From positions 34,054 to 98,053 of the forward strand of contig JAJDXV010000087.1 of the NCBI GenBank assembly GCA_022823085.1: a DNA stretch of 64,000 nt. Direction: 5' to 3'. The position numbers were made by a program, and so were the translations under genes. Source of the stretch: Candidatus Poribacteria bacterium (GTDB lineage: Bacteria > Poribacteria > WGA-4E > WGA-3G). Position 1 is the stretch's first letter; each line of letters begins with the position of its first letter. Of this stretch, positions 1-64,000 are shown piece after piece. Under the pieces are notes generated by a model. It was not told the origin of the DNA. It ran no database searches and saw only the letters and a program-made list of their open reading frames with translations.

Positions 1-663
1 TTGGTGATTCAAGTTCCAGCAGAAACCCGAGTGTCTGAACTCGAAGGTGGCTTGCAAATATGGATTGACGTAGGTACAGAACCGAGCCATCACGAAGGCG
101 AAGACACCTTCAAACTGGGCAAAGACAATGCATTGGCACAAGACTTTTTGGCTGGCACTGCCACAGCGCAAAACGACGGTTCGGCTATCGGCGGCCCCGC
201 AATAGGTGATGATGTCGTCATCGCTCTTCCCGGTAGCGTCGGAAGCGCGTTTATCGAATACGACTTCGATAGCCCTATAGCTGGCGACGCCTTTATTTAT
301 TGCCGCGTCGGTGATACCCGAGGCGGTGGACAGTCCTGGTTCGTTGTGCTCAACAGCGAGGACCATGAGGGTGAAGGATTGATTATTGATACACCCGGCA
401 ACTGGGCGTGGGCAACCGGTAGAGATAACACAACCAAGTCGCCAACGCAAGCAGTTGTAGGCGCAAACACCATCCGTATCGTCCCACGTGAAGCGGATAC
501 CAATAGAGAAACACTGATGGACATCATCCTGATTTCCTCAACGGACTTCACGCCAAACGACGATATGTTCAACAACGCTTCACCGTTAGCCGGTGACCCG
601 ACACCCGTCGAACCAGCAGATAAACTGACGACAACGTGGGGAGCCATCAAGCACAGTTTTTGA
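1..663 (+). CDS. secreted protein, 5'-truncated by the window edge; tandem paralog of 883-1557
   Basis: The frame is open from base 1 to TGA at 661-663. It shares the core GDA(F/Y)I..RV.D.RGGGQSWF.VLNS and the C-terminal tail PVEPADKL.TTW..IK with the next ORF. Confidence 0.6.
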   Translation: MVIQVPAETRVSELEGGLQIWIDVGTEPSHHEGEDTFKLGKDNALAQDFLAGTATAQNDGSAIGGPAIGDDVVIALPGSVGSAFIEYDFDSPIAGDAFIYCRVGDTRGGGQSWFVVLNSEDHEGEGLIIDTPGNWAWATGRDNTTKSPTQAVVGANTIRIVPREADTNRETLMDIILISSTDFTPNDDMFNNASPLAGDPTPVEPADKLTTTWGAIKHSF

Positions 664-882
664 TAAACCTTGTCATATTACGAGTTAACCAGACTTACCA
701 TTCTCAATTTCCTGTAGGTGCGCTTTAGAAGTGCTATGCAGCCAGATAGCAGGATCAAAAAACGCACCTACTGACAATAGCGTTTTGGCAAATCCGATGA
801 ATGTGTCACTGTTTGTCCGTACGGACAGGATTGAATAACTTGATGAATCCTGTCACTACGAATAGACATCAAGGAGGAAACC

Positions 883-1557
883 GTGAGACAAGCAAATCTA
901 TCAACCAAACTTTTTATCACTGGCATGAGTCTATTCTTGACGATACTGTTCATACGACCGGTTTCAGCTGTGAAGGAATGGCGTGAATCAAACCTCGAAG
1001 GCGGATGGCAAATCTGGATATCAGCCATAGATTTTGACAGCGTCACAGCACTTCGAACCGGTGAAGAAGAAAAGAAATTGGCAAACAAAGCGCAGGACCC
1101 GTGGTTGGCAAAAGATCTTCTGATCGCGCAAGCCGTCGGTGGGTTCGCAGACTACACATTTGAAAGCCCCGTCGCAGGAGACGCATACATCTGGGGACGC
1201 GTCGCAGATTTCCGAGGCGGTGGACAGTCCTGGTTTATCGTCTTGAACAGCCTCGAAATTGGTGATGCCGCCGATAGTCTCATCATCGACACCCAAGGCC
1301 CCGTATGGACATGGCGCGGTGGTAGAGATATACCGGAATCGAAATCCCCAACAGATTTAAAGAAAGGGAACAATACCGTCCGTATTCAACCGCGAGAAGC
1401 AGCTCCTGACCTCGAGGCTCTATTTGATGTCTTTATGATCTCAAGCGAACCCTTCAAACCAACGAACGAAGATTATGAGAAAGCAAGAGACGCACTACCT
1501 GTCGAACCAGCGGATAAACTCGCAACCACATGGGCCACTATCAAGCGCCGCCATTAA
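883..1557 (+). CDS. secreted protein (signal peptide, unknown beta-rich domain) ending in a KLATTWATIK tail
   Basis: GTG start lies 5 nt after the AAGGAGG RBS (872-878). The N-terminus MRQANLSTKLFITGMSLFLTILFIRPVSA looks like a signal peptide. It is a paralog of ORF 1-663. Confidence 0.65.
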   Translation: MRQANLSTKLFITGMSLFLTILFIRPVSAVKEWRESNLEGGWQIWISAIDFDSVTALRTGEEEKKLANKAQDPWLAKDLLIAQAVGGFADYTFESPVAGDAYIWGRVADFRGGGQSWFIVLNSLEIGDAADSLIIDTQGPVWTWRGGRDIPESKSPTDLKKGNNTVRIQPREAAPDLEALFDVFMISSEPFKPTNEDYEKARDALPVEPADKLATTWATIKRRH

Positions 1558-1641
1558 AAAACGAATGGAATAACAGCGTTGGGACACTTACAAAAACGGT
1601 GTCCACAACGCTCTACACTCAGCACACCGTTCAGACATTAC

Positions 1642-3006
1642 ATGCCGAATAACGCCCCCGAAAAAGAACCCTCTCTCCTGAAAAATATCCTCGTTGTTAC
1701 ACCGCTAAGTCTGATCGGACATGCCGGCACATCTCTCATATACGTCGTTCTCGCCAATTGGTTCGGCGACCCAGCAGAGATGGATTTTATCTATTACTAT
1801 TGGGGAATCGCTGGGTTCCTGATTCAGTTGCTCAGTTCTGCCTCCGCTTATTCCGTCCTCGTTCCGCTATTAGCCGAAGCCCGAATGAAAAGCGAAACCG
1901 AAGCACAACGCTGCGTCCAATCCATCTTTTCCCGTTATATAACCATAATGCCTTGGCTCTGCTGTCTCCTCGTTGCCATCTCTTACGTAATCTCTCAACG
2001 CTTCTTACCAAACACCGGACTCACACCGACCACCACCTTCGGCATCGTCTGTGGGTTCCTCGCGCTCGCGATTATCGCATCAGTTCGTTGGATACTCAAA
2101 GCGATATTAGACACGTATCAAGTATTTTACCTATCTATTATTGGGCAAGGACTTTCTGCTGTGTTTGTCATTGCGGTTATCTATCTATGTAAACCCTCCC
2201 TAACTTGGTTCAGTATACCGCTCGCGCTGATTTTCGGTGAACTTTTCCAAGTGATTGTTCTGTTCCCAAAATGCTGTGCTATTTTGAACCTACAAGTACG
2301 CCACCTGAAACTGGATTTACGGGCGACATCTTACACCGACCAATTCCGCCATCAATGCCTACTCATGATCGGGGCGGCGATTGCCGATGGACTGAACCCT
2401 GTCGTCGATAGAGGGATGGCAAGCACATTAGGCGCGGGTTCCGTCTCAAAACTGGATTACGCACTCCGCTTGTGCGCAATCCCTGAAAGGCTGACTGGTG
2501 GCGCACTCCCTGTTCTACTTTCGCATTGGGCGAAGATATCATCATCTGAGCAGCAACCTGAAAACAATCAAACAACCAACGGAACACAATTCCAACGAAG
2601 CGTCTGGCAAGGTGCAGTCATACTACTGGTATTGATGACACCCCTCCTGACAGGTTTCTATCTTTTCCGGGAAAACCTCGTCTCAATTTTGTATGGACAC
2701 GGGAAATTGTCCGAGGCAGGTCAGTTGCACATCGCTTCATTACTGGGGATCTATCTGATTGGCATGATGCCGCGTCTTATGAGTCGGTTGCTCATCCGCG
2801 CACATCTCGCACGTCAGGCACACAGGACCGTCGTAATCGCAACCCTCATCAGACTCGTCCTAAATCCGTTTCTCAACTGGTTATTCATGCAGTATTGGGG
2901 ATTAGAGGGGATCGCTTGGTCAACAGCGTTGCTGTCCTATCCGATTCTTGCCTACATCGCGATCGCGTTCTGGCGAGCGGAACAGAGGGGAAAAATTAAA
3001 CCGTAG
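1642..3006 (+). CDS. MOP-superfamily (MurJ/MviN-like) polytopic membrane flippase
   Basis: About 12-14 hydrophobic segments. The C-terminal region LIRAHLARQAHRTVVIATLIRLVLNPFLNWLF..GLEGIAWSTALLS resembles the MurJ/Wzx family. ATG at 1642 is preferred over the TTG at 1579. Confidence 0.5.
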   Translation: MPNNAPEKEPSLLKNILVVTPLSLIGHAGTSLIYVVLANWFGDPAEMDFIYYYWGIAGFLIQLLSSASAYSVLVPLLAEARMKSETEAQRCVQSIFSRYITIMPWLCCLLVAISYVISQRFLPNTGLTPTTTFGIVCGFLALAIIASVRWILKAILDTYQVFYLSIIGQGLSAVFVIAVIYLCKPSLTWFSIPLALIFGELFQVIVLFPKCCAILNLQVRHLKLDLRATSYTDQFRHQCLLMIGAAIADGLNPVVDRGMASTLGAGSVSKLDYALRLCAIPERLTGGALPVLLSHWAKISSSEQQPENNQTTNGTQFQRSVWQGAVILLVLMTPLLTGFYLFRENLVSILYGHGKLSEAGQLHIASLLGIYLIGMMPRLMSRLLIRAHLARQAHRTVVIATLIRLVLNPFLNWLFMQYWGLEGIAWSTALLSYPILAYIAIAFWRAEQRGKIKP

Positions 3007-3757
3007 CGAAGCGTTCCGGGTAATTAGACGTCATACCTTGCACACCAAACGCCTCCATTTCGCGCATCCGATCAAGGTCATCTACTGTCCAACACCACAG
3101 CGCAATACCGCGCCGACAGACTTCGTACGCAAATTCCGCTGTGATTAACCCGTGATAAACGTTCAGCAGATTGCACCCCAATTCTCCCAACTGTTGACAG
3201 AGGTGCACAGGCGAAGCACCGTTGTTATGATTCCCAACGAGCCATCCCGTCGGGATACGCGGTTCTAAGCCGCGAACATCTTGTAGAACAGAGGTATGGA
3301 ACGAGATAATAACCACCTGCTCAAGCGCATTCAGATCCCGCACTTCTCTTACAACCGCTTCACCGATAGTGGGATCCTTAATTTCGAGCACCGCGATCGC
3401 ATTTCCAGAGATGCATTCCAACGCCTCCGCAAGCGTCGGCACTAACTCAGGCGCACCCGCTTTAACCGTAGTGGCATCCGGCTGAACCGGTTCGTCTCCA
3501 AAGTCAGGATGAAACCAACCACCAGCATCCGCCATCTTGACCGCTGCAAGCGTCTTTTCCCGAACAGCCCCCGTGAGGTTCGTCGTTCTGTCCAAGGTTG
3601 CATCGTGTATCGCAACGATTTCGCCATCCTGCGTCCCGTGCAGATCAAGTTCAACAGCATCTACACCAATTGCAAGTGCCTTCCTAAACGCTGAAAGCGT
3701 ATTTTCTGGTGCACTCCCAGATGCGCCACGGTGCGCGATCCGAATCCAGGCCCCCAT
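2996..3757 (-). CDS. glycerophosphodiester phosphodiesterase (GDPD family)
   Basis: IAHRGASGSAPENTLSAFRKALAIGVDAVELDLHGTQDGEIVAIHDATLDRTTN is the canonical GDPD N-terminal signature. The internal Met (MGAWIRIAHRG) avoids overlap with the upstream gene. Confidence 0.8.
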   Translation of the reverse strand: MGAWIRIAHRGASGSAPENTLSAFRKALAIGVDAVELDLHGTQDGEIVAIHDATLDRTTNLTGAVREKTLAAVKMADAGGWFHPDFGDEPVQPDATTVKAGAPELVPTLAEALECISGNAIAVLEIKDPTIGEAVVREVRDLNALEQVVIISFHTSVLQDVRGLEPRIPTGWLVGNHNNGASPVHLCQQLGELGCNLLNVYHGLITAEFAYEVCRRGIALWCWTVDDLDRMREMEAFGVQGMTSNYPERFATV

Positions 3758-3779
3758 AATGTACCATCTCCTGTTGTGC

Positions 3780-5228
3780 TTACGCCTTTTCATCAGCAGC
3801 GGTGGTCTGCTTAATCTTCTTTAAGAGCGTGGTCCGACTCATACCGAGCAAGTCGGCAGTCTTACTGTGATTGCCCGAAAACGCATTTAAGACCAATTCA
3901 ATCAATACCTTATCCAACTGATTAACAACATCTTCGTAAATCCCTTGTTTCCCTTCGGAAACAGCCGCCTGAATCGTGTCCCGTAAAATCGACTTAAGGG
4001 TCGTCTCAAGTTGTGAGCCATCGGTAGCACTCACTGCGTGTCCGCTCCTGATCTCTGGCGGTAGATCGTCTGGCAGAATCACATCCGATCGAGACAACGT
4101 TGCTGCGCTACGGATACAATTTTCCAACTCTCGAACATTCCCGGGCCACGGATAGTCGCGCAGCAGCTGCATCGCTTCCTCGGAAATACCACGAATCGGC
4201 TTACCGAGCTCCTCTTGAATCAGTTGTAAGAAGTGCGTGACAAGTAGTGGAATATCTTCTTGACGTTCCCGTAACGGCGGAAGATGGATCGCAATGCGCT
4301 TGAAACGGTAATAGAGATCCTCACGGAACTGTCCACGTCTCACCATCTCGCCAAGTTCCTGATTCGTCGCAGCGATCAAGCGAACATCCACTTTAAGTCT
4401 ACGGGTTCCGCCTAACCGTTCAATCTCTTGCGTCTGCAAAGCACGGAGCAGTTTAACTTGGAGTGCCGGGGTCATGTTCCCAACTTCATCAAGGAAAAGT
4501 GTGCCGCCGTTCGCCAGTTCAAATCGTCCCGGTTTCCCTTCCGTTTTCGCGCCTGTGAACGCCCCCGCTTCATAGCCAAAGAGTTCACTCTCCAAAAGTT
4601 CATCAGGGAGCGCGCCACAATCAACCGGAATAAAGGGTTCCTCCTTGCGTTCACTCCCGACGTGAATAGCACGCGCAACGAGGTCCTTGCCGCTCCCCGT
4701 TTCACCCTCAATCAACACCGTCATCGCATTGCTCGCCATGATCCCGATGAGCTTGTAGATTTCGCGCATCTGGCTGCTCTTACCGACCAACCGGTGCCCG
4801 CTCTGCACCATCGATGCGTCCGCCGTCTCTACCGTCAACGAACTCCGAACAGATTGGGTTCGGAACGCACGCTCCAACACACTCTTGACAACATCCAGAT
4901 CAATCGGTTTCGGTACAAAATCAAACGCCTGCAAACGCATCGCCTCTATGGTCGTCTCTACATCGTCATAAGCGGTGATGATAACCACAATGATCCACGG
5001 ATGCCGCGCTTTAATCTCTTCTAACGCCTCTAAACCACTCATCCCCGGCAAGTTCACATCAAGCAAAACGACATCCGGCTTGTCAGCAGCGATACGGCGT
5101 AAACCTTCCTCAGCACTGTTCGCGACATCCGGCGCATACCCCTCGCTTTCAAGGAATTGCTCGAATGCCCAACAAATTTTCTCATCGTCGTCAATAACCA
5201 ACACATTTTTCATTTTTTTGTTTTTCAA
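3780..5228 (-). CDS. sigma54-dependent response regulator (NtrC family: REC + AAA+ + Fis-type HTH)
   Basis: REC domain (VLVIDDD, DVVLLDVNLPGMSG), Walker A GETGSGKD, the GAFTGA sigma54-contact motif, and a C-terminal HTH (NHSKTADLLGMSRTTLLKKI). Confidence 0.9.
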   Translation of the reverse strand: MKNKKMKNVLVIDDDEKICWAFEQFLESEGYAPDVANSAEEGLRRIAADKPDVVLLDVNLPGMSGLEALEEIKARHPWIIVVIITAYDDVETTIEAMRLQAFDFVPKPIDLDVVKSVLERAFRTQSVRSSLTVETADASMVQSGHRLVGKSSQMREIYKLIGIMASNAMTVLIEGETGSGKDLVARAIHVGSERKEEPFIPVDCGALPDELLESELFGYEAGAFTGAKTEGKPGRFELANGGTLFLDEVGNMTPALQVKLLRALQTQEIERLGGTRRLKVDVRLIAATNQELGEMVRRGQFREDLYYRFKRIAIHLPPLRERQEDIPLLVTHFLQLIQEELGKPIRGISEEAMQLLRDYPWPGNVRELENCIRSAATLSRSDVILPDDLPPEIRSGHAVSATDGSQLETTLKSILRDTIQAAVSEGKQGIYEDVVNQLDKVLIELVLNAFSGNHSKTADLLGMSRTTLLKKIKQTTAADEKA

Positions 5229-5393
5229 ACTATGGGGGCTCTGGGTGTCGCCCCATTACGTTTCACGATAGTTTTAGTTAAGTCTAACCGTCTCTGGGTG
5301 ATCACGAAATAAAAGTCTAAAAAACGACATCTCCGCAGTCACATCAGAATTAACCAGAAACCACTGCGGAATGTAATGGAGCAGTGACCAGAT

Positions 5394-6680
5394 TCAATTA
5401 TTAAAAGTACGTTTCCCGCCCTCTATTGACAACAGAAATTTCTCGCCATCATCACCTATTTCAGGCGAACTGCTCTCTTCCGTTTTCTCTTCTAACTTCC
5501 GCTTGAGCACCGGATAGGCATCCACAACCGGTACCTCCTCGAGATCCGTCAAGGTCGGTCTGCGTGCCTCTGCTCTCGTAATCGCTTCAGCGAGCCGTTC
5601 TTTTTTTTGTTCAGCCTGTGCGACGTCCCGCGCCTTGAAGTCCGGTAACACCTTCTCCGCAAACAGTTCCAACGATTCGAGTATGTCTTCATGGCGGTTC
5701 GCACCTGCCTGTTGAATGAAAACGACCTGATCCACGCCAGCCTGTTCCATCACCTCCAAGTGCTCACGCACCTGATCCGGCGTACCGATACCCGCTCTCC
5801 CTTCAGTCGGCTCCTGTGTCGTCTCTCTATACAGCTGCCAAATATCTGTCTGTCCCGGTATCTGTGAGCCGCCGTGATAATAGTGTGCCAACGCGAACCG
5901 GAAGAAACGGAAGCCGTCTAAGCCACGCGCGACGGCAGTCGCCTCATCATTGTGGCAGGAGAACCCCGACACCATGGCGATGTTCGGGTTAACCCGCTGC
6001 GTCAACGGTTCGCATTCCTTCTCAAAAGTCTCGTAATACTCTTCCACCCAAAACTTGGCTTCGCTTGCATCGACAAAGGCGAAAGTCAACGCTCCGAGTC
6101 CATATCTCGCCGCAAAACGGAGGCTATCACGACTCGAACACGCCACCCACGGCGGCGGATGCGGTGTCTGCAACGGTTTCGGTACAACATTCCGCGGCGG
6201 CATCGAAAAATGCTGACCGTCATACCCAGCATAAGGCGACTGTGTCATCATTTTCGCCGTCTCGCGTGTACATTCCGCCCACATCTCGCGTTTGTGCTTC
6301 GGATCAACGTTGAATCCACCGAGTTCTATATGCGAAGCAGACTCGCCCGTTCCCCACTCTACGCGCCCGTTCGATACGAGGTCAAGGGTCGCGATCCGTT
6401 CCGCAACACGTGCAGGATGGTTGTACGCTGGCGGCATCAACACAATCCCATGTCCGAGCCGAATCTGCGTCGTCCGTTGACTACACGCCGCAAGGAATAC
6501 CTCCGGCGCAGAAGAGTGCGAATACTCTTCAAGGAAATGGTGCTCAACCTCCCAGATATAATCGAAACCAAGTTCGTCAGCGAGCTCGACCTGCGCCAAC
6601 GCATCTTGAAAAAGTTGATGTTCCGCGCCTTCACGCCACGGACGCGGAATCTGATGCTCATAAAATAGTCCAAATTTCAT
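5394..6680 (-). CDS. LLM-class (luciferase-like) flavin-dependent oxidoreductase
   Basis: MKFGLFYEHQIPRPW...ELADELGFDYIWEVEHHFLEEYSHSSAPEVFLAA is a typical luciferase-like monooxygenase N-terminus. Confidence 0.8.
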   Translation of the reverse strand: MKFGLFYEHQIPRPWREGAEHQLFQDALAQVELADELGFDYIWEVEHHFLEEYSHSSAPEVFLAACSQRTTQIRLGHGIVLMPPAYNHPARVAERIATLDLVSNGRVEWGTGESASHIELGGFNVDPKHKREMWAECTRETAKMMTQSPYAGYDGQHFSMPPRNVVPKPLQTPHPPPWVACSSRDSLRFAARYGLGALTFAFVDASEAKFWVEEYYETFEKECEPLTQRVNPNIAMVSGFSCHNDEATAVARGLDGFRFFRFALAHYYHGGSQIPGQTDIWQLYRETTQEPTEGRAGIGTPDQVREHLEVMEQAGVDQVVFIQQAGANRHEDILESLELFAEKVLPDFKARDVAQAEQKKERLAEAITRAEARRPTLTDLEEVPVVDAYPVLKRKLEEKTEESSSPEIGDDGEKFLLSIEGGKRTFNN

Positions 6681-6747
6681 TTTTTAGTTTTACCTTGCGG
6701 TTAAATAACGCGGATTCAAAATTTAACGTCCCGTTCTCGAATCCGCT

Positions 6748-7521
6748 CTACATTTCGGTACCAAGCGTTTGCATCTCTGCCTCGGTCAACGCCCAATCAA
6801 AGACATCCAAATTCTCCCGCAAATGCGGCACCGAACCCGATTTCGGGATCGTGATGATGTCCTGTTGTATGAGCCAACGGAGAGCGACCTGCGCTGCGGT
6901 CTTCCCGTGATTCTCACCGATCCCACTTAATACGGCATCATTGGCAAGATCCCCAACAGCGAGCGGACGGTGTGCTGTCATCACGATACCGCGGTCATCG
7001 CAGTAGTCGCGCAGTTCTGACCGATTCCTGCGAACGTTATATTCCACCTGATTCGTGCAAATCGGAAGTGCCGATACCTCACACGCCTTCGCAACTTGCA
7101 CCTCGCTAAAATTGCTGATGCCGATACTTCTCACCTGACCGGCATCATGAAGCTTCTGGAAAGCAGAAAACGTCTCCGCGTAGGGGACATCGTCGTTCGG
7201 CCAGTGGATCAACAACAGATCCGCATAATCCATCTGCAAATCGCGCAAACACGTCTCAAATTGCGTAAGCACATCGTCATACTTCAGGTGCGTGTTCCAA
7301 ATCTTGGTCGTCAGAAAGATCTCCTCACGGTCAATACGGATGTCGCGAAGTGCCCTCCCAATCTCGCGCTGATTTTTGTACATCCATGCCGTATCAATAT
7401 GTGTATAACCCAACGCAATGGCTTCCTTGACAATACTTCGACACTGCCTGCCTTCTAACTTCCAAGTTCCCAAACCAAGGATCGGCATTTCGTGTCCTGA
7501 TGCAAGTTTAATATTTTTCAT
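6748..7521 (-). CDS. aldo/keto reductase (2,5-diketo-D-gluconate reductase-like)
   Basis: GLGTWKL, GYTHIDTAWMYKNQREIG and LLLIHWP are AKR signatures. Confidence 0.85.
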   Translation of the reverse strand: MKNIKLASGHEMPILGLGTWKLEGRQCRSIVKEAIALGYTHIDTAWMYKNQREIGRALRDIRIDREEIFLTTKIWNTHLKYDDVLTQFETCLRDLQMDYADLLLIHWPNDDVPYAETFSAFQKLHDAGQVRSIGISNFSEVQVAKACEVSALPICTNQVEYNVRRNRSELRDYCDDRGIVMTAHRPLAVGDLANDAVLSGIGENHGKTAAQVALRWLIQQDIITIPKSGSVPHLRENLDVFDWALTEAEMQTLGTEM

Positions 7522-7578
7522 AATATCACCATGATATGCGATTCCCCAAAAAAAGTCAAGTGCGAAGAAATTCGACCC

Positions 7579-7602
7579 TAGATAAATAGATAAATAGATA
7601 AA
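7579..7602. repeat. tandem 8-mer TAGATAAA x3 followed by a T12 run (7608-7619)
   Basis: Read directly from the sequence. It lies in the AT-rich non-coding stretch 7522-8137. Confidence 0.9.
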
Positions 7603-7637
7603 TTTGCTTTTTTTTTTTTAATATCGTATAATTTAAA

Positions 7638-7673
7638 GTGAGGCATAGCCTTAATGTGAGGCATAGCCTTAAT
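7638..7673. repeat. perfect tandem duplication of the 18-mer GTGAGGCATAGCCTTAAT
   Basis: 7638-7655 is identical to 7656-7673. Confidence 0.95.
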
Positions 7674-8137
7674 TATTTTTAACTTGAAAATTTTAAAAAT
7701 TGAGCTGATGAGTCGAACAATTGTGAGAAATGTCAGTATAATTAAAATTAACGTTGAGTGGCAACCCCTCCCGCTTTGGACCATCCGTAGATGTCCCCGT
7801 TCTTAAAGTCGAGTCGCCCCAAGAAATGAAAAATCCTGAATGTTTGCATGAATTATGAGGTAAAGGTATACCTTATGAAGAAGATATAAACTCAATAAAA
7901 CAGTTTCATGACCAGTTAAAACCATAGAAAATAAAGACCTGGAATTCGTCTGAATCATTACCGGAATTGAATTCCCAGAATCTTTGAAATATTTTGAACA
8001 GTTAAAAGAAGATTTGAATCTGAATAATTTCCATGAAGCCAATGCAAAAGTCAAATTTTGGAAAAGGTTATATCGCCTATCCACTTGGACTGAAAAGTAT
8101 TGTCAAGGATCTGAGCGAACTTGAGGAGGGTGTTCTC

Positions 8138-8437
8138 ATGACAGAGACGCTTGAAACATTAGCAAAAAGGGTAAATCAATTGGAAAAGGTGGTTGCAGAG
8201 ATGACACTGCAACTCTCTGTACTCGTTGATACATCAGAAACTGCGGAGCCAAAGAGGCGAAAAACAACGGATGAACAATATGAGGCACAAACCATTCAGA
8301 AAATGCGTGAACACCTCGGAATTGCCGATATAGAACTCATGCCACTTGAAGAACTTCGCAAGAGTATGGCACGCCATGGCATTCGTGCGGAAGATAACGA
8401 GTTTAGCCGCGCAATTATTGAAGAACGTGAGAAATAG
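8138..8437 (+). CDS. putative antitoxin (VapB-position partner of the PIN toxin)
   Basis: ATG at 8138 follows the GAGGAGG RBS (8123-8129). It encodes a small acidic, helical protein whose stop overlaps the downstream PIN gene start by 11 nt. No recognisable DNA-binding fold was seen by eye. Confidence 0.45.
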   Translation: MTETLETLAKRVNQLEKVVAEMTLQLSVLVDTSETAEPKRRKTTDEQYEAQTIQKMREHLGIADIELMPLEELRKSMARHGIRAEDNEFSRAIIEEREK

Positions 8438-8942
8438 GTGTGTATTATTTTATTTTGATGCCAGCGCGCTTGTCAAGCGATATACTGAAGAGATAGGCAG
8501 TGACAAAATTGATTTCCTGTTTCAGAACGTTCCATCGAATCGTCTGATGTGTTTAGCCATTGGTGTCGCGGAAGTCTTTTCGATTTGTGTAAGAAAAAGA
8601 AATGACGGTCGAATTACGAGACACCACTTTGAGCAGGCTGTCGGCTACTTGGACAATGAAGTTATCAATATCGAATCGAATTTTGAAACGATACCAGCAG
8701 AGAACGGACTGATCTGGAAATCAATAGGTTTGATGGATACCCACTCAATTAACAGTGTTGATGCGATTTTATTGTGTTCAGCATTGGATATTGCAGACGA
8801 CCTCCGAAAGAAAAAGAATGAACTTGTCCTCATCGCATCAGACCAACGTTTGCTCCGAGCTGCTCAGACTGAAGGGTTGTTATGTTTCAATCCCGAAACC
8901 AATTCACAAGAGATGTTGGTGAATTGGATCGCTACCCAGTAG
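8427..8942 (+). CDS. vapC: PIN-domain ribonuclease toxin (VapC-like)
   Basis: The four PIN acidic positions are present: FDASALVK, GVAEVFS, SVDAILLCSA, LIASDQRLLRAA. The in-frame GTG at 8427 overlaps the upstream stop, which is typical TA coupling. Confidence 0.7.
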   Translation: MRNRCVLFYFDASALVKRYTEEIGSDKIDFLFQNVPSNRLMCLAIGVAEVFSICVRKRNDGRITRHHFEQAVGYLDNEVINIESNFETIPAENGLIWKSIGLMDTHSINSVDAILLCSALDIADDLRKKKNELVLIASDQRLLRAAQTEGLLCFNPETNSQEMLVNWIATQ

Positions 8943-9075
8943 ACCAATCGAAAAACGAGTGGGGTCCGACAGTCCGAAATACCTTGCCGTGTAATCCGCA
9001 ATTCAGACAATAAATCGAGCTTACAAAAAACCCTCCTACCCTCAGTCCCAAAATCAAAAAGGGAGGTATAGCAGA

Positions 9076-9687
9076 ATGGCATTTAGCGATTTCAAAAAAG
9101 TCTCTGAAGTCCAAGAAAAATTTAGAATCAAATATACGGCAAACGACTTCTTCGAGGTTGAAGCAGCAAATCTTCCAGAGCAATTTCTTCAAGAATTTAG
9201 ATTTACCAAGCAAAATATCAACGTTTTTTCCTCTGAGGCATCACGTTGTGAAGCGATTATCTTCCCGATTTTAAGGGAGGTCTACAAGGCGTATGCTAAT
9301 AACTATGCCCTCTGGATAAGAGAACCGATCATCTACGATGAGACTTTGAACGGCACCCCCGATTACTTCATCGCTACAAAATCTGAATTGGGAATGACTG
9401 TTGTCGGCACGCCTTTGATAATGCTGGTTGAGGCGAAGAAAAACGACTTTGAGCAGGGTTGGGCTCAATGCCTTGCAGAGATGGTCGCAGCACAAAAAAT
9501 CAACGCCGATCCGGATGTCCCCGTATACGGTATTGTGAGCGATGGCACCTTTTGGCAATTTGGACGACTTGTTGCGGATGCTTTCACCCAAAACCATACG
9601 AACTTCAGCACAGATAATTTGCCAGTCCTTTTTGGGGCGATTAATGCCGTCTTCAAAGAGGTAAATACGGCACCAACTGCACCTTAA
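9076..9687 (+). CDS. stand-alone PD-(D/E)xK nuclease-fold protein (HsdR_N-like domain)
   Basis: GTPDYFIA ... LIMLVEAKKNDFEQGWAQCLAEM ... GIVSDGTFWQFGRL matches the D...E-x-K...Q pattern of type I restriction enzyme R N-terminal-like domains. A GGGAGG RBS lies upstream. Confidence 0.6.
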   Translation: MAFSDFKKVSEVQEKFRIKYTANDFFEVEAANLPEQFLQEFRFTKQNINVFSSEASRCEAIIFPILREVYKAYANNYALWIREPIIYDETLNGTPDYFIATKSELGMTVVGTPLIMLVEAKKNDFEQGWAQCLAEMVAAQKINADPDVPVYGIVSDGTFWQFGRLVADAFTQNHTNFSTDNLPVLFGAINAVFKEVNTAPTAP

Positions 9688-10738
9688 TCGAATCTGTTCC
9701 TTTTTGAACCATCTCGAACCCTGTCAGATAGTCCTCCAACGGCAGCTGATGCGTCACAATATGACGCACATCAATTAAACCGCGGTGAATATAATCAATC
9801 GCCAGCGGATACGCATACGGCCCCAAGTGCGAGCCGTGGATATTCAACTCCTTCGTATCGCCGATGATCGTCCAGTCCACCGTTACAGGTTCCCGCATCA
9901 CGCTGAACTCTACAAATGTGCCAGCCTTCCGGATCATGTGCAGCCCCTGCTCAACCGCCTTCGGATGTCCCGTCGCCTCGATATAGACATCACACCCGTA
10001 GCCTTCCGTCAAATCCAATACCGCTTGGACAGCATCCGTTTCCGATGGGTTGATCGCAATATCAGCACCTAATTTCTTGGCGATCTCTAACCGGTTCGGC
10101 ATCAGATCAACAGCGATAAGCACACCGGGATTTTTCAACTTCGCCGCGCCGATCATGCCGAGACCGAGTGTTCCCGCACCCGCGACCACGACGACATCTC
10201 CGAACTCAATATCGCCGCGTTGCACAGCATGAATCGAGCAGGCGAGCGGTTCAATCATCGCCGCATTCGCTGTCGGAATATCAGAAGGCACCTTGTAAAC
10301 GAGCGAACGCGCCGGAAACTTCATATAGTCCGCCATACCACCGTTGACAACCGGTTGAAACCCGTAGATATTGTGGACTTGACAGAGCCAATACTTCCCC
10401 GTTCGGCAATACCGACACTCCCAACACGGCACAATCTGCTCCGCGATAGCCGTATCGCCGATCTGGAGACCGTATTTCTCGCTTGCACCTTCACCGAGTT
10501 CCACAACCTCGCCGATGAATTCGTGTCCAGCGATAACCGGTGCTTCTACATAAGGTGTGCGGTGTTCGTCACCCCAGAAAAGTGGCGCGCCGGTATAGCA
10601 TTTAATGTCGCTCGCGCAGACACCACAAGCGTTCACTTTAACAACAACTTCACCCGGACCCGCCACAGGCATCGCCACCTCTTCGAGACGGTAATCGAAA
10701 GGTTCACGACACATAATCGCGCGCATCGTTTTTGACAT
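9653..10738 (-). CDS. zinc-dependent alcohol/polyol dehydrogenase (MDR family)
   Basis: CGVCASD, GHEFIGEVVELG, the structural-Zn cysteines CWECRYCRTGKYWLC, and the Rossmann motif VVVAGAGTLG. Confidence 0.85.
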   Translation of the reverse strand: MSKTMRAIMCREPFDYRLEEVAMPVAGPGEVVVKVNACGVCASDIKCYTGAPLFWGDEHRTPYVEAPVIAGHEFIGEVVELGEGASEKYGLQIGDTAIAEQIVPCWECRYCRTGKYWLCQVHNIYGFQPVVNGGMADYMKFPARSLVYKVPSDIPTANAAMIEPLACSIHAVQRGDIEFGDVVVVAGAGTLGLGMIGAAKLKNPGVLIAVDLMPNRLEIAKKLGADIAINPSETDAVQAVLDLTEGYGCDVYIEATGHPKAVEQGLHMIRKAGTFVEFSVMREPVTVDWTIIGDTKELNIHGSHLGPYAYPLAIDYIHRGLIDVRHIVTHQLPLEDYLTGFEMVQKGTDSIKVQLVPYLPL

Positions 10739-10763
10739 CTAAACTTCCTTATTTTTCTTCCTT

Positions 10764-10890
10764 AGGACTTACGCAGGTTGCTCTTTTGTACCATAGGAGA
10801 CCGTTGGTCTCCTGTGCACTGAGAACGTCTCTGTCTTTTTAGAGTTTACCCGCTAACCGAGCGTCATATCGCCCAAATTGCGTAAGTCCT
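10764..10890 (+). repeat. MITE-like TIR element, copy 1 (127 bp, longer internal stem)
   Basis: Bounded by AGGACTTACGCA ... TGCGTAAGTCCT. Internal hairpin is CATAGGAGACC-GTT-GGTCTCCTGTG. Confidence 0.85.
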
Positions 10891-10924
10891 ATTCCTATCA
10901 AAACTTTACGATTCAAGAGATGCC

Positions 10925-11701
10925 TTACGCTGCCTTACGTTGTATCAACCGCCGTCTCGCGCTCGCGCGTGCAAGTCCAGCATCCAATGTAATATGGCGG
11001 TCATCCGTCATACCCAGATTGATCGCATGCGCCGTTTCAAGATCGAAACCCCACGCAATCCATTCCGGTATATACGTTTCCGGAATATTACCGGCAACAA
11101 CGACCTTCATGATACTAACGCCTTTCCCGGCATCGTACGCACGTTGGATATATTCCAGATGTCGGTCAATTGAACCGCCTTCCAACATCCTACCCTCTTT
11201 ATTCGCTGTCGTCAGGATAACTTCCATTTCGGGATGGTCTACCACAGCATCCATGACAGGACCGGTGTAGACATGCGTCGAGCAGCCGATGACGCGGATT
11301 TTGCCAGCCGCTTTCGCCTCGCGGAGCGCATCAAGCGCACCCTCACGCCTAACTAAATCCTCCGACGAAGAGACGGCATGTAACAACATAACATCTATAT
11401 ACCCGGTCTGTAATTCGCGCAGTGCTTTCGTGATACTCGCAGCGGCACCATCATAATCCTTCGCAGGCGTTTTCGTCTGGATGACAACCTCTTCTCTGTC
11501 AATCTGGCGGATAGCCTCTCCGAGATGCGGCTGTGTGCCATACCCTTCGGCAGTATCCCAAAACGTAACCCCTTCTTCAAGAGCCTTCAACATCAATTTG
11601 CTACCAGCTTCATAAGTATTACAAGTATCCTTAAGCCGTCCAGCACCATAGCAGAGCCGAGAAATCTCTAAACCTGTGTTTCCGTACGCTAAATATTCCA
11701 T
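10925..11701 (-). CDS. aldo/keto reductase family oxidoreductase
   Basis: MEYLAYGNTGLEISRLCYGAG..., TFWDTAEGYG. ATG at 11701 is preceded by a GGAGGA RBS. Confidence 0.75.
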   Translation of the reverse strand: MEYLAYGNTGLEISRLCYGAGRLKDTCNTYEAGSKLMLKALEEGVTFWDTAEGYGTQPHLGEAIRQIDREEVVIQTKTPAKDYDGAAASITKALRELQTGYIDVMLLHAVSSSEDLVRREGALDALREAKAAGKIRVIGCSTHVYTGPVMDAVVDHPEMEVILTTANKEGRMLEGGSIDRHLEYIQRAYDAGKGVSIMKVVVAGNIPETYIPEWIAWGFDLETAHAINLGMTDDRHITLDAGLARASARRRLIQRKAA

Positions 11702-12018
11702 GGTGTCCTCCACATCCAAACTTGGAAAAAAATGACAACTATAATCCCACAGATCCGTTCAAAACTCTTATGATATACTTTAACCGAATTCCACCGAAAA
11801 ATGCAATACTTTTCTATACCATATTTTCTCTTGGCAACAAACCAATTTTCGGGTATTATAACACAAATTGCTACCTATCAAGATTTTAGACTTGTAGAAT
11901 TCGTGGTTCACTGAAAAATGTTGACTATTCAAGCATTTTGTAGGGCAGATTTTAGTCTACGGTGAACCTCTATTTCTCGCTGAATGCCGACTGCTGATGG
12001 CTGATCGCTCCAAAAAAT

Positions 12019-13164
12019 ATGAAACTCAGTGGACATACCCTTTTCAACAACGCAGCTATCGAAATTGATCTGCGCGATGACAGCGTAGCGTCAATCCGCG
12101 AATTAACCGCCACCGACAGCAATATACAGATTGCACCCGCACCGATAGACATTCAGGTGAACGGCTTCGCAGGTTTCGATCTCAATACTGAGACCGTTAC
12201 ACCCGATGACGTTTGCGCGATGGTACGGGCACTCTGGCGAGTCGGCACCGGCTTTTTATGTCCGACAATTGTCACCGGTTCTTTCGATAGGATTTTCAAT
12301 TCCTTATCTGCCATCGCAGATGCCTGTAAAATGGACCCGTTGGTCAATTACGCCATACTTGGGATCCATCTCGAAGGTCCCTATATCTCCGCCGAAGACG
12401 GACCGCGAGGCGCGCATCCCTTGGCACACGTCAGGGACCCAGATTGGGACGAATTCCAGCAGTGGCAGGACATTACAGAAGGGAAAATCTCCATCGTAAC
12501 CCTCGCACCCGAGAAAAAGGGAGCCATTCCGTTTATTGAAAAACTGGTGTCGGACGGGATCGTGGTCGCCTTAGGGCATACAAACGCTTCCGCGGACGAC
12601 ATCCAAGCCGCAATTGACGCTGGCGCGAAACTCTCCACACACCTCGGCAACGGCGCACACGCCTTAATCCGCCGTCACCCCAACTACATCTGGGAGCAAC
12701 TCGGTGCTGACGAACTCTGGGCAAGCCTTATCGTGGATGGACACCATCTACCACCTTCTGTCGCCAAATCAATGATACGCGCAAAGACGCTCGACCGATG
12801 CATCCTTGTCAGCGATGCAGTCGCACTGGCGGGCATGAAACCCGGTATCTATGAATTCGCCGAAAGATCCGTGGAATTGACAGAGGATCGCTGCGTCCGC
12901 TTAGTCGGCACAGAATATCTCGCCGGTTCCGCCATCGAATTGGCGCGCGGCATTGAAAACAGCGTCCGATTCGCCGGAATATCCCTCAAAGAATCGGTTT
13001 CGCTCGCCACATTACAACCGATGCGGCTGCTCAACGCGGAACCTCACGTAGAAGCAAAAACAAATTTCATACTCTTTGAATGGGACGCAGCGCACCATAA
13101 AATTGACCTGATAGCGACAATTGTCGGAGATGAACTCGTGTATCATACTGAAACAAAAAAATAA
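12019..13164 (+). CDS. nagA: N-acetylglucosamine-6-phosphate deacetylase
   Basis: IDIQVNGFAGFD, HLEGPYIS, GHTNAS, THLGNG and DGHH are NagA/amidohydrolase metal-site motifs in the correct order. Confidence 0.85.
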   Translation: MKLSGHTLFNNAAIEIDLRDDSVASIRELTATDSNIQIAPAPIDIQVNGFAGFDLNTETVTPDDVCAMVRALWRVGTGFLCPTIVTGSFDRIFNSLSAIADACKMDPLVNYAILGIHLEGPYISAEDGPRGAHPLAHVRDPDWDEFQQWQDITEGKISIVTLAPEKKGAIPFIEKLVSDGIVVALGHTNASADDIQAAIDAGAKLSTHLGNGAHALIRRHPNYIWEQLGADELWASLIVDGHHLPPSVAKSMIRAKTLDRCILVSDAVALAGMKPGIYEFAERSVELTEDRCVRLVGTEYLAGSAIELARGIENSVRFAGISLKESVSLATLQPMRLLNAEPHVEAKTNFILFEWDAAHHKIDLIATIVGDELVYHTETKK

Positions 13165-13186
13165 GATAACATCGGAGGCGTACACG

Positions 13187-13291
13187 GTGGAAAATTATTA
13201 CGGCATTGGAGAAGTATTCGTTAAAGCTACGGATCTCGACGGAAACGAAATCGAGTTCAACGACCTCTACTATCCAGATAACTCTCTTTAA
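13187..13291 (+). pseudogene. 34-codon remnant resembling the C-terminal strand of a VOC/glyoxalase protein
   Basis: VENYYGIGEVFVKATDLDGNEIEFNDLYY resembles the D(P/L)DGN.IEF end of VOC proteins. It is too short to be a functional domain. Confidence 0.25.
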
Positions 13292-13324
13292 AAAAAACCG
13301 CCACTATATTGCGAGGAAACCCAA

Positions 13325-14119
13325 ATGCTAACGCCTGCAGAAATCAACGCCTTTGTTGAAAACGGTTATATCATCCGTAAAAACGCGCTGTCCACAACAG
13401 ACATCGAATCCTACCGAAATGCTATTGATCGGATACTTCACAAGTGCCGTGTTGAAGGTCTACACGCGGATCATCTACGCTACATAGATGGTGAGCGCGA
13501 TGACATCTGGGGTGTTAATAACATCTTTCATCCGAGTATTCGTGAGCGCGCACTTGTGGACGCACTCGCGCACCCACAGATACTCGACGTTATCGAAGCA
13601 CTTCTTGGAAAACGATTAAGGTATCACCTCTGTACCCTGCTGGTCAACGCCGAGCAGAAACCCTACCACATCAGATGGCATCGAGATACCGCAGCAGATG
13701 GAGAAATACCGCTTGAACGTCTCCTGAACGGTTTGAGAAACCACGTCCAGCTCAACGGCGCACTCTACGACGATGAAACCCTCTACATTGTTCCCGGTAG
13801 TCATCGACGCGAACTCACGGACGCTGAACGCAAGGTCCTACAAGAAGCACCGATGGCAGAGATGCCTAACCAACTCGCCGTTAAGTTAAAAGCAGGCGAT
13901 ATTGTCTTTTACAATTCGAGGATAATTCACAAGGGCTACAACCTTACCGGTGCAAAGCGACAGACATTGCACTACGCCGTCCTCGTAGCACCACCGGAAG
14001 GGACACCGCCAAACGATAAAGGCGTAGAGAGTCAAACGTGGCTCAACGAACCTAATTTCCTTGGCAGTCTTCCACCCCGACTCAAGCCGTTATTTGATAA
14101 TTGGCTAAAATACGGATAA
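13325..14119 (+). CDS. phytanoyl-CoA dioxygenase (PhyH) family Fe(II)/2-oxoglutarate oxygenase
   Basis: N-terminal FVENGYIIRKNAL, WHRD (the H.D iron ligands), and distal HKGYN/R. Length is typical of PhyH. Confidence 0.7.
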   Translation: MLTPAEINAFVENGYIIRKNALSTTDIESYRNAIDRILHKCRVEGLHADHLRYIDGERDDIWGVNNIFHPSIRERALVDALAHPQILDVIEALLGKRLRYHLCTLLVNAEQKPYHIRWHRDTAADGEIPLERLLNGLRNHVQLNGALYDDETLYIVPGSHRRELTDAERKVLQEAPMAEMPNQLAVKLKAGDIVFYNSRIIHKGYNLTGAKRQTLHYAVLVAPPEGTPPNDKGVESQTWLNEPNFLGSLPPRLKPLFDNWLKYG

Positions 14120-14136
14120 CCACAATCGACAGTGCA

Positions 14137-14895
14137 CTAATCTTTCTGACAGATCATCGCTGTGATCCAACAAAACCGTTTGAAGAAGGGAAAGCATTTA
14201 AGGAGAGATGTATCAATCGCTTTGAGCAAACGGAGGGACGTTCTATAAAGTGCTGGAACAGCGATACACTTCCGCCAGAACAGTGCACCCACGGCAGAAA
14301 GATGGAATTCACGATGCTCCAAATTCTCGAACTCAGCACCGACTGTTTCGACATCACCTATCGAGAAATAACGTAACTTAGCGGAATATTTCAGAAACAT
14401 CTTCCGATACAGCCACACCATCGGATGATAACGCATATTTTCGATGAAGATCGCTTTCCCACCAGGTTTGAGAACCCGATAACACTCTTTAGCAGTTTCC
14501 GCGTGTTCCGTAAACACCAACACCGATTTAGAGATAATAAAATCGAAAGTATTATCTGGAAAAGCGAGGTGCATCGCATCCATCAATGCAAAATTAACGG
14601 ACTCGGCGACATCGTGTTCCGATACCCGCGCCTCCGCTTCAGCGAGCCGAAAAGGCAGCAGATCGATGCCGATAACGGATGCACCTCGCTTCGCTAACAG
14701 TGTCGCAGTGCCGCCTGTACCAGTGCCTAATTCCAGCACTTTTTTCCCTTCCAAAGTTCCCATCGTCGGGAGAATATACTCGAAAACGGGAACATAGAAG
14801 TCCTCCCACCAGAGCAAAAGATCTGATTCGACACTATCGGAACGACGGGGAGGGCACTGTCCTTCAAGTGACAACATATTTTTCGATTTTAGCAT
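14137..14895 (-). CDS. class I SAM-dependent methyltransferase
   Basis: VLELGTGTGGTATLLAKRGASVIGIDL (motif I) and FDFIISKSVL. Confidence 0.8.
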   Translation of the reverse strand: MLKSKNMLSLEGQCPPRRSDSVESDLLLWWEDFYVPVFEYILPTMGTLEGKKVLELGTGTGGTATLLAKRGASVIGIDLLPFRLAEAEARVSEHDVAESVNFALMDAMHLAFPDNTFDFIISKSVLVFTEHAETAKECYRVLKPGGKAIFIENMRYHPMVWLYRKMFLKYSAKLRYFSIGDVETVGAEFENLEHREFHLSAVGALFWRKCIAVPALYRTSLRLLKAIDTSLLKCFPFFKRFCWITAMICQKD

Positions 14896-14983
14896 AAAAA
14901 GCGCACAACTTAAACGAAATGGAAAGCCGTCTACGGAAAGGAACTCTCAACCCGCAACCCGCCCCAACGAACCGCAAGGAAAA

Positions 14984-15793
14984 TTAAAAAATCTTGCCCA
15001 TCTTTCGTAGATTTTCAATGCAGCGTTCAGCACACTCAATCGGCGGATAAGCGTACCGCTCCTGCTCAACAATATACCATTCCGTGCCACCGACAGTTTC
15101 ACAGGCATCGAACACAGCATCCCAAGGGATTTCACCTTCACCGACGTTTGCTTCGTCATTCGTAGCGGAATACTCTTTAAGATGCACCACTTTGGATCTA
15201 CCCGGGTAGCGTTCAATAAAGGACACAGGGTCCGCGCCAGCGCGAAGGGCATGACCGATGTCAATTTGCATCACGACATCGTCGCGGGTGTTACTCCCGA
15301 ATATATCCCACGGAATCTCGCCATCCATAGGTGTAAATTCACCCGTGTGGTTGTGATAGCCCGTGAACATCCCTTGGTCAGCAATTTTTTCAGCAATACC
15401 GTTGAAAACTTCCGCTGTATTGAGCCATGCTTGCCGAGAACCTTGGTATTCTCCGGGTAATCCGGGGACAATCAGATACCGGTTGCCGAGAATCTGATTG
15501 AACTCAACCGTTTTAGCGAGTTCATCACCGAGGAGTGTGTTGATCCCTGTATGCGTCCCAGCAACTTTCAAGCCGAGATCCTCGCACATGTCCCGTAATT
15601 CTTCGGCAGTTCGGTCATAGTACCCCGCGAACTCAACGCCTTCATATCCCATCTTGGCGACAGCTTGGAGCGTCAAGGATAGGTCGCCAGCACAATCGTC
15701 TCTGACGGAATACAGTTGTAATGCAATCGGAATTCTATTACGCATTAAGTCTCTATTCTCCACTGTTGTAGGCGCAGCCCTAACCGCGCCCAT
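14984..15793 (-). CDS. sugar phosphate isomerase/epimerase (xylose isomerase-like TIM barrel)
   Basis: IALQLYSVRD, GYEGVEFAG, YHNH, VHLKE. An alternative start lies at 15745. Confidence 0.8.
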   Translation of the reverse strand: MGAVRAAPTTVENRDLMRNRIPIALQLYSVRDDCAGDLSLTLQAVAKMGYEGVEFAGYYDRTAEELRDMCEDLGLKVAGTHTGINTLLGDELAKTVEFNQILGNRYLIVPGLPGEYQGSRQAWLNTAEVFNGIAEKIADQGMFTGYHNHTGEFTPMDGEIPWDIFGSNTRDDVVMQIDIGHALRAGADPVSFIERYPGRSKVVHLKEYSATNDEANVGEGEIPWDAVFDACETVGGTEWYIVEQERYAYPPIECAERCIENLRKMGKIF

Positions 15794-15798
15794 AAAAA

Positions 15799-16818
15799 TT
15801 ACGACATCGGTAAATTGACAGCCTGACCACTATCTGATGACACCAACCCAGCCTCAAGAATTTCTTGAGCATCTCGACTCACTTGAGGACTACACAACCC
15901 TTCAATCGGTTCACCTGTTTCTAAACAGTGAATGAGGTATTCTGGCGCGTTCCGCCGACCTTCTGGTATCGGATCAAGATCAACCACTTCGGCATCGCTA
16001 CCTGCCCGATGCAGATGGACTTCGTTGCCGCTTACCATCAACGCCCCTTCAGTCCCATAAACCACCGGATTCGGCGTGACATAACCGACCTTCTGCGTCC
16101 AAGATGCCTCCGTAATTCCGAAAGCATTCCCGTATTTCATAACGATGACAGCGTTATCATCCGGCACAGGATAGTCTTTGACGAAAGTACCACGAAAAGC
16201 CGTTACCTGTTCAGGTAGACCGAGCAGATACGCACACATATCCGCACAATAGCAGCAGTAATCCATCAGCGCGCCTGCCCCGTTTTTCTCTTCATCGTAA
16301 AGCCACTCGTAGAAGTAGCGCGAGCAGCCGATCTCCTTCGGACCGTTGTGTGCAGAACGCCATTTGAAATAGAAGAGGTCCCCGATTGCACCGCCTTTGA
16401 TGAGATTCATCGCGGTATTGAGTGCTGGGCTCCAAGCCGTGGGCCAATTCACCATAAGCAGGGTCCCAGCATCCGCTGCTGCGGTAAGCATACGGTCTGC
16501 CTGTGAAAGGCGTGCCGCCATCGGTTTTTCAGAAACCACGTGAACACCTTTCGCCGCTGCAGCCTCAACAATATCAACACCGGCACTGTTCTCAGCAGAT
16601 GCTTGAACAATGTCTAATTCCTCTTTCTCTATCATCTCTTGCCAAGAATCATAGATGTTCTCAACACCGGCTTCTTTTTTAAATTGTGTACGTAATTCCG
16701 CATTGACATCGCCTGCCGCAACGATTTCGACGTTTGGATGTGCTTTCCAGTGGCGCAGCTCGCCCCACACATGGTCATGCACGAGCGACGCGAAGCCAAC
16801 GCGATATGTTTTTGACAT
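15799..16818 (-). CDS. Gfo/Idh/MocA family oxidoreductase
   Basis: N-terminal Rossmann region, VHVVSEKPMA (the EKP motif). ATG at 16818 lies 8 nt after AGGAGG. Confidence 0.85.
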   Translation of the reverse strand: MSKTYRVGFASLVHDHVWGELRHWKAHPNVEIVAAGDVNAELRTQFKKEAGVENIYDSWQEMIEKEELDIVQASAENSAGVDIVEAAAAKGVHVVSEKPMAARLSQADRMLTAAADAGTLLMVNWPTAWSPALNTAMNLIKGGAIGDLFYFKWRSAHNGPKEIGCSRYFYEWLYDEEKNGAGALMDYCCYCADMCAYLLGLPEQVTAFRGTFVKDYPVPDDNAVIVMKYGNAFGITEASWTQKVGYVTPNPVVYGTEGALMVSGNEVHLHRAGSDAEVVDLDPIPEGRRNAPEYLIHCLETGEPIEGLCSPQVSRDAQEILEAGLVSSDSGQAVNLPMS

Positions 16819-16881
16819 CAATAATGCCTCCTATAAGCGTACCATACCAGCACGCAATGTTTAGGGTTCTCCGAAATTTAT

Positions 16882-17934
16882 CTACTCTTCAGCCCGAACC
16901 GCAAGTTTAATGGCTGTCTCGCCGTTAATACGATAGCCGCCGTCAAGCGCTTTAAAGCCGTCTTCAACCTGTGAGAGCGGCAGTTGATGGCTAATCATAT
17001 CGGCGAAAGGCAGTCCGCTCTGCTCAAGGAGCGGTAAACCGCGAACGAAGTGTTCGTAAGTGCTACCCCAGATCGCCTCCACACGCAGATTTTTGCGCAT
17101 TAGCAACTGGTTAATGTTGAAGTCAATTGATCCCATATCCACGAAGTGACCAACCTCAACAAAAGTACCGCTGCGTCGGGTGTAACCCAACCCCTCCGGT
17201 GTAGCAGGCAGAAAACCGGCACACTCAAAGACGACATCCGCGCCCTCTTTACGCGGGGTCTCCGCTTTTACAAGCTCTGTCCGATCTTCAACAGAGGCGA
17301 CTTCCTCAATATCAATCGTTACATCTGCACCGAGTCGTCTCGCGAGTTCCAATCGTCCAGCGGGGCCACCGACCATAATCGCTTTTGCAGCACCGCTCAA
17401 CTTCGCGCACGCAAGCGTTACGAGACCAATAGCACCCGAACCTTGTATAACAACAGTATCACCGAGTTTTATGCCGCCCCGCATCGCAGCGTGAACGCCG
17501 ACAGTAAACGGTTCTGTCAACACAGCAACTTCAGGCGAAGCATCCGTTTTCATGAAACAGGTATTTTCAAGGCAGAGATACATATAATCCGCAAACCCAC
17601 CGCGAAAATGCGGTGCTTCGTCTGGGTTCCACTGAAACCCGTAAGCACCGTAATTCGTCCCAGGCGCGAAGATAACCCTATCACCTTCTTTAACCGGTTT
17701 CCCGACATAATCCATCTTTACACCTTCACCGATTGCCTCGATAATACCGACGTTTTCATGTCCTAATAGCACCTCTGTCTGAAAACCGTTCTGCCAGTTA
17801 TGCAGATCCGTCCCGCAGATACCTGCCAACTCTTGACGCAGTAGGACCGTGTTCGGAGCAGGCTCCGGCACCGGATATTCACGTATTTCAAAATCTTTGC
17901 CGTGCGCAACGACGGCTCTCCCTGTCCGACTCAT
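16882..17934 (-). CDS. zinc-dependent alcohol dehydrogenase (MDR family)
   Basis: CGTDLH, GHENVGIIEAIGEGV, VVIQGSGAIG. Confidence 0.85.
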   Translation of the reverse strand: MSRTGRAVVAHGKDFEIREYPVPEPAPNTVLLRQELAGICGTDLHNWQNGFQTEVLLGHENVGIIEAIGEGVKMDYVGKPVKEGDRVIFAPGTNYGAYGFQWNPDEAPHFRGGFADYMYLCLENTCFMKTDASPEVAVLTEPFTVGVHAAMRGGIKLGDTVVIQGSGAIGLVTLACAKLSGAAKAIMVGGPAGRLELARRLGADVTIDIEEVASVEDRTELVKAETPRKEGADVVFECAGFLPATPEGLGYTRRSGTFVEVGHFVDMGSIDFNINQLLMRKNLRVEAIWGSTYEHFVRGLPLLEQSGLPFADMISHQLPLSQVEDGFKALDGGYRINGETAIKLAVRAEE

Positions 17935-17962
17935 TATGTTTTCCCTCTCATTTAACTTACTT

Positions 17963-18081
17963 AGGACTTACGCATATCGCTCTTTTGTACCACAATCTGT
18001 TAGATTGTGACACCAGAACGCTGTGTTTTCAGAAGAATTTCATCTCACAGAGCCACCTATAGCCAAAAGTGCGTAAGTCCT
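17963..18081 (+). repeat. MITE-like TIR element, copy 2 (119 bp)
   Basis: AGGACTTACGCA ... TGCGTAAGTCCT. Hairpin is CACAATC-TGTTA-GATTGTG. Confidence 0.9.
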
Positions 18082-18099
18082 ATTACTTTAAGGTAGACA

Positions 18100-18185
18100 T
18101 CCGACTATATAGCTGTTGAACCTCTGTCGTAGGGGTTAGATTACCTAACCCCTACCCTTGGGCCTCCGACTATATAGATGTTGAA
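18100..18185. repeat. 21-nt direct repeat pair TCCGACTATATAG(C/A)TGTTGAA flanking the hairpin GTAGGGGTTAG-ATTAC-CTAACCCCTAC
   Basis: The repeats are 18100-18120 and 18165-18185 (1 mismatch). The hairpin is 18129-18155. Confidence 0.85.
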
Positions 18186-18195
18186 ACCTATTCCG

Positions 18196-18483
18196 TCAAA
18201 CGTACTTTCGCTTCTTCCGAGAGATCACGACAACCACTACAATAGCAATGATAGAAATTGGCAACCAGTACGCTTTGAAAAACTCTAAAAAAATGTTAAA
18301 CCCGATCCAAAGTAGGACTTCAATCGCGACAATCATCCCCGTTTTGCCCCAAGGGAAATCTGCACTGTACTGCTTCTTCAACCGATCAGCGTATATCCAC
18401 GACACAACTAAAGTGCCAATAATAGCTATTAGGAATAGCAAATTACCTAAAGTTTGGATGCTGCTCAAAATGAAACCTATCAT
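18196..18483 (-). CDS. small 3-TM membrane protein, unknown function
   Basis: 95 aa with three hydrophobic segments and a basic C-terminus. No family was recognised. Confidence 0.4.
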   Translation of the reverse strand: MIGFILSSIQTLGNLLFLIAIIGTLVVSWIYADRLKKQYSADFPWGKTGMIVAIEVLLWIGFNIFLEFFKAYWLPISIIAIVVVVVISRKKRKYV

Positions 18484-18573
18484 GACAATTTTGCTCCTTA
18501 TTAAGTTTTACTTGCTATTGTAGAGACACGCTATTGGAAAAAGATAGTAAAATGTGCATTTTCTCTCGTTTTT

Positions 18574-19443
18574 TCACACTTCGCGGAGAATACGCTCCGG
18601 ACAACTATAGACCGCCATACTCCGGCCCCGCATGAAACCGACCAAGGTAAGATTGCCCTCTTCGGCAAGGTCAACAGCGAGCGTCGATGCAGCAGAAACC
18701 GCAACAACAATCGGGATACGAGCAAAGAGCGCTTTCTGAACAATCTCAAAACTCGCGCGACCGCTCACCATCAAAACATGCCGATCAAGCGGCACCAAAT
18801 CAGACAACAACGCTTGACCGATTACTTTATCGACAGCGTTGTGTCGTCCTATATCTTCTCTAACAATCAGGAGTTCGCCTTCAGCATTGAACAACCCCGC
18901 AGCGTGAAGACCACCTGTCTTTTCAAAGACCGATTGCGCTTTCCTTAACCGGTCATTAAGCCGATAGACCACCGCTTGATTCAGACAGAACCCTGATTTC
19001 ACAGGTGGCACCTGCTGCCGAACGGATTCAATCGTCATCTTGCCACAGAGACCACAACTCGCATTCGCGTGGAAGTTTCGCTGCCAGCCCGATTGTGCGT
19101 CAAGGTCCAATTCCTCTCGAAGCTGAACGTTGACAATATTCTGGAGCGACGATACCTCTGGTGCCTCTATATCAGAACCACTGTCCTCACAATACGCGAT
19201 AACTTCAATGTCATCGCTGGAGGCAATAAGGCTCTCCGTGTAAAGGAAACCGGCAGCGAGTTCAAAATCGTGTCCCGGAGTCCGCATCACAACGATTAAA
19301 CTCTGCTGCCTTACGCGGATCTCAAGCGGTTCTTCAACAACCAATTCATCTTCCGTCCGGATAGGTTGCGCATCTGACCAACGCGTAATCAATTTTGTGT
19401 CTGTCGGTTGCATGGTTTTAAGTCCGTACACGTCCATGAACAA
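18574..19443 (-). CDS. fdhD: formate dehydrogenase accessory sulfurtransferase FdhD
   Basis: ASCGLCGK active-site loop, GGLHAAGLF and EDIGRHNAVDK are FdhD signatures. The start is uncertain (19443 or 19413). Confidence 0.85.
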   Translation of the reverse strand: MFMDVYGLKTMQPTDTKLITRWSDAQPIRTEDELVVEEPLEIRVRQQSLIVVMRTPGHDFELAAGFLYTESLIASSDDIEVIAYCEDSGSDIEAPEVSSLQNIVNVQLREELDLDAQSGWQRNFHANASCGLCGKMTIESVRQQVPPVKSGFCLNQAVVYRLNDRLRKAQSVFEKTGGLHAAGLFNAEGELLIVREDIGRHNAVDKVIGQALLSDLVPLDRHVLMVSGRASFEIVQKALFARIPIVVAVSAASTLAVDLAEEGNLTLVGFMRGRSMAVYSCPERILREV

Positions 19444-19446
19444 AAA

Positions 19447-21558
19447 TCACTCGAGGTTCATGGCTGCTAACCCGTTGTCCGTCGCTATCCATACCCTATC
19501 GTTACCTATGGCAAATGCGTGTATGATCAATTCACCGTCAACGATTCTTGTATCTTCCCACTCCCCAGAACGGGTATGATGCGTATAAAAAAGATCGTTC
19601 GTCGCGATCCATAACACCAGAGGGGTCGGCGGTGGCGGCGGTTGGATTTTCGACACCTCGGTCTGTGATTCAACTTCTAACGCCTCCGTCTCAAGAACAG
19701 ATTCAGGTGTCAGGGGATCCTCCACCTCCGCAGGGAATTGAGGTTCCTCGTCTATTAACGGTTCCGGGGTATCAACAGGCAATCCCTCGTTCTCTTCCAC
19801 AACAACGGGTGAATCGTCAAGAACGCCTTCAATGTAAATACGCCTTAATTTTATCTCATCCGTTATACCTGTATGCAGCGTCGTCGATTTGCCATTCACA
19901 CCGTCCAAGTCCGCTCGGAAATAACCGTTCGACTGTTCATCCGTATTAAACCACGTAAACAACAGTTGATCCTCAGCAATATCAAACCCAACAACCGTCA
20001 TGCCTTTGTGCATTTCTGTCGAATTATAGAGCGACCACTCTTCGACCTCGACCTCACGGTTGAACGTCACGATCGCGCCGTCCGCTGAAGCACCCCAAAC
20101 CGTCGTAGGGGTCAGCAACAACGTTTCAATGTTATCTGCTTGAATAAAACTCTGCTGCCTATTGTAAAAAATCGGCGGATTCACAGTGCCACGAATCTTA
20201 CGAATAACACCGACATCCGTAGCGAACCAAACCTCCCTATCATCCATCTTGATGTCCTTAACCCAAGCAGGGAATCCGTCGGCTGGCGGATAGGTCTGGA
20301 TCGCGCCTGTCCGTTTATCGTAATGAACTGCCCCGTGAAAACGGGTACCCACCCACACCTCGTCTGAATTCACTGTGATAGCTCGGACATCCGGCACTGT
20401 TCCCGTCGCACTATTTATCAGTTGTGGCACGGCCGGAATCGGCATCCAGTTATTGAAAGCGGTCTCAAAAAGCATCACGCCGCTCGCTGTACCAACCCAT
20501 AACCGTGTGCCATCGACCGCAATCGCTTGAACACGATTGTCAGGCAGATTGTTGGCAACTGTATAGACTGTCCAGCGGGTCTGATCCAGGAGCTGTTTCG
20601 CACGCTCTTTCACCGCCTCATCTACACTCATATTGTAGACCTCTGCAGCTTCATTCCCGGCTTCTTCGACGCTACCCAACTTTAAGTTGACTTCAGCACG
20701 GGTCAAGCGTGCCTCATAAACCCGATCGCCGACCGGATAACGTAGAATAAATCCCCGCAACGTATGCAGTGCGTCCTCCAACCGACCGGTTTTCGCTTGT
20801 AATTTCCCAACAAGGAAAAGTGCTTTTTCGTGCGACAACATGTCCGGATACTGTTTAACCGCCGATTCCAAAAGTGATAACCCCGCATTGTCATCCAGTA
20901 ACTGTTCAGCGAGCAGGAAACCGGTGATATAACTCAATCCAGGGACAGACTCGTGGTCCGGATAATACTGTAGGATGAGTCGATAGTTCTCTACCGCTTC
21001 ACCGTAAGCCTCATTGGCGAGCGCAGCGTCCCCAAGTTCCCGAAAATGCGGCACCAATGCAAAATTCACCGCATCAAGGATCGCTACAGAACGGAATCGT
21101 TCCAAGGCATTTGTATTGTCTCCATTCGCCTTGTAAAGTAAACCGAGCTGATAATGCGCATCCGGGTATTTCGGAAACTCTTCGATAGCGGCTTCAAACC
21201 GATTTCTCGCTCGCTCAGGAAGCCCTAACTCCAGCAGCATAAGCCCGTTCCGAAAATACTTCGCAGCCGTGCGATCCGCAACGTTTTCAAGGTTTGACGT
21301 GAAACTAAGGCTATGCCCTGTCAAAGGAAGCCGTAAAACCTGACCCTGATATTCAATCTCAAAATGGGTCTCAGTGCCACCACGCCAAATACCGGTCAGT
21401 CTATCGCCGTTCTCTCTATCTACAATGACGTACTGTTCCCCATAAGCCAGATGCTGCTGATAGACGAACAGAACAATTACGGATGTTAATAATAGAAATA
21501 GGTGAAAAGTCTTCTGTTTTTTGGTGTGTGTATTTTTTTTCAACGTCTGATGCAACAT
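19447..21558 (-). CDS. membrane-anchored TPR + two-component-regulator-propeller-like repeat protein
   Basis: N-terminal TM segment, several TPR-like helices, then recurring VW(V/F/I)(G/A)T..G repeats (LWVGTASG, VWVGTRFHG, VWFATDVG, VWIATDNG). Confidence 0.6.
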   Translation of the reverse strand: MLHQTLKKNTHTKKQKTFHLFLLLTSVIVLFVYQQHLAYGEQYVIVDRENGDRLTGIWRGGTETHFEIEYQGQVLRLPLTGHSLSFTSNLENVADRTAAKYFRNGLMLLELGLPERARNRFEAAIEEFPKYPDAHYQLGLLYKANGDNTNALERFRSVAILDAVNFALVPHFRELGDAALANEAYGEAVENYRLILQYYPDHESVPGLSYITGFLLAEQLLDDNAGLSLLESAVKQYPDMLSHEKALFLVGKLQAKTGRLEDALHTLRGFILRYPVGDRVYEARLTRAEVNLKLGSVEEAGNEAAEVYNMSVDEAVKERAKQLLDQTRWTVYTVANNLPDNRVQAIAVDGTRLWVGTASGVMLFETAFNNWMPIPAVPQLINSATGTVPDVRAITVNSDEVWVGTRFHGAVHYDKRTGAIQTYPPADGFPAWVKDIKMDDREVWFATDVGVIRKIRGTVNPPIFYNRQQSFIQADNIETLLLTPTTVWGASADGAIVTFNREVEVEEWSLYNSTEMHKGMTVVGFDIAEDQLLFTWFNTDEQSNGYFRADLDGVNGKSTTLHTGITDEIKLRRIYIEGVLDDSPVVVEENEGLPVDTPEPLIDEEPQFPAEVEDPLTPESVLETEALEVESQTEVSKIQPPPPPTPLVLWIATNDLFYTHHTRSGEWEDTRIVDGELIIHAFAIGNDRVWIATDNGLAAMNLE

Positions 21559-21662
21559 ATTTTACCTGCAAAACACGGAATGATAGATATTTGTTAGAAC
21601 TTATAATATCAGAAACGTTGAGAAATGTCAAGATCGTTTGACCGATAATTTCTCGTCAAAAC

Positions 21663-21711
21663 TGCCCTATTTCGTGCAGATGGGTACTGAAGTATGCCCT
21701 ATTTTGTGCAG
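21663..21711. promoter_or_regulatory. two 17-nt direct repeats TGCCCTATTT(C/T)GTGCAG, 32 nt apart, in a divergent intergenic region
   Basis: The repeats are 21663-21679 and 21695-21711 with one mismatch. They lie about 135 nt upstream of the predicted promoter of 21907-23145. Confidence 0.4.
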
Positions 21712-21844
21712 CAATTTGCGGATGTTTATAAAGTTGCTATCCGTACGGTCTCATTCAGATTCGGCACGAAAATTGCTATATTGGCTTCAGTTTTCCTGCG
21801 AATTGACTATTTCTAAATCGTCCTGTAAATTTACACACCCGTGC

Positions 21845-21873
21845 TTGACATATTTTCAAAGTCCTGTTAGTAT
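21845..21873 (+). promoter_or_regulatory. sigma70-type promoter TTGACA-N17-TAGTAT
   Basis: -35 at 21845-21850 and -10 at 21868-21873. The AAGGAG RBS and ATG 21907 follow. Confidence 0.6.
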
Positions 21874-21906
21874 ATTCAGAACTAATACTTGGTAAGGAGA
21901 AGAAAG

Positions 21907-23145
21907 ATGAAGAAGTTCATAATTGCAGAAATCTGTGTTCTGCTTGCACTTGCTGGTGGGTTTTGGCTGGGGCGTGTCACAGGAGACAGCACCAGTTACG
22001 AAGACTACTACGACAACGCAGATAAGGCGTGGGCGGTGGTAAAAGCACTCGACGAACCACCCGTAACACTTGATAGTCCAGATACGAACCGGCTACGGAA
22101 GGTCCGAGCTGCATACCGTGAAGTTTTCGACAAATTCCCTGACAGCCTGTGGGCTGATGATGCGATCTATCAGCTCGCTTCACGCATCCCACGCACCGAT
22201 GAAGAGGCTTTCGCACTCTTCCGACGGCTCATCAACAATTATCCTGACAGTGAGTGGGCAGACGATTCCATGTATGCCATCGCGTTCGCCTCTTATAAAA
22301 TCGCTGAGGACTTAAAGCGGACCGGGACACTCGAATCCGTTGATTCTTATTACGACCGCGCACTCTCTCTTTACAAGCAATTAATAGCCTTATATCCCGG
22401 TAGCGACTTATCAGACCAAGCACAGTTTAATACGGCGATGTGCCACTATGGGAAAGGCGAATTAAACATTGCGCTTTCAACGTTTGACACACTGCGAGAA
22501 CCGTTCCGTGCCAGTCCCCTCCTCTATCAGATTTTATACGTTACCGGCGAGATTTATCTCAAGAAGCAGGAATATGAGAACGCACGCGTCGAATTTACAA
22601 ACGTCGTCGATTCTGGCGATCCAGACCTCGCACCTTTGGCGAGTTTCGGGATCCCGCAGACCTATCTCGCAGAGGGAAAATATCAGGAGGCAATTGACGG
22701 CTACCAGAAAGTCGTTGATCTCTATCCAGACACCAAAGCCGGGCAGGACGCACACTTCTATATGGGATGGGCGTACGAACGACTCGGTAACTACGACGAA
22801 GCCATCGCCCAACTTCAGAAAGCCATTGAGCTCTACCCGCGCAACGAAAATGCCGCCAATTCTCAGGTTTACATCGGACAGATCGCATACGCCAGCGAGG
22901 ATATAGCGAGCGCGGTTGATGCGTATCAGAAGGTGGCGGATAACGGCACCTACGATTACGATAACCGACGGGCAGCGCAATATTGGATCGGTAAGATCTA
23001 TGAGGACAACGGGGATACGGATTTAGCGATAGAAGCCTATCAGAAGCTTCTCAAAAATTTTCCAGAACCACATAGAGAGGCATCGCATCAATCAAATAAC
23101 ATCACTGAGAACCATATCCAAAGCCTAAGAAGCACGGGGTTCTAA
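21907..23145 (+). CDS. TPR-repeat protein with N-terminal membrane anchor/signal (YbgF/BamD-like repeats)
   Basis: MKKFIIAEICVLLALAGG, then repeated W(A)DD(A/S).Y and TPR-like units. Confidence 0.65.
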   Translation: MKKFIIAEICVLLALAGGFWLGRVTGDSTSYEDYYDNADKAWAVVKALDEPPVTLDSPDTNRLRKVRAAYREVFDKFPDSLWADDAIYQLASRIPRTDEEAFALFRRLINNYPDSEWADDSMYAIAFASYKIAEDLKRTGTLESVDSYYDRALSLYKQLIALYPGSDLSDQAQFNTAMCHYGKGELNIALSTFDTLREPFRASPLLYQILYVTGEIYLKKQEYENARVEFTNVVDSGDPDLAPLASFGIPQTYLAEGKYQEAIDGYQKVVDLYPDTKAGQDAHFYMGWAYERLGNYDEAIAQLQKAIELYPRNENAANSQVYIGQIAYASEDIASAVDAYQKVADNGTYDYDNRRAAQYWIGKIYEDNGDTDLAIEAYQKLLKNFPEPHREASHQSNNITENHIQSLRSTGF

Positions 23146-24330
23146 TGCTTGTTCGAGATCAGCCAGAATGTCTTCGATATCCTCCAAACCGACAGAGATT
23201 CTGACCAAGCCGTCTGTAATTCCGATCTGCTGGCGGATTTCCGTTGGTACGTGTGAGTGCGTCGTTGATGCAGGATGGCAGATAAGTGTCCGGACATCTC
23301 CGAGGCTGACGGCGAGTGCGCAGCGTTCGAGACGATCGACGAGGTGTTCCCCGGCGGTGCGTCCACCTTTCAATTCGAGTGTAATCATGCCACCGAACGC
23401 TTCCATCTGCCGTTCTGCCAGTTGATGTTGTGGATGGCTCGGCAAGCCCGGATACCGAACCCACGCCACTCCTGGGTGTGTCTCCAGAAACTCGGCGACT
23501 TGCACTGCATTCTCGCAGTGCCGGGCGAATCGGACAGGTAACGTCGTGATACCGTGTAGTGTTAGCCACGCATTGAACGGACTAATAACTGCGCCAAAGT
23601 TGCGTAGTGCCCCTGTTTTAGCGTGCGTAATAAATTCCTTTTCTCCGACAATCGCACCGGCAACCACCGCCCCCGTACCACTCAAATATTTCGTCATACT
23701 GTGGACGACGACATCAATACCGAAGGCAATCGGTTGCTGTCCGCACGGTGTCGCGAACGTGTTATCAATAATTGAGGTCACCCCGTGTGCCTTTGCAATC
23801 CCGGCGGCTCCGCGTAAGTCTATCAGTCTCAGGAGTGGGTTTGTCGGGCTTTCGAGATAGAGGACTTTCGTATCCTTCCTGATCGCGCGTTCAATTTGCG
23901 AGAGGTCGGTGGAATCAACAAAGGTCGTCTCGATGCCAAACCGCCGCAGGTCTTCGTTGAGAATTTGGAAGGTCGCGGAATAGAGGTTTGCCATAGCGAC
24001 GACATGTCCACCCTCGGCTAAGGCAGTCAGCAGTGCCGTGCTGACTGCCCCCATCCCCGATGCTGTCGCGAGTGCCGCTTCGCCTGCCTCAAGGACGGCA
24101 AGTTTCTTTTCTAATACATCCTGTGTCGGATTCCCCCAACGGGTATATACATAACCGCTATCTTCGTCTCGGAACGCTTCCGCACATTCTGCGGCTGTTG
24201 TGAAACGAAAGGTACTGTTCTGATAGATAGGTGGTAGTAGAGGTATCCCGCTTTTTCCGGTAGAGGATGTCCCTCTTTCGCCTGCATGAATGGCTTGTGT
24301 GGATTTGCCTAATTTTTTCTCAACAGTCAT
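23125..24330 (-). CDS. Cys/Met-metabolism PLP-dependent enzyme (cystathionine gamma-synthase / methionine gamma-lyase family)
   Basis: YTRWGNPT, and SMTKYLSG (PLP lysine). Length and layout are typical. Confidence 0.85.
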   Translation of the reverse strand: MTVEKKLGKSTQAIHAGERGTSSTGKSGIPLLPPIYQNSTFRFTTAAECAEAFRDEDSGYVYTRWGNPTQDVLEKKLAVLEAGEAALATASGMGAVSTALLTALAEGGHVVAMANLYSATFQILNEDLRRFGIETTFVDSTDLSQIERAIRKDTKVLYLESPTNPLLRLIDLRGAAGIAKAHGVTSIIDNTFATPCGQQPIAFGIDVVVHSMTKYLSGTGAVVAGAIVGEKEFITHAKTGALRNFGAVISPFNAWLTLHGITTLPVRFARHCENAVQVAEFLETHPGVAWVRYPGLPSHPQHQLAERQMEAFGGMITLELKGGRTAGEHLVDRLERCALAVSLGDVRTLICHPASTTHSHVPTEIRQQIGITDGLVRISVGLEDIEDILADLEQALEPRAS

Positions 24331-24384
24331 TTAAATAAAACTCCCAGAAAACCTACTTTTGATGCTTGCGCGAAGTTGGCATCC

Positions 24385-24954
24385 TTACTTCAAGTTCTCG
24401 ATGTCCTGACCTTCAAGGGCTAACAATTGGCGTTTCCGATCTAATCCGCCGCCGTAGCCACCCAATACGCCATTACTTCTGATGACACGATGGCACGGAA
24501 CAAGGATTGATACAGGATTGGCACCAACTGCGTTGCCAACAGCACGCCCTGATTTCGGTCGCCCGATCTGATCGGCGATCCATTGATAGGATCGTACTTC
24601 TCCATACGGAATTTGCTGAATCGTCTTCCAGACCTGCTGCTGGAAATCCGTACCGTATGCTAATTGTACCGATATCTCAGCGAAATTGATCGCGCCTCCG
24701 GCAAAATAGATGTCCAACAACTTAATCGTTCTGGCGAGAACAGGGAGCGTTGGTGGAAAGGTAGGTCCAGATGAAGGTTCTGCTTCACTAAAGGAAACGC
24801 TCGAAATACGGTTTTCTTCAGGGATGATGTCTATCCATCCTATAGGCGATTTATAGCAAAAACTCGGGATCCCGAAGGTATTTCTTAACCTTCTTAAACC
24901 GTCATCACCGCCTAAGGCATTGGAGATAGCTTCTAACGGATTTGATTTGCTCAT
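24385..24954 (-). CDS. ogt: methylated-DNA--protein-cysteine methyltransferase
   Basis: VPCHRVIRSNG active site, and IPYGEVRSYQWIA. Confidence 0.85.
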   Translation of the reverse strand: MSKSNPLEAISNALGGDDGLRRLRNTFGIPSFCYKSPIGWIDIIPEENRISSVSFSEAEPSSGPTFPPTLPVLARTIKLLDIYFAGGAINFAEISVQLAYGTDFQQQVWKTIQQIPYGEVRSYQWIADQIGRPKSGRAVGNAVGANPVSILVPCHRVIRSNGVLGGYGGGLDRKRQLLALEGQDIENLK

Positions 24955-25029
24955 TTTAAAACTCCTAAAATTTTGTTAAAAAGTCACTTGACTTTATCGG
25001 TGTTACTACGATATGCTATATCGCAAACT

Positions 25030-25428
25030 ATGGCTATATTTGAAACATCAGAACAACTCTATAGTTATATGAGTGAGTTGTTTGCAGAAATTGCAACTTT
25101 ACCAGAAGCGCGAGAGACACTGAAGACCTTGACACTGAGTGTCCAGTTTAACTATACCGCGCCTGATTGTACGATGACGCTAACCGCAGCAAATGGCGAG
25201 TATCGCGTTATCCGTGGTGCCTGTGATGTCACGGCACCAGATGTTGAACTCACGATGACAGGCGATGTCGCTCACAGGTTTTGGACAGGCGAACTCAACG
25301 TCATGCGTGCCATTACGACACGTGAAATCGGTGTCATCGGTTCCCTCGGTAAAGTGATGCGCCTCACACCGCTCATTAAGACTGCCGTTCGCTATAACCG
25401 TGAGCGAGAAATTAATTGCGATTCTTGA
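25030..25428 (+). CDS. SCP2 sterol-binding-domain-like protein
   Basis: About 130 aa. The C-terminal part GELNVMRAITTREIGVIGSLGKVMRL resembles the SCP2 fold signature. ATG at 25030 is preferred. Confidence 0.5.
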   Translation: MAIFETSEQLYSYMSELFAEIATLPEARETLKTLTLSVQFNYTAPDCTMTLTAANGEYRVIRGACDVTAPDVELTMTGDVAHRFWTGELNVMRAITTREIGVIGSLGKVMRLTPLIKTAVRYNREREINCDS

Positions 25429-25497
25429 GTTTACGACAGAAAACGGAGGCACTTGGATTGTCCCGAGCCGAAAACCGCGAGCCAACTGTCTGGATCT

Positions 25498-25558
25498 AAA
25501 GTAGTAGGCACGCTCCACCGTGCCGCAACACAAAGTAGTAGGCACACACCTTGTGCCT
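25498..25558. repeat. tandem pair of AAAGTAGTAGGCAC modules, each forming a GGCAC...GTGCC hairpin
   Basis: The modules are 25498-25524 and 25532-25558. They lie just upstream of the VOC gene start. Confidence 0.8.
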
Positions 25559-25575
25559 TATAAAAGGAATCTTTT

Positions 25576-26004
25576 ATGTCAACAACACTTGTACACATCG
25601 GTGTCCGCACGACCGATTTGGAGAAGAGTATCCGTTTCTGGCGCGATGCGCTCGGACTGCGTGTCTTTTCAACGATGAACGGTTGCTACGATCTTACCGA
25701 TGGTTATCACAATTTCCGAGTGTTCCAACACCGTGGTCCCGAACGTCCGAAACATGTCGGCGGAATGTTAGACTACCTCCACATCGGTGTCCGGGTTCCG
25801 AATTTGCGGGAAGCCGCGCAGCGGTGTGAGGAACTCGGTTTTGAAATCACTTGGGAAGGCTTAGACGGCAGTAAACCTTACGACCCGAATTCGGACGCGC
25901 TGCCCTCAGAAGCCTTTAAAGTTGAAGACCCTGACGGGATCGTTGTCGATATTACCGAGCAAGACGATCAATGGCCCGGTGTCGATATCGAAAACAAAAA
26001 CTGA
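25576..26004 (+). CDS. VOC (glyoxalase/bleomycin-resistance/dioxygenase) family protein
   Basis: LVHIGVRTTDLEKSIRFWRDALGL, HIGVRVPNL, VEDPDGIVVDI. Confidence 0.75.
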   Translation: MSTTLVHIGVRTTDLEKSIRFWRDALGLRVFSTMNGCYDLTDGYHNFRVFQHRGPERPKHVGGMLDYLHIGVRVPNLREAAQRCEELGFEITWEGLDGSKPYDPNSDALPSEAFKVEDPDGIVVDITEQDDQWPGVDIENKN

Positions 26005-26021
26005 AACTTTAATTCGCCATA

Positions 26022-26042
26022 GGCGCGGCACCCTGCCGCGCC
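26022..26042. terminator. bidirectional stem-loop between convergent genes
   Basis: GGCGCGGCA-CCC-TGCCGCGCC, a 9-bp GC-rich stem between the stops at 26004 (+) and 26054 (-). Confidence 0.55.
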
Positions 26043-26053
26043 CTTACAGAATT

Positions 26054-26758
26054 TTATTCATCACCACCACCCAACAGTCCTAACCGGAACAGGTAATAGA
26101 GCAGTGTCAGCAGACTCGTTACTGCTGCAGCGAGATATGTCAAGAAGGCAGCGTTAAGCACCTTGCTGGCGTGTCGACTCTCTTCTGGTGTGAGCATTCT
26201 CGCTTCGTCTATTGCCAATTTCGCGCGCCTGCTGGCATCCCATTCAACAGGGAGCGTTATCAGCGAAAAAACGACACCCACTGCAAAAAGGGCTACGCCG
26301 AGCAGTAGGAACGGTTGGATAAAGAAACCCACCATTATCAGGATATAAGAGAACATTGAACTGAAATTCGTCGCTGGAACGAGGGCAGTACGCAGGTTTA
26401 ACATCGCGTAGCCGTGTGCGTCCTGCATCGCGTGTCCAGCTTCATGGCAGGCGACTCCTATAGCGGAAAGCGATTGGCTTGAGTAGACATCATCGGATAA
26501 CCGCAAAGCCTTCTTAGATGGATCGTAGTGGTCGCTTAACCAGCCACCAGAGCGTTCAATCCGAACACCACTGACACCGTGCCGCTTTAGCATCAGCTCA
26601 GCAGCCTGTGCCCCGGTCATCCCGCTACGCGATCCGACTTGTGAGTATTTTGAGAATGTCGATTTTGTGCGAAACGTCGCATATAGGGATAAAGCGAGTC
26701 CGGGCGCGAGAAATACAAAATAAAGTGGGTCAAAGAAACCCAAAAACATAATAAACAC
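26054..26758 (-). CDS. membrane zinc metallopeptidase (Zn_peptidase_2-like)
   Basis: HEAGHAMQD zinc motif plus N- and C-terminal TM segments. Confidence 0.8.
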   Translation of the reverse strand: MFIMFLGFFDPLYFVFLAPGLALSLYATFRTKSTFSKYSQVGSRSGMTGAQAAELMLKRHGVSGVRIERSGGWLSDHYDPSKKALRLSDDVYSSQSLSAIGVACHEAGHAMQDAHGYAMLNLRTALVPATNFSSMFSYILIMVGFFIQPFLLLGVALFAVGVVFSLITLPVEWDASRRAKLAIDEARMLTPEESRHASKVLNAAFLTYLAAAVTSLLTLLYYLFRLGLLGGGDE

Positions 26759-26944
26759 CTCCGAATTCTGTTTTTGTTAAGGTTATTAAGTGTCTGTTGC
26801 ATTAAGGAAATTATACGGGATATTGCCGTGAAATTCAAATCATTTTTCTCTGAATTGAAAATTGACGCTATTCCCAGAACGTGTTATACTGCAGCGTGTG
26901 TCTAACCTATTGAAAACGAGCCTATAGAAAACGAGGAAGAACAG

Positions 26945-27784
26945 ATGCTTAAGATAATTGATACCCACCAACACCTCTGGGATACTGAAAACTTGGAATA
27001 CCCGTGGCTTGAGGGGTTTGACCTGTTAGAAAAGCGATATACAGCGGAAGACTATCGCGACGCGATTGGCGACCTTAACGTCGTCAAGTCGGTTCATGTT
27101 GAGGGGGATCCGGCTGAAACGGATGTCGTCAAAGAGGTGGCGTGGTTAACAGAGATCGCTGAGACGGATGGGATGATCGGGGCAATCGCGGCGGCAGCAC
27201 CGTTGGAGAAACCGAACGCCGAGGCTATCCTTTCGCAGCTTGTCGGATTCGGGCTTGTCGTCGGTGTGCGCCGGATGGCGTGGCACCACCCCGATCCAGA
27301 GTTCTATGCGACACCTGAACTGATTAACGGTGTGAAATTGCTGGCGAAGTTTGATCTGTCCTTTGAACTCTGTGCGAATCAGGCGCAGCTGCCAGCAGCG
27401 ATTACATTGGTTAAGGCGACACCGGATGTACGGCATGCACTTAACCACTGTGGAGGACCCGATATAAAAGGTGGGCAGTTTGAACCGTGGGCAACCCATA
27501 TCCGTGAACTCGCCGCTTTTGAGAACGTCCATTGCAAAGTATCAGGGATTGTGACCACGGCAAGCGAAAATTGGACGCGTGAGGAACTCAAGCCGTATAT
27601 CCGGCACCTTGTGGAGGCGTTCGGTTATGAACGGCTCATGTTCGGGAGCGATTGGCCCGTCTGTACGCTGGCGGCGACATATCGGGGGTGGGTAGATGCC
27701 CTCTTGTGGGCTGTCGAAGACGCTTCGGATGCAGAGAGAAACAGGCTTTTCTACCAAAACGCCTCGGCGTTTTATTCGGTATAA
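26945..27784 (+). CDS. amidohydrolase-2 family hydrolase (fuconolactonase-like)
   Basis: IIDTHQHLWD metal-binding start, and FGSDWPV near the C-terminus. Confidence 0.8.
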   Translation: MLKIIDTHQHLWDTENLEYPWLEGFDLLEKRYTAEDYRDAIGDLNVVKSVHVEGDPAETDVVKEVAWLTEIAETDGMIGAIAAAAPLEKPNAEAILSQLVGFGLVVGVRRMAWHHPDPEFYATPELINGVKLLAKFDLSFELCANQAQLPAAITLVKATPDVRHALNHCGGPDIKGGQFEPWATHIRELAAFENVHCKVSGIVTTASENWTREELKPYIRHLVEAFGYERLMFGSDWPVCTLAATYRGWVDALLWAVEDASDAERNRLFYQNASAFYSV

Positions 27785-27912
27785 ATACAGGTCCAAACCC
27801 TATAGCAGTGGTTTCCTAACCATTGGTTGTTACAAACTAGCCACTGCTGGCTTCTATTGAAGTGTTCGGAACCGAACCTATCGGACCTGGAAGTATTTGA
27901 TTAAACTGAGGG

Positions 27913-28130
27913 TGTGTAAAGTTTTTGGCAGCATATTGATTTTTTGAAAACGGACAGGTTTGTGGACATAGCACTCCGCTGAAGCAAAGAGGTTTTTGGA
28001 GAGGTTGGGCTCTTCTCACGCCAGAGGCGTGATATGTCTATAGTGTCAGATGTCAGTGATAAATGCACTCCAGCGGAGTGCTATGTCTTAGAGTGCTTCG
28101 ACATGGTAACGCTGTTAGAATATTTACACA
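27913..28130. repeat. nested palindromic element (outer 8-bp arms, inner perfect 17-bp arms, central 7-bp hairpin)
   Basis: Outer arms: TGTGTAAA 27913-27920 / TTTACACA 28123-28130. Inner arms: GACATAGCACTCCGCTG 27965-27981 / CAGCGGAGTGCTATGTC 28071-28087. Central hairpin: TCACGCC-AGA-GGCGTGA 28016-28032. Confidence 0.85.
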
Positions 28131-28413
28131 TCCTTAAACTCAGGACTATTCAATTTTAAGAAATTATTGGATTGGACGTTTTTTTTAGGATCCGGTGTGA
28201 AAATTTTCTGCTTGATACATATCGCGTTCTGTGTTCACGGTTTTAACTTTTTGTAAAATTCTTGTGAAATGCTGCGACAGGCTGCGAAAATTTCGGTGAA
28301 TTGCTTTAATTGTATATGTATTTTAATTTATATATATTAAGTATTATTACCTGTGAAAAGGACAGCGCAAAAAACCTACAATTGAATGACCCTGCCCTTA
28401 AACTGACTTCTAC

Positions 28414-28442
28414 TTGAACAACCGTTTTGTTTGTGTTATAAT
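28414..28442 (+). promoter_or_regulatory. near-consensus sigma70 promoter TTGAAC-N17-TATAAT
   Basis: -35 at 28414-28419 and -10 at 28437-28442, about 50 nt upstream of the mazE-like ATG. Confidence 0.6.
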
Positions 28443-28493
28443 TATCCTAACATCTTGTCTAATGTAGTTGCTTTCTCAAAAAGGAGTTAATTC

Positions 28494-28733
28494 ATGAAAC
28501 AAGCGGACTATACACCCGATAAACTTTCTGCTGAAGCTTCAGAATCTAAATTGCGTGGTAAGGAAGTTGGGATAGCACCTTGTAGCCAAGAAAGGTCTAG
28601 ACCTATACCACGTCCGAATTATACAATAGAAGAACTTTTAGCCAAGGTCCCAGAACCTAAAGTTAAAGTCCGAAAATCCGGCTTTTCGGAAGAAACAGAC
28701 ACCGGTCCGCCGGTGGGCAAGGAGGTTTGGTAA
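28494..28733 (+). CDS. MazE/PemI-like antitoxin with an atypical N-terminus
   Basis: AAGGAG RBS. The C-terminal YTIEELLAKVPEP...ETDTGPPVGKEVW parallels the MazF-binding tail of E. coli MazE (FTLAELVNDITPEN...IDWGEPKDKEVW). I could not recognise the N-terminal AbrB-type swapped-hairpin sequence. Confidence 0.55.
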   Translation: MKQADYTPDKLSAEASESKLRGKEVGIAPCSQERSRPIPRPNYTIEELLAKVPEPKVKVRKSGFSEETDTGPPVGKEVW

Positions 28734-28741
28734 ACTTCAAT

Positions 28742-29116
28742 ATGTATGTTCCACGACACGGTGATATCGTGTGGATTGACTTTGAGCCTCACGCCGGACA
28801 TGAGCAGGCAAAAGAGCGTCCGGCTCTTGTACTCTCTGAAGAAATCTATAATCGTAGATTGTGGTTGGCAATTATGTGTCCAATCACGACCAGCCGGAAA
28901 CCCTACCGTGCAGATCTTGATGTTCCAATCCCACCAGGCGTAGAAATTCAAAGTAAGGACCTCACTAGAATTATTGAGCTTGATGGAGTCATTCAAGCGG
29001 ATCATATCAAAAGCCTTGATTGGTGGGAAAGACGCGCGCGGTACGCGGGGGATATGCCAGATGAAACTGTTGTTCGGGTTTTGCAAATCGTTGCTACCCT
29101 TGTGAAAATTTGGTAG
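28742..29116 (+). CDS. mazF: MazF/PemK family endoribonuclease toxin
   Basis: MYVPRHGDIVWIDFEPHAGHEQAKERPALVLS closely parallels E. coli MazF (YVPDMGDLIWVDFDPTKGSEQAGHRPAVVLS). There is an 8-nt gap after the antitoxin stop. Confidence 0.85.
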   Translation: MYVPRHGDIVWIDFEPHAGHEQAKERPALVLSEEIYNRRLWLAIMCPITTSRKPYRADLDVPIPPGVEIQSKDLTRIIELDGVIQADHIKSLDWWERRARYAGDMPDETVVRVLQIVATLVKIW

Positions 29117-29296
29117 TGTTACAAATATCCTTTTTCGTCTGCAGGATTTATACTATCATCCCAGCCGCAAAGTTAATTTTTTTAGTCTGGTGGATATGGC
29201 ACTTCTATAGAAATACATCGTCACCATACTCGGTAGATCCTTTTCCCTAACTCCACCAGATCCACACGTCATCAAAAACAATCCTAAGGAAATAAT

Positions 29297-31300
29297 ATGC
29301 CGAGCCAACACGAAACAACAATTACAAACGAATTAGTGAACATCCTACGGAACATGCGACATAAATGGGAAGTCGAAACAGCAGTTCATGCGTTCATCAA
29401 AGGTCACAGTGAGCTTGATGCACTTGTGATTGAAAGAGGTAGAGAGCCTATTGGTATAGAAGCCAAATTTGATACTGTCACTAACGCTAAAAACCTCATC
29501 AAACAAGCAGAAACACGGCTTTTCCATGAATTGGAAGCAGAATACTATACCTCCGAGAAAACCCTCAATAACGTCATGGCAATTCTGTACCCTGACCGTT
29601 TTAAAACGATGTCTGGACAAAATATCAATCCACAACTCCGCGAGGCGAACGATCTGCAGTACAAACTCGTCAGTACTCTTGGAGATACTGTCGGACACTT
29701 CCCAAAAGACGGATGGGCAATAGGGACAGTTGCAGACATCGCCAATGCGTTACACGTCGGAGCAATACCCAACTCCCAGTTGGAACAGGCAGCAGAGGAG
29801 ATGGAACTTAGCGTCAATCGGGCAGCCCATCTACTTGAAAATGCTATTACTGAACACCGTGCTATGGGGACGAAAATTGAGGCAATCCTACATCAAGAGG
29901 TCTTCGCTAAAGATGAAACAGATGAAGAGGAAAAACTCAATCTACAAACTCTTCGCATGGCAGCACTGATTATCACCGATGCCTTCGTCTTCCAGAGTTC
30001 GCTCGCTGGCAAAGAAGAAATAGAAATGACCTCCGTCCGTTCACTTCATCAACTCTTGCCTACAATTGACTACGCCGATGTTATAGCGGATTGGAGCACT
30101 ATCCTTAAAGTCAACTACCGTCCAATCTTTGAAGATGCCCGTGAGCTCGTTAAGGCTCTTGCAACAGACGATAGACTGGTTAAACATGTCTTAAAACTTC
30201 TGTGTGCGGCAGCTAAAGATCTCGTTGATACCCGCATCGCGCAAATCCATGAACTCGCAGGTATAGTTTTCCAAAAATTAATCACTGATAGGAAATACGT
30301 CAAGGCGAACTACACGCTGCCGGAAAGTGCAGTGTTGTTATCAACCCTCGTGATGCCTGAACTGCCTAAAGGCAAACTTCCGAAAGTGGCGGATTTTGCT
30401 TGTGGGACTGGAGCACTGCTCAACGGAGTATACCAACGCATACTATCCTTGTACGAACAATCTGGTGGAAACGGCAAAGATATTCATCAGCGAATGTTGG
30501 AGAAGAACATCGGGGGTGTGGACATTATGCCGAATGCGACACACCTCACCGCAGCTGCACTTGCGAGTACGTATGCAGGGGTCAAAATCGGCGGCACGCA
30601 AATCGTAACTGCACCTTACGGCGTAACCGATAATGGGAGTTACACAATCGGCTCATTGGAATTGCTTGACGATATAAAACTATTTGACACAGAGGCTGAG
30701 CAGATAGGCGGTGAGGAAAATACGGTAGTTAAACTCCAACAGACGTTCCCACACGGTGATATGGACATTGTTATACAAAATCCGCCCTTCACAAGACCGG
30801 GATCGGATAGCAATACCGATGTACCAAAATCTACTTTCCAAGGCAGTGATCGACCTAAGGAAGACCAGAAGTTGATGCAGGCTGCATTGAAATCTAAAAA
30901 TACAAGCGTAACTGATGGAACTAACGGTTTTGTTTCTGCTTTCATAGAACTTGCTGACAAAAAACTGAGAGATGGTGGTACAATGGGTTTCATTTTGCCA
31001 CTAACAGTGTTGAGATCTCCCACTACGCAGGAACTACGAGATATGTGGGCAAACGAATACCACAACGTAGTCGTGATAACCATGGCGCAGGCAAAAGCAG
31101 AAGATTGCACATTCTCTGCAGACACGACTATGGCAGAATGTATCGTCGTCGCAACGAAAGGTATAGCTGAAAATACTGGACGCGGGAAGTTTGTCTGTCT
31201 CGCTGATAAACCACATAGTCCACTTGAATCTGTTGAAATAGCAAATCAGATTAACAGAAGCAACAAAATACGAAAACTCGCTGGTGCAACTCGAGTTTAG
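29297..31300 (+). CDS. PD-(D/E)xK nuclease + gamma-class N6-adenine DNA methyltransferase fusion without a target-recognition domain (Type IIB BcgI-A-like layout)
   Basis: Nuclease signature D41...E55-A-K57 (ELDALVIERGREPIGIEAKFD). MTase motif X-like NYTLPESAVLL, motif I DFACGTGALL (nt 30392-30415), and motif IV QNPPF (nt 30779-30790). The post-catalytic block is GGTMGFILPLTVL...TFSADTTMAECIVVATKG, and the protein stops about 50 aa later. Confidence 0.8.
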   Translation: MPSQHETTITNELVNILRNMRHKWEVETAVHAFIKGHSELDALVIERGREPIGIEAKFDTVTNAKNLIKQAETRLFHELEAEYYTSEKTLNNVMAILYPDRFKTMSGQNINPQLREANDLQYKLVSTLGDTVGHFPKDGWAIGTVADIANALHVGAIPNSQLEQAAEEMELSVNRAAHLLENAITEHRAMGTKIEAILHQEVFAKDETDEEEKLNLQTLRMAALIITDAFVFQSSLAGKEEIEMTSVRSLHQLLPTIDYADVIADWSTILKVNYRPIFEDARELVKALATDDRLVKHVLKLLCAAAKDLVDTRIAQIHELAGIVFQKLITDRKYVKANYTLPESAVLLSTLVMPELPKGKLPKVADFACGTGALLNGVYQRILSLYEQSGGNGKDIHQRMLEKNIGGVDIMPNATHLTAAALASTYAGVKIGGTQIVTAPYGVTDNGSYTIGSLELLDDIKLFDTEAEQIGGEENTVVKLQQTFPHGDMDIVIQNPPFTRPGSDSNTDVPKSTFQGSDRPKEDQKLMQAALKSKNTSVTDGTNGFVSAFIELADKKLRDGGTMGFILPLTVLRSPTTQELRDMWANEYHNVVVITMAQAKAEDCTFSADTTMAECIVVATKGIAENTGRGKFVCLADKPHSPLESVEIANQINRSNKIRKLAGATRV

Positions 31301-31407
31301 GGTTGTTTTGCCACTGGGCACACAGCAGCAAACAGCAGATGGGACGCGGCACACTCCGCCGCGAAAATTCAAACAAGGTACAAAGCGATCTGCTTTTTTA
31401 GAGACAT

Positions 31408-31436
31408 TTGACACAGATATTAAAATGTGATACCCT
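31408..31436 (+). promoter_or_regulatory. possible extended -10 promoter TTGACA-N17(TGA)-TACCCT in front of the STAND gene
   Basis: -35 at 31408-31413, a TG at 31428-31429, and -10 at 31431-31436 (T1, A2 and T6 conserved). It is preceded by the stem CGCGGC-ACACTCC-GCCGCG (31345-31363) and a T6 run (31394-31399). Confidence 0.35.
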
Positions 31437-31467
31437 ATTTATATCCTAAATTTTTCGGAGATATATA

Positions 31468-34400
31468 ATGAATCGTGCCACTATTTCCACGGTTAAACCG
31501 GAACACCTTAGCGGACTTAGTCAGGCAGAAGCTGTTCTGTTTTTCAGAGATTTGCTCTGGGCGGAAGCGCGCCGACTAGGTCCAGGCACTTGTAAAATTG
31601 ACGTTCCAAACGAAATCAATGCTCCAGATGGTGGGATTGATGCTACGGTTAATGCAAGTTTATCTGTTCCACAAAGCGAAATAATTGAGCCAGGCAAAAA
31701 TGGTTACCAGATTAAATCGGGTTCTGAATTTAAACCGTGGCAAAAATCACAGATCAGGAAAGAACTCTTCGGTGGGACCAGGACACCGATGACTAAAGAG
31801 AATCTTGGCCCAAGCATTCGTGCTTGCCTTGAGGTCAGTGATACCGACGCTGTGTATGTCTTAGTCTGTACGGAAATCAACCTGAGTCGGTCACGAACGA
31901 ACCAGGCCCGATCTCACATTGAGGAATGCTTGAAACAGTGCGGTTATCAGAATCCCAAAGTCAAGATTTGGAGTCAAGACGATTTGATTAATTTTCTTCA
32001 AGAGTTCCCATTGTTAGAATTGAACCTTAGGGCTTTCCGTGCAGACAATTTCAAAATCCACCGGGATTGGTCTAAGTATCCGGATATGCAAGTTCACTTT
32101 GAGCCCGGAAGACCACAAAGCGAACTCATTGAGAAAATACAGAATGATTTACGGCAAGATGACTATCCGGTTCATGTACGGGTGTGGGGAGAACCCGGCA
32201 TCGGTAAAACAAGATTAGTTTTAGAAGCTACCGCGGAAGAAGATTTATCACCATTAGTTATCTATTGCCGTTCAGCTGTGCAGTTTAAATCCGGTGGTTT
32301 AATGAACGAAATTCGCTTCAATGAAAACCTCTTCGCCGTTGTAGTAATTGACGAATGCGATCCGAGCAGCCGATTTGATATTTGGTATGAACTTCAACAT
32401 TGTAGCCCAAGGATTAAACTAATTACTATCTATAATGACTATGAGGAAAAGTCCGGAGGTATTACTTACTATGATATGCCATCTTTAGAGCCTAAACAGA
32501 TCAGTAACATTATGATTCAAGAGTATAAAATACCTGAGGATCAGGTAGACCGATGGGCAGAACTCTGTGGTGGTTCACCGCGAGTTGCCCATGTCATTGG
32601 TCAGAACTTAGTGAATTATCCAGAAGACGTGCTCAAGATACCCAGTACAGTCGAAGTTGATATCTGGGAACGTTACATTGCTGCAGCTGATCAAGACAGC
32701 GAAAAGACGGAGCACAGGCGAGTGGTGCTTCAACATCTCGCACTTTTTAAACGTTTTGGTTATGAAAGATCTGTTGATTTTGAAGCGCAAAGTATAGCTA
32801 AAAAGGTGGAGATCGCTAATTCAGACATCACTTCGTACAAATTTGAAGAGATCATCTATGAGCTCAGAGAACGTAAAATCCTTCAAGGTGATTCTACGCT
32901 TTACATAACACCAAAGGCATTACATATTAAATTATGGACACAGTGGTGGGAAAGGCATTACAAAGGATTCAACCTTGAGAGATTCACCGAGGACTTAAAC
33001 CCCAAATTGGTTGAGTGGTTCTATGAGATGTTTAAGTATGCCGCTGAATCGGATGCAGCATCCAAAATTGTCAAAACTCTCCTTGGTCCTGATGGACCAT
33101 TTCAGGATGATGAATATCTGAAAACAAGGCTGGGTAGCCGTTTTTTTCTCGCCCTGACTGAAGCGGATCCCGAATCAGCTTTGAGATGCCTGATGCGGAC
33201 GTTAGGGAATTGGGATACAGAGACACTTTTGCAATTCACAAGCGGGCGAAGAGATGTGGTATGGGCTCTTGAAAAAATTGCCGTATGGCGTGATTTGTTT
33301 GTTGATGCCGCAAGGTTACTTCTTGCCCTTGGAGAAGCTGAGAATGAAAACTATTCAAACAATGCTAGTGGCGTATTTGCCAGTCTCTTTTCGCCGGGGC
33401 CCGGCAGAGTAGCACCGACTGAAGTGCCTCCAGCAAAACGGTTACCGGTCTTGGAAGAAGCATTTGAATCCAATTCAAAAGAACGCCGGGCACTTGCATT
33501 AAAAGCCTGCAATGCTGCATTAGAATCAGAACATTTTTCGCGAGGAATAGGGGCGGAATATCAAGGGTTACGCAATCCTCCTAAACTTTGGGAACCTAAA
33601 ACATATGATGAGCTGTGGGATACTTACCGTCAAGTGTGGCAACTTCTATCTGGACAATTACCGCGTTTGCCTCAAGATGAGTGTAAAGAGGCCGTAGAGA
33701 TTCTCTTTGAAAGGGCAGGTGCGCTTGCGAAAATCCCAGATCTAAGTGATATGGTTATAGATACGGTGATAACAATTGTCCACGAAAGGTATGTAAGTCA
33801 AAAGCAGGTCATTGAAACAATAAGCCAAATCTTGTACTATGATGACACCTATGACGACGACTTGCCAGTCGAAATTCGACAACGTTTTGAACAACTTCGA
33901 GATGAATTGGTTGGTTCTGACTTTCATTCCCTAATGCAACGATATGTTGGGATGGACCTGCTTGAAGACCAACTTGAAGCAAACAAAGATGAAAAAAATC
34001 GGGTACAACCTCATCTTGAAAAACTTGCCCGGCAAGCCTTTGAGGATCCAACACTTTTGCAAGCGGAGCTTCCATGGCTTGTAACAACTGAGGCGAAAAA
34101 TGGATACAAGTTTGGGTATGAACTTGGAAAAAGAGATAATCATTTTTCCCTTCTACCAACACTTTTGGATGCTCAACGAAACGCAATTGACAATGCAAGT
34201 GTCTATTTTCTCGGGGGTTATTTCCGAACAATTTTTGAAAACGATTTGGCAGAATGGGAAAAACAACTTGATGTACTGGTTGAAGATACGACACTAAGTG
34301 TAGTGATTTCAGATCTCACACATCGTTCCGGTTTGACAGATCGAGCAGGTTTGCGTCTTCTTAATCTCGCCCAAAGTGGTGTTATCGGTATTAATCACTT

Positions 34401-35298
34401 TGGCATTTTTGTCTACGGTAAAGCAATTGAGAGTCTATCCGAAGCAGTCTTCACAGCGTGGATTGAATTTTTGTTGAGTTTTATGGACAAATCTGCTATG
34501 TCAATTGCATTGATTCTTTACCACCGCTATTATGGTCCTCAGAGATCAAAGTTAGTTTTACCGTGTGATCTGACATTCCAGTTGCTCACGCATCCATTAC
34601 TATTTGAAGAGTCAGAAAAAAAATTGTTTAATCCAATGACTGATTACCATTGGACAGAGATTGGAAAAGTGTTTGTGCAATCCTATCCAGAGAAGAATTT
34701 AGAACTTCTAAAAATAATGCTTGCTCACTTTGGTCAAAAAGGATCAATAGTTGATAATTACTCGAAAACCTGCTCAGTATTGACAGAATTGACAAGACAG
34801 CATCCTATACAGGTTTGGAAGCATGTTAGTGAATATTTAGACGCACGAGATCATTTTTTAAGAACGTTTGCCCTTGAAAAATGGCTGAGGGAAGCAGATA
34901 TCTCTGCAACAGAAAAAGAAAAAGGAGCATTAACACTCATTCCGTCCAGAGAAATCTGGAAATGGATTGATGCTAATGTGAAAGATCGGTCACAATATGT
35001 TGCCCGTAGTCTTGTTCCTAAAACACGCTTAGTAGAAGAATGGCCAACTTCTTTGGCAAGGGAAATTCTTGTACGTTATGGCAAGCGAAAAAAGGTTCGA
35101 CAAGGTCTCATATCAAATTATTCCACAGGTGTATGGGTGGGACCTGAGAGTTTACGCTATGAGAGGAAAAAACAGCAGTTGCTCCATATTAAGAATAGCG
35201 AAGATAACAAGAATGTCCAACTCTGGATTGACGATTTCGTAGAAGTTTTGGACAAAGAGGTTGAACGCGCAAAGGTTGAAGAAGAAAGGGAGTTTTAG
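31468..35298 (+). CDS. Mrr-like nuclease + STAND P-loop NTPase + long helical-repeat C-terminus (Avs/AVAST-like antiviral NTPase architecture)
   Basis: N-terminus FFRDLLWAEARRLG...APDGGIDATV...GYQIKSG matches the Mrr catalytic pattern D-x3-D...Q-x-K (D54, D58, Q81, K83). Walker A is GEPGIGKT (nt 32188-32211) and Walker B is VVVIDECD (nt 32338-32361). A GG.P motif CGGSPRVAHVIG resembles the STAND GxP/GLPL region. About 850 aa of Leu/Glu-rich helical sequence follow. A GGAG RBS lies upstream. Confidence 0.8.
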   Translation: MNRATISTVKPEHLSGLSQAEAVLFFRDLLWAEARRLGPGTCKIDVPNEINAPDGGIDATVNASLSVPQSEIIEPGKNGYQIKSGSEFKPWQKSQIRKELFGGTRTPMTKENLGPSIRACLEVSDTDAVYVLVCTEINLSRSRTNQARSHIEECLKQCGYQNPKVKIWSQDDLINFLQEFPLLELNLRAFRADNFKIHRDWSKYPDMQVHFEPGRPQSELIEKIQNDLRQDDYPVHVRVWGEPGIGKTRLVLEATAEEDLSPLVIYCRSAVQFKSGGLMNEIRFNENLFAVVVIDECDPSSRFDIWYELQHCSPRIKLITIYNDYEEKSGGITYYDMPSLEPKQISNIMIQEYKIPEDQVDRWAELCGGSPRVAHVIGQNLVNYPEDVLKIPSTVEVDIWERYIAAADQDSEKTEHRRVVLQHLALFKRFGYERSVDFEAQSIAKKVEIANSDITSYKFEEIIYELRERKILQGDSTLYITPKALHIKLWTQWWERHYKGFNLERFTEDLNPKLVEWFYEMFKYAAESDAASKIVKTLLGPDGPFQDDEYLKTRLGSRFFLALTEADPESALRCLMRTLGNWDTETLLQFTSGRRDVVWALEKIAVWRDLFVDAARLLLALGEAENENYSNNASGVFASLFSPGPGRVAPTEVPPAKRLPVLEEAFESNSKERRALALKACNAALESEHFSRGIGAEYQGLRNPPKLWEPKTYDELWDTYRQVWQLLSGQLPRLPQDECKEAVEILFERAGALAKIPDLSDMVIDTVITIVHERYVSQKQVIETISQILYYDDTYDDDLPVEIRQRFEQLRDELVGSDFHSLMQRYVGMDLLEDQLEANKDEKNRVQPHLEKLARQAFEDPTLLQAELPWLVTTEAKNGYKFGYELGKRDNHFSLLPTLLDAQRNAIDNASVYFLGGYFRTIFENDLAEWEKQLDVLVEDTTLSVVISDLTHRSGLTDRAGLRLLNLAQSGVIGINHFGIFVYGKAIESLSEAVFTAWIEFLLSFMDKSAMSIALILYHRYYGPQRSKLVLPCDLTFQLLTHPLLFEESEKKLFNPMTDYHWTEIGKVFVQSYPEKNLELLKIMLAHFGQKGSIVDNYSKTCSVLTELTRQHPIQVWKHVSEYLDARDHFLRTFALEKWLREADISATEKEKGALTLIPSREIWKWIDANVKDRSQYVARSLVPKTRLVEEWPTSLAREILVRYGKRKKVRQGLISNYSTGVWVGPESLRYERKKQQLLHIKNSEDNKNVQLWIDDFVEVLDKEVERAKVEEEREF

Positions 35299-35368
35299 AA
35301 CCTTCGCATAAATGCTAATGTGGAGACTATGCAGACAGAGGTTTTCAATTTTCGGTTCTTTGTCGCTT

Positions 35369-35406
35369 TTATAGGAGCAGTCGCAATTCGGAGATTGCTC
35401 CTATAA
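35369..35406. repeat. 11-bp inverted repeat TTATAGGAGCA / TGCTCCTATAA with a 16-nt loop, downstream of the STAND gene
   Basis: The arms are 35369-35379 and 35396-35406. There is no T-run, so it is not a classical terminator. Confidence 0.7.
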
Positions 35407-35538
35407 GGGAGATATGGAATATCAAACATTGTTCCTATAAGATTCAAGATATGTCAAATACAATTCGCCTTTTCTCATCCGCATAATCCGTGATAATCTG
35501 CGATTCAGGGAAAAGAAACCGCACCTACCGTTATTAGG

Positions 35539-35564
35539 AAAAGGCGAGGTTACAAACCTCGCCT
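35539..35564 (-). terminator. rho-independent terminator of 35609-37603
   Basis: On the minus strand, AGGCGAGG-TTTGTAA-CCTCGCCT is followed by TTTT. Confidence 0.6.
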
Positions 35565-35608
35565 GAAGGAACGAAAAACGGTTCGAGCCGAAAGCCATTT
35601 GCCGATAA

Positions 35609-37603
35609 CTATTGAACTGTAATCAATATCGGTTCAACGCCTTGTGTCTCTTCGACGTGCTGCTTGAGGTTTGTTGCTTCCGAACGTTGTACAAACTGCC
35701 CGATCGTTACCCGATGCATCGTTCTTCCTTCAACGACGGCTGTATATATCTGCACTTTCTCATTTGGATACATCCACGCCAAATTATCAGCCAGCATTTC
35801 AGCGTTACGAGATTCTCCAAAAGAACCAACCATCAAAGTCAGCCTTGCTGTCGGGACAAGCGATGCTGTTGCTGTGACCGGTTCTACTATCGGTTCTGGC
35901 TCCGCTCCGAGTGTGAGCTGTGCTTCTCGTGTATTCTGGTTGCCAGCGATGTCCTGAACTTGCAACTTGCCAGTATAGGTGGCAGCAGGCTGCGACTGAA
36001 TTTTGGTTAAAGTGATCTCTTCTGGTGGCGCGCCATCTCCCTCTACCTGTTCGACGAGTGTGTTCTCGATATCGAAAAGTTCGAGTTTCCAGTGTGCAAG
36101 TGGACTCATATCCCATGTCTTCACACCGACCGTTGTCGCTGTCTTTCCAAAGAGTTCTAACGTTGTCGGGATAAGGTCTACCGTAATCTTCTCGCTGTCT
36201 TTTAGGTGCGGTTTCCCTTGCGCGTCAAGGACGTGCAGTTCGATCGCGTAGTCGCCATCTGGAACCAAGTTACCTGTGTTCGCGATCCCGTTCCAAACGA
36301 TACCTTCTCTCGGAAGACCTGTTCCAGATTTTTCCCAAACACTTTCGGTATATTCATCACGGATATTTAACTGCCACTTTAAGGTGTTGCTTGCCATTCC
36401 TTGTGAGTTTTCGGTTTCCGTGAGCTGCAAGCGGAGTGTTGTTTCGTCAGCGATGCCGTCGTTATTCGGCGAGATCACTGGGTCTGAAAGTTGCAATTCT
36501 AACATTGTTGTTTCAGCGGTGAGGGTTGCAGGCATTAAAATCGGTGCGGGTTCTTCCTGTACCTGTACCTCTTCTGTTTTTGGGGCTTCAGGAGGCGTGT
36601 TTGCTAATACCGGTTGTGTGTTGCCGTCGCCCCAACGTAAGGTTGCGGAGATCCAGTGTACGCCATTCTCAAGTTCGCTGCCGCTAACGTAAGCGTAATC
36701 AAGTTGTCCTGCGGAATTTCGGAAACTGACCCCTCTTGCCAATTCACCTTCCAAGAATCTATCGGAATTTGTTAGGGTGGTATAACCGACACGGAGTCCG
36801 AAGTGTCCGTTGATGAGCCAGTGCTCGGCACCGATATGGAGTCGAAGCCGTTCGCTCCAATCTATGCTGTTTTCGCCTCGGACAGCGAAGTCGGCGGAGA
36901 AAAGCGTATGGCTGCCGAATTCGTAGGTTGACCCGAAACGTGCTGCGAGCGGCGAACTCTCAAGGAGGATTCCATTTTCTCGGATACCGTTGCTCAGTTC
37001 CGAGAAGTTGACACCGACCTTCACCGTATCACCCCATTTTTCCAACGGGTAGGCGAACTGCATCCCTAAATCTACGCTCCATAAGAAGTTAGTTCTGATA
37101 GGGTTGTTGTTTTGATAGTATCGTAAGTTTGCACCGGCTGAAGCGTTATGTCCGAACGCGAGTCCGTATCCTAAAAGCACGATCTGTGTGGATTCAGCTG
37201 TATCGTTTCCCCAACCGTCAAGCCATGTTGCAAAAGATAAGTTACCTAAGTCTCTGTCTGTTATACCGAACGATTTTGGGTTCGCGGCGATAGAGAACGC
37301 CTGTTCGCTACTTGATGTGCTACCGGGAAACGGCATCCCTCCCATGCTCACTTCTACGCCGTCCATAAATCCTAATGAAGATGGATTCCAGAGGAAACCG
37401 TTATTCGCTGAGGGACCCGCCGTGAATGCGCTCCCCATACCGACTGCCCGGGCACTTGCGCCGACAAAGATATCGCGGTGTGCTATACTGGAAGCATCTA
37501 CCGGAACGGATACGGCCGCTAAGATGATCACAACCAAGCCGATTGTTTGCGCGATTCGCAGCAAAGTGCTTTGTCTGTTAAATCTAAGAAAATTAAATTG
37601 CAT
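35609..37603 (-). CDS. outer-membrane beta-barrel-like protein with FlgD-Ig-like middle domain and C-terminal SPOR domain
   Basis: Signal/TM at the N-terminus. GASARAVGMGSAFTAGPSANNGFLWNPSSLG is a PorV/FadL-like barrel start. The middle region has ISPNNDGIADETTLRL and VWNGIANTGNLVPDGDYAIEL (FlgD-Ig-like). The C-terminus LTLMVGSFGESRNAEMLADNL...HRVTIGQF is SPOR-like. Confidence 0.55.
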   Translation of the reverse strand: MQFNFLRFNRQSTLLRIAQTIGLVVIILAAVSVPVDASSIAHRDIFVGASARAVGMGSAFTAGPSANNGFLWNPSSLGFMDGVEVSMGGMPFPGSTSSSEQAFSIAANPKSFGITDRDLGNLSFATWLDGWGNDTAESTQIVLLGYGLAFGHNASAGANLRYYQNNNPIRTNFLWSVDLGMQFAYPLEKWGDTVKVGVNFSELSNGIRENGILLESSPLAARFGSTYEFGSHTLFSADFAVRGENSIDWSERLRLHIGAEHWLINGHFGLRVGYTTLTNSDRFLEGELARGVSFRNSAGQLDYAYVSGSELENGVHWISATLRWGDGNTQPVLANTPPEAPKTEEVQVQEEPAPILMPATLTAETTMLELQLSDPVISPNNDGIADETTLRLQLTETENSQGMASNTLKWQLNIRDEYTESVWEKSGTGLPREGIVWNGIANTGNLVPDGDYAIELHVLDAQGKPHLKDSEKITVDLIPTTLELFGKTATTVGVKTWDMSPLAHWKLELFDIENTLVEQVEGDGAPPEEITLTKIQSQPAATYTGKLQVQDIAGNQNTREAQLTLGAEPEPIVEPVTATASLVPTARLTLMVGSFGESRNAEMLADNLAWMYPNEKVQIYTAVVEGRTMHRVTIGQFVQRSEATNLKQHVEETQGVEPILITVQ

Positions 37604-37813
37604 CGAATATACCCCACTACTGTTCTCAAACTGAATGATGTGTCTAATCCACTTTCAAAGGTTAAACGTTTTCAGTCCTTATAATATATTTATCTACAAG
37701 TTTAACGATGAATTCATGGAAATGGATACAGACGCGGGACCTGAATCTTCTATGGGTAAGGAAATTTGATAGGGTTGGAGAAAATACCGGTTCAGACGGT
37801 TACACGGAAAATG

Positions 37814-39601
37814 CTATTCTGCTGGTTCGGTGGCATATCTGAGAACACCATCTGCGTCCGTGAACCGTAGATATAGCCCCCATGACCAACCGTTATCGGC
37901 TTTCTGGCACAAAACCGTGTTCCATCCTGCTTGCAGTTGACACAGAACTGCATGTTTATCCGCTGTCGCACCAGCATTGATACGCTTTCGGAGAATCTCC
38001 GTTCCGTTTAACCAGACAGTGGTCTCGTCATCACTCCCGATTAACATCACGGAATCCGTTGCTTTCGGTGCATGGACATACACCAACGTGTAGCCAGCAG
38101 TCATTGGCGTAGGGCTCAGGTCTCTCCGTAAATCGAGAAAACCGTCTGCTCTGGTCGTTGCTTTCTGCCAGTGGACGGCTTTGCCATCAATACCTGTGTA
38201 GCTCTTTTTCAAATCCAATTGACTCTCAGCGTGCAGGTGCGCATTAATCGCAGCAACATCTGTCTTAGGGAACGGACCTAAAACCATGTATTGCTTGACG
38301 TAAGGGGAAGCGTTTAGGACCTGATAGGCATCAACACCGATTTTATAGCCTGTGGCTTCGGATGCCTTTCCGACGGGACGGAGCGTTATCTGGTTTTCAC
38401 CAGCGTTCAACGGAACCGTCCCAAATGACACGAGTGTACCGGCTATCGGTTCAGGCGAATAACAGTCGTAAGGCGTGCCGATTGTGGTACCGTTGACGGA
38501 TAATTGAACCTGTGCATACGCTTGCCCACGCGTTAAAATGGCACGAATTTCGTAAAGGTCTGTGTAAGTCGCCGCAATTGGAGCGGTTAAGGATCCGCTG
38601 TTTCCGGCAGCTTCCGGTGTGAAAGCGATATGGCTTCCGCCTATATCAATACCCTCGGTGCGGTAGGTTTCTACCTGAACCGTTCCGCCGTTTGCTGCTG
38701 TTTTGGGTAACAGATCAATTGCCGATTGGGTGTCCTTTGATGGTAATGTCCATTCTTTCTCATACCAAAACTGTGGCACTGCATAGACGTCCCGCGCCTC
38801 GTTTGTCAAGACCAGATTGTAGCCATCAAAGCAGACCGCTTCTCCATAGAAACTGTGTGGTAAGTGCCACGGTGTACCTTGAATCATTTTCGCTAAATCG
38901 CCCGCTACGCCGTGATATACCCAGAGTGCATCGTAGGTGCAGACGGCAAGCCGTGTGCCATCTTCTGACACACCAGCACCGGTCACGAATTTCGCCCCGG
39001 CGAACTCACCGACCTTTTCCAATACCTGTTTTGTATCTGCCTGCAGTGTGGGGAACCGGTAAAGCACAGCGCGTTCCCGTTCTTTAGAGACAATATAAGG
39101 CATACCGTTGACAATAAACAGGCCTTCCGCATCCACGTTTTCAGCGGGGTAGCGATACGGATAACTCGCGATGACCGTCACCTCTGTGTCGGTGAACGGA
39201 TCCGGTTCAGCAACGACAACGACTTTCAGATCCATCCGCAGTCTACTGTTATTACCGATTTCGCCGATCCAGAGCTGATTTTTGTTATCAATGCCGAGTG
39301 CTTCCCAATCGAAATTTCGGGAACCCTTTACTGCTATTTCTTCGATGAGTTCGCCGTTGCGTTTTGTGGCGTAGAGCGTGGCGGGGTTACCAGAATCGTT
39401 AAGTGTCCAATAGACACCTTCAAACTGCCGGCTTGCGACGATACCGGAACTCTCTCGGATATCGGGGTGTGTGTATTTTCCTGTAGGTTGCCACGGTGGT
39501 GTGTCGATGGCATCTGGCGGCAGAGCCGTAGCAGTGTAGAATCCAACGCTGATTGCGAAGACGAGTAGCAGTGATAATTGTTTCATCAAAGAATTTTCCA
39601 T
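37814..39601 (-). CDS. secreted protein: N-terminal beta-propeller-like (SdiA-regulated-like ESSGIV..WTLNDSGN) plus C-terminal jelly-roll-like domains
   Basis: Signal peptide MKQLSLLLVFAISVGFYTATA (alternative ATG at 39586). Family assignment is tentative. Confidence 0.45.
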   Translation of the reverse strand: MENSLMKQLSLLLVFAISVGFYTATALPPDAIDTPPWQPTGKYTHPDIRESSGIVASRQFEGVYWTLNDSGNPATLYATKRNGELIEEIAVKGSRNFDWEALGIDNKNQLWIGEIGNNSRLRMDLKVVVVAEPDPFTDTEVTVIASYPYRYPAENVDAEGLFIVNGMPYIVSKERERAVLYRFPTLQADTKQVLEKVGEFAGAKFVTGAGVSEDGTRLAVCTYDALWVYHGVAGDLAKMIQGTPWHLPHSFYGEAVCFDGYNLVLTNEARDVYAVPQFWYEKEWTLPSKDTQSAIDLLPKTAANGGTVQVETYRTEGIDIGGSHIAFTPEAAGNSGSLTAPIAATYTDLYEIRAILTRGQAYAQVQLSVNGTTIGTPYDCYSPEPIAGTLVSFGTVPLNAGENQITLRPVGKASEATGYKIGVDAYQVLNASPYVKQYMVLGPFPKTDVAAINAHLHAESQLDLKKSYTGIDGKAVHWQKATTRADGFLDLRRDLSPTPMTAGYTLVYVHAPKATDSVMLIGSDDETTVWLNGTEILRKRINAGATADKHAVLCQLQAGWNTVLCQKADNGWSWGLYLRFTDADGVLRYATEPAE

Positions 39602-39739
39602 AATGTAATTTTACCGGTTTTTTTTCGGTATGTCAATACGTTTTTTATAACAAAAATTTTCAGGCAGGAAAGCTGCTTGACAAACGAAGGTTATCGGTTT
39701 ACAATAGGGGTCAACGTTTATCAAGGAAGCGGACCCCCT

Positions 39740-40687
39740 ATGTCAAATCCAATCACCGAAGCGCAAGCGTTAGAAGCCGAAGGTAGGCTCGCCGAAGCCG
39801 TCCAAGCCTACGATGACATCCTCAACACAACCGACGAAACATCAACCCATGCCCTTGCCAATTTTCGACTCGGTTCTATCTATCGCGGCTGGCGAGAACT
39901 CTTCACAGCACAACGGTTTTACGCACAGGCACACCAACTTGATCCAAGCAATACCGACATCCGAGATGCGGTCGCTGAACTCAATCTCTATTTTTCGGAG
40001 AATCGGGAATCGGTCGCTGATGAGATGTCGCGCAAAAATAGCGATCAGATTGTGTCGCTCTTCCGTATCGCTACAGGGATTAAACTCCTAACGATGGATA
40101 AGCCGGTGCAAGCCTATCCGTTGCTGAAAAGTCGTACCAAGATTTTTCCAAACGCTGCTATGGCGAAGCACCTACTCACCGATATTCAGATTACCGAAGA
40201 CGAGAGGAACTCAGCGATTAATTTCCTATTGGAAAGAGATTGGCTTGCGAACACCGGCGCATTGCTTTACACAATAACAGAAAAGGGGTTGTATAACTTC
40301 TATATCGAACTGGCACAGTTGCACGTCGCCAACGCTGCTTGGACGGAAGCGGTGATGTGTTATGCGCAAGCATCTTGGCTGTGCCCTGAGCAACAGGTTC
40401 CGCGCTACCATCTCGTGATCTGTTATGCCGAAGTGGAGACTTGGGACAAAGCCGTTGAGGTTGCAGCGAATCTGCCTGCTGAAGTCCCTGAAGGTATAGA
40501 TGCTGTAGCCTATTATACCGCAGTGGCGCGCAGTTATCACCATATTTATGAGACCACCGAAGACGCTGATGCCAAACAGCGTGTAATTGCAGCCTGTGAG
40601 ACCGTATTGCGTTTCGACAAGAAGGCGAAGGCGATTTCAAAGCTGCTTGACCTGTATCAACCGAAGAAGTCGTGGTGGCGTAGGTAA
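39740..40687 (+). CDS. TPR-like repeat protein
   Basis: MSNPITEAQALEAEGRLAEAVQAYDDIL and further TPR-like helices. ATG at 39740 was chosen over the long TTG extension. Confidence 0.55.
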   Translation: MSNPITEAQALEAEGRLAEAVQAYDDILNTTDETSTHALANFRLGSIYRGWRELFTAQRFYAQAHQLDPSNTDIRDAVAELNLYFSENRESVADEMSRKNSDQIVSLFRIATGIKLLTMDKPVQAYPLLKSRTKIFPNAAMAKHLLTDIQITEDERNSAINFLLERDWLANTGALLYTITEKGLYNFYIELAQLHVANAAWTEAVMCYAQASWLCPEQQVPRYHLVICYAEVETWDKAVEVAANLPAEVPEGIDAVAYYTAVARSYHHIYETTEDADAKQRVIAACETVLRFDKKAKAISKLLDLYQPKKSWWRR

Positions 40688-40819
40688 TTAGGAGAGAGAA
40701 ACCTCGTTGACAAAAACGGATGCCTCTGATAAAGTATTACCATATTTTGTGGCTTTGTAGGAGCGGTTTGTAACCGCGATACCTTCAAACTACGTCCTAT
40801 TATTTTTTGGAGGAGAAAG

Positions 40820-42079
40820 ATGGCAGCACGTTTAGCAATACAGGGTGGAACGCCTGTTATTCCCGAACCTATACCCGGTGGAATGCATGGACCCAGTGTA
40901 ATAGATCAGCGTGAGATTGATGCCGTAACCGAGGTCTTGCGCAGTGGTAAACTCTTTCGGTTCGTTGAGAATTCAAATGTAGGCAATTTTGAGAAAGAGG
41001 CAGCTTCGTACCTCGGTGCGAACCATGCTTTGATGGTGAATTCAGGCACCTCGGCAATCATCTGCGCCCTCACAGGGCTCGGCATCGGACCCGGTGATGA
41101 GGTAATCTTGCCGGGGTACACCTTTATCGCAACTGCTGCCGCAATCGTCGGTGTGGGTGCGATTCCGGTCATAGCAGAAATTGACGATTCACTCGGTTTA
41201 GATCCCGCCGATGTCGAACGGAAAATTACACCGCATACCAAAGCCATTCTACCGGTACACATGCAAGGCGTACCGTGTCGGCTTGAGGCGATTATCGAAC
41301 TGGCACAGAAGCACAATCTCAAAGTCGTTGAAGATTGTTGTCAATGTGTCGGGGGGCAGTACAAAGGCAAGTACGCTGGGACGTGGGGTGATGCGGGCGC
41401 GTGGAGCCTCAACTACTACAAGGTAATCTCTTGTGGCGAAGGTGGACTTGTCTTTACTGACGACTACGATACCTATGAACGCGCGGCGTTTGCGGCAGAA
41501 CCGGGTCTACCGATGTGGATGAGCGATGCTGAATGGCAGAACAAGCCGTTCTCGCGGCAGTGCTACCGGACGAGCGAAATTTTGGGCGCAATCGCCCGCG
41601 TGCAACTCTCCAAATTAGAGGGTATTTTGGGACATACACGACGACTCAAAAAAGCGTTCACCGCAGAGCTCGCCGACGATCCGAAGGGATATATCCGACA
41701 ACATGTGGATGACCCGACGGGTGAGTGCGGAATCAGTGCTGCGATTATTGTACGTGATGTGGAACTCGCCAAAAAATACGCGGATGCACTCAGAAGCGAA
41801 GGACTCAACGCGGGGACTGCTTATAACGAAGGCTTCCCGGATCGGCATATCTATACCTATTGGGATTCCATACTGTTTAAGCATTCACCTGACGCGTCAG
41901 GGTATCCGTGGGCAGACCCTCGCTACAAAGGGGATGTTGAATATTCGCGGGATATGTGTCCGCAGACGTTATCTATCTTAGGGCGCGCTTTACGGTTCGG
42001 TTTCAACGTGAATATGCAGGAAGAGCACGCACGGCTGATGGCAGCCGCAATCAACAAGGTGGACAACGCCCTCGGATAA
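40820..42079 (+). CDS. DegT/DnrJ/EryC1/StrS family PLP-dependent sugar aminotransferase/dehydratase
   Basis: NSGTSAIICALTGLGIGPGDEVILPGYTFIATA, and the lysine region WSLNYYKVISCGEGG. Confidence 0.85.
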   Translation: MAARLAIQGGTPVIPEPIPGGMHGPSVIDQREIDAVTEVLRSGKLFRFVENSNVGNFEKEAASYLGANHALMVNSGTSAIICALTGLGIGPGDEVILPGYTFIATAAAIVGVGAIPVIAEIDDSLGLDPADVERKITPHTKAILPVHMQGVPCRLEAIIELAQKHNLKVVEDCCQCVGGQYKGKYAGTWGDAGAWSLNYYKVISCGEGGLVFTDDYDTYERAAFAAEPGLPMWMSDAEWQNKPFSRQCYRTSEILGAIARVQLSKLEGILGHTRRLKKAFTAELADDPKGYIRQHVDDPTGECGISAAIIVRDVELAKKYADALRSEGLNAGTAYNEGFPDRHIYTYWDSILFKHSPDASGYPWADPRYKGDVEYSRDMCPQTLSILGRALRFGFNVNMQEEHARLMAAAINKVDNALG

Positions 42080-42087
42080 TGGAGATT

Positions 42088-42849
42088 CTATTCTGGCGAA
42101 ATGGGGATAACATAGGTACGCCGTCCGACTTCAGTGAATCCCAATTTCTGTGCGACGCTAAGTGAGGCGATGTTGTCTTCGCCGCAGCTCCAGGCTGGCA
42201 CTTTGCCTTTCGCCTGAATTTTTTCGGCGACGAGCGATGCAGCGGCAGTCGCGAATCCTTTTTCACGCCATATCTCTACGGTAGAGACCCCGATGTCGGC
42301 GTGTAGGGCTGTCTCCGCGTAAGTGTGTGCGATGGCGACAAGATTGCCGTCTATAACAGCACCGGCGGCGATGCCTTCTGTAACCATCGCTTCGTGTGTT
42401 CTGTAACCGTTGCCTTGAACTTCTGTCGGTGCTTGCGCCAGACGTTCGACATCTTCTAAGGTCAGAAGGCGAACCCTCTTGTCCCTATAGCGGTGAACAG
42501 GTGCTAAGAGCGCGTGGCAGACATCACCGTAATAACGGACAGATGTCCCCGTGTCTGCTTCAATAAGTGCGCCGAGCGGTTCGGCGTGTATGGTGTCAAC
42601 ATTAATACAACTCCAACCGTCGGTGGCTTTTAGCAGTTGCCACAACGCGTCGGCACTGGTGCCGAAACCGCACGGCTCGTCTGGACAATAGGCATCGAAG
42701 ACGAGCGCGGCGGTGACATCCGGCAGTGGACCAGCGACATAAGCATCGCACATTCCGTGCTTTAAGCGGGCAGCAGAGATAACCGTCATCGGCGTATCAC
42801 CGATAATATCAGCCAGCGTGAGACATTCTTGGAGGGTGAGTTTAGTCAT
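42088..42849 (-). CDS. GNAT-family N-acetyltransferase (C-terminal domain)
   Basis: VEIWREKGFATAAASLVAEKIQAKGKVPAWSCGEDNIASLSVAQKLGF resembles GNAT motifs A and B. Confidence 0.6.
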   Translation of the reverse strand: MTKLTLQECLTLADIIGDTPMTVISAARLKHGMCDAYVAGPLPDVTAALVFDAYCPDEPCGFGTSADALWQLLKATDGWSCINVDTIHAEPLGALIEADTGTSVRYYGDVCHALLAPVHRYRDKRVRLLTLEDVERLAQAPTEVQGNGYRTHEAMVTEGIAAGAVIDGNLVAIAHTYAETALHADIGVSTVEIWREKGFATAAASLVAEKIQAKGKVPAWSCGEDNIASLSVAQKLGFTEVGRRTYVIPISPE

Positions 42850-42854
42850 TTAAT

Positions 42855-42882
42855 AGTTGCCAGTTATCAGTTGTCAGATAAG
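42855..42882. repeat. heptanucleotide tandem repeat (AGTTGCC AGTTATC AGTTGTC AGATAAG)
   Basis: Period-7 run lying directly in the 5' leader of the minus-strand gene starting at 42849. Confidence 0.75.
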
Positions 42883-42971
42883 AAATCTTTTATCATCCAG
42901 AAACAATTGAACTTAACCGCAAACCACCGTGGAACGTAGTGGAACGGTGACCAGATTTAATATTTAAAAAT

Positions 42972-43772
42972 ATGAAGATTACGATTTTAGGTTCAGGAAC
43001 CTCGACAGGTGTTCCTGAGTATAAATGTGAGTGTGAGACCTGCGAAGACGCGCGAGACGTTAACTCAAAAAACTATCGGACCCGTTCGTCAATCCATATT
43101 GAGAAAGGCGGTAAGCACCTGCAATTTGATCTGGGTCCCAATTTTATGGATCAGATTGTCCGGAACCGGATTGATCGGATAGATGCTGTCATCTTCACAC
43201 ACCCGCATGCCGATCATATTAGCGGTACAAACGACATTGTGATGCCGTGCCGGAAACAGCAGATGGATATGCCGATCTATGGCCCCGAGCAGACAATAAA
43301 CACCTTGCAGCGTAACTTTTACTATATGTTTACAAAGGAGACGTTCCAAGGTGGTGGTGTCGGGCATCTGCTGCCGAACGTGATTGCGGAAAAAGAGCCG
43401 TTGAAACTGCACGGCTTCGATATTGTGCCGATTCCGGTGGAACACGGGAATGTTGACACTTTCGGCTATCGAATTGATAACTTCGGGTATCTACCGGACG
43501 TGAAACGCCTGCCGAAGGCATCACAGGACCTGCTAAATGGGATAGAGGTGCTCGTAATTGATGCGCTGAGTTTTAATCCGAGACATCCGACACATCTTTC
43601 GGTCGGTGAAGCGTTGGAGATTAGCGATGCGCTGAAAACGCGAGAGACCTATTTCACACACATTATGCACCGATTAGACCACCGCTATTTCCCGGATCAG
43701 TGTAAAGAGCAGGATATCGAACTCTCGGATAATGCATACCTCGCTTATGATGGTCAGATTATTCAATTGTAG
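42972..43772 (+). CDS. MBL-fold metallo-hydrolase (PhnP-like)
   Basis: FTHPHADHISG (the HxHxDH motif). Confidence 0.8.
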   Translation: MKITILGSGTSTGVPEYKCECETCEDARDVNSKNYRTRSSIHIEKGGKHLQFDLGPNFMDQIVRNRIDRIDAVIFTHPHADHISGTNDIVMPCRKQQMDMPIYGPEQTINTLQRNFYYMFTKETFQGGGVGHLLPNVIAEKEPLKLHGFDIVPIPVEHGNVDTFGYRIDNFGYLPDVKRLPKASQDLLNGIEVLVIDALSFNPRHPTHLSVGEALEISDALKTRETYFTHIMHRLDHRYFPDQCKEQDIELSDNAYLAYDGQIIQL

Positions 43773-43773
43773 C

Positions 43774-43889
43774 CGTCAGCGGTCAGCAAAGAGGACTTCC
43801 GTTAATTAAAAATCTCTTGTTGCAGTCAGCAAAGAGAGGTTAGTTTAATCAAAAACCTCTTATTGCTGATGGTTTCCGATGGCTGATGG
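43774..43889. repeat. palindromic module with heptad ends (CGTCAGC GGTCAGC ... CCGATGG CTGATGG) around a central hairpin
   Basis: The central stem is CAGCAAAGAGAGGTT ... AACCTCTTATTGCTG. The flanking period-7 words are inverted relative to each other. Confidence 0.7.
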
Positions 43890-43929
43890 CTAATAACTAT
43901 CTTGCTGACAGCCGAAAGTCTTCTATATT

Positions 43930-45816
43930 CTATCGTCCCCAGCCGCCGCCTTGCGGTGGTTTGCGTTGTTGCAGAATAACCCGTTCGCCTTCGGTTACGC
44001 CGCTTTTGATAACCACTTTCGTCTCGTTTTGCATACCGGTTTCAATAGGCGTTCTCTTACCTGTAAGACTTCCATCATCAAGCATGACGTGCTTCCCGCT
44101 TGAGATATTCACCTGTGCGCGGACCCCATCGGCTTCCTTTTTCCCTTTGACAAGGAGCGATACCGTCGCGGGTCCTGGTGTAATCCCGCGCTGACTGCTA
44201 TCCAAACTGAAGGTGACACTACCGCTTCCAACGCTTTCAACCGTGCCGTTGAAAGTTTTCTCGCTGATGGTCTGCATGGTAATCGGTTGATTTGCTTTGA
44301 AAGGAGAGGTATTACCGACTTCTGCGTTGACGGTCACGCTCTTTTGGCTGACAACAGCGTCTATCGGTGCCATGAGGACATTCTGCTCCTCGTAGGTGAT
44401 GATGTCAACATCTGTACTCATGCCCGGTTTGAGTTCCTGCGGGGATCCGAGGACTTCTATCATGACCTCAAAGGAGATGATATTATCCTGTTGCTGCCCA
44501 CTCGGCGAGATTTCGTAGACCCTACCTTCGTATAACTTGTTTTGGTAGGCATCAACTTTGATTTCCGCTTTCTGCCTGTCTTTTAACCGTTCCATATCGA
44601 CTTCGTTGATGAAAGTTTTAACGACCATTTTAGAAGGGTCAACGATTGTCATGAGCGGCGGACTTTGCGAGAATGCTGAACGTCCAGAAGTCACAATCTC
44701 ACCCACTTCAAGTTCGAGGAGTGTGACGATTCCCGACATAGGGGCTTTGATTGTCGTCCATTCCAGTCGTTCTGCTTGGTTCTTTAGTGTACTCTCGCGT
44801 CGGAGTTGATTCGCTTGGGCACTGACTTTGGATTGCTCCGTCAGCAACTTTTCATTCTCAAGGGTGCTTAAAAACTCATCCAACCTGGCTTTAGAATTTT
44901 CGACGCGAAGTTTCGCTTCTTCCTCTGCGTTCTTCCGGGTCTTTTTAAGGTCCTCGAGGTTCTTCTGCTGGTTTCCCAATATTAACTCGCGTGAGGCAAT
45001 GGAGGTTTCACGGACCTTAATGGTTCTTTCCTGCGAAAGGATCGTCTGTTTCTGAGATTCTACCCGTTTTTGGGCGTTTTGATATTGCACCTGAGCATTG
45101 ACGTGCTGCGCCTGTGCGTCTTCCAACGCTTTTTTGGAAACCAGTCCCTTGTCATAAAGTTCGGTGTTTCGGTCGAGTTCAGATTGCGCGTTGTCCAACG
45201 AAATCTTGGCTGAACTCAGCGATGTCTCTTGTTCAGACAGTGTGATATTTGCCTGATCAAGCGAGATTCGCGCCTGTTCCAAGGCGATCTTGTCTTGATC
45301 GAGTGAGTTTTTTGTTGTCAAAATATCTGTTTCGGATTGGTTGATTTGTGTTATGGTTGAGGCTTGTGTCGTCTCATAATTTGCCTGCGAGATTTTGTAG
45401 TCTGATTCAGCCTGAATCAACTGGCTTTGCAGGCGTTCCTTTTTCAACTCGATGTTCAACTCGGCCTGCTTGAATTGTGCTTTAGCAGCTCGGACATCCA
45501 TTTCCGCTTGGTTTTTCTCTTCGACATACAGTTCTGGATCGAGTTCTATGAGTATTTGACCTTCTTCCACTGGGTCGCCATTTTTAACATGGAGTTTAAC
45601 AATTTCACCTTCAACGTTGGATTTGACTTCCACGTCAAAAAGTGGTTCCAAGTTACCTGTGGCACTTATCCGCATTTGGAAGTCGCCGCGTTCAACAACC
45701 TCAACTTTTTTCGCCAGAGACGGGTCTGGCCCGTTTTTGCCGCGTCCGAGCACAACCCAACCGATCGCGCCGATGAGGACTATAATAACGGCAACAGTAA
45801 TAATTAGATTTTTCAA
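43930..45816 (-). CDS. HlyD/MacA-type periplasmic adaptor (membrane fusion protein) with long coiled coil
   Basis: N-terminal TM, lipoyl-like VEGEIVKLHVKNGDPVEEGQILIELD, and about 300 aa of coiled coil. TTG start lies 7 nt after AGGAGGG. Confidence 0.85.
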   Translation of the reverse strand: MKNLIITVAVIIVLIGAIGWVVLGRGKNGPDPSLAKKVEVVERGDFQMRISATGNLEPLFDVEVKSNVEGEIVKLHVKNGDPVEEGQILIELDPELYVEEKNQAEMDVRAAKAQFKQAELNIELKKERLQSQLIQAESDYKISQANYETTQASTITQINQSETDILTTKNSLDQDKIALEQARISLDQANITLSEQETSLSSAKISLDNAQSELDRNTELYDKGLVSKKALEDAQAQHVNAQVQYQNAQKRVESQKQTILSQERTIKVRETSIASRELILGNQQKNLEDLKKTRKNAEEEAKLRVENSKARLDEFLSTLENEKLLTEQSKVSAQANQLRRESTLKNQAERLEWTTIKAPMSGIVTLLELEVGEIVTSGRSAFSQSPPLMTIVDPSKMVVKTFINEVDMERLKDRQKAEIKVDAYQNKLYEGRVYEISPSGQQQDNIISFEVMIEVLGSPQELKPGMSTDVDIITYEEQNVLMAPIDAVVSQKSVTVNAEVGNTSPFKANQPITMQTISEKTFNGTVESVGSGSVTFSLDSSQRGITPGPATVSLLVKGKKEADGVRAQVNISSGKHVMLDDGSLTGKRTPIETGMQNETKVVIKSGVTEGERVILQQRKPPQGGGWGR

Positions 45817-45840
45817 GGTTAATCCCTCCTAATGTATGGG

Positions 45841-45947
45841 TTATCAGTTGTCGGTCGTCGGTTGTCAGGAAAAAGGGTTTCAGTAAACGAAAACCTCTTT
45901 AACTGATAACCGAAAACGCCTTATCTGAAAACTGATAACTGAAAACT
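45841..45947. repeat. heptanucleotide tandem repeats in inverted arrangement (TTATCAG TTGTCGG TCGTCGG TTGTCAG ... AACTGAT AACCGAA ... AAACTGA TAACTGA)
   Basis: Period-7 runs at 45841-45868 and 45901-45947 are reverse complements in word content. The module lies between the permease stop and the adaptor start. Confidence 0.8.
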
Positions 45948-45962
45948 ATATTCGCAAATGGA

Positions 45963-47279
45963 CTAATCCGACCGGAGTGCCTCGACGGGCGTGAGTTTCG
46001 ATGCCTTATTCGCCGGATACAACCCGAAGAAAACACCGATCGCGACGGAAACGAGTAACGCAATGACCATGGTGCCGAACGAGATGACCGAGGGCCAGTT
46101 GCTCCCTTCCCAGACGAACCTGGAGATGAGCGCGGCGGTACCTTGCCCCATAAAGATGCCTAAGATTGCGCCGAGAATCCCGCCCCCAAGTGTCAGCACT
46201 GCAGCCTCAATCAAAAATTGGGTTAAAATATCGGTTCGTGTTGCACCGAGGGCTTTCCGTAATCCGATCTCACGCGTCCGGTCCGTAACAGAGACAAGCA
46301 TAATGTTCATCACACCGATGCCAGCAACCATGAGCGCGATAGCGGCGATGCCACCCATCAAGGCTTTCATGACCAAACCGACCTTATTCGCAGTTGCTAA
46401 TTCCTCTGTCGCCGTCCAATAGTTATATTCTTCACCTGTGTTGTTGTGTTGTCTCCCTAATACGGTTTTCGCATCTGCTATTGCGAGTGGAATCGTATCC
46501 ACATCAACGGCTTCAATGCGGATGCGTTCAACATCTTGACGGCCTTTAAAACGCTGTTGGAGTGTTGTTATCGGAATGATGAAACGATCGTCCCATCCGG
46601 AAGTATCCATTGCGTCGCCTTTCTCTTCCATGACACCGATGACTTTGAGGCGTACCTCATAGAGTCCACTCCTTCCGTACCGATAGGACTGACGCGAGGC
46701 TTTAATCTCTTTTCCAACAGGGTCTTCATCAATGAAAACCTCTTCGGCGACTTTCGAGCCGATGACAGCCACGCTACTCGCCGCTTCCACCTCTTCAGCG
46801 GTAAAGAATCTACCACTTGAAGCATACCAGTTATGCGACCTGTCATATCCAGCAGTAGACGCGACGATACGCGATTCCTTTGAGCGACCCTTGTAATTCA
46901 CGTTCCATCCGCCCATATCGTCTTCAGCGACGACATCAACGATCCCACGTGCATGCTTCAAGATTTCAAAGGCATCTTCTGTTTCCAAGTCTTCGGCACG
47001 GTTCCGTTGCCAGCGCCCCCTACCGCGCACAGCTTCTCCAGCTGCACGACTCAGCGTCCCGGACTGTTTGTCCCAATCGTCTTTATAGACTTCAACAATT
47101 TTCGTGCCACCCGTTCGCTCAATCTCACGTAGCACCATGGCACTTGATCCGTCTCCGACAGATACCATACTCACAACGGAACCGACACCGACGATGATCC
47201 CTAAGATCGTCAACGCGGAGCGGAGCGGATTACGACGCAAGCTCGAAATACCTAAAATGATACATTCAAGTAGATTCAT
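45963..47279 (-). CDS. ABC-transporter permease, MacB-periplasmic-core + FtsX domain (divergent paralog 1)
   Basis: RSALTILGIIVGVGSV N-terminal TM, and a C-terminal FtsX block VTDRTREIGLRKALGA. The RBS overlaps the upstream stop. Confidence 0.85.
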   Translation of the reverse strand: MNLLECIILGISSLRRNPLRSALTILGIIVGVGSVVSMVSVGDGSSAMVLREIERTGGTKIVEVYKDDWDKQSGTLSRAAGEAVRGRGRWQRNRAEDLETEDAFEILKHARGIVDVVAEDDMGGWNVNYKGRSKESRIVASTAGYDRSHNWYASSGRFFTAEEVEAASSVAVIGSKVAEEVFIDEDPVGKEIKASRQSYRYGRSGLYEVRLKVIGVMEEKGDAMDTSGWDDRFIIPITTLQQRFKGRQDVERIRIEAVDVDTIPLAIADAKTVLGRQHNNTGEEYNYWTATEELATANKVGLVMKALMGGIAAIALMVAGIGVMNIMLVSVTDRTREIGLRKALGATRTDILTQFLIEAAVLTLGGGILGAILGIFMGQGTAALISRFVWEGSNWPSVISFGTMVIALLVSVAIGVFFGLYPANKASKLTPVEALRSD

Positions 47280-47291
47280 TTATTCTGCCTC

Positions 47292-48593
47292 CTAATCGGT
47301 ACGTAGTGCCTCGATCGGTGAGAGTGCTGACGCTTTTATCGCAGGATACAGTCCGAAAGAGATACCGATGATAGCTGAAAATGACACCGAAATGAGTATC
47401 CATTGTGTTGAAATAACCGAGGGCCATTCAGGCACAATTTGGACGATTTTGACAGCGAGGAGTGCCATCCCTTCGCCAGCGAGCATCCCTACACCGATGC
47501 CGATTACGCCGCCAACGGCACACATCGCAATCGCTTCTATTAAGAACTGTATCAAAATGTCCACACGTTTCGCACCGACAGCTTTTCGGAGTCCGATCTC
47601 GCGTGTCCGTTCGGTTACGGCGACCAACATCATGTTCATAATGCCGATACCGCCGACGAGGAGCGAGAACCCTGCGATACTCCCGAGTGCAATTTTTATC
47701 ACGTTACCGATCTTCTCCAATTGTGCCATCCCTTCGCGCATATCCCTGAGCATAAAGAAATCGTCTTCACCTTTATGCCGTTTCCGAATAACAGCTTTCA
47801 CTTCCTCAATCGCTTGTGGGACCTCTTCAACCGTGTTCGCATGAACGGAAAGCATTACAATTTGATCGTTACCAGTGAACCGTTTCTGTGTTGTTGTGAG
47901 AGGCATGAAGACCATATCATCCAAGTTGTACCCGAATCGTAAACTTCGCCCCCGGGGTGCCATCGTCCCGACCACCATAAACCGCTCGGTCATGCGTGTA
48001 TCGTCTCTTCTGCCCCACCGATCCCGTCTATCACCACCTCTACCGATCTTAATCTCTTGACCGACCGGTGAAGCGTTGCCGAATAGAGTCACAGCGACCT
48101 CTTGACCTAATACACAAACTTTTGTTTCGTTTACAATATCTTCTTCGGAAATAAACCGTCCTTGCGCAATGCCCCAATCCATCGCTTCCGCGAACGTGTA
48201 ATTTACACCGTTATAGCCTGTCCGTGCTTCGGAGCCGTCGGAGGCCTGGACGAGTACGCCTCTCCATTCCGGTATTCTCGGGACAACAACTTTTACAGAT
48301 GGGCATTCCGCCTCAATTGCCAATACGTCTTCAAATTTAAAGTATTCGTTGCTACGATTCGCGACCCACCGATTGCCTACACGTTTATGACCGGTTCGAT
48401 ACATCGTGAATTGGTTTACGCCGCCCATCTTCTGTGCATCTTGCAGCACAATCATCTTGGCACCGTCACCGATTGCGATCATTGCCAGGACCGCGGCGAC
48501 CCCGATGATGATCCCGAGCATCGTCAGCAGCGATCGCATTTTATTGCTACGGATCGCAGAAATTCCAACAGATAGCCCTTCAAATATACGCAT
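47292..48593 (-). CDS. ABC-transporter permease, MacB/FtsX type (paralog 2)
   Basis: KMRSLLTMLGIIIGVAAVLAMIAIGDGAK, VTERTREIGLRKAVGA. GGGAGG RBS. Confidence 0.85.
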   Translation of the reverse strand: MRIFEGLSVGISAIRSNKMRSLLTMLGIIIGVAAVLAMIAIGDGAKMIVLQDAQKMGGVNQFTMYRTGHKRVGNRWVANRSNEYFKFEDVLAIEAECPSVKVVVPRIPEWRGVLVQASDGSEARTGYNGVNYTFAEAMDWGIAQGRFISEEDIVNETKVCVLGQEVAVTLFGNASPVGQEIKIGRGGDRRDRWGRRDDTRMTERFMVVGTMAPRGRSLRFGYNLDDMVFMPLTTTQKRFTGNDQIVMLSVHANTVEEVPQAIEEVKAVIRKRHKGEDDFFMLRDMREGMAQLEKIGNVIKIALGSIAGFSLLVGGIGIMNMMLVAVTERTREIGLRKAVGAKRVDILIQFLIEAIAMCAVGGVIGIGVGMLAGEGMALLAVKIVQIVPEWPSVISTQWILISVSFSAIIGISFGLYPAIKASALSPIEALRTD

Positions 48594-48685
48594 TTCACGC
48601 CTCCCAACAAAAGTAGATTTCTATACTTAACTTTTAGACAGAGAAAGCGTAAAAGAGTTCGCTTTTTTTTGCAACGATTTTCTTC

Positions 48686-48804
48686 AGGACTTACGCATAC
48701 CGCTCTTTTGTACCACAAACTGTTAGTTTGTGACGCCAGAACGCTGTGTTTTCAGAGGTATTTCATCTAACAGAGCCACCTATAGTCAAAAGTGCGTAAG
48801 TCCT
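48686..48804 (+). repeat. MITE-like TIR element, copy 3 (119 bp)
   Basis: Same termini as the other copies. Hairpin is CACAAAC-TGTTA-GTTTGTG. Confidence 0.9.
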
Positions 48805-48911
48805 GTTCTTATTACAAATGAATGCCGCACCTTAATTCTGGTAAAACGAACTGCTTTTTTAGACGTAATTACGCTAAAAGGGTTTAGTGTTTCGTATCGT
48901 ACTCGGATGTG

Positions 48912-50213
48912 TCATTCCGTCCGGAGCGCCTCAATCGGTGAGAGCGCCGACGCTTTGACTGCCGGATATAATCCGAACAGGATACCGATGACCGCTGAGA
49001 ACGACACTGAAATGAGGACCCATTGTGTCGAGATGACGGCTGGCCATTCGGGAACAATTTTGGCGATTTTGACAGCGAGAAGTGCCATCCCTTCCCCTGC
49101 AAACATACCTAACCCGATACCGATCGCGCCCCCAACACTACAGATAATAATGGCTTCCATGAGGAACTGCGCCATAATGTCAAAACGCTTTGCACCGAGT
49201 GCTTTTCGGAGTCCGATTTCCCGTGTCCGTTCACTGACCGCGACGAGCATCATATTCATAATCCCGATACCGCCGACGAGAAGCGAAAATCCTGCGATAC
49301 TCCCCAAGGCGATTTTAATCATTTTGCTGATTTTCTCCAATTGTGCCATACCTGAACGCATCTCAAAGATCCCGACGAAGGCGTCATCACCTTTATGTCG
49401 TTTTCGGATAACAGTTTTTACCTCTTCAATCGCCTTCGGTACCTCCTCAACCGTATGTGCGTAGATGACAATATCCTGAATGTGATCGTTGCCGGTGAAC
49501 CGTTCTTGGACTGTAGAGATCGGTATAAAAACAAGGTTGTCATAACTCCAACCGAACCGGAGGCTTCGTCCACGCGGTGTCAGCGTACCGACGACAGTAA
49601 AACGTTCCGTAGAGCGTTTAGTGTCTCTGCGTCCCCATCGGTCGTACCGGTCTCCGCCTTTCCCTATTTTGATCTCCTGTCCTAACGGTGATTTGTTACC
49701 GAACAGTTCAGTGGCGACCTCTTGTCCGAGCACACAGATTTTTGTTGCGTTTTGGACATCTTCGTCTGTAATGAAACGTCCTTCTTGAACATCCCAATCC
49801 ATTGCGACGGGATAGTTGGCATCCACCCCGTTGTAGCCTGCACGGGTTTCGGAACCGTCGGATGCCTGGATTAACGACCCTCTCCATTCTGGGATGCGAG
49901 GCGTGACGGCGCGGACGGACGGACATTCGGCTTCAATCGCGAGTACATCTTCGTATGCCAAGTATTCGTTGCTGCGGATGCGAATCCATCGTCCTCTTTC
50001 TCGTTTATATGTCGTGCGGTACATCGTGAACTGGTTCGCGCCCCCTAATTTCTGCGCGTCTCGGAGCACAATTACCTTCGCACCATCCCCGATTGCAATC
50101 ATTGCCAGGACAGCGGCGACACCGATGATAATGCCGAGCATTGTCAGCAGCGAGCGCATTTTGTTTGCCCGAATTGCTGATAGCCCGATTGATAACCCTT
50201 CAATTAAGCGCAT
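48912..50213 (-). CDS. ABC-transporter permease, MacB/FtsX type (paralog 3)
   Basis: High identity to paralogs 2 and 4. ATG at 50213 lies 4 nt after AGGAGG. Confidence 0.85.
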   Translation of the reverse strand: MRLIEGLSIGLSAIRANKMRSLLTMLGIIIGVAAVLAMIAIGDGAKVIVLRDAQKLGGANQFTMYRTTYKRERGRWIRIRSNEYLAYEDVLAIEAECPSVRAVTPRIPEWRGSLIQASDGSETRAGYNGVDANYPVAMDWDVQEGRFITDEDVQNATKICVLGQEVATELFGNKSPLGQEIKIGKGGDRYDRWGRRDTKRSTERFTVVGTLTPRGRSLRFGWSYDNLVFIPISTVQERFTGNDHIQDIVIYAHTVEEVPKAIEEVKTVIRKRHKGDDAFVGIFEMRSGMAQLEKISKMIKIALGSIAGFSLLVGGIGIMNMMLVAVSERTREIGLRKALGAKRFDIMAQFLMEAIIICSVGGAIGIGLGMFAGEGMALLAVKIAKIVPEWPAVISTQWVLISVSFSAVIGILFGLYPAVKASALSPIEALRTE

Positions 50214-50260
50214 GTCACCTCCTAAAATTTTTGGAAACTTTGTGTCCATTAAAAACCATT

Positions 50261-50379
50261 AGGACTTACGCATGCTGCTCTTTTGTACCATAGGCTGTTA
50301 GCCTGTGCTACCAGAACGCTGTGTTTTCCGAAAACTTTCATCTAACAGAACCACCTACTGTCAAAATTGCGTAAGTCCT
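50261..50379 (+). repeat. MITE-like TIR element, copy 4 (119 bp)
   Basis: Same termini as the other copies. Hairpin is CATAGGC-TGTTA-GCCTGTG, with a T.G at stem position 3. Confidence 0.9.
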
Positions 50380-50469
50380 GACCATAACATTTGACGTAAT
50401 GATCTGAAATAAGTTTATTGTCTCTTGGATGTAATCGGTGGGTTGGAAAGTCGGATTCTGGCTTTAACG

Positions 50470-50497
50470 AAAAAAGGCGCGCTTTGAGAGCGCGCCT
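50470..50497 (-). terminator. rho-independent terminator after permease paralog 4
   Basis: On the minus strand, AGGCGCGC-TCTCAAA-GCGCGCCT is followed by TTTTTT. Confidence 0.7.
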
Positions 50498-50530
50498 ACA
50501 AAACAGATATTGCTTGAACGATCTTTAAAC

Positions 50531-51832
50531 TTACTCTGCACGTAGGGCTTCCTTAGGCGGAAGCATCGAGGCTTTTATAGCCGGATACAGCCCAAACGAG
50601 ATACCGATCACAGCCGAAAATGATACTGCGATCAATACCCACTCCATAGAAATAACGGCTGGCCATTCGGGGACAATTTTAGCGATTTTGACAGCGAGCA
50701 CTGCCATGCCTTCGCCAGCCAGGACACCGAGTCCGACACCGATCGCGCCACCGACACCACACATTGCGACCGCCTCTATGAGAAATTGCGCCATAATATC
50801 TAACGGTTTCGCACCGAGTGCTTTTCGTAATCCGATCTCACGGGTACGCTCACTGACCGCGACGAGCATCATATTCATAATCCCGATGCCGCCAACAAGG
50901 AGTGAGAATCCAGCAATACTGCCCAAGGCGATTTTAATCATTTGACTAATCCGTTCTAATTGTGCCATGCCTGAGCGCATCGCACGGATTTTGATGAAGT
51001 CGTCTTGGTCGTTGTGCCGTTTTCGGATAACTTCTCTGGCTTCCGCAATGGCTTTCGGGATGTCATCCGTGGTGTTCGCGAAAACCATAATATCCGAAAC
51101 CCTATCGCCACCGGTGAGACGTTCTTGGACAGTTGATATCGGGATAAAGGCGAGGTTATCGTAACTCATCCCAAACCGTAGACTTCTGCCTCTCAATTGG
51201 AGTGTACCGACGACCGTGAAGCGTTCGGTCAAACGCTCGCGTCGTCTTCTACCCCACTGGTCTCGGTATCGGACATCACGGGCGATTTTGATCTCTTGTC
51301 CTAACGGTGATTTATTCCCGAAGAGTTCAAAGGCGATTTCGTCACCGAGTACACAAATTTTTGTTGCGTTTTGGACATCTTCGTCTGTAATGAAGCGTCC
51401 CGCTTTGAGTTCCCACTTCATTGCGGTTTGGTAGTTGGCATCTACACCGTTATAGCCGGCATAGGTCTCATGGCCGTCTGGTCCCTGAATCAAAACGCCT
51501 CTCCAATCCGGAATTCTCGGTACGACTGAACTCACGGATGGGCATTCTGCCTCGATTGCCTGAGCGTCTCCGTATTTCATATATTCATTGCTACGGACGC
51601 GGACCCATCTATTATTTTCTCGTTTGTAGGAGGTGTGGTAAAGTGTAATACGTGTCGCACCGCCTAATTTTTCTACGTCATTCATCACGATTTCTTTAGC
51701 ACCGTCACCGATAGCAATCATTGCAAGGACCGCCGCGATACCGATGATAATCCCTAACATCGTCAATAACGAACGCATTTTGTTTGCGCGAATCGCAGCG
51801 AGTCCAATAGATATTCCCTCTATTAAACGCAT
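50531..51832 (-). CDS. ABC-transporter permease, MacB/FtsX type (paralog 4)
   Basis: KMRSLLTMLGIIIGIAAVLAMIAIGDGAK, VSERTREIGLRKALGA. AGGAG RBS. Confidence 0.85.
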   Translation of the reverse strand: MRLIEGISIGLAAIRANKMRSLLTMLGIIIGIAAVLAMIAIGDGAKEIVMNDVEKLGGATRITLYHTSYKRENNRWVRVRSNEYMKYGDAQAIEAECPSVSSVVPRIPDWRGVLIQGPDGHETYAGYNGVDANYQTAMKWELKAGRFITDEDVQNATKICVLGDEIAFELFGNKSPLGQEIKIARDVRYRDQWGRRRRERLTERFTVVGTLQLRGRSLRFGMSYDNLAFIPISTVQERLTGGDRVSDIMVFANTTDDIPKAIAEAREVIRKRHNDQDDFIKIRAMRSGMAQLERISQMIKIALGSIAGFSLLVGGIGIMNMMLVAVSERTREIGLRKALGAKPLDIMAQFLIEAVAMCGVGGAIGVGLGVLAGEGMAVLAVKIAKIVPEWPAVISMEWVLIAVSFSAVIGISFGLYPAIKASMLPPKEALRAE

Positions 51833-52265
51833 GTTTTCTCCTGAACGTTTTGTCGTAAAATCTAAAAATATGTTGGCACTTCCATCGGAAAATACCGATC
51901 CCGATGCCCTCTTGCAGGCGATGAGAGCGATCTACATTCGTTACAAAAAAGTCTCTAACCTCGCCTCTCGGACAGTGCACACTTAATTGTGGATTTTACG
52001 ATAACGTATCTGTTGGTATATCTTTTAATTTCTGACTAAATATATTTTGTGAAATTATAATTAACGAATGTTATCTGTTAAATAAACACATATTTAACAC
52101 GCCTGTCTATAGGCGTTTCTTAGGCATTTCTGCTTTTCAGCCGTAGCGTTTGACGCAATTAACGCTGATAGGTTTATAAAAGTTTCGTTTACTGGGGGAC
52201 AAGTGCCGGTTCTGGCTGATGTGAAGTTGAGTGCTGGCGAGGAGAAACGATAGTGGAAGGCAGAA

Positions 52266-53108
52266 TTACGGTGTTAAATTTTTAGATTTCGTCCGCGCAA
52301 TGGTTTTCTGGTATCGGGCTGCCATCTCGGGACCTTGTGCTTGTAGGTATTCTTGCTCTGATCGGCGTGCCGCTTCGGTTGAAGGCGCGTGCGGAATGTC
52401 GATATAGGCGGTGCTAATCTGGTCGTTACCCCATTTGTAGGCGACGATTTCGCCTTTGCTGATGATGAGGTTCATACCGACGTTCGCTTCTACAATGGGT
52501 ACGCCGTTTTCACGCGCTCTGGCGAGAACGGTCTGATTTTGTGCTTTGCCTTTCGATCCGTAAGAAGGGATCAGAAGGAATTGTGCGCCATCTAAAACGA
52601 GTGTCCGTGCGATCAACGGATTCCATCTGTCGTTGCAAATTAAGATACCGGCGCGTCCGAACGGCGTGTCGAATGCCCGGATCGTCTCGCCGATGCAGTT
52701 GAAGTTCCACGATGGATGCGTGCCTTCGGCAAACTGGGTTTTATGATAGGTGCCGCAAATCTCACCTTCATTATCAATAAATACAGCAGAATTGTAAACA
52801 GAGGTGCCGCGCCGCTCAGCGAATCCGAAGCAGAGACAGGTCTTGAGTTGTTTGGCAAGCCGACGGAAGCGGTGGATATACGCACCGTCAATCGGCTCTG
52901 CGATGTCGAGCATCGCCTCTGGTGTGGCGCTGCTTTCGATGACATCCATGACGACGTAGCCTTCTAATACGCCCTCAGTCGCCAAAATTAACTGTGGCGT
53001 ATCTTTGGCAGCCGCTACGAATAAAGCCTCCAATTTCTCGGCGTTGGAGGCTTTATCCCATTTGGTGGGTTTCAACGAAATTGCGGAGACCTTAACTAAT
53101 TTGTACAT
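52266..53108 (-). CDS. carbon-nitrogen hydrolase (nitrilase superfamily)
   Basis: A Glu/Lys/Cys triad context is present (ATEGVLEG, YHKTQ, ILICNDRW). Confidence 0.8.
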   Translation of the reverse strand: MYKLVKVSAISLKPTKWDKASNAEKLEALFVAAAKDTPQLILATEGVLEGYVVMDVIESSATPEAMLDIAEPIDGAYIHRFRRLAKQLKTCLCFGFAERRGTSVYNSAVFIDNEGEICGTYHKTQFAEGTHPSWNFNCIGETIRAFDTPFGRAGILICNDRWNPLIARTLVLDGAQFLLIPSYGSKGKAQNQTVLARARENGVPIVEANVGMNLIISKGEIVAYKWGNDQISTAYIDIPHAPSTEAARRSEQEYLQAQGPEMAARYQKTIARTKSKNLTP

Positions 53109-53138
53109 AGATTCTAAAATATCTAAACGTGGTTGTAC

Positions 53139-54290
53139 TTATTTTGGATAGGCTGTGTCAAGGGAGAGAATCGCATAACTGGTTACTAACACAGGGAGTG
53201 CTTCCATCCAGCGACTGTTCTCGTTGACCCAGGAGCCGTCAGGTTTCTGTACTGCAATCAATTTTCCCGCAAGTTCGCGGTACCAATCGTGTGTGATGCC
53301 TTTGGAATCTACAAATGTTGATTGTCCGTACAGCCGCAGTGCCTTTGCCATTGTGTGGTAGTTATAGTAAAGTCCCTGAGCACCCATGCCGTAGTTTTCT
53401 TCGAGCGTGAAGTGCTCCTGTATCCACTTGAAAGCGGCTTGGACGCGCTCATCGTTCTTATCAACATTTGCGTAAATGAAACTCAGCAATCCGGCATAAG
53501 TCATGCTGGCATAGGAGCGCGGACTTCCTGCGGCATCTGTTCCGGCTTTGCTTTCACCGTCAGGAGCATAAATAAAACCGCCGTCGTTACCTGCCCATGA
53601 CTGATCGTTACTCTCGCTCCGATTCTGGGTGCGTTCGAGAAATTTGATCGCCTTGTCCCAGACTTCTTGGTCATTAGAACCGCTCTCCTTCAACGCTTGG
53701 ATAGCGATATTCAGATTGGACAAATCCTTCACGTCCTGACGGCTGCCGTAGCCGATGCCACCAAAATAAACGCTCTCCTCATCTGTGACCTGTAATCCTT
53801 TCAAGAAACCTTGTGCTTTTTTAATAACTTCGTCATACTTCGGATTACCGGTTGAGGAAAGAGCCATGACAGAGATAGAGGTATTGTAATTCGGCAGTGC
53901 GGGTTGCATCTCAACATCATAGATTGCACCGTTGGGTTGTTGCATCTCGACTAACCGTTGGAGTCCCTTCTGAATGAAAGGATGCGCTGTCTCTGAATAT
54001 TTTTTCTCTGGATGCCGTAAAAAGGCGGTGAGTGCAAGTGCCGTTATTCCGGGATGATCGGCGAAGAGTCCATCCTCAGCCTGTTGTCCCTTTAGCCATT
54101 CCAATCCCTTGTCGATGCTTGCGATAACCTGTCCGTTGAGTTCGTGATATTCCGATGCGTCTGCTTCATGGTGCGCGGTGATGCCGTTCTGTACAACAGC
54201 AAACATGAGGCATAACACCAATATGAATCCGTGTCGCGTTTTCATTCTCATTTTTCCACTCCGTTTCGATAGGTTGTTTGGACGATACAT
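53139..54290 (-). CDS. secreted prenyltransferase/squalene-oxidase-repeat (alpha/alpha toroid) protein
   Basis: Signal peptide, then repeated Q..DG.W / GG(F/I).Y motifs typical of terpenoid-cyclase-like repeats. Confidence 0.5.
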   Translation of the reverse strand: MYRPNNLSKRSGKMRMKTRHGFILVLCLMFAVVQNGITAHHEADASEYHELNGQVIASIDKGLEWLKGQQAEDGLFADHPGITALALTAFLRHPEKKYSETAHPFIQKGLQRLVEMQQPNGAIYDVEMQPALPNYNTSISVMALSSTGNPKYDEVIKKAQGFLKGLQVTDEESVYFGGIGYGSRQDVKDLSNLNIAIQALKESGSNDQEVWDKAIKFLERTQNRSESNDQSWAGNDGGFIYAPDGESKAGTDAAGSPRSYASMTYAGLLSFIYANVDKNDERVQAAFKWIQEHFTLEENYGMGAQGLYYNYHTMAKALRLYGQSTFVDSKGITHDWYRELAGKLIAVQKPDGSWVNENSRWMEALPVLVTSYAILSLDTAYPK

Positions 54291-54403
54291 AGCAAGTACG
54301 ATGCCAATTTAGAATGCCTATTATTACACCGATTTCAGGATTCTAAAGGATAATTACGTCAAAAAATGAACGCTATTGTCCATAATTTGAACAATTTTCC
54401 TCT

Positions 54404-54436
54404 CAAAGTCCCCCTGATAAGGGGATTTAGGCGGTT
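54404..54436. repeat. 33-nt intergenic repeat CAAAGTCCCCCTGATAAGGGGATTTAGGCGGTT, copy A
   Basis: Contains the hairpin TCCCC-TGATAA-GGGGA. It lies 8 nt beyond the stop of 54445-55482. Confidence 0.85.
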
Positions 54437-54444
54437 TCTTTCAT

Positions 54445-55482
54445 TTATGAGATTCGCACGGTTTCGCCGGTCTCTGAAGACTGCATCGCTGCGTCATAGA
54501 CCTGCATGAGTTTGCGGATTTCCTCAGGTTTGACGACCAGTTCTGCCCCTTTATTCAACACATCAGCGATGTTCTGATAATAGGATTTCCATGTCGTCTG
54601 GACGCTTTCGACGACGATCTCACGGTTCTCGCCGCCTGCCTCTGTCCAGACTTTGGCGTAGTTTTTCGGGTCTTGTTGTGCGGCATCGATATCCCCGTCG
54701 CGCATCGGTCCTTCTTGTGGGTCGAGTCCGTATTTGATTAACCCACCTAAATCACCGACAATGTACCAGCGCGGTTTCTCGGCTTTCGAGAGGTTACCAA
54801 TCTCAATCTGATACCTGACATCGTTTTCAAACTTGATGATCAGGTTGCCGTAGTTGCCGATGTCTGTGTCCCATCGTGTGTTGTAATGAATATCACAGAA
54901 GACGTATTCAACGGGTGCCGTTACGAGTTGTAGTGCTTGATCGACGAAATGTGCGGGCCAGTCGTAGAGGATACCACCGCTCTGACTTTTGATCCCGCGC
55001 CATCCGCCGGGTGCACCGTAGCGCATAATCGCGACTTGGAAGAGGTAGGGGGTTCCGAGCAGACCGTCGTCAATAATTTTCTTGACGGTGTTATAATCCC
55101 AATCCCATCTGCGGTTATGGAATACGCTGAGCAGCACATCGTTCCGTTTGCTGGCGGCGATCATCGCGTCTGCTTCGGCGGTATTCATCGCCATGATTTT
55201 ATCTGTAACGACGTGTTTACCTGCATCCATCGCTTTGATGGCAAGTTCGGCGTGCGTATCGTGTGGTGTCGCTAATACGACGAGGTCAACGGCATCATCT
55301 GCGATGACTTCGTCGATTGTTTCGTAACTTTTCGCGTTTGGATATGCTTGGTGTGCAGCCTCTCGGCGTTCAGGGGCCCGTGTCGCAATGGCGTAAAGGT
55401 TTAACCCGTCTGCCAAGCTGACGAGATAGGTATGAAAGGCGCGTCCTGCGTATCCGTAACCAATAACGGCGGTATTTACCAT
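54445..55482 (-). CDS. Gfo/Idh/MocA family oxidoreductase
   Basis: VIGYGYAGRAFH Rossmann start, and HVVTDKIMA. Confidence 0.85.
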   Translation of the reverse strand: MVNTAVIGYGYAGRAFHTYLVSLADGLNLYAIATRAPERREAAHQAYPNAKSYETIDEVIADDAVDLVVLATPHDTHAELAIKAMDAGKHVVTDKIMAMNTAEADAMIAASKRNDVLLSVFHNRRWDWDYNTVKKIIDDGLLGTPYLFQVAIMRYGAPGGWRGIKSQSGGILYDWPAHFVDQALQLVTAPVEYVFCDIHYNTRWDTDIGNYGNLIIKFENDVRYQIEIGNLSKAEKPRWYIVGDLGGLIKYGLDPQEGPMRDGDIDAAQQDPKNYAKVWTEAGGENREIVVESVQTTWKSYYQNIADVLNKGAELVVKPEEIRKLMQVYDAAMQSSETGETVRIS

Positions 55483-55487
55483 GATTC

Positions 55488-55522
55488 GTTTTCGGTTTTC
55501 GGTTGTCGGGTATCAGTTCCGG
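55488..55522. repeat. heptanucleotide tandem repeat (GTTTTCG GTTTTCG GTTGTCG GGTATCA GTTCCGG)
   Basis: Period-7 run immediately upstream of the minus-strand start at 55482. Confidence 0.75.
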
Positions 55523-55708
55523 ATTTGGAATTGACAACCTCAACCGATTTCTCCTTTGATAACGACTTGTGCTAGATAATTTTGTTTTATAGCGTTTTGC
55601 TTATGCGCGAACGATATCTTTGAGTTTCATCAAGGAACGTTCAAAACATCGGTTCACGGGGCACCGAGAAAACAACTAGCACAAGGCGTTTTGATAGTGA
55701 TTTTCAGT

Positions 55709-56506
55709 TTAACGTTGATCGTTCAGGGTCCAATCGTAGTCCAAGTAGTGAAATTTAACGTTCTCCGCTAATACGAAATCTGCGTCTTCAGGGGGCAGGT
55801 AATCGCTGAGAAAATCTGCTACACCGTCGTAGCCGTCTCTAAAATCCTCATCGTACCACTTGAAAATCTTCGAGAGGTAGACGCGACGTTTCACGCGGTC
55901 AATGCTAACCTGTTCAGGGTTCTGAACAAAGTTGAACGTTGCGGTCTCAAGGCGTTCCTCAATATCTTCAGCAGAAAACGCGCTGTTTTCGATGGGTGGG
56001 CAGCTCGTCGAGGCGCACACAAGGATAAAGTGAACCCGCGGATCCACAAATTCTGTGCGGATAATGCCGTGTTCAATCTGGTTGAGCGTGTAAGTTTTAC
56101 CCGCAACTTGGAACTTAAGCCGATAGAAAAACCCGCCGAACCATTTGACTTTTCGGACACTCGTTGTAGGATAGTGGTCGATAACCCCTTTAATAACAAG
56201 CGCGTTGTAGGCGTTAACCCAGAATGCCAACTGTGCATTGTAGGACAGTTCTGCTGGCTTCGCGACTGCCAACAGGTCCAAATATTTCTCCAATTTTTCG
56301 GGGTTCGCCTTCAGTTTTGTATAGTTAACCCGTCCCGCTTTATCGACGTGTTCTTGCAAGACCTGATTAAATAAATCATGTGAAAAAGCCGCGCCATTTA
56401 CAGCCTGCTGTGTCCGAGAATCCGCTTCAACGCGGAAATGATAAAGAAAAAAGACACTCAATACAGATAAAAACAAGAGGCATACAATCAGAATTCGGTT
56501 TTTCAT
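55709..56506 (-). CDS. DUF547 domain protein with signal/anchor
   Basis: AFWVNAYNALVIKGV and LVCASTSCPP are DUF547 hallmarks. ATG at 56506 is preferred. Confidence 0.7.
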   Translation of the reverse strand: MKNRILIVCLLFLSVLSVFFLYHFRVEADSRTQQAVNGAAFSHDLFNQVLQEHVDKAGRVNYTKLKANPEKLEKYLDLLAVAKPAELSYNAQLAFWVNAYNALVIKGVIDHYPTTSVRKVKWFGGFFYRLKFQVAGKTYTLNQIEHGIIRTEFVDPRVHFILVCASTSCPPIENSAFSAEDIEERLETATFNFVQNPEQVSIDRVKRRVYLSKIFKWYDEDFRDGYDGVADFLSDYLPPEDADFVLAENVKFHYLDYDWTLNDQR

Positions 56507-56515
56507 ATTTCTTTT

Positions 56516-56549
56516 CAAAGTCCCCCTGATAAGGGGGATTTAGGCGGTT
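56516..56549. repeat. 34-nt intergenic repeat CAAAGTCCCCCTGATAAGGGGGATTTAGGCGGTT, copy B
   Basis: Identical to copy A except for one extra G. It lies 9 nt beyond the stop of 56558-57637. Confidence 0.85.
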
Positions 56550-56557
56550 AAGTATCC

Positions 56558-57637
56558 TCACGCATACTGTTCCAATACCTCACGGTTAATTTCGATTCCG
56601 AGCCCGGGTGCTTGTGGAACGTCAACGTATCCATCAACTGCATTTATCGGTTGCTGTGCCAGTGCTGTTCGGAGACGGTTTTCGGTCATATCAAATTCCA
56701 AGAGCGAAGGAATCGGATTGAGTGCCTGCGGGGCATCAGGAAGTGTGGCTTGCCAGTGTAGTGTCGCAGCAAGGCGGATACTGCTGCCCCACATGTGGGG
56801 CAACACGCGAACGTAGTTCGCGCTCGCCATAGCAGCGATTTTTCGGCATTCCGTGAAACCACCGGCGATGCTTATATCCGGTTGCACAATATCCAACCCA
56901 CGCTTCTGCAATAAATCTCGGAATGCCCACCGTCCTTGTAGCATCTCCCCGCCAGCGATGCGTACCTTCAATGCGTGTCGGATTTCGCGATAGCCTACCA
57001 CATCGTCGGTGGTAATCGGCTCCTCGTACCAAAAGAGGTCGTTGTCTAAGATTTTTTGTCCAACGTCAATCGCGGTACCGACATCGTAGCCACAATTGGC
57101 ATCGACGGCAAAAAGCGTGTCGTCGCCGATGGCGCGTCGGACTGCAGCGACGTTTTTCACATCGTACGCCTCACCGAAACCGATCTTCATCTTGACAGCC
57201 GGAAACCCTGCATCAACGTACCCTTTCGCTTCATCCATCAACGCTTGCGTTATATCAGGTTTATCTTTCTTGAAAAGTCCGCTGGCGTAAGCTGGGATTT
57301 TCAATCGGAATGCGCCACCGAGAAGTTGATAGATCGGCATATCGAGTGCTTTACCGATGATGTCCCACAGCGCGATATCGATCCCGCTGAGCGCGCCGAT
57401 GTTTCCGCGCATCGCTTCCCAGATTCGCTCCGTTTCAAAAGGTGATTGTCCAATCAGATGCGTCTGAATTGCTGAGGCAGATGGTGTGCTTATGCCTTCA
57501 CCCCAACCGGTGATTCCAGTGTCTGTGGAAATTTCGACGACACTGGCGGTCCGCGTTTTCGTCCATCCTCGCGAGTTGGCAAACGGTTCAAGGAGTGGAT
57601 AGCGTAAGTTGTAGGTTTTTACGTCGGTGATTTTCAT
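56558..57637 (-). CDS. enolase-superfamily enzyme (mandelate racemase/muconate lactonizing family; acid-sugar dehydratase-like)
   Basis: MKITDVK..., KMKIG, FAVDAN, WYEEP and IVQPD show the metal-ligand spacing typical of the MR subgroup. Confidence 0.85.
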   Translation of the reverse strand: MKITDVKTYNLRYPLLEPFANSRGWTKTRTASVVEISTDTGITGWGEGISTPSASAIQTHLIGQSPFETERIWEAMRGNIGALSGIDIALWDIIGKALDMPIYQLLGGAFRLKIPAYASGLFKKDKPDITQALMDEAKGYVDAGFPAVKMKIGFGEAYDVKNVAAVRRAIGDDTLFAVDANCGYDVGTAIDVGQKILDNDLFWYEEPITTDDVVGYREIRHALKVRIAGGEMLQGRWAFRDLLQKRGLDIVQPDISIAGGFTECRKIAAMASANYVRVLPHMWGSSIRLAATLHWQATLPDAPQALNPIPSLLEFDMTENRLRTALAQQPINAVDGYVDVPQAPGLGIEINREVLEQYA

Positions 57638-57734
57638 AATTTTGGCATCTGTATGCGATTTTAAAGTATGTCCCTCGTCGCCTTAGCACTCACAATTTAC
57701 ATCTATTCTACCACAATCCGCACATTTTTTGCAG

Positions 57735-57768
57735 AAAAAATGGAAAAGGCGAGATTAAGAACCTCGCC
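57735..57768 (-). terminator. possible rho-independent terminator
   Basis: On the minus strand, GGCGAG-(9 nt)-CTCGCC is followed by TTTTCCATTTTTT. The stem is short. Confidence 0.4.
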
Positions 57769-57800
57769 AATAGAGAAGCGGACACATATAAAAAAAGAAC

Positions 57801-57919
57801 AGGACTTACGCAATTTTGACGATAGCCAGTTTTTTTCGCGGATATTTCTCGGAAAACACAGCGTTCTTGGGGCACAGACTAACAGTCTATGCTACAAAAG
57901 AGAAGCATGCGTAAGTCCT
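57801..57919 (-). repeat. MITE-like TIR element, copy 5 (119 bp, inverted relative to copies 1-4)
   Basis: Same termini as the other copies. In the element orientation the hairpin is CATAGAC-TGTTA-GTCTGTG. Confidence 0.9.
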
Positions 57920-57986
57920 AAAGAATATTGGAAATTCAATTACCCACTTTTTTAGTCGTTTGCGTGTTTCCACTTAGATTAACACG

Positions 57987-59873
57987 CTAAGGAACGCCTC
58001 TTGGGTCGTAAACTTGGACACTCGTAACGGGGCCACCCCCAAAAATATAGATTTGCCCATCGATCACCTCAGTTTTATGTCCCCATTTACCAATCGGCAT
58101 GTCTGGCTTTTGGATCCAATGGTCGGTTGCGGGATCGTAGATTTCAATCGTTGAAAGTTTTGTAAATTCCTCATTTTTCGTAAAGTAACCCCCTATGACA
58201 TAGATTTTTCCATCAATTACGCTCGCTGCGTGCAACGCTTTCGGCGCAGACATCTCTGTTCTTTCACGCCATTGATTCGTTTTTGGGTTGAACACTTCAA
58301 CGCTGGAAAGACACAAATCTATCTGGTCCTCAATATGGGACCAACCCAACCCACCGATAGCATAGATTTCTCCGTTCACAACATCAATTGCTGCAGAACA
58401 ACGGGCACGGTTCATACTTCGGGCTTTTGTCCATGTGTCCGTTGCCGGATCATATATCACCACGGTTCCCAACTGCGGCTGTTCGTTCGTCGTTAGCCAC
58501 CCACCAACGGCATAGATTTTACCATCCACAACGCAGGTCATGGTCTTCTTCGGTGTCGGCATGTCTGCTTTCTGGGTCCATGTGTCCGTAGTCGGATCAT
58601 ACATTTCTACGGTTGCGAGTTCTTCACTCTCGGAATAGAATCCGCGAGGTACCTGAATCGTTTTTAGTTTCGACCCACCAATGGCATAGATTTTACCATC
58701 CACAACTGAGACGGATACGCCGGACCGCGCTGTCGGCATATTCGCCTTTTGTTCCCATGTATCGGTTTTCGGGTTGTACATTTCTACTGTTGAAGTCGAT
58801 ATATCCCCAAATTCGCCCCTTTTGAGTTGTATATTACCGCCGATCACGAACACTTTTCCATTCACGAGAGATGTCGCAAAACCTGTTCGAGCTGTCGGCA
58901 TGTCCGTTTTCCGCGCCCACCGCAACGTAGCAGGTACGAGAGAATTTCGCTCGGTATCGGACACAAGAGGCGTTTCAGCGGACTGCAGTCCTACCCCACC
59001 GTTTTTATCGGCGGAAATCGATCGTCCGACCTGGCGCCGCAGATCGGGCTTTAAATCAATATCGAGAAGGATAGCGGTATCAACAATTTCAACCGTAGGT
59101 TCGGCGACTGCCTCGAAACTGTACGGTTTCTGAAAGTAGGCGAGATATTGGTTGGTCGCCCCTAATAGCATGGCAAATAGAACGGTCGCCACACCAAAAG
59201 CACTCCACGGGAGCAGAGGTTTGGCAACCGGAGGGGGTGTCGGTTTCAGGTCAGCGACCTCCCGCATGATGCTCTCGGTTAGATTGATAGGGAACTGCAC
59301 ACCACCGAGCACTTCCTGAACCAAGAGTTCTTGATCCTCCCGCAAACGCTTTCGCGCCCGCCAGAGTCGGTTTGTAATCGTGTTTACGGAGACCCCTAAG
59401 AATTTGCTTATCTCTTTTGCTGTCATTTCACCGAGATAGTGGAGCGTCATTACCGTGCGCTCGCTCTCCGGCAGTTTCGACAGAAGTTTTTCGGCGATTT
59501 CGTAGCGGTGTTCGGTGTCTTCTGCTTCACGCTGTTCTGTGGTATGGTGGATATAAGAAGATTCCTCTATTTCTGTCACAGGTGTGTCCTCCAACGATTG
59601 CATCGCGGGTTTGTGTCTCTGGAGCCAATTGATACAGAGTCGATTTGCGATGACATAAAGCCACCCCGCAAATTGATTCGGATTTTTGAGTGTGGAGAGT
59701 TTTTTGTATGCTTGGAGGAAGGTATCTTGCGTAATCTCCTCAGCATAGTGAAAATCGTTAACTTTCCGCCACACGAGCGCGTGAACTCCCTTTTGGTGCC
59801 TTTGTACTAAAGTGTTGAAGGCATCATCGTCGCCTGACAAAATTCTGCGAATCAGTTGAGCATCATTTTCCAC
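57987..59873 (-). CDS. ECF sigma-70 factor fused through one TM helix to an extracytoplasmic Kelch beta-propeller
   Basis: Sigma region 2 (DFHYAEEITQDTFLQAYKKL, FAGWLYVIANRLCINWLQ) and region 4 (ESERTVMTLHYLGEMTAKEISKFLGVSVNTITNRLWRARKRL). The TM helix is LLPWSAFGVATVLFAMLLGA. Kelch repeats follow, of the form (G/N)G(K/E)(I/V)(Y/F)(A/V)IGG, e.g. GKIYAIGG, GKVFVIGG, GKIYVIGG, GEIYAIGG. Confidence 0.8.
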   Translation of the reverse strand: MENDAQLIRRILSGDDDAFNTLVQRHQKGVHALVWRKVNDFHYAEEITQDTFLQAYKKLSTLKNPNQFAGWLYVIANRLCINWLQRHKPAMQSLEDTPVTEIEESSYIHHTTEQREAEDTEHRYEIAEKLLSKLPESERTVMTLHYLGEMTAKEISKFLGVSVNTITNRLWRARKRLREDQELLVQEVLGGVQFPINLTESIMREVADLKPTPPPVAKPLLPWSAFGVATVLFAMLLGATNQYLAYFQKPYSFEAVAEPTVEIVDTAILLDIDLKPDLRRQVGRSISADKNGGVGLQSAETPLVSDTERNSLVPATLRWARKTDMPTARTGFATSLVNGKVFVIGGNIQLKRGEFGDISTSTVEMYNPKTDTWEQKANMPTARSGVSVSVVDGKIYAIGGSKLKTIQVPRGFYSESEELATVEMYDPTTDTWTQKADMPTPKKTMTCVVDGKIYAVGGWLTTNEQPQLGTVVIYDPATDTWTKARSMNRARCSAAIDVVNGEIYAIGGLGWSHIEDQIDLCLSSVEVFNPKTNQWRERTEMSAPKALHAASVIDGKIYVIGGYFTKNEEFTKLSTIEIYDPATDHWIQKPDMPIGKWGHKTEVIDGQIYIFGGGPVTSVQVYDPRGVP

Positions 59874-59932
59874 TGTTACAATCTCCCATAGTGCGCGAGC
59901 AGATTTAGTTGTACCTGCATTGCTATAATAAG

Positions 59933-60835
59933 TTATTGCTTAAGTCGTCCCCATATTATTGCAAGTTTCCCTTGTGGCTCGACGGCAAGCGCGTTTCCAA
60001 TTTTTGCGCCATTTTTACCCACCAGATGATGCGCATTGCCCGATGCATCTGAAAATTGCTGTGCCCCACCCGGTTCATCAAAATGCCATAAGGCAACCGT
60101 CTTTGCATCATCTTTGAACTTTCCGTCTGGCATAAAGCCTTTTTTGTTCACATCGTAACGCGCCTCCGTTGAGATGCGGACCTCATCAATATATCCAGTG
60201 AAGGAATCAAGAAACGCTTTGGTCGGCGGTAGACCAGGCATCACAATTATCTTTCCAAACCCGCCGAGCACGAAGTCCTTTGGACGCAAACCACGAGGAT
60301 CACGATCATGTCCGAGAGGGAACCCGTTTTGGTGTGTCCCTCCGAAATCATTGACGATCGCCGTTACCTGATTTCCCTTTACCTGATGAACGACGTGGTA
60401 CCACTGGTTCAACGCAACCGAGATCGGGAAAGCTAGCGTCCGACCGAACCCTCCATCAACATAGGAATTCATTTGCAAGACGAGGTCCCCCTTCGGCGGA
60501 TCGGTATTTACGGCATTCGCCAGTTCATTGAATTGACCTTCATTGTTTACAATGACCATATCCACCTGTTGATGGAGTATCACCAATACCGTCGTGTCCT
60601 TTTTGTCGGGCGGTGCAGTCAGATATATCCATGCTTCAAAGGTGAATTCCTCCGTGCCATCCGGTAAGAGATAACCAAAGGTTTCAAATTCCAAAACGGC
60701 GTAGTCATCGACCCCGTCGAGGACTAAATAGTTACCTCCCGCGGGGGATGGCGGTGGCAACGCTTTGGCACGCAGCGGAATTAATGTGAGTAAAAACAGA
60801 GCAGTCAAAATTGACAGATTTCGTAAATTTTTCAT
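59933..60835 (-). CDS. secreted LamG/concanavalin-like lectin-fold protein ending in a KLAIIWGRLKQ tail
   Basis: Signal peptide MKNLRNLSILTALFLLTLIPLRAKA. LVLDGVDDYAVLEF...FTFEAWIY is LamG-like. The ATG overlaps the upstream TGA (ATGA). Confidence 0.7.
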   Translation of the reverse strand: MKNLRNLSILTALFLLTLIPLRAKALPPPSPAGGNYLVLDGVDDYAVLEFETFGYLLPDGTEEFTFEAWIYLTAPPDKKDTTVLVILHQQVDMVIVNNEGQFNELANAVNTDPPKGDLVLQMNSYVDGGFGRTLAFPISVALNQWYHVVHQVKGNQVTAIVNDFGGTHQNGFPLGHDRDPRGLRPKDFVLGGFGKIIVMPGLPPTKAFLDSFTGYIDEVRISTEARYDVNKKGFMPDGKFKDDAKTVALWHFDEPGGAQQFSDASGNAHHLVGKNGAKIGNALAVEPQGKLAIIWGRLKQ

Positions 60836-61836
60836 CTTTTCACTTCTCCCCATGTCGCGGTTAGGAAATGCTGCTCTGGTGAAACTGGCAAGGCATACAT
60901 AGGATTGAACCAATCCCCACCAAAATTCCATGTCTTATGCGTCAACTGTGTTTGGATGCCGCTCCGTACGTCGATTTTTAATATCTCGTGTTGCCCATTA
61001 ATGGGGCGTGTATAAAGGACGTATCGTCCATCCGGCGATAATTCAGGTGCCCACGCATACCGTCCGGCTTCATCAACGAGTTGGTGTAACCCCGTGCCGT
61101 CACTATTGACAATAAAGATTGTATTTTTGTCGATCCATTCATTATGAAGATGTCTATCTTCGGCGGCAGGGAACGGATGGTTGTTCCCGGAAAAGACGAG
61201 TTTATCCCCTGTCGCCGACCAAGACGGGTCGCTTTGCCATTGGATCGCTTTGTGAGGTAAGAATCGTGTTTGCGACTGTGTGTGGAGATTCACGAATGTC
61301 AGGCGTTCATCTATGATACAAGCGATTTCTGTGCCATCGGGTGACCACGCCGGATCCGTGCCACCTATAACGAATTCTTTTTCTTTCTCTTTCCCTAAAG
61401 TCGCAATGTAGATAGTGGACATGGAACTATTCCAGCCTACAGCACCATAAGCGAACTGGCTGCCGTCCGGCGACCAGGTCGGACTGCTTTTATTTCTTCT
61501 TCTTCTTCTTTTTTCGTTGAAGACGCGTCGGACGTTCGATCCATCAGCGTTCATGAGATACAGATCGTCAACTTCGCCGTTGCGATCGGAGACGAAGAGA
61601 ATCTGCTCGCCCGTAGGAGACCAGGCGGCTTGTTGATCGTTAGCAGGATGCTGTGTTAGGTTTACTTCCTCGGAACCGTCCGGATTCATGACATAGATTT
61701 CATAATTTCCATCTCGGACAGAGGTAAATAAGATTTTGGAGGTCATCGGTGCTTTCGCGAAAAGTGGAGAAATACTCACATTCAGGACCATGAATAGATT
61801 AACTGTGACACAAACGAGTAAGTGTGTTGTTTTCAT
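60832..61836 (-). CDS. secreted TolB-like (PD40 repeat) beta-propeller protein ending in an FLTATWGEVKR tail
   Basis: Signal peptide MKTTHLLVCVTVNLFMVLNVSISPLFAKA. Repeated SPDG/SPTG motifs (WSPTGEQILF, WSPDGSQFAY, WSPDGTEIAC, LSPDGRYVLY). GGAGG RBS. Confidence 0.75.
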   Translation of the reverse strand: MKTTHLLVCVTVNLFMVLNVSISPLFAKAPMTSKILFTSVRDGNYEIYVMNPDGSEEVNLTQHPANDQQAAWSPTGEQILFVSDRNGEVDDLYLMNADGSNVRRVFNEKRRRRRNKSSPTWSPDGSQFAYGAVGWNSSMSTIYIATLGKEKEKEFVIGGTDPAWSPDGTEIACIIDERLTFVNLHTQSQTRFLPHKAIQWQSDPSWSATGDKLVFSGNNHPFPAAEDRHLHNEWIDKNTIFIVNSDGTGLHQLVDEAGRYAWAPELSPDGRYVLYTRPINGQHEILKIDVRSGIQTQLTHKTWNFGGDWFNPMYALPVSPEQHFLTATWGEVKR

Positions 61837-62252
61837 GCTGCCTCCACGGTGTTCAACCGCCACGGTTTATTATTTTTTAGATTAGCAGATACTGTCTATT
61901 GCTTTCTGGCTTTTGGTATGTCCGTTTTCTGCGTTCGATTTCCGTCAGCAATGAACTGACCCATATCAATATACTTAACGTCTAACGCCCTTTCAGGGTT
62001 TACTTCCGTTCGTGATACAAAACGTGAACCTCTCATTTTAAATATTCTTGTGTATCACGCCATTTATAATTAAAGACACAATTTTTAGACAAAAGTTGTG
62101 CATAATTTGAAAAAAAAAATAAAAAAGGGGATTTTGGCAGGTATTTGTCTTTCGAGCGTTCAACCTCGGAGGGACGGGAGGTGTAAAGAAAAGATACACG
62201 CCAAAGACAAAAAAGCTTGAGAGAGACGAACGGGATAGGATGTGTATGTATG

Positions 62253-62915
62253 CTATTGCGCTTCAAGTGAGATGTGAAATATACCGCTGCGTTGCGTGAC
62301 GATATATAATTTTTGGTTATTGACAGCAAGATCGCGGATTTTATCTGGCACACTGGGTGCTATTTGCTCCCATCGACCCTCGGTATCCAATCGGTAGATA
62401 CCACCTGTATTGTTAGCACCATAAACTGTAGTGCCATCCGGGGCGAGACTATCCATTATTGTCTGTTTTCCCATTTTATCGGTTAGGACGCGCCAGTGTG
62501 CACCGGTTTGCGAACTTAAAACACCTGTGTCGGTTGCGACGTAAACCGTGGTTCCCGCAAAGGTTATCTCCTTGAGATGCGTGCAGTGAAGTGGAAGGAT
62601 AGGTGTAATATTTTTCCAGCTCTTTCCGCTATCGAGCGACTGAAAGAGGGTACCATCTCGCTTACCGACGTAGACGACTTCGCCTGAAGCTGCTAACTTG
62701 AGACCGTTGTCATGGCCATGTTTAGGTGTTTCAGTTGTATCGATTAAACCGGTGTCTGTCCATTCCGAGTCGCCGCGGTTCCATTTGAAAAGCTGCCGCT
62801 TGTATTCGGCGTAGAAGGTTCTTCCACTGACTGCAAACCCGCCGATTTCTTGTTCTATCTCGGTAAAAGCCAATGTCGTTAACAAGTTATCGCTTTTTTC
62901 AGGATTATGCGGCAA
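62253..62915 (-). CDS. BNR/Ycf48-like beta-propeller fragment, probably the detached sensor domain of the upstream ECF sigma fusion
   Basis: SLDSGKSWKNI is a BNR motif. There is no convincing RBS and only a TTG start. The frame is open upstream to 62987, overlapping the end of 62948-64000. Confidence 0.55.
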   Translation of the reverse strand: MPHNPEKSDNLLTTLAFTEIEQEIGGFAVSGRTFYAEYKRQLFKWNRGDSEWTDTGLIDTTETPKHGHDNGLKLAASGEVVYVGKRDGTLFQSLDSGKSWKNITPILPLHCTHLKEITFAGTTVYVATDTGVLSSQTGAHWRVLTDKMGKQTIMDSLAPDGTTVYGANNTGGIYRLDTEGRWEQIAPSVPDKIRDLAVNNQKLYIVTQRSGIFHISLEAQ

Positions 62916-62947
62916 ATGTGTTTTTTTGAGATCGTCGTTCCAGGATT

Positions 62948-64000
62948 CTAACGCAATGAACTGTACATCTCGTTTAAAAGGGTTTTGTCAGATGTCGCAA
63001 AAATATCGCGGACAGCACCGCCATAGGGACCATTTGTTTGGTTCCATTGTGAAGTAGAGAACTTAGCGAGATCGTCCCGTGTATTGGATGTTGAAGCGAT
63101 TTCAGTGCTTTGCAGACCGGTGCTGCTGTTTTTACCGGGTTGAACGGCACGTCCAACCTGATGCCGCACAGCCGGTTTTGCGTCGATATCGACCACAATG
63201 AACGCGTCAACGATTTCAATCGTGGGTTCAGATTGTGCCTCAAAGCTATACGGCTGCTGGAACCGAGCGAGATATTGATTGCTTGCGCCCAACAGGAGTA
63301 TAATCAAAACCGTAGCTGCACCAAAAGCCGCCCACGGTAGCAGCGGTTTCCCAGCCGAAGGCGGTGTCGGTTTTATATTCGCAACTTGTCTTGTGATGTT
63401 CTCCATGAGACTCGTGGGTAATTGAACACCCCCAAGGACTTCGCTAATTAAGAGTTCCTCTTTCCCTTGTAAACGTTTTCGGGCTCGGTGGAGCCGGCTA
63501 TGCACTGTCTTCACAGACACCCCAAGGAACTTACCAATTTCCTTCGCTGGCATTTCGCCGAGATAATAGAGTGTCATAACCGTCCGTTCGCTCTCTGGGA
63601 GTCTTGTCAGAAGTTTTTTGACGATTTCACTCCGATGTTCGGCGGCTTCTGTCTCGCGATGCTCTGATACATGGTGGGTATAGGAGAATTTTTCTGCTTC
63701 TGCCGCGGCTGTGCCCTCCAGCGATTGCATCGCAGGTTTTTGCTTACGTATCCAATTCAGGCAAAGTCGATTCGCAATAACGTAAAGCCACCCAGCAAAC
63801 TGGTTGGGATTCTTGAGTGTTGGAAGTTTTTTATAGACTTGGAGGAAAGTGTCTTGCGTAACCTCCTCGGCGTGGTGAAAATCACCGATCTTCCGCCATG
63901 CGAGCGCGTGGACCCCTTTTTGGTATTTTTTAACCAAAGTGCTGAATGCTGCGTCATCACCTGACAAGGTGCTGCGAATCAGTTGAACATCATTTTTTTC
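62948..64000 (-). CDS. ECF sigma-70 factor + TM helix + start of a beta-propeller, N-terminus just outside the window (paralog of 57987-59873)
   Basis: The frame stays open to base 64000 (EKNDVQLIRSTLSGDDAAF, compared with MENDAQLIRRILSGDDDAF in the paralog). Regions 2 and 4 and the TM helix are conserved. The tail NGPYGGAVRDIFATSDKTL looks like a first BNR-propeller blade. Confidence 0.75.
   Translation of the reverse strand, partial: EKNDVQLIRSTLSGDDAAFSTLVKKYQKGVHALAWRKIGDFHHAEEVTQDTFLQVYKKLPTLKNPNQFAGWLYVIANRLCLNWIRKQKPAMQSLEGTAAAEAEKFSYTHHVSEHRETEAAEHRSEIVKKLLTRLPESERTVMTLYYLGEMPAKEIGKFLGVSVKTVHSRLHRARKRLQGKEELLISEVLGGVQLPTSLMENITRQVANIKPTPPSAGKPLLPWAAFGAATVLIILLLGASNQYLARFQQPYSFEAQSEPTIEIVDAFIVVDIDAKPAVRHQVGRAVQPGKNSSTGLQSTEIASTSNTRDDLAKFSTSQWNQTNGPYGGAVRDIFATSDKTLLNEMYSSLR

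Follow-up and report, generated by a model that had tools for sequence, protein, structure and literature searches.

A truncated Type IIG-like gene next to a distant Avs8A homologue in a Poribacteria genome: probably two separable defence genes

We analysed a window of 64,000 nt from a Candidatus Poribacteria contig, in which two adjacent genes, here termed A and B, had been proposed as a new two-gene defence module. With a probability of about 0.7, A and B are two separable defence genes, which share a defence hot spot as a facultative and lineage-specific cassette, and not a new obligate system. Gene B is intact, and the A gene of the window has lost its recognition domain. The initial annotation had added the caveat that both genes may merely be neighbours in a defence island, and it is this caveat that fits the evidence best.

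Organization of the A-B locus

Both open reading frames named in the initial annotation exist. Gene A (667 aa) occupies positions 29297-31300 and gene B (1276 aa) positions 31468-35298; both are located on the + strand, with a gap of 167 nt. Since A and B each have hundreds of homologues or more, they are not chance open reading frames. Directly upstream of B lies a conserved region (31362-31467, + strand), which by blastn is homologous to the spacer between A and B in intact pairs. A promoter that had been placed at 31408-31436 was not supported, and the scan returned a 9/12 site at 31397-31426 instead. The number of promoter-like sites in the region did not exceed that in shuffled sequence (18 versus 15.4 +/- 4.3), and the promoter/terminator scan as a whole gave no better result for the region than for shuffled sequence. 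No tRNA was found near the island, and a megablast search of complete E. coli genomes with the 6-kb locus gave no match.

Truncation of gene A in the window

The A gene of the window (29297-31300, + strand) retains an N-terminal PD-(D/E)xK nuclease, a helical linker and the core of a gamma-class N6-adenine methyltransferase (MTase), and lacks a C-terminal recognition domain of ~325 aa. Its product is 88% identical to the 985-aa homologue P0123 over residues 1-659 and then diverges (IRKL followed by AGATRV and the stop codon). By blastn, the DNA is colinear with positions 6911-8895 of locus L001. DNA matching L001 8896-9896 is missing from the window except for a 79-nt relic, and the alignment picks up again at window position 31362, which corresponds to L001 9897 and is 21 nt past the stop codon of A in L001. 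The relic of the lost domain (31282-31360, + strand) is flanked by two deletions and shows 92% identity over 79 nt to positions 9458-9536 of locus L022. Its reading frame differs from that of the A open reading frame. The translation of window positions 31282-31362 is WCNSSLGLFCHWAHSSKQQMGRGTLRR, of which the first 26 residues correspond to positions 847-872 of P0123. Altogether, ~920 nt of the 3' third of A are gone through the two deletions, and the same truncated allele is present in three contigs. The remaining open reading frame is uninterrupted and has kept all nuclease and MTase motifs.

The observation that A ends soon after the MTase core was correct for this copy, but not as a trait of the family, since the homologues have ~985 aa. 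Judged from its sequence, A of the window is a broken copy of an ordinary 985-residue Type IIG-like restriction enzyme. Since binding to the DNA site depends on the C-terminal domain in enzymes of this class, we infer that the window copy is non-functional.

The A family

Nearly all A homologues have a length of ~985 aa; a few are annotated with ~630-660 aa (P0152, P0176, P0190 and P0217). The motifs assigned to A from the sequence were confirmed, as 41 homologues from three subfamilies all share D41, E55, K57, motif I (DFACGTG) and motif IV (QNPP), and Pfam reported a match to Eco57I (2e-10). The C-terminal domain of 325 aa shows 73% identity within a subfamily and 43% between subfamilies. 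A model of a full-length homologue (pLDDT 79.7) gave BpuSI (3s1s) as the top Foldseek match over the whole length with an E value of 5e-20, followed by CamA, M.BseCI, PglX and DrdV; CamA and M.BseCI matched over ~660 columns. The domains of full-length A follow each other within one chain as in BpuSI and the single-chain Type IIG/IIL enzymes MmeI and DrdV, and shares with BpuSI the succession of PD-(D/E)xK nuclease, helical connector, gamma-class N6-adenine MTase and C-terminal DNA-recognition region. Sequence similarity of A to BpuSI-type enzymes is confined to the MTase motifs, and for a recognition domain its C-terminal domain shows an unusual degree of conservation. On the basis of the model, we concluded that the A family represents Poribacteria-centred single-chain Type IIG-like restriction-modification (RM) enzymes with a predicted nuclease, helical linker, N6-adenine MTase and C-terminal recognition domain. 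Compared with this Type IIG layout, window A has the nuclease motif and MTase motifs I and IV, and the C-terminal TRD region is deleted.

The truncated window product resembles the A subunit of BcgI-like Type IIB enzymes in having nuclease and MTase but no recognition domain. Unlike in BcgI, this layout is a deletion artefact, and the members of the family carry a C-terminal domain themselves and are not accompanied by an S gene. No gene for Methylase_S or another S-like protein was found beside A in the sampled A loci, and A is neither natively TRD-less nor located beside an S gene like a BcgI-type catalytic subunit. The view that A depends on a separate S subunit fails because the full-length homologue best matches single-chain BpuSI.

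Searches of the PDB with an A profile gave no more than a match to the motif I region of PglX/BrxX and a weak one to DrdV. NCBIfam gave only sub-threshold matches to MAD2, PglX and Alw26I, and PADLOC reported only generic MTase-core matches for full-length A homologues. Membership in BREX, MADS or DISARM was rejected, as similarity was confined to the MTase motifs and partner genes were absent. A was also rejected as an equivalent of Avs8B, because PD-Lambda-4_B was not among the PADLOC matches listed for P0123 and P0241 with E values up to 0.01. Several A paralogues are present per genome at fixed chromosomal sites.

Gene B and its relation to Avs8A

An Mrr-like PD-(D/E)xK nuclease is predicted as the effector domain in residues 1-178 of B (31468-32001, + strand), as supported by an invariant motif, the alignment to Avs8A and the model, which shows an alpha/beta domain. 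The N-terminus of B aligns with the INAPDGGVD...FQAKK region of bona fide Avs8A. Residues ~204-395 (32077-32652, + strand) comprise a STAND-type P-loop NTPase and an adjoining helical/winged-helix region. Here the Walker A motif GEPGIGKT, the Walker B motif VIDEC and the GSPR motif are all invariant, Pfam gave weak matches to AAA_16 and NB-ARC, and the fold matched Avs3 (8dgc) and the NB-ARC domains of plant NRC proteins. Residues ~396-1276 (32653-35298, + strand) were modelled as helical throughout, with fold matches to alpha-solenoids, and presumably act as the ligand sensor. The motifs initially read in B were confirmed: 29 homologues show no variation at D54, D58, Q81, K83, GEPGIGKT, DEC or GSPR, nor at G55 and G56. 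The Avs-like succession of Mrr nuclease, STAND NTPase and helical sensor was likewise supported by PADLOC, hhalign, the model and the fold matches.

Avs3 was the best PDB fold match of the B model. A sequence search of the PDB with a B profile gave nothing significant, and B had no match in NCBIfam. The closest characterised relative of B is Avs8, also named PD-lambda-4 (E. coli ECOR07; Vassallo et al. 2022; bioRxiv 10.1101/2025.07.02.662641; bioRxiv 10.64898/2026.01.04.697583). By hhalign, residues 5-1001 of B aligned to residues 2-1012 of Avs8A with a probability of 99.6% and 21% identity over 947 columns. The PADLOC model PD-Lambda-4_A matched B residues 12-1004 at model positions 9-1012 of 1283 with 80 bits (E 2e-23), and Enterobacter Avs8A matched the same model with 1777 bits over the full length. 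Both proteins have the Mrr-like nuclease (DGG-D...Q-K), the P-loop STAND NTPase and the long helical sensor in one protein of ~1280 aa (1276 aa for B, 1283 aa for Avs8A). The sensor alignment extends to about residue 1001, and the last ~270 residues of B do not align with Avs8A. These similarities indicate that B is a distant homologue from a sister clade of Avs8A and not a clear member. Like Avs8A, B mostly occurs without a fixed partner. Unlike Avs8, the B family is found in Poribacteria and many bacterial and archaeal phyla but not in Enterobacteria, and is not accompanied by an Avs8B-like gene.

The members of the B clade have ~1270 aa and roughly 60% identity. They are spread over Poribacteria and many further phyla of bacteria and archaea, and also occur on cyanobacterial and haloarchaeal plasmids. 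A tblastn search of phage records retrieved no B, and a scan of IMG/VR found neither B nor A on viral contigs. Since these searches were empty, there is no evidence that A or B is phage-borne.

Co-occurrence of A and B

We surveyed 80 B loci and 13 A-centred loci. The latter were sampled from contigs encoding A homologues, as a metagenome scan for A gave five loci only. Most of the surveyed loci belong to a single phylum, and they cannot count as phylogenetically independent. Of the 80 B loci, 14 had an intact, split or relic A upstream of B; this was the case for 13 of the 40 labelled as Poribacteria and for 0 of the 36 from other named phyla. In the remaining 66, the 1.5 kb before B contained no A sequence, although a few of these contigs were too short there to judge. 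Conversely, B adjoined A in 2 of the 13 A-centred loci, and 11 lacked B. Homologues of A and B do adjoin each other elsewhere, with A always preceding B on the same strand at a distance of 14-122 nt, but the association is not obligate in either direction.

The A-B pair was found in five or more chromosomal contexts, and its A gene belongs to either of two subfamilies with only ~43% identity to each other. Intact pairs carry full-length A. Because order, strand and short gap are the same in these contexts and in both diverged subfamilies, we concluded that the two genes have long been passed on or relocated together, beyond what is expected for random neighbours. The B proteins that accompany A1 and those that accompany A2 belong to different subclades of the B tree.

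At the BatA site three states were observed, namely A together with B (L013, L028), B alone (L003, L006, L018, L074) and A alone (L091). Next to an intact B, A is frameshifted in L016 and L022 and reduced to 3' relics in L008 and L011. The lack of A sequence in the 1.5 kb before B in 66 of 80 B loci, including all 36 in other phyla, the three states at the BatA site, the decay of A beside intact B and the occurrence of A alone in 11 of 13 A-centred loci argue that the two genes are separable. The sampled loci also suggest that A and B are lost without correlation, as would be predicted for independent genes.

A Type I RM operon surrounds B in eight further loci, where B separates hsdM from hsdS/hsdR. 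In most other phyla B has no RM gene nearby. A gene of ~670 aa upstream of B in several loci was rejected as a relative of A since it encodes the housekeeping protein BatA, and a 986-aa gene downstream of B in eight loci was HsdR and not A-like.

Other cargo is found at the flank of A as well. Genes found beside members of the A family encode a DUF6602/NucC-like nuclease, AbiJ, a PIN protein, a DUF433-DUF5615 pair and an AAA_35 ATPase. In locus L008, B is located between direct repeats of the last ~110 nt of A (53-165 and 5017-5124), of which a stretch of 67 nt is 96% identical. In L011 a unit of 118 nt is present three times (83-88% identical) and separates the PIN gene, the DUF433-DUF5615 pair and B.

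Alternative explanations

It is rather unlikely that A and B constitute a genuine co-operating two-gene system of Poribacteria, of which the window would hold a degenerate version with only B surviving. The Type IIG enzyme could then act as a first line and the Avs protein as a suicidal second line encoded in one operon, or the RM enzyme could keep B latent. The constant order, strand and 14-122 nt gap in at least five contexts and two diverged A subfamilies, the separate subclades of A1- and A2-associated B proteins and the recurring association of B with RM genes in eight Type I operons are consistent with such co-operation. Against it stand the B-only and A-only states at the same sites, the repeated decay of A next to intact B, the lack of A at all B loci outside Poribacteria and of B at most A loci, the unrelated cargo at the flank of A and the autonomy of Avs8A (bioRxiv 10.1101/2025.07.02.662641). 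A version in which the pair is an ancient, co-transcribed and co-operating cassette that moved as a whole to five or more sites, with frequent loss of A as decay to a B-alone system, is also unlikely. In 14 loci B directly follows a Type IIG-like gene, in 8 it lies between hsdM and hsdS/hsdR, and in this respect it resembles RM-linked abortive-infection genes. Such genes occur in or linked to RM operons, as known for PrrC in the EcoprrI Type I locus, where EcoprrI restrains PrrC and keeps it latent. In contrast to PrrC and EcoprrI, the surveyed loci gave no evidence for a physical or regulatory coupling of A and B.

As a mechanistic refinement of the explanation by two separable genes, the 3' end of A may be a hot spot for recombination or integration with B as one of many cassettes, so that adjacency would reflect a preferred insertion site and not function. 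The direct repeats around B in L008, the three 118-nt units in L011 and the variable genes that follow A in L002, L086, L087, L092 and L096 point in this direction, but the repeats were seen in two related loci only, no recombinase gene was identified and most A-B loci lack a second repeat copy. This reading is improbable. Highly improbable is the model of the initial annotation, in which the 667-aa A is a functional TRD-less nuclease-MTase that is targeted by B or another protein, with B in place of the S partner of a BcgI-like subunit. The unbroken open reading frame with all its nuclease and MTase motifs and the four homologues annotated with a similarly short length would agree with it. 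This model is contradicted by the end of the reading frame at a deletion junction followed by the out-of-frame relic, by the conserved C-terminal domain of nearly all homologues with its BpuSI-like fold, by the full-length A of intact pairs and by the lack of S-like genes at all sampled A loci.

Proposed mechanism and implications

Under the preferred explanation by two separable genes, A and B would have travelled together in Poribacteria-type genomes, and A of the window would have lost its recognition domain by the two deletions. By analogy to Avs8A, Avs3 and Avs4, the most likely ligand of the C-terminal solenoid of B is a conserved phage protein, whose binding would lead to NTP-dependent oligomerisation of the STAND module, and this in turn may activate the Mrr-like nuclease, so that DNA is degraded and the infection aborted. 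A would not be needed for defence by B. For Avs8A it was reported that the protein alone confers full defence, that Avs8B is dispensable and that Avs8A directly binds the phage major capsid protein (bioRxiv 10.1101/2025.07.02.662641). Given 21% identity and the unaligned C-terminus, the trigger and the stand-alone working suggested for B are extrapolated from Avs8A.

The idea of a TRD-less nuclease-MTase combined with an Avs protein rests on a truncated pseudogene and is not worth pursuing as a new system. The B clade represents a large uncharacterised sister clade of Avs8 with a testable phage trigger, and Poribacteria have defence hot spots beside conserved Type IIG-like genes. The occurrence of A and B, B alone or A alone at the same site provides a natural series for asking whether RM-Avs linkage benefits the genes.

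Neighbouring genes

The AT-richer block described around the two genes was confirmed, with a G+C content of 0.42-0.45 at ~28-36 kb versus 0.48-0.50 in the flanks. The mazEF pair reported in this block could be verified for the toxin, and the antitoxin is assigned by its position only. The presumed antitoxin is a 79-aa open reading frame (28494-28733, + strand), which is a neighbour within the block outside A and B, had no match in Pfam or PADLOC and overlaps the start of the MazF gene. The toxin gene (28727-29116, + strand) encodes a PemK/MazF-type protein according to Pfam (PF02452 PemK_toxin, E 7e-25).

Organization of the locus

Both open reading frames were found on the plus strand with 167 nt between them, gene A for the nuclease-methyltransferase at 29297-31300 (667 aa) and gene B for the Mrr-nuclease/STAND/helical-repeat protein at 31468-35298 (1276 aa). 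As described in the initial annotation, they are located in an AT-richer block (G+C 0.42-0.45 versus about 0.48-0.50 in the flanks) that also harbors a PemK/MazF toxin gene with a small overlapping ORF upstream. Housekeeping genes frame this block: upstream are those for a PLP enzyme, Ogt, a glyoxalase, a Zn peptidase and an amidohydrolase, and downstream, encoded on the other strand, is a SPOR-domain protein. The promoter suggested between A and B (31408-31436) was not recovered: the nearest site in our scan was a 9/12 match at 31397-31426, and promoter-like sites in the A-B region were no more common than in shuffled sequence. A second low-G+C stretch at 7000-10000 (0.417-0.444 versus about 0.50 around it), with reversed GC skew, may represent another island.

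Gene A is a truncated copy of a single-chain enzyme

The motifs of A (D41, E55, K57, DFACGTG, QNPP) were all present and invariant in the family alignment. Among the top 120 homologues, almost all have about 985 aa and share 76%-88% identity with A. Compared to one of these, P0123 (985 aa), A matches residues 1-659 with 88% identity, followed by six divergent residues and a stop codon. At the DNA level, 29286-31274 is colinear with 6911-8895 of L001, a locus with intact A, and the alignment picks up again at 31362, corresponding to L001 9897, 21 nt past the stop codon of A in L001. The stretch 31282-31360 is 92% identical to 9458-9536 of L022, a locus with frameshifted A. Translation of 31282-31362 gives WCNSSLGLFCHWAHSSKQQMGRGTLRR, the first 26 residues of which correspond to residues 847-872 of the full-length protein, in a frame different from that of the A ORF. 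Two deletions of about 560 and 360 nt have thus eliminated the C-terminal domain of A, leaving an out-of-frame relic behind. An assembly error was ruled out, since three contigs carry the same truncated form. The TRD-less architecture attributed to A is therefore a deletion artefact of this copy, which is most likely inert.

An AlphaFold model of a full-length A homologue (mean pLDDT 79.7, pTM 0.83) was compared to known structures by Foldseek. The best match, over the whole length, was the Type IIG endonuclease BpuSI (E 5e-20), followed by CamA and M.BseCI and then by PglX/BrxX, DrdV and LlaBIII. The C-terminal region matches the recognition domains of these enzymes. The A family therefore represents a single-chain enzyme consisting of nuclease, helical linker, gamma-class MTase and C-terminal recognition-like region, and not a BcgI-like catalytic subunit dependent on a separate S protein. 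At the sequence level, matches to named systems (PglX, MAD2, DrmMI, generic IIG) were confined to the MTase motifs.

The A family comprises at least three subfamilies with about 43% identity between them, and multiple paralogues are present within one Poribacteria genome. The C-terminal domain (P0123 residues 660-960), presumed to serve in recognition, shows a degree of conservation similar to that of the catalytic domains, with 73% identity within and 43% between subfamilies, and in each genome several paralogues occupy fixed sites that appear to be inherited vertically. For Type IIG restriction enzymes, either feature is unusual.

Gene B encodes a distant relative of Avs8A

The motifs of B (D54, D58, Q81, K83, GEPGIGKT, DEC, GSPR) were also present and invariant in the family, and the proposed Avs-like domain logic was supported. 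The PADLOC model PD-Lambda-4_A matched residues 12-1004 (E 2e-23) with 80 bits, while bona fide Avs8A from an Enterobacter plasmid reaches 1777 bits. Alignment of the B family profile to this Avs8A by hhalign (probability 99.6%, E 7e-24) gave 947 columns with 21% identity, spanning the Mrr-like head and the NTPase and extending over about half of the sensor. Residues 1-1200 were modelled (pLDDT 75.6) as an alpha/beta head, a P-loop domain and an all-alpha solenoid; among PDB structures, terminase-bound Avs3 matched best, ahead of solenoid proteins and of NB-ARC domains of plant NRC proteins. In view of these results, B is a distant sister of Avs8A rather than a clear member, and its C-terminal 270 or so residues differ from Avs8A.

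Avs8 is the new name of PD-lambda-4; its Avs8A component suffices for full lambda defence, Avs8B being dispensable, and directly binds HK97-fold major capsid proteins (bioRxiv 10.1101/2025.07.02.662641; bioRxiv 10.64898/2026.01.04.697583). Most likely, B works by itself as an Avs-type receptor. Upon capture of a conserved phage protein by its solenoid, NTP-dependent oligomerisation of the STAND module would bring the Mrr-like heads together to cleave DNA, so that infection aborts. This scheme is based on the homology to Avs8A, the published Avs8 work and work on Avs3 and Avs4, reportedly by Gao et al. in 2022. Given the low identity and the differing C-terminus, the trigger could be a capsid protein or something else.

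The B family is large (1349 or more clusters at 90% identity) and has a very broad phyletic range that includes Poribacteria, Brocadia, Nitrospirae, Chloroflexi, Saccharibacteria, Acidobacteria, Aenigmatarchaeota and Methanophagales. Full-length homologues (28%-37% identity) were also seen on a plasmid of the cyanobacterium Pseudanabaena (NZ_CP112878.1) and on haloarchaeal plasmids of Haloarcula (NZ_CP100409.1, NZ_CP010532.1), Haloglomus (NZ_CP101167.1) and Halorubrum (NZ_AP017571.1), indicating that the Avs8-like clade spans the bacteria-archaea boundary via mobile replicons.

A and B as a proposed facultative pair

Among 80 loci with B relatives, from a collection holding one genome per species, A was directly upstream of B on the same strand in 14. 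Eight of these had an intact A, 14-122 nt away from B (L001, L004, L007, L013, L028, L034, L036, L079). A carried a frameshift in L016 and L022 and ran into the contig end in L065, a 277-aa gene lay between A and B in L002, and just 3' relics of A were left in L008 and L011. Around A, B followed in two of 13 sampled loci (L084, L089), which include the near-duplicates L082 and L083; the other 11 (L081-L083, L086-L088, L090-L092, L096, L097) had no B beside A. The slot between MoxR, DUF58, BatA and a 735-aa CARDB-like gene occurs in three states among Poribacteria: A and B (L013, L028), only B (L003, L006, L018, L074) or only A (L091). Downstream of an NTP-transferase gene, both were present in L034, L036, L079 and L089 and only B in L010, L017, L020, L021, L037, L054 and L073. 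In a neighbor-joining tree, B proteins with and without a linked A were intermixed as sisters. Hence either gene can be maintained in the absence of the other, and A decays repeatedly beside intact B.

Random juxtaposition would not explain the identical arrangement of the pair in five or more unrelated chromosomal contexts and with A genes of two diverged subfamilies; it was inherited or moved as a unit. We regard it as a facultative cassette that is specific to a lineage. Within Poribacteria, the adjacency was found repeatedly (13 of 40 loci so labelled, plus one locus from an unnamed bacterium), but it was not seen in other phyla (0 of 36). The initial interpretation is partly supported, for the Avs-like B and this recurrence; the proposed new two-gene system is not supported. 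The modest interest of the locus lies in an uncharacterised Avs8 sister clade and in the defence hot spots of Poribacteria, with the BatA site as a natural three-state polymorphism.

Cargo at A and B sites

A-family genes are located at conserved sites with variable defence or toxin-antitoxin cargo alongside. In L086, a stand-alone A1-type gene is directly followed by a gene (9993-10799) for a 268-aa DUF6602/NucC-like protein, which matched the nuclease models PD_DExK and NucC of PADLOC (E 3e-35); this gene was absent at the corresponding site in L087 and L088. AbiJ is present in L096. In L092, the start (6001) of P0284, a member of the third A subfamily (967-970 aa), is overlapped by a preceding gene (4400-6004), the 534-aa product of which is an AAA_35/AAA_22 ATPase that weakly matches the NERD nuclease; this preceding gene was absent at the corresponding site in L096 and L097.

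The A relics of L011 are accompanied by a PIN protein and a DUF433-DUF5615 toxin-antitoxin pair. In this locus, a 118-nt repeat of the A 3' end occurs three times (6115-6232, 7135-7252, 9754-9871) and separates the PIN gene, this pair and B from one another. In L008, direct repeats of roughly the final 110 nt of A (53-165, 373-438, 5017-5124) bracket B. The repeats of both loci (66-118 nt, 83%-96% identical) look like scars of cassette insertion at the 3' end of A, and no recombinase was found there. These two related loci suggest that the 3' flank of A is a hot spot accumulating cassettes.

In eight further Poribacteria loci (L009, L014, L029, L033, L046, L057, L062, L068), B lies within a Type I RM operon in the order hsdM, HEC-03B, HEC-03A, B, hsdS, hsdR, with B itself at about 10001-13780 where the flanks are full. 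The HEC-03B-like protein is an AAA_15/21 ATPase and the HEC-03A-like protein has 167 aa. This arrangement is a nested defence island and confirmed B as defence-island cargo.

Follow-up and report, generated by a model that had tools for sequence, protein, structure and literature searches.

Avs8A, protein A of PD-lambda-4 from E. coli ECOR07 (WP_000963924.1; Vassallo et al. 2022; 10.1101/2025.07.02.662641; 10.64898/2026.01.04.697583), is a published receptor consisting of an Mrr nuclease, a STAND module and a helical-repeat region (10.1101/2025.07.02.662641). It binds the monomeric HK97-fold major capsid protein (MCP), after which DNA is degraded (10.1101/2025.07.02.662641; 10.64898/2026.01.04.697583), and Avs8 is described as an MCP sensor (10.64898/2026.01.04.697583). 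It binds lambda gpE with a KD of ~127 nM, degradation of dsDNA needs both Mg2+ and ATP, and nuclease-site mutants lose defence; Avs8B is dispensable, and the E. coli Avs8A works alone (10.1101/2025.07.02.662641). Capsid proteins with <15% shared identity are recognised through fold complementarity, and within each characterised Avs family even strongly divergent members share one target (10.64898/2026.01.04.697583; 10.1101/2025.07.02.662641). In Avs3 and Avs4, binding of one phage protein by the sensor leads to tetramerisation and DNA degradation (10.1101/2025.07.02.662641; 10.64898/2026.01.04.697583).

A window of 64,000 nucleotides from Candidatus Poribacteria encodes a 1276-aa protein that is a distant Avs8 relative, a member of a known family and not a new kind of system. 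The best explanation, and a very probable one, is an antiviral STAND receptor that consists of one polypeptide and belongs to the Avs8 (PD-lambda-4) superfamily, with an inferred capsid-triggered mechanism. The gene and its upstream signals are as follows.

31397-31426, + strand: putative sigma-70-like promoter, TTTAGA-18-TAAAAT (consensus scan)
31457-31460, + strand: putative Shine-Dalgarno sequence, GGAG, 7 nt before the ATG (read directly from the sequence)
31468..35298, + strand: complete Avs8-like STAND gene, 1276 aa, stop codon included (ORF list and translation)

The 1276-aa ORF is real and intact. It starts with ATG and has no internal stops in the ORF list and translation, and homologues with 58-80% identity cover the whole protein (100%). 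The end of the upstream spacer (31422-31467) shares DNA-level conservation with the related locus L004. Since the consensus scan gives no more promoter sites than shuffled sequence does, the evidence for the promoter is weak.

The family assignment has several lines of support. In a PADLOC scan the protein matched PD-Lambda-4_A models only, with PDLC03991 aligning to residues 12-1004 over profile positions 9-1012 of 1283 (E=2e-23, 80 bits), far below the score of a bona fide member, an Enterobacter Avs8A relative (E=0, 1777 bits). BLASTP against the same relative is colinear (E=2e-14, residues 5-685 vs 2-682). Comparison by hhalign of an alignment of 28 clade sequences with 22 Avs8A-family sequences extends over 1204 columns, 5-1271 vs 2-1274 (probability 99.85%, E=1.6e-30), and with a 122-sequence profile each segment independently matches its Avs8A counterpart. 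All 84 related locus proteins (84/84) match the Avs8A HMM colinearly. Identity to validated Avs8A relatives is ~19-22%. No Avs8B-like gene was found: no PD-Lambda-4 model besides A matched any scanned ORF, the upstream ORFs have no PD-Lambda-4 match, and only ORFs of <=58 aa lie between the STAND stop codon and a convergent SPOR-domain gene. As Avs8B is reported to be dispensable, it is not a defining functional feature. The parts of the protein are listed below.

31468..32022, + strand: PD-(D/E)xK (Mrr-type) nuclease effector domain, residues 1 to ~185 (AF2 topology, segment hhalign)
31627..31641, + strand: catalytic motif part 1, D54-G-G-I-D58, with D54, G56 and D58 invariant among 27 homologues
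31708..31716, + strand: catalytic motif part 2, Q81-I-K83, with Q81 and K83 invariant, in predicted strand 76-84
32080..32877, + strand: STAND NTPase with nucleotide-binding, helical and winged-helix-like parts, residues ~205-470 (Foldseek, hhalign, weak Pfam)
32188..32211, + strand: Walker A, G241-E-P-G-I-G-K-T248, with G241, G244, G246, K247 and T248 invariant
32338..32361, + strand: Walker B, V291-V-V-I-D295-E296-C-D298, with D295, E296 and C297 invariant in the clade
32572..32580, + strand: G369-S-P371, a GxP-type motif of the helical domain (conservation)
32878..35295, + strand: alpha-solenoid sensor, residues ~470-1276 (AF2, Foldseek, segment hhalign)

The N-terminal domain is predicted to be the effector. 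An AF2 model of the N-terminal part, comprising the nuclease core and the P-loop module (pLDDT 76.5), has helices at residues 19-36, 93-121 and 141-157 and strands at 42-45, 57-63, 76-84, 129-135 and 164-168, and the nuclease core has the topology alpha-beta-beta-beta-alpha-beta. D54 and D58 open the second strand, and Q81-x-K83 lies within the third (76-84). Among 27 homologous N-termini, 20-59% identical and including one Avs8A relative, D54, G56, D58, Q81 and K83 are the sole invariant columns in the first 200 residues, and D54, D58, Q81 and K83 are invariant across the clade and the Avs8A family. By this conservation the nuclease motifs are not due to chance. Residues 1-200 also align with Avs8A 2-185 (122-sequence profile, E=9.6e-19). 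Pfam is less informative, with no Mrr_cat (PF04471) match at E<=1 in the protein or in any of the 27 homologous N-termini and weak DUF4365 matches in five of them (best E=0.014). Because Mrr_cat is unmatched, the 'Mrr' label is based on the DGGxD...QxK motif and the published Avs8A annotation. An earlier, sequence-only reading had proposed an Mrr-type effector from the strings PDGGIDATV and GYQIKSG, and these are indeed residues 53-61 and 79-85; its spacing of 22 aa is right as the distance from D58 to Q81, and the gap between the two strings is 17 residues. The modelled topology and the invariant residues bear out that effector, including the PD-(D/E)xK fold on which it depended.

The P-loop module that follows is, from its modelled structure, a STAND NTPase resembling NB-ARC. 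The best Foldseek matches in the PDB are the plant NLR NB-ARC domains of NRC4 9cc8 (E=3.4e-5), NRC1 8bv0 and Sr35 7xc2, and SAMD9 9zjw, with ORC/RFC AAA+ proteins further down the list and Avs5 lower still; TM values are ~0.3, low partly through the nuclease domain being in the query. The possibility that the P-loop came from a KAP or ABC-type family has thus been answered, with NB-ARC/STAND proteins at the top and no KAP or ABC protein among the 50 PDB matches listed for the N-terminal model. The PDB holds no Avs8 structure for comparison. Residues 200-430 match Avs8A 220-417 by hhalign (E=4.4e-19). In Pfam, the protein has no match above the curated gathering score for either AAA_16 (17.6 bits vs 32.6) or NB-ARC (13 bits vs 23.5), both covering the Walker A region 219-258 alone. 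The Walker A (GEPGIGKT, 241-248) and Walker B (VVVIDECD, 291-298) motifs are where they had been placed from the letters, and G241, G244, G246, K247, T248, D295 and C297 show no variation in either the clade or the Avs8A family. Within the clade G369 is all but invariant, and in the alignment across both families it does not vary; S370, P371 and R372 are invariant inside the clade; we take G369-S-P371 to be the STAND GxP motif. The proposed order of nuclease, STAND NTPase and large helical C-terminal part also proved correct. For Avs8A, the NTPase domain is an entry in the supplementary table of STAND NTPase-domain sequences of Lee et al. (10.64898/2026.01.04.697583).

The large C-terminal solenoid presumably acts as the sensor. 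In the AF2 model residues 425-1276 form an all-helical, HEAT-like repeat solenoid of ~850 residues (mean pLDDT 82.7), as had been anticipated, and Foldseek gives generic HEAT/ARM matches only (transportin-3, CAND1, importin-beta; TM ~0.3). The sequence-only reading found that residues 430-1276 resembled nothing it could name, which no longer holds, since at profile level the region is homologous to the Avs8A sensor. With the 122-sequence profile the matches are colinear for residues 430-700 (E=2e-14), 700-1000 (E=5e-11) and 1000-1276 (E=8e-5, probability 61%), and for 700-1276 against Avs8A 732-1274 (E=6.9e-15). A narrow clade profile gives no significant Avs8A similarity in the last 575 residues (E ~0.15), so the homology of the sensor rests on deep profiles and conservation of the trigger is an extrapolation.

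It was also suggested that a new sensor sequence may mean a new trigger, an idea that is not supported, as the entire protein is colinear with Avs8A, whose trigger is known. A related explanation, possible though doubtful, keeps the same machine but lets the diverged sensor see a non-HK97 phage protein, a host factor or a nucleic acid. It draws on sensor identity to Avs8A of at most ~19%, on the escape of residues 700-1276 from the shallow profile and the marginal match of the last 276 in the deep one, and on the findings of Lee et al. (10.64898/2026.01.04.697583) that specificity is set by sensor type rather than NTPase clade and that several STAND families have no identified trigger. However, the sensor is colinear with Avs8A full-length in a protein of like size (1276 vs 1283 aa), characterised Avs families keep their targets despite divergence, and Avs8A tolerates capsids <15% identical. 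At ~20% identity the trigger specificity may have changed, but this would no longer be the default expectation.

Under the preferred reading, a capsid-triggered Avs8-type receptor, the mechanism can be drawn by analogy with E. coli Avs8A and Avs3/Avs4. In the uninfected cell the STAND protein would be autoinhibited and monomeric. Upon infection the solenoid would wrap a freshly synthesised phage protein in its monomeric form, with the HK97-fold major capsid protein as the most probable candidate; this would release the NTPase for ATP-dependent oligomerisation, probably to a tetramer. The paired nuclease domains may then degrade double-stranded DNA indiscriminately and the infection would be aborted. 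Since identity to Avs8A is only ~20%, the capsid as trigger is something that we infer.

A second gene lies directly upstream.

29297..31369, + strand: decayed Eco57I-type N6-adenine methyltransferase (Pfam, comparison with L004)

The ORF 29297-31300 (667 aa) is equivalent to residues 1 to ~660 of a 986-aa methyltransferase, and a short out-of-frame remnant follows at 31282-31369. It matches Pfam Eco57I (E=2e-10, 41.5 bits vs a curated cut-off of 25.3), has the NPPF motif and shares 85% identity with the L004 enzyme over residues 1-662 of the latter. In a DNA alignment with L004 it has lost 566 and 411 bp in two internal deletions, and it is also frameshifted; the two deletions have removed the C-terminal third (~320 residues), so that what is left is not an intact type IIG-like enzyme. 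As read from the sequence, its N-terminus has its own D...ExK motif. Self-contained type IIG enzymes carry such an N-terminal motif. Because this gene is a deletion-riddled remnant beside an intact STAND gene, the STAND protein probably works alone.

It is unlikely that the Poribacteria-centred clade is a functionally distinct Avs8 offshoot, having either a remodelled solenoid with a phage trigger other than the HK97 capsid or an ancestral cassette with the 986-aa methyltransferase. A two-gene unit, in which for example methylation marks host DNA to be spared or targeted and the window copy is crippled, is less likely still. Its basis is that the 986-aa methyltransferase lies directly upstream of the STAND gene, on the same strand and 14-130 bp away, in ~16 of the ~50 Poribacteria loci (~1/3), and that the divergence of its two clades, mutually 41-47% identical, roughly mirrors that of the STAND genes beside them. 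Yet the methyltransferase is missing from most related loci, from every one outside Poribacteria and from Poribacteria loci at identical syntenic sites, and its plasmid relatives stand alone, with no STAND neighbour. In the window the methyltransferase is broken whereas the STAND ORF and its catalytic residues are intact, the enzyme has the type IIG-like motif of its own, and E. coli Avs8A needs no partner (10.1101/2025.07.02.662641). Most likely the methyltransferase is a co-travelling restriction-modification-type gene that the STAND protein can probably do without.

The clade comprises 3227 clusters at 50% identity, and the family occurs in many bacterial and archaeal phyla and also on plasmids. 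In the genomes of many Candidatus Poribacteria species the STAND gene recurs at two syntenic sites, and some genomes carry it twice; a defence gene of patchy distribution does not usually behave in this way, which counts against the defence reading. Since loci were searched with peptide patterns drawn from an alignment dominated by Poribacteria, the enrichment seen there is biased. The gene lies in a low-GC islet adjoining a MazF-type toxin gene. Among the neighbours are a toxin-antitoxin pair of type II, a gene of restriction-modification type, an ATPase resembling PtuA/AriA, and IS elements. If the gene were an inactive relic, or encoded a STAND protein that the Poribacteria lineage has retained for housekeeping or regulation, this could account for the recurrent syntenic copies and for the lack of any match to the STAND protein in phage records. 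Such a non-defence reading is very improbable given the strictly conserved nuclease and NTPase residues, the homology to an experimentally validated defence protein, the biased enrichment, the spread over many phyla and plasmids, the neighbouring genes, and the low GC of the islet.

As an Avs8-type receptor, the protein implies that the Avs8/PD-lambda-4 capsid-sensor family reaches far past Gammaproteobacteria. Uncultured phyla and archaea contribute thousands of sequence clusters to the newly linked clade, which receives no annotation from current Pfam and NCBIfam models. For a Poribacteria immune gene the assignment makes a testable prediction, capsid-triggered DNA degradation, and comparison of such divergent sensors for one fold would reveal how pattern recognition based on structure copes with drifting sequence. 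The methyltransferase that recurs beside the STAND gene is a secondary lead; methylation coupled to a STAND-gated nuclease, if true, would be an arrangement undescribed for any Avs system. Current understanding is not overturned by any of these findings.

Compared with known systems, the plant and animal NLR NB-ARC proteins and SAMD9 have the NTPase module alone in common with the window protein and are unrelated to it in effector and sensor. The capsid-sensing STAND families Avs7 and Avs10 (Lee et al. 2026) would have their target class, the HK97-fold major capsid protein, in common with it, provided that the proposed trigger is right; the architecture of their sensors is unrelated, their effectors differ (a Cap4 nuclease in SeAvs7; 10.64898/2026.01.04.697583), and no similarity of the window protein to them was detected. 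Avs4 and Avs3 (Gao et al. 2022), sensors of phage portal and terminase, are likewise built from a nuclease at the N-terminus, a STAND switch and a helical-repeat sensor at the C-terminus. Their sensors and expected triggers differ from those of the window protein, PADLOC detected no sequence match to them, and their deposited structures are absent among the listed Foldseek matches of the N-terminal model. Avs8A is closest, although identity is ~20% and the window protein falls in a very large clade of its own, centred on Poribacteria and other uncultured phyla rather than on Gammaproteobacteria. The clade has D-E-C in Walker B where Avs8A has D-N-C, and G-S-P at the GxP site where Avs8A has G-N-A; the window has no Avs8B gene, and some relatives have the Eco57I-type methyltransferase upstream instead. 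The two share their length class (1276 vs ~1283 aa), the domain order of Mrr-type nuclease, STAND NTPase and helical-repeat sensor, the invariant D..D..QxK and Walker residues, and colinear profile-level homology throughout.

The STAND gene is an uninterrupted reading frame with a GGAG 7 nt 5' of its start codon, by direct reading of the sequence:
31468..35298, + strand: STAND gene, ORF from ATG, 1276 residues
A word-indexed search returned 1349 relatives of the window protein, the best 120 of which are 58-100% identical to it, nearly all with full-length coverage. HMMER, run exhaustively against 1.84 billion cluster representatives, assigned 3227 clusters to the clade at E<=1e-3, of which 1203 reach E<=1e-30; most of the top 150 are colinear and ~1250-1280 residues in length. 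This conservation shows that the ORF did not arise by chance. Antisense ORFs inside the gene (e.g. 33809-34294) were set aside as mechanical artefacts.

The window protein is, with good confidence, a divergent member of Avs8, with the family's described architecture. PD-lambda-4 has since been renamed Avs8, and its protein A, Avs8A, combines an Mrr nuclease and a STAND NTPase with a helical-repeat C-terminal sensor. Avs8A binds monomeric HK97-fold major capsid proteins (KD ~127 nM for lambda gpE) and subsequently breaks down dsDNA, for which it needs Mg2+ and ATP; its nuclease active site is required for defence, and the operon partner Avs8B is dispensable for it (10.1101/2025.07.02.662641; 10.64898/2026.01.04.697583). 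The PADLOC profile of Avs8A, PD-Lambda-4_A, matches residues 12-1004 of the window protein at positions 9-1012 of 1283 (E=2e-23). The E. coli Avs8A NTPase-domain sequence, from the supplement of Lee et al., was used to locate a homologue on an Enterobacter plasmid, whose NTPase domain is 74.7% identical to that of E. coli Avs8A:
L001 6353-10201: Enterobacter plasmid Avs8A homologue, 1283 aa, E=0 against PADLOC PD-Lambda-4_A
BLASTP aligns the window protein colinearly with this homologue (5-685 against 2-682, E=2e-14, 20% identity). Comparing a profile of 28 clade members (A1) with one of 22 Avs8A-family proteins (A2) gave a probability of 99.85% and E=1.6e-30 over 1204 columns, 5-1271 against 2-1274, and 84 of 84 related proteins from the fetched loci match the Avs8A HMM colinearly. 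Pfam gave only sub-threshold AAA_16, NB-ARC and AAA_22 matches to the whole protein (AAA_16 and NB-ARC around Walker A), and an NCBIfam scan returned nothing meaningful. Neither the protein nor the clade profile found a relative in sequence searches of the PDB, which leaves no Avs8 structure to compare with. There were no matches in the phage collection, and the files searched from the supplement of Lee et al. gave no entry from Poribacteria and no occurrence of either of two Walker A query strings.

The region from residue ~430 to 1276 had been described in the sequence-only reading as an unassigned sensor, perhaps with a new trigger. Because the N-terminal part alone can carry a long alignment, homology was examined segment by segment with hhalign. 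With a shallow 28-sequence profile, residues 1-200, 200-430 and 430-700 are each significant against Avs8A, and 700-1276 is not (E ~0.15); the latter becomes significant only with a deep profile of 122 representatives sharing at most ~50% pairwise identity. Against the equivalent Avs8A segments, the deep profile gives E=1e-18 for 1-200, 4e-19 for 200-430, 2e-14 for 430-700, 5e-11 for 700-1000, 8e-5 for 1000-1276 and 7e-15 for 700-1276. As each segment through residue 1276 matches its Avs8A counterpart, the sensor is a strongly diverged form of that of Avs8A, and the view that it is unprecedented does not hold. The AlphaFold2 model of residues 425-1276 is an all-helical solenoid (mean pLDDT 82.7). 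Foldseek found nothing for it beyond generic HEAT/ARM solenoids, the nearest solved folds including transportin-3, CAND1 and importin-beta at TM ~0.3.

The nuclease and NTPase motifs lie where they were first read: PDGGIDATV at 53-61, GYQIKSG at 79-85, GEPGIGKT at 241-248 and VVVIDECD at 291-298. The 22-residue nuclease spacing is correct as the distance from D58 to Q81, but the gap between the two quoted strings is 17 residues. In the N-terminal region of 27 homologues (20-59% identity, the Avs8A relative among them), no columns are invariant except D54, G56, D58, Q81 and K83. The AlphaFold2 model of residues 1-470 (mean pLDDT 76.5) has helix 19-36, strands 42-45, 57-63 and 76-84, helices, strand 129-135, a helix and strand 164-168, where the Asp residues open the second strand and the QxK lies in the third. 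This predicted topology is that of a PD-(D/E)xK core, as had been expected. Mrr_cat matches none of the 27 N-terminal domains in Pfam, so the "Mrr-type" label holds at the level of motif and literature, not of profile; five of the 27 have weak DUF4365 matches. Walker A is invariant in the clade and in the Avs8A family alike, as are D295 and C297 in Walker B. G369-S-P371-R372, which we take to be the STAND GxP motif, is conserved within the clade. The best PDB matches of the P-loop module by Foldseek are plant NLR NB-ARC domains (NRC4, NRC1, Sr35) and SAMD9, followed by ORC/RFC AAA+ proteins, with Avs5 lower, and there is no KAP or ABC ATPase among the 50 matches listed. The structural description in the sequence-only reading is right, and neither of the two findings that it named as refuting was made. 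Some family members have an extra 80-100-residue extension, resembling an XRE-type helix-turn-helix, before the nuclease domain (the N-termini at loci L075, L083 and L084, and proteins P0344, P0353, P0356, P0364 and P0386).

The STAND gene lies in a low-GC stretch from ~27.8 to 35.5 kb (0.39-0.46, versus 0.47-0.52 in the flanks). Its neighbours are:
28494-28733: 79-aa ORF, no family match, upstream of the next ORF with a 7-nt overlap
28727-29116: MazF/PemK toxin ORF (Pfam E=7e-25), left edge of the low-GC stretch
29297-31369 (ORF 29297-31300): Eco57I-type N6-adenine methyltransferase remnant, directly upstream of the STAND gene
35609-37603, minus strand: SPOR-domain protein gene, next downstream and convergent
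The first two resemble a type II toxin-antitoxin pair. Only ~310 bp separate the STAND stop codon from the SPOR-domain gene, and this interval holds no partner gene, only ORFs of <=58 aa. No tRNA genes or flanking direct repeats defining a mobile element were found.

The methyltransferase ORF carries the motifs NPPF and, N-terminally, D...ExK. The enzyme has 986-989 residues in relatives; the window copy matches residues 1-662 of the intact one at locus L004 at 85% identity and then ends. At the DNA level the window aligns with L004 at 3910-5889, 6456-6544 and 6956-7100. The two internal deletions relative to L004, 566 bp (causing a frameshift) and 411 bp, make the gene a remnant, and its C-terminal third is lost. 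Among 78 loci fetched from species-representative genomes, a homologue lies directly upstream of the STAND gene, on the same strand and 14-130 bp away, in ~16 of ~50 Poribacteria loci. The linkage may be old, as there are two methyltransferase clades of 41-47% mutual identity, which have diverged roughly in step with the STAND genes beside them. Nevertheless, a true coupling of the two as partners is quite improbable: the methyltransferase is missing from all non-Poribacteria loci and from some Poribacteria loci at both recurrent insertion sites, it has decayed here beside an intact STAND gene, its architecture looks self-contained and type IIG-like, its plasmid relatives stand alone, and E. 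coli Avs8A works alone (10.1101/2025.07.02.662641). It is therefore treated as a frequently co-inherited neighbour of restriction-modification type, and an obligate partnership is unlikely. The plasmid relatives, 23-34% identical, adjoin PRTRC-system, ArdC-like metallopeptidase and type IV secretion genes, and a STAND gene was not found near them:
L085 6980-9895: Sulfuricystis plasmid
L086 6854-9697: Aminobacter plasmid
L087 7001-9934: Nitrosospira plasmid
At the Poribacteria locus L005, the methyltransferase is separated from the STAND gene (2783-6678) by three insertions: an IS element (rve transposase), a PtuA/AriA-like ATPase (PADLOC AriAB E=2e-25) and a gene of 265 aa. The site acts like a small defence island.

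A small DUF433 gene lies downstream of the STAND gene in the closest relatives:
L004 10855-11202
L005 10878-11225
L006 11458-11910
A related ORF occurs within 5 kb in only nine loci, not always downstream, and is absent from the window, so DUF433 was dropped as a partner.

Relatives occur in many species of Candidatus Poribacteria, in Brocadia, Nitrospirota, Planctomycetota, Acidobacteriota, candidate-phyla-radiation lineages, Chlamydiales and archaea; plasmids of cyanobacteria and haloarchaea carry them too. Part of the excess in Poribacteria is artefactual, since the search patterns came from a Poribacteria-dominated alignment. The closest are 78-80% identical to the window protein, several of them from Poribacteria MAGs. 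These and the 85%-identical methyltransferase at L004 point to a probable Poribacteria origin of the window. Poribacteria genomes have two conserved chromosomal sites for the STAND gene:
Site A: L009, L012, L015, L020, L025, L031, L033, L052, L067, L072, L076
Site B: L017, L024, L027, L028, L037, L039, L040, L049, L060, L064
Site A adjoins what is presumably a MoxR-type AAA/DUF58/BatA-like operon, from gene sizes and sequence, and site B what we take to be a sugar-nucleotidyltransferase gene and an MBL-fold gene. At both, the STAND gene is found with or without the methyltransferase. Three Poribacteria genomes have two STAND paralogues (L019/L040, L032/L052, L033/L047). Some STAND genes look split into two reading-frame pieces or lack internal parts:
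L064 10001-13163
L044 10001-13782
L083 10001-13728
Decay thus seems to affect the STAND gene as well in a few relatives.

For the window protein, the analysis establishes the domain composition, an intact gene, homology to Avs8A along the full length, and conservation of the residues for catalysis and nucleotide binding. By analogy with Avs8A and other nuclease-bearing Avs proteins, the resting protein would be autoinhibited. Its solenoid would envelop a newly synthesised monomeric phage protein, ATP-dependent oligomerisation would follow, and the assembled nuclease domains would degrade DNA and abort the infection. An HK97-fold major capsid protein is the most likely ligand, though as the trigger it is only modestly favoured because sensor identity is very low. 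Three points are of modest interest: how large the unannotated clade is, how extremely the sensor has diverged, and the recurrence of the methyltransferase as a neighbour. The trigger class of Avs8 is already known; the STAND gene is a solid defence gene, but nothing out of the ordinary.
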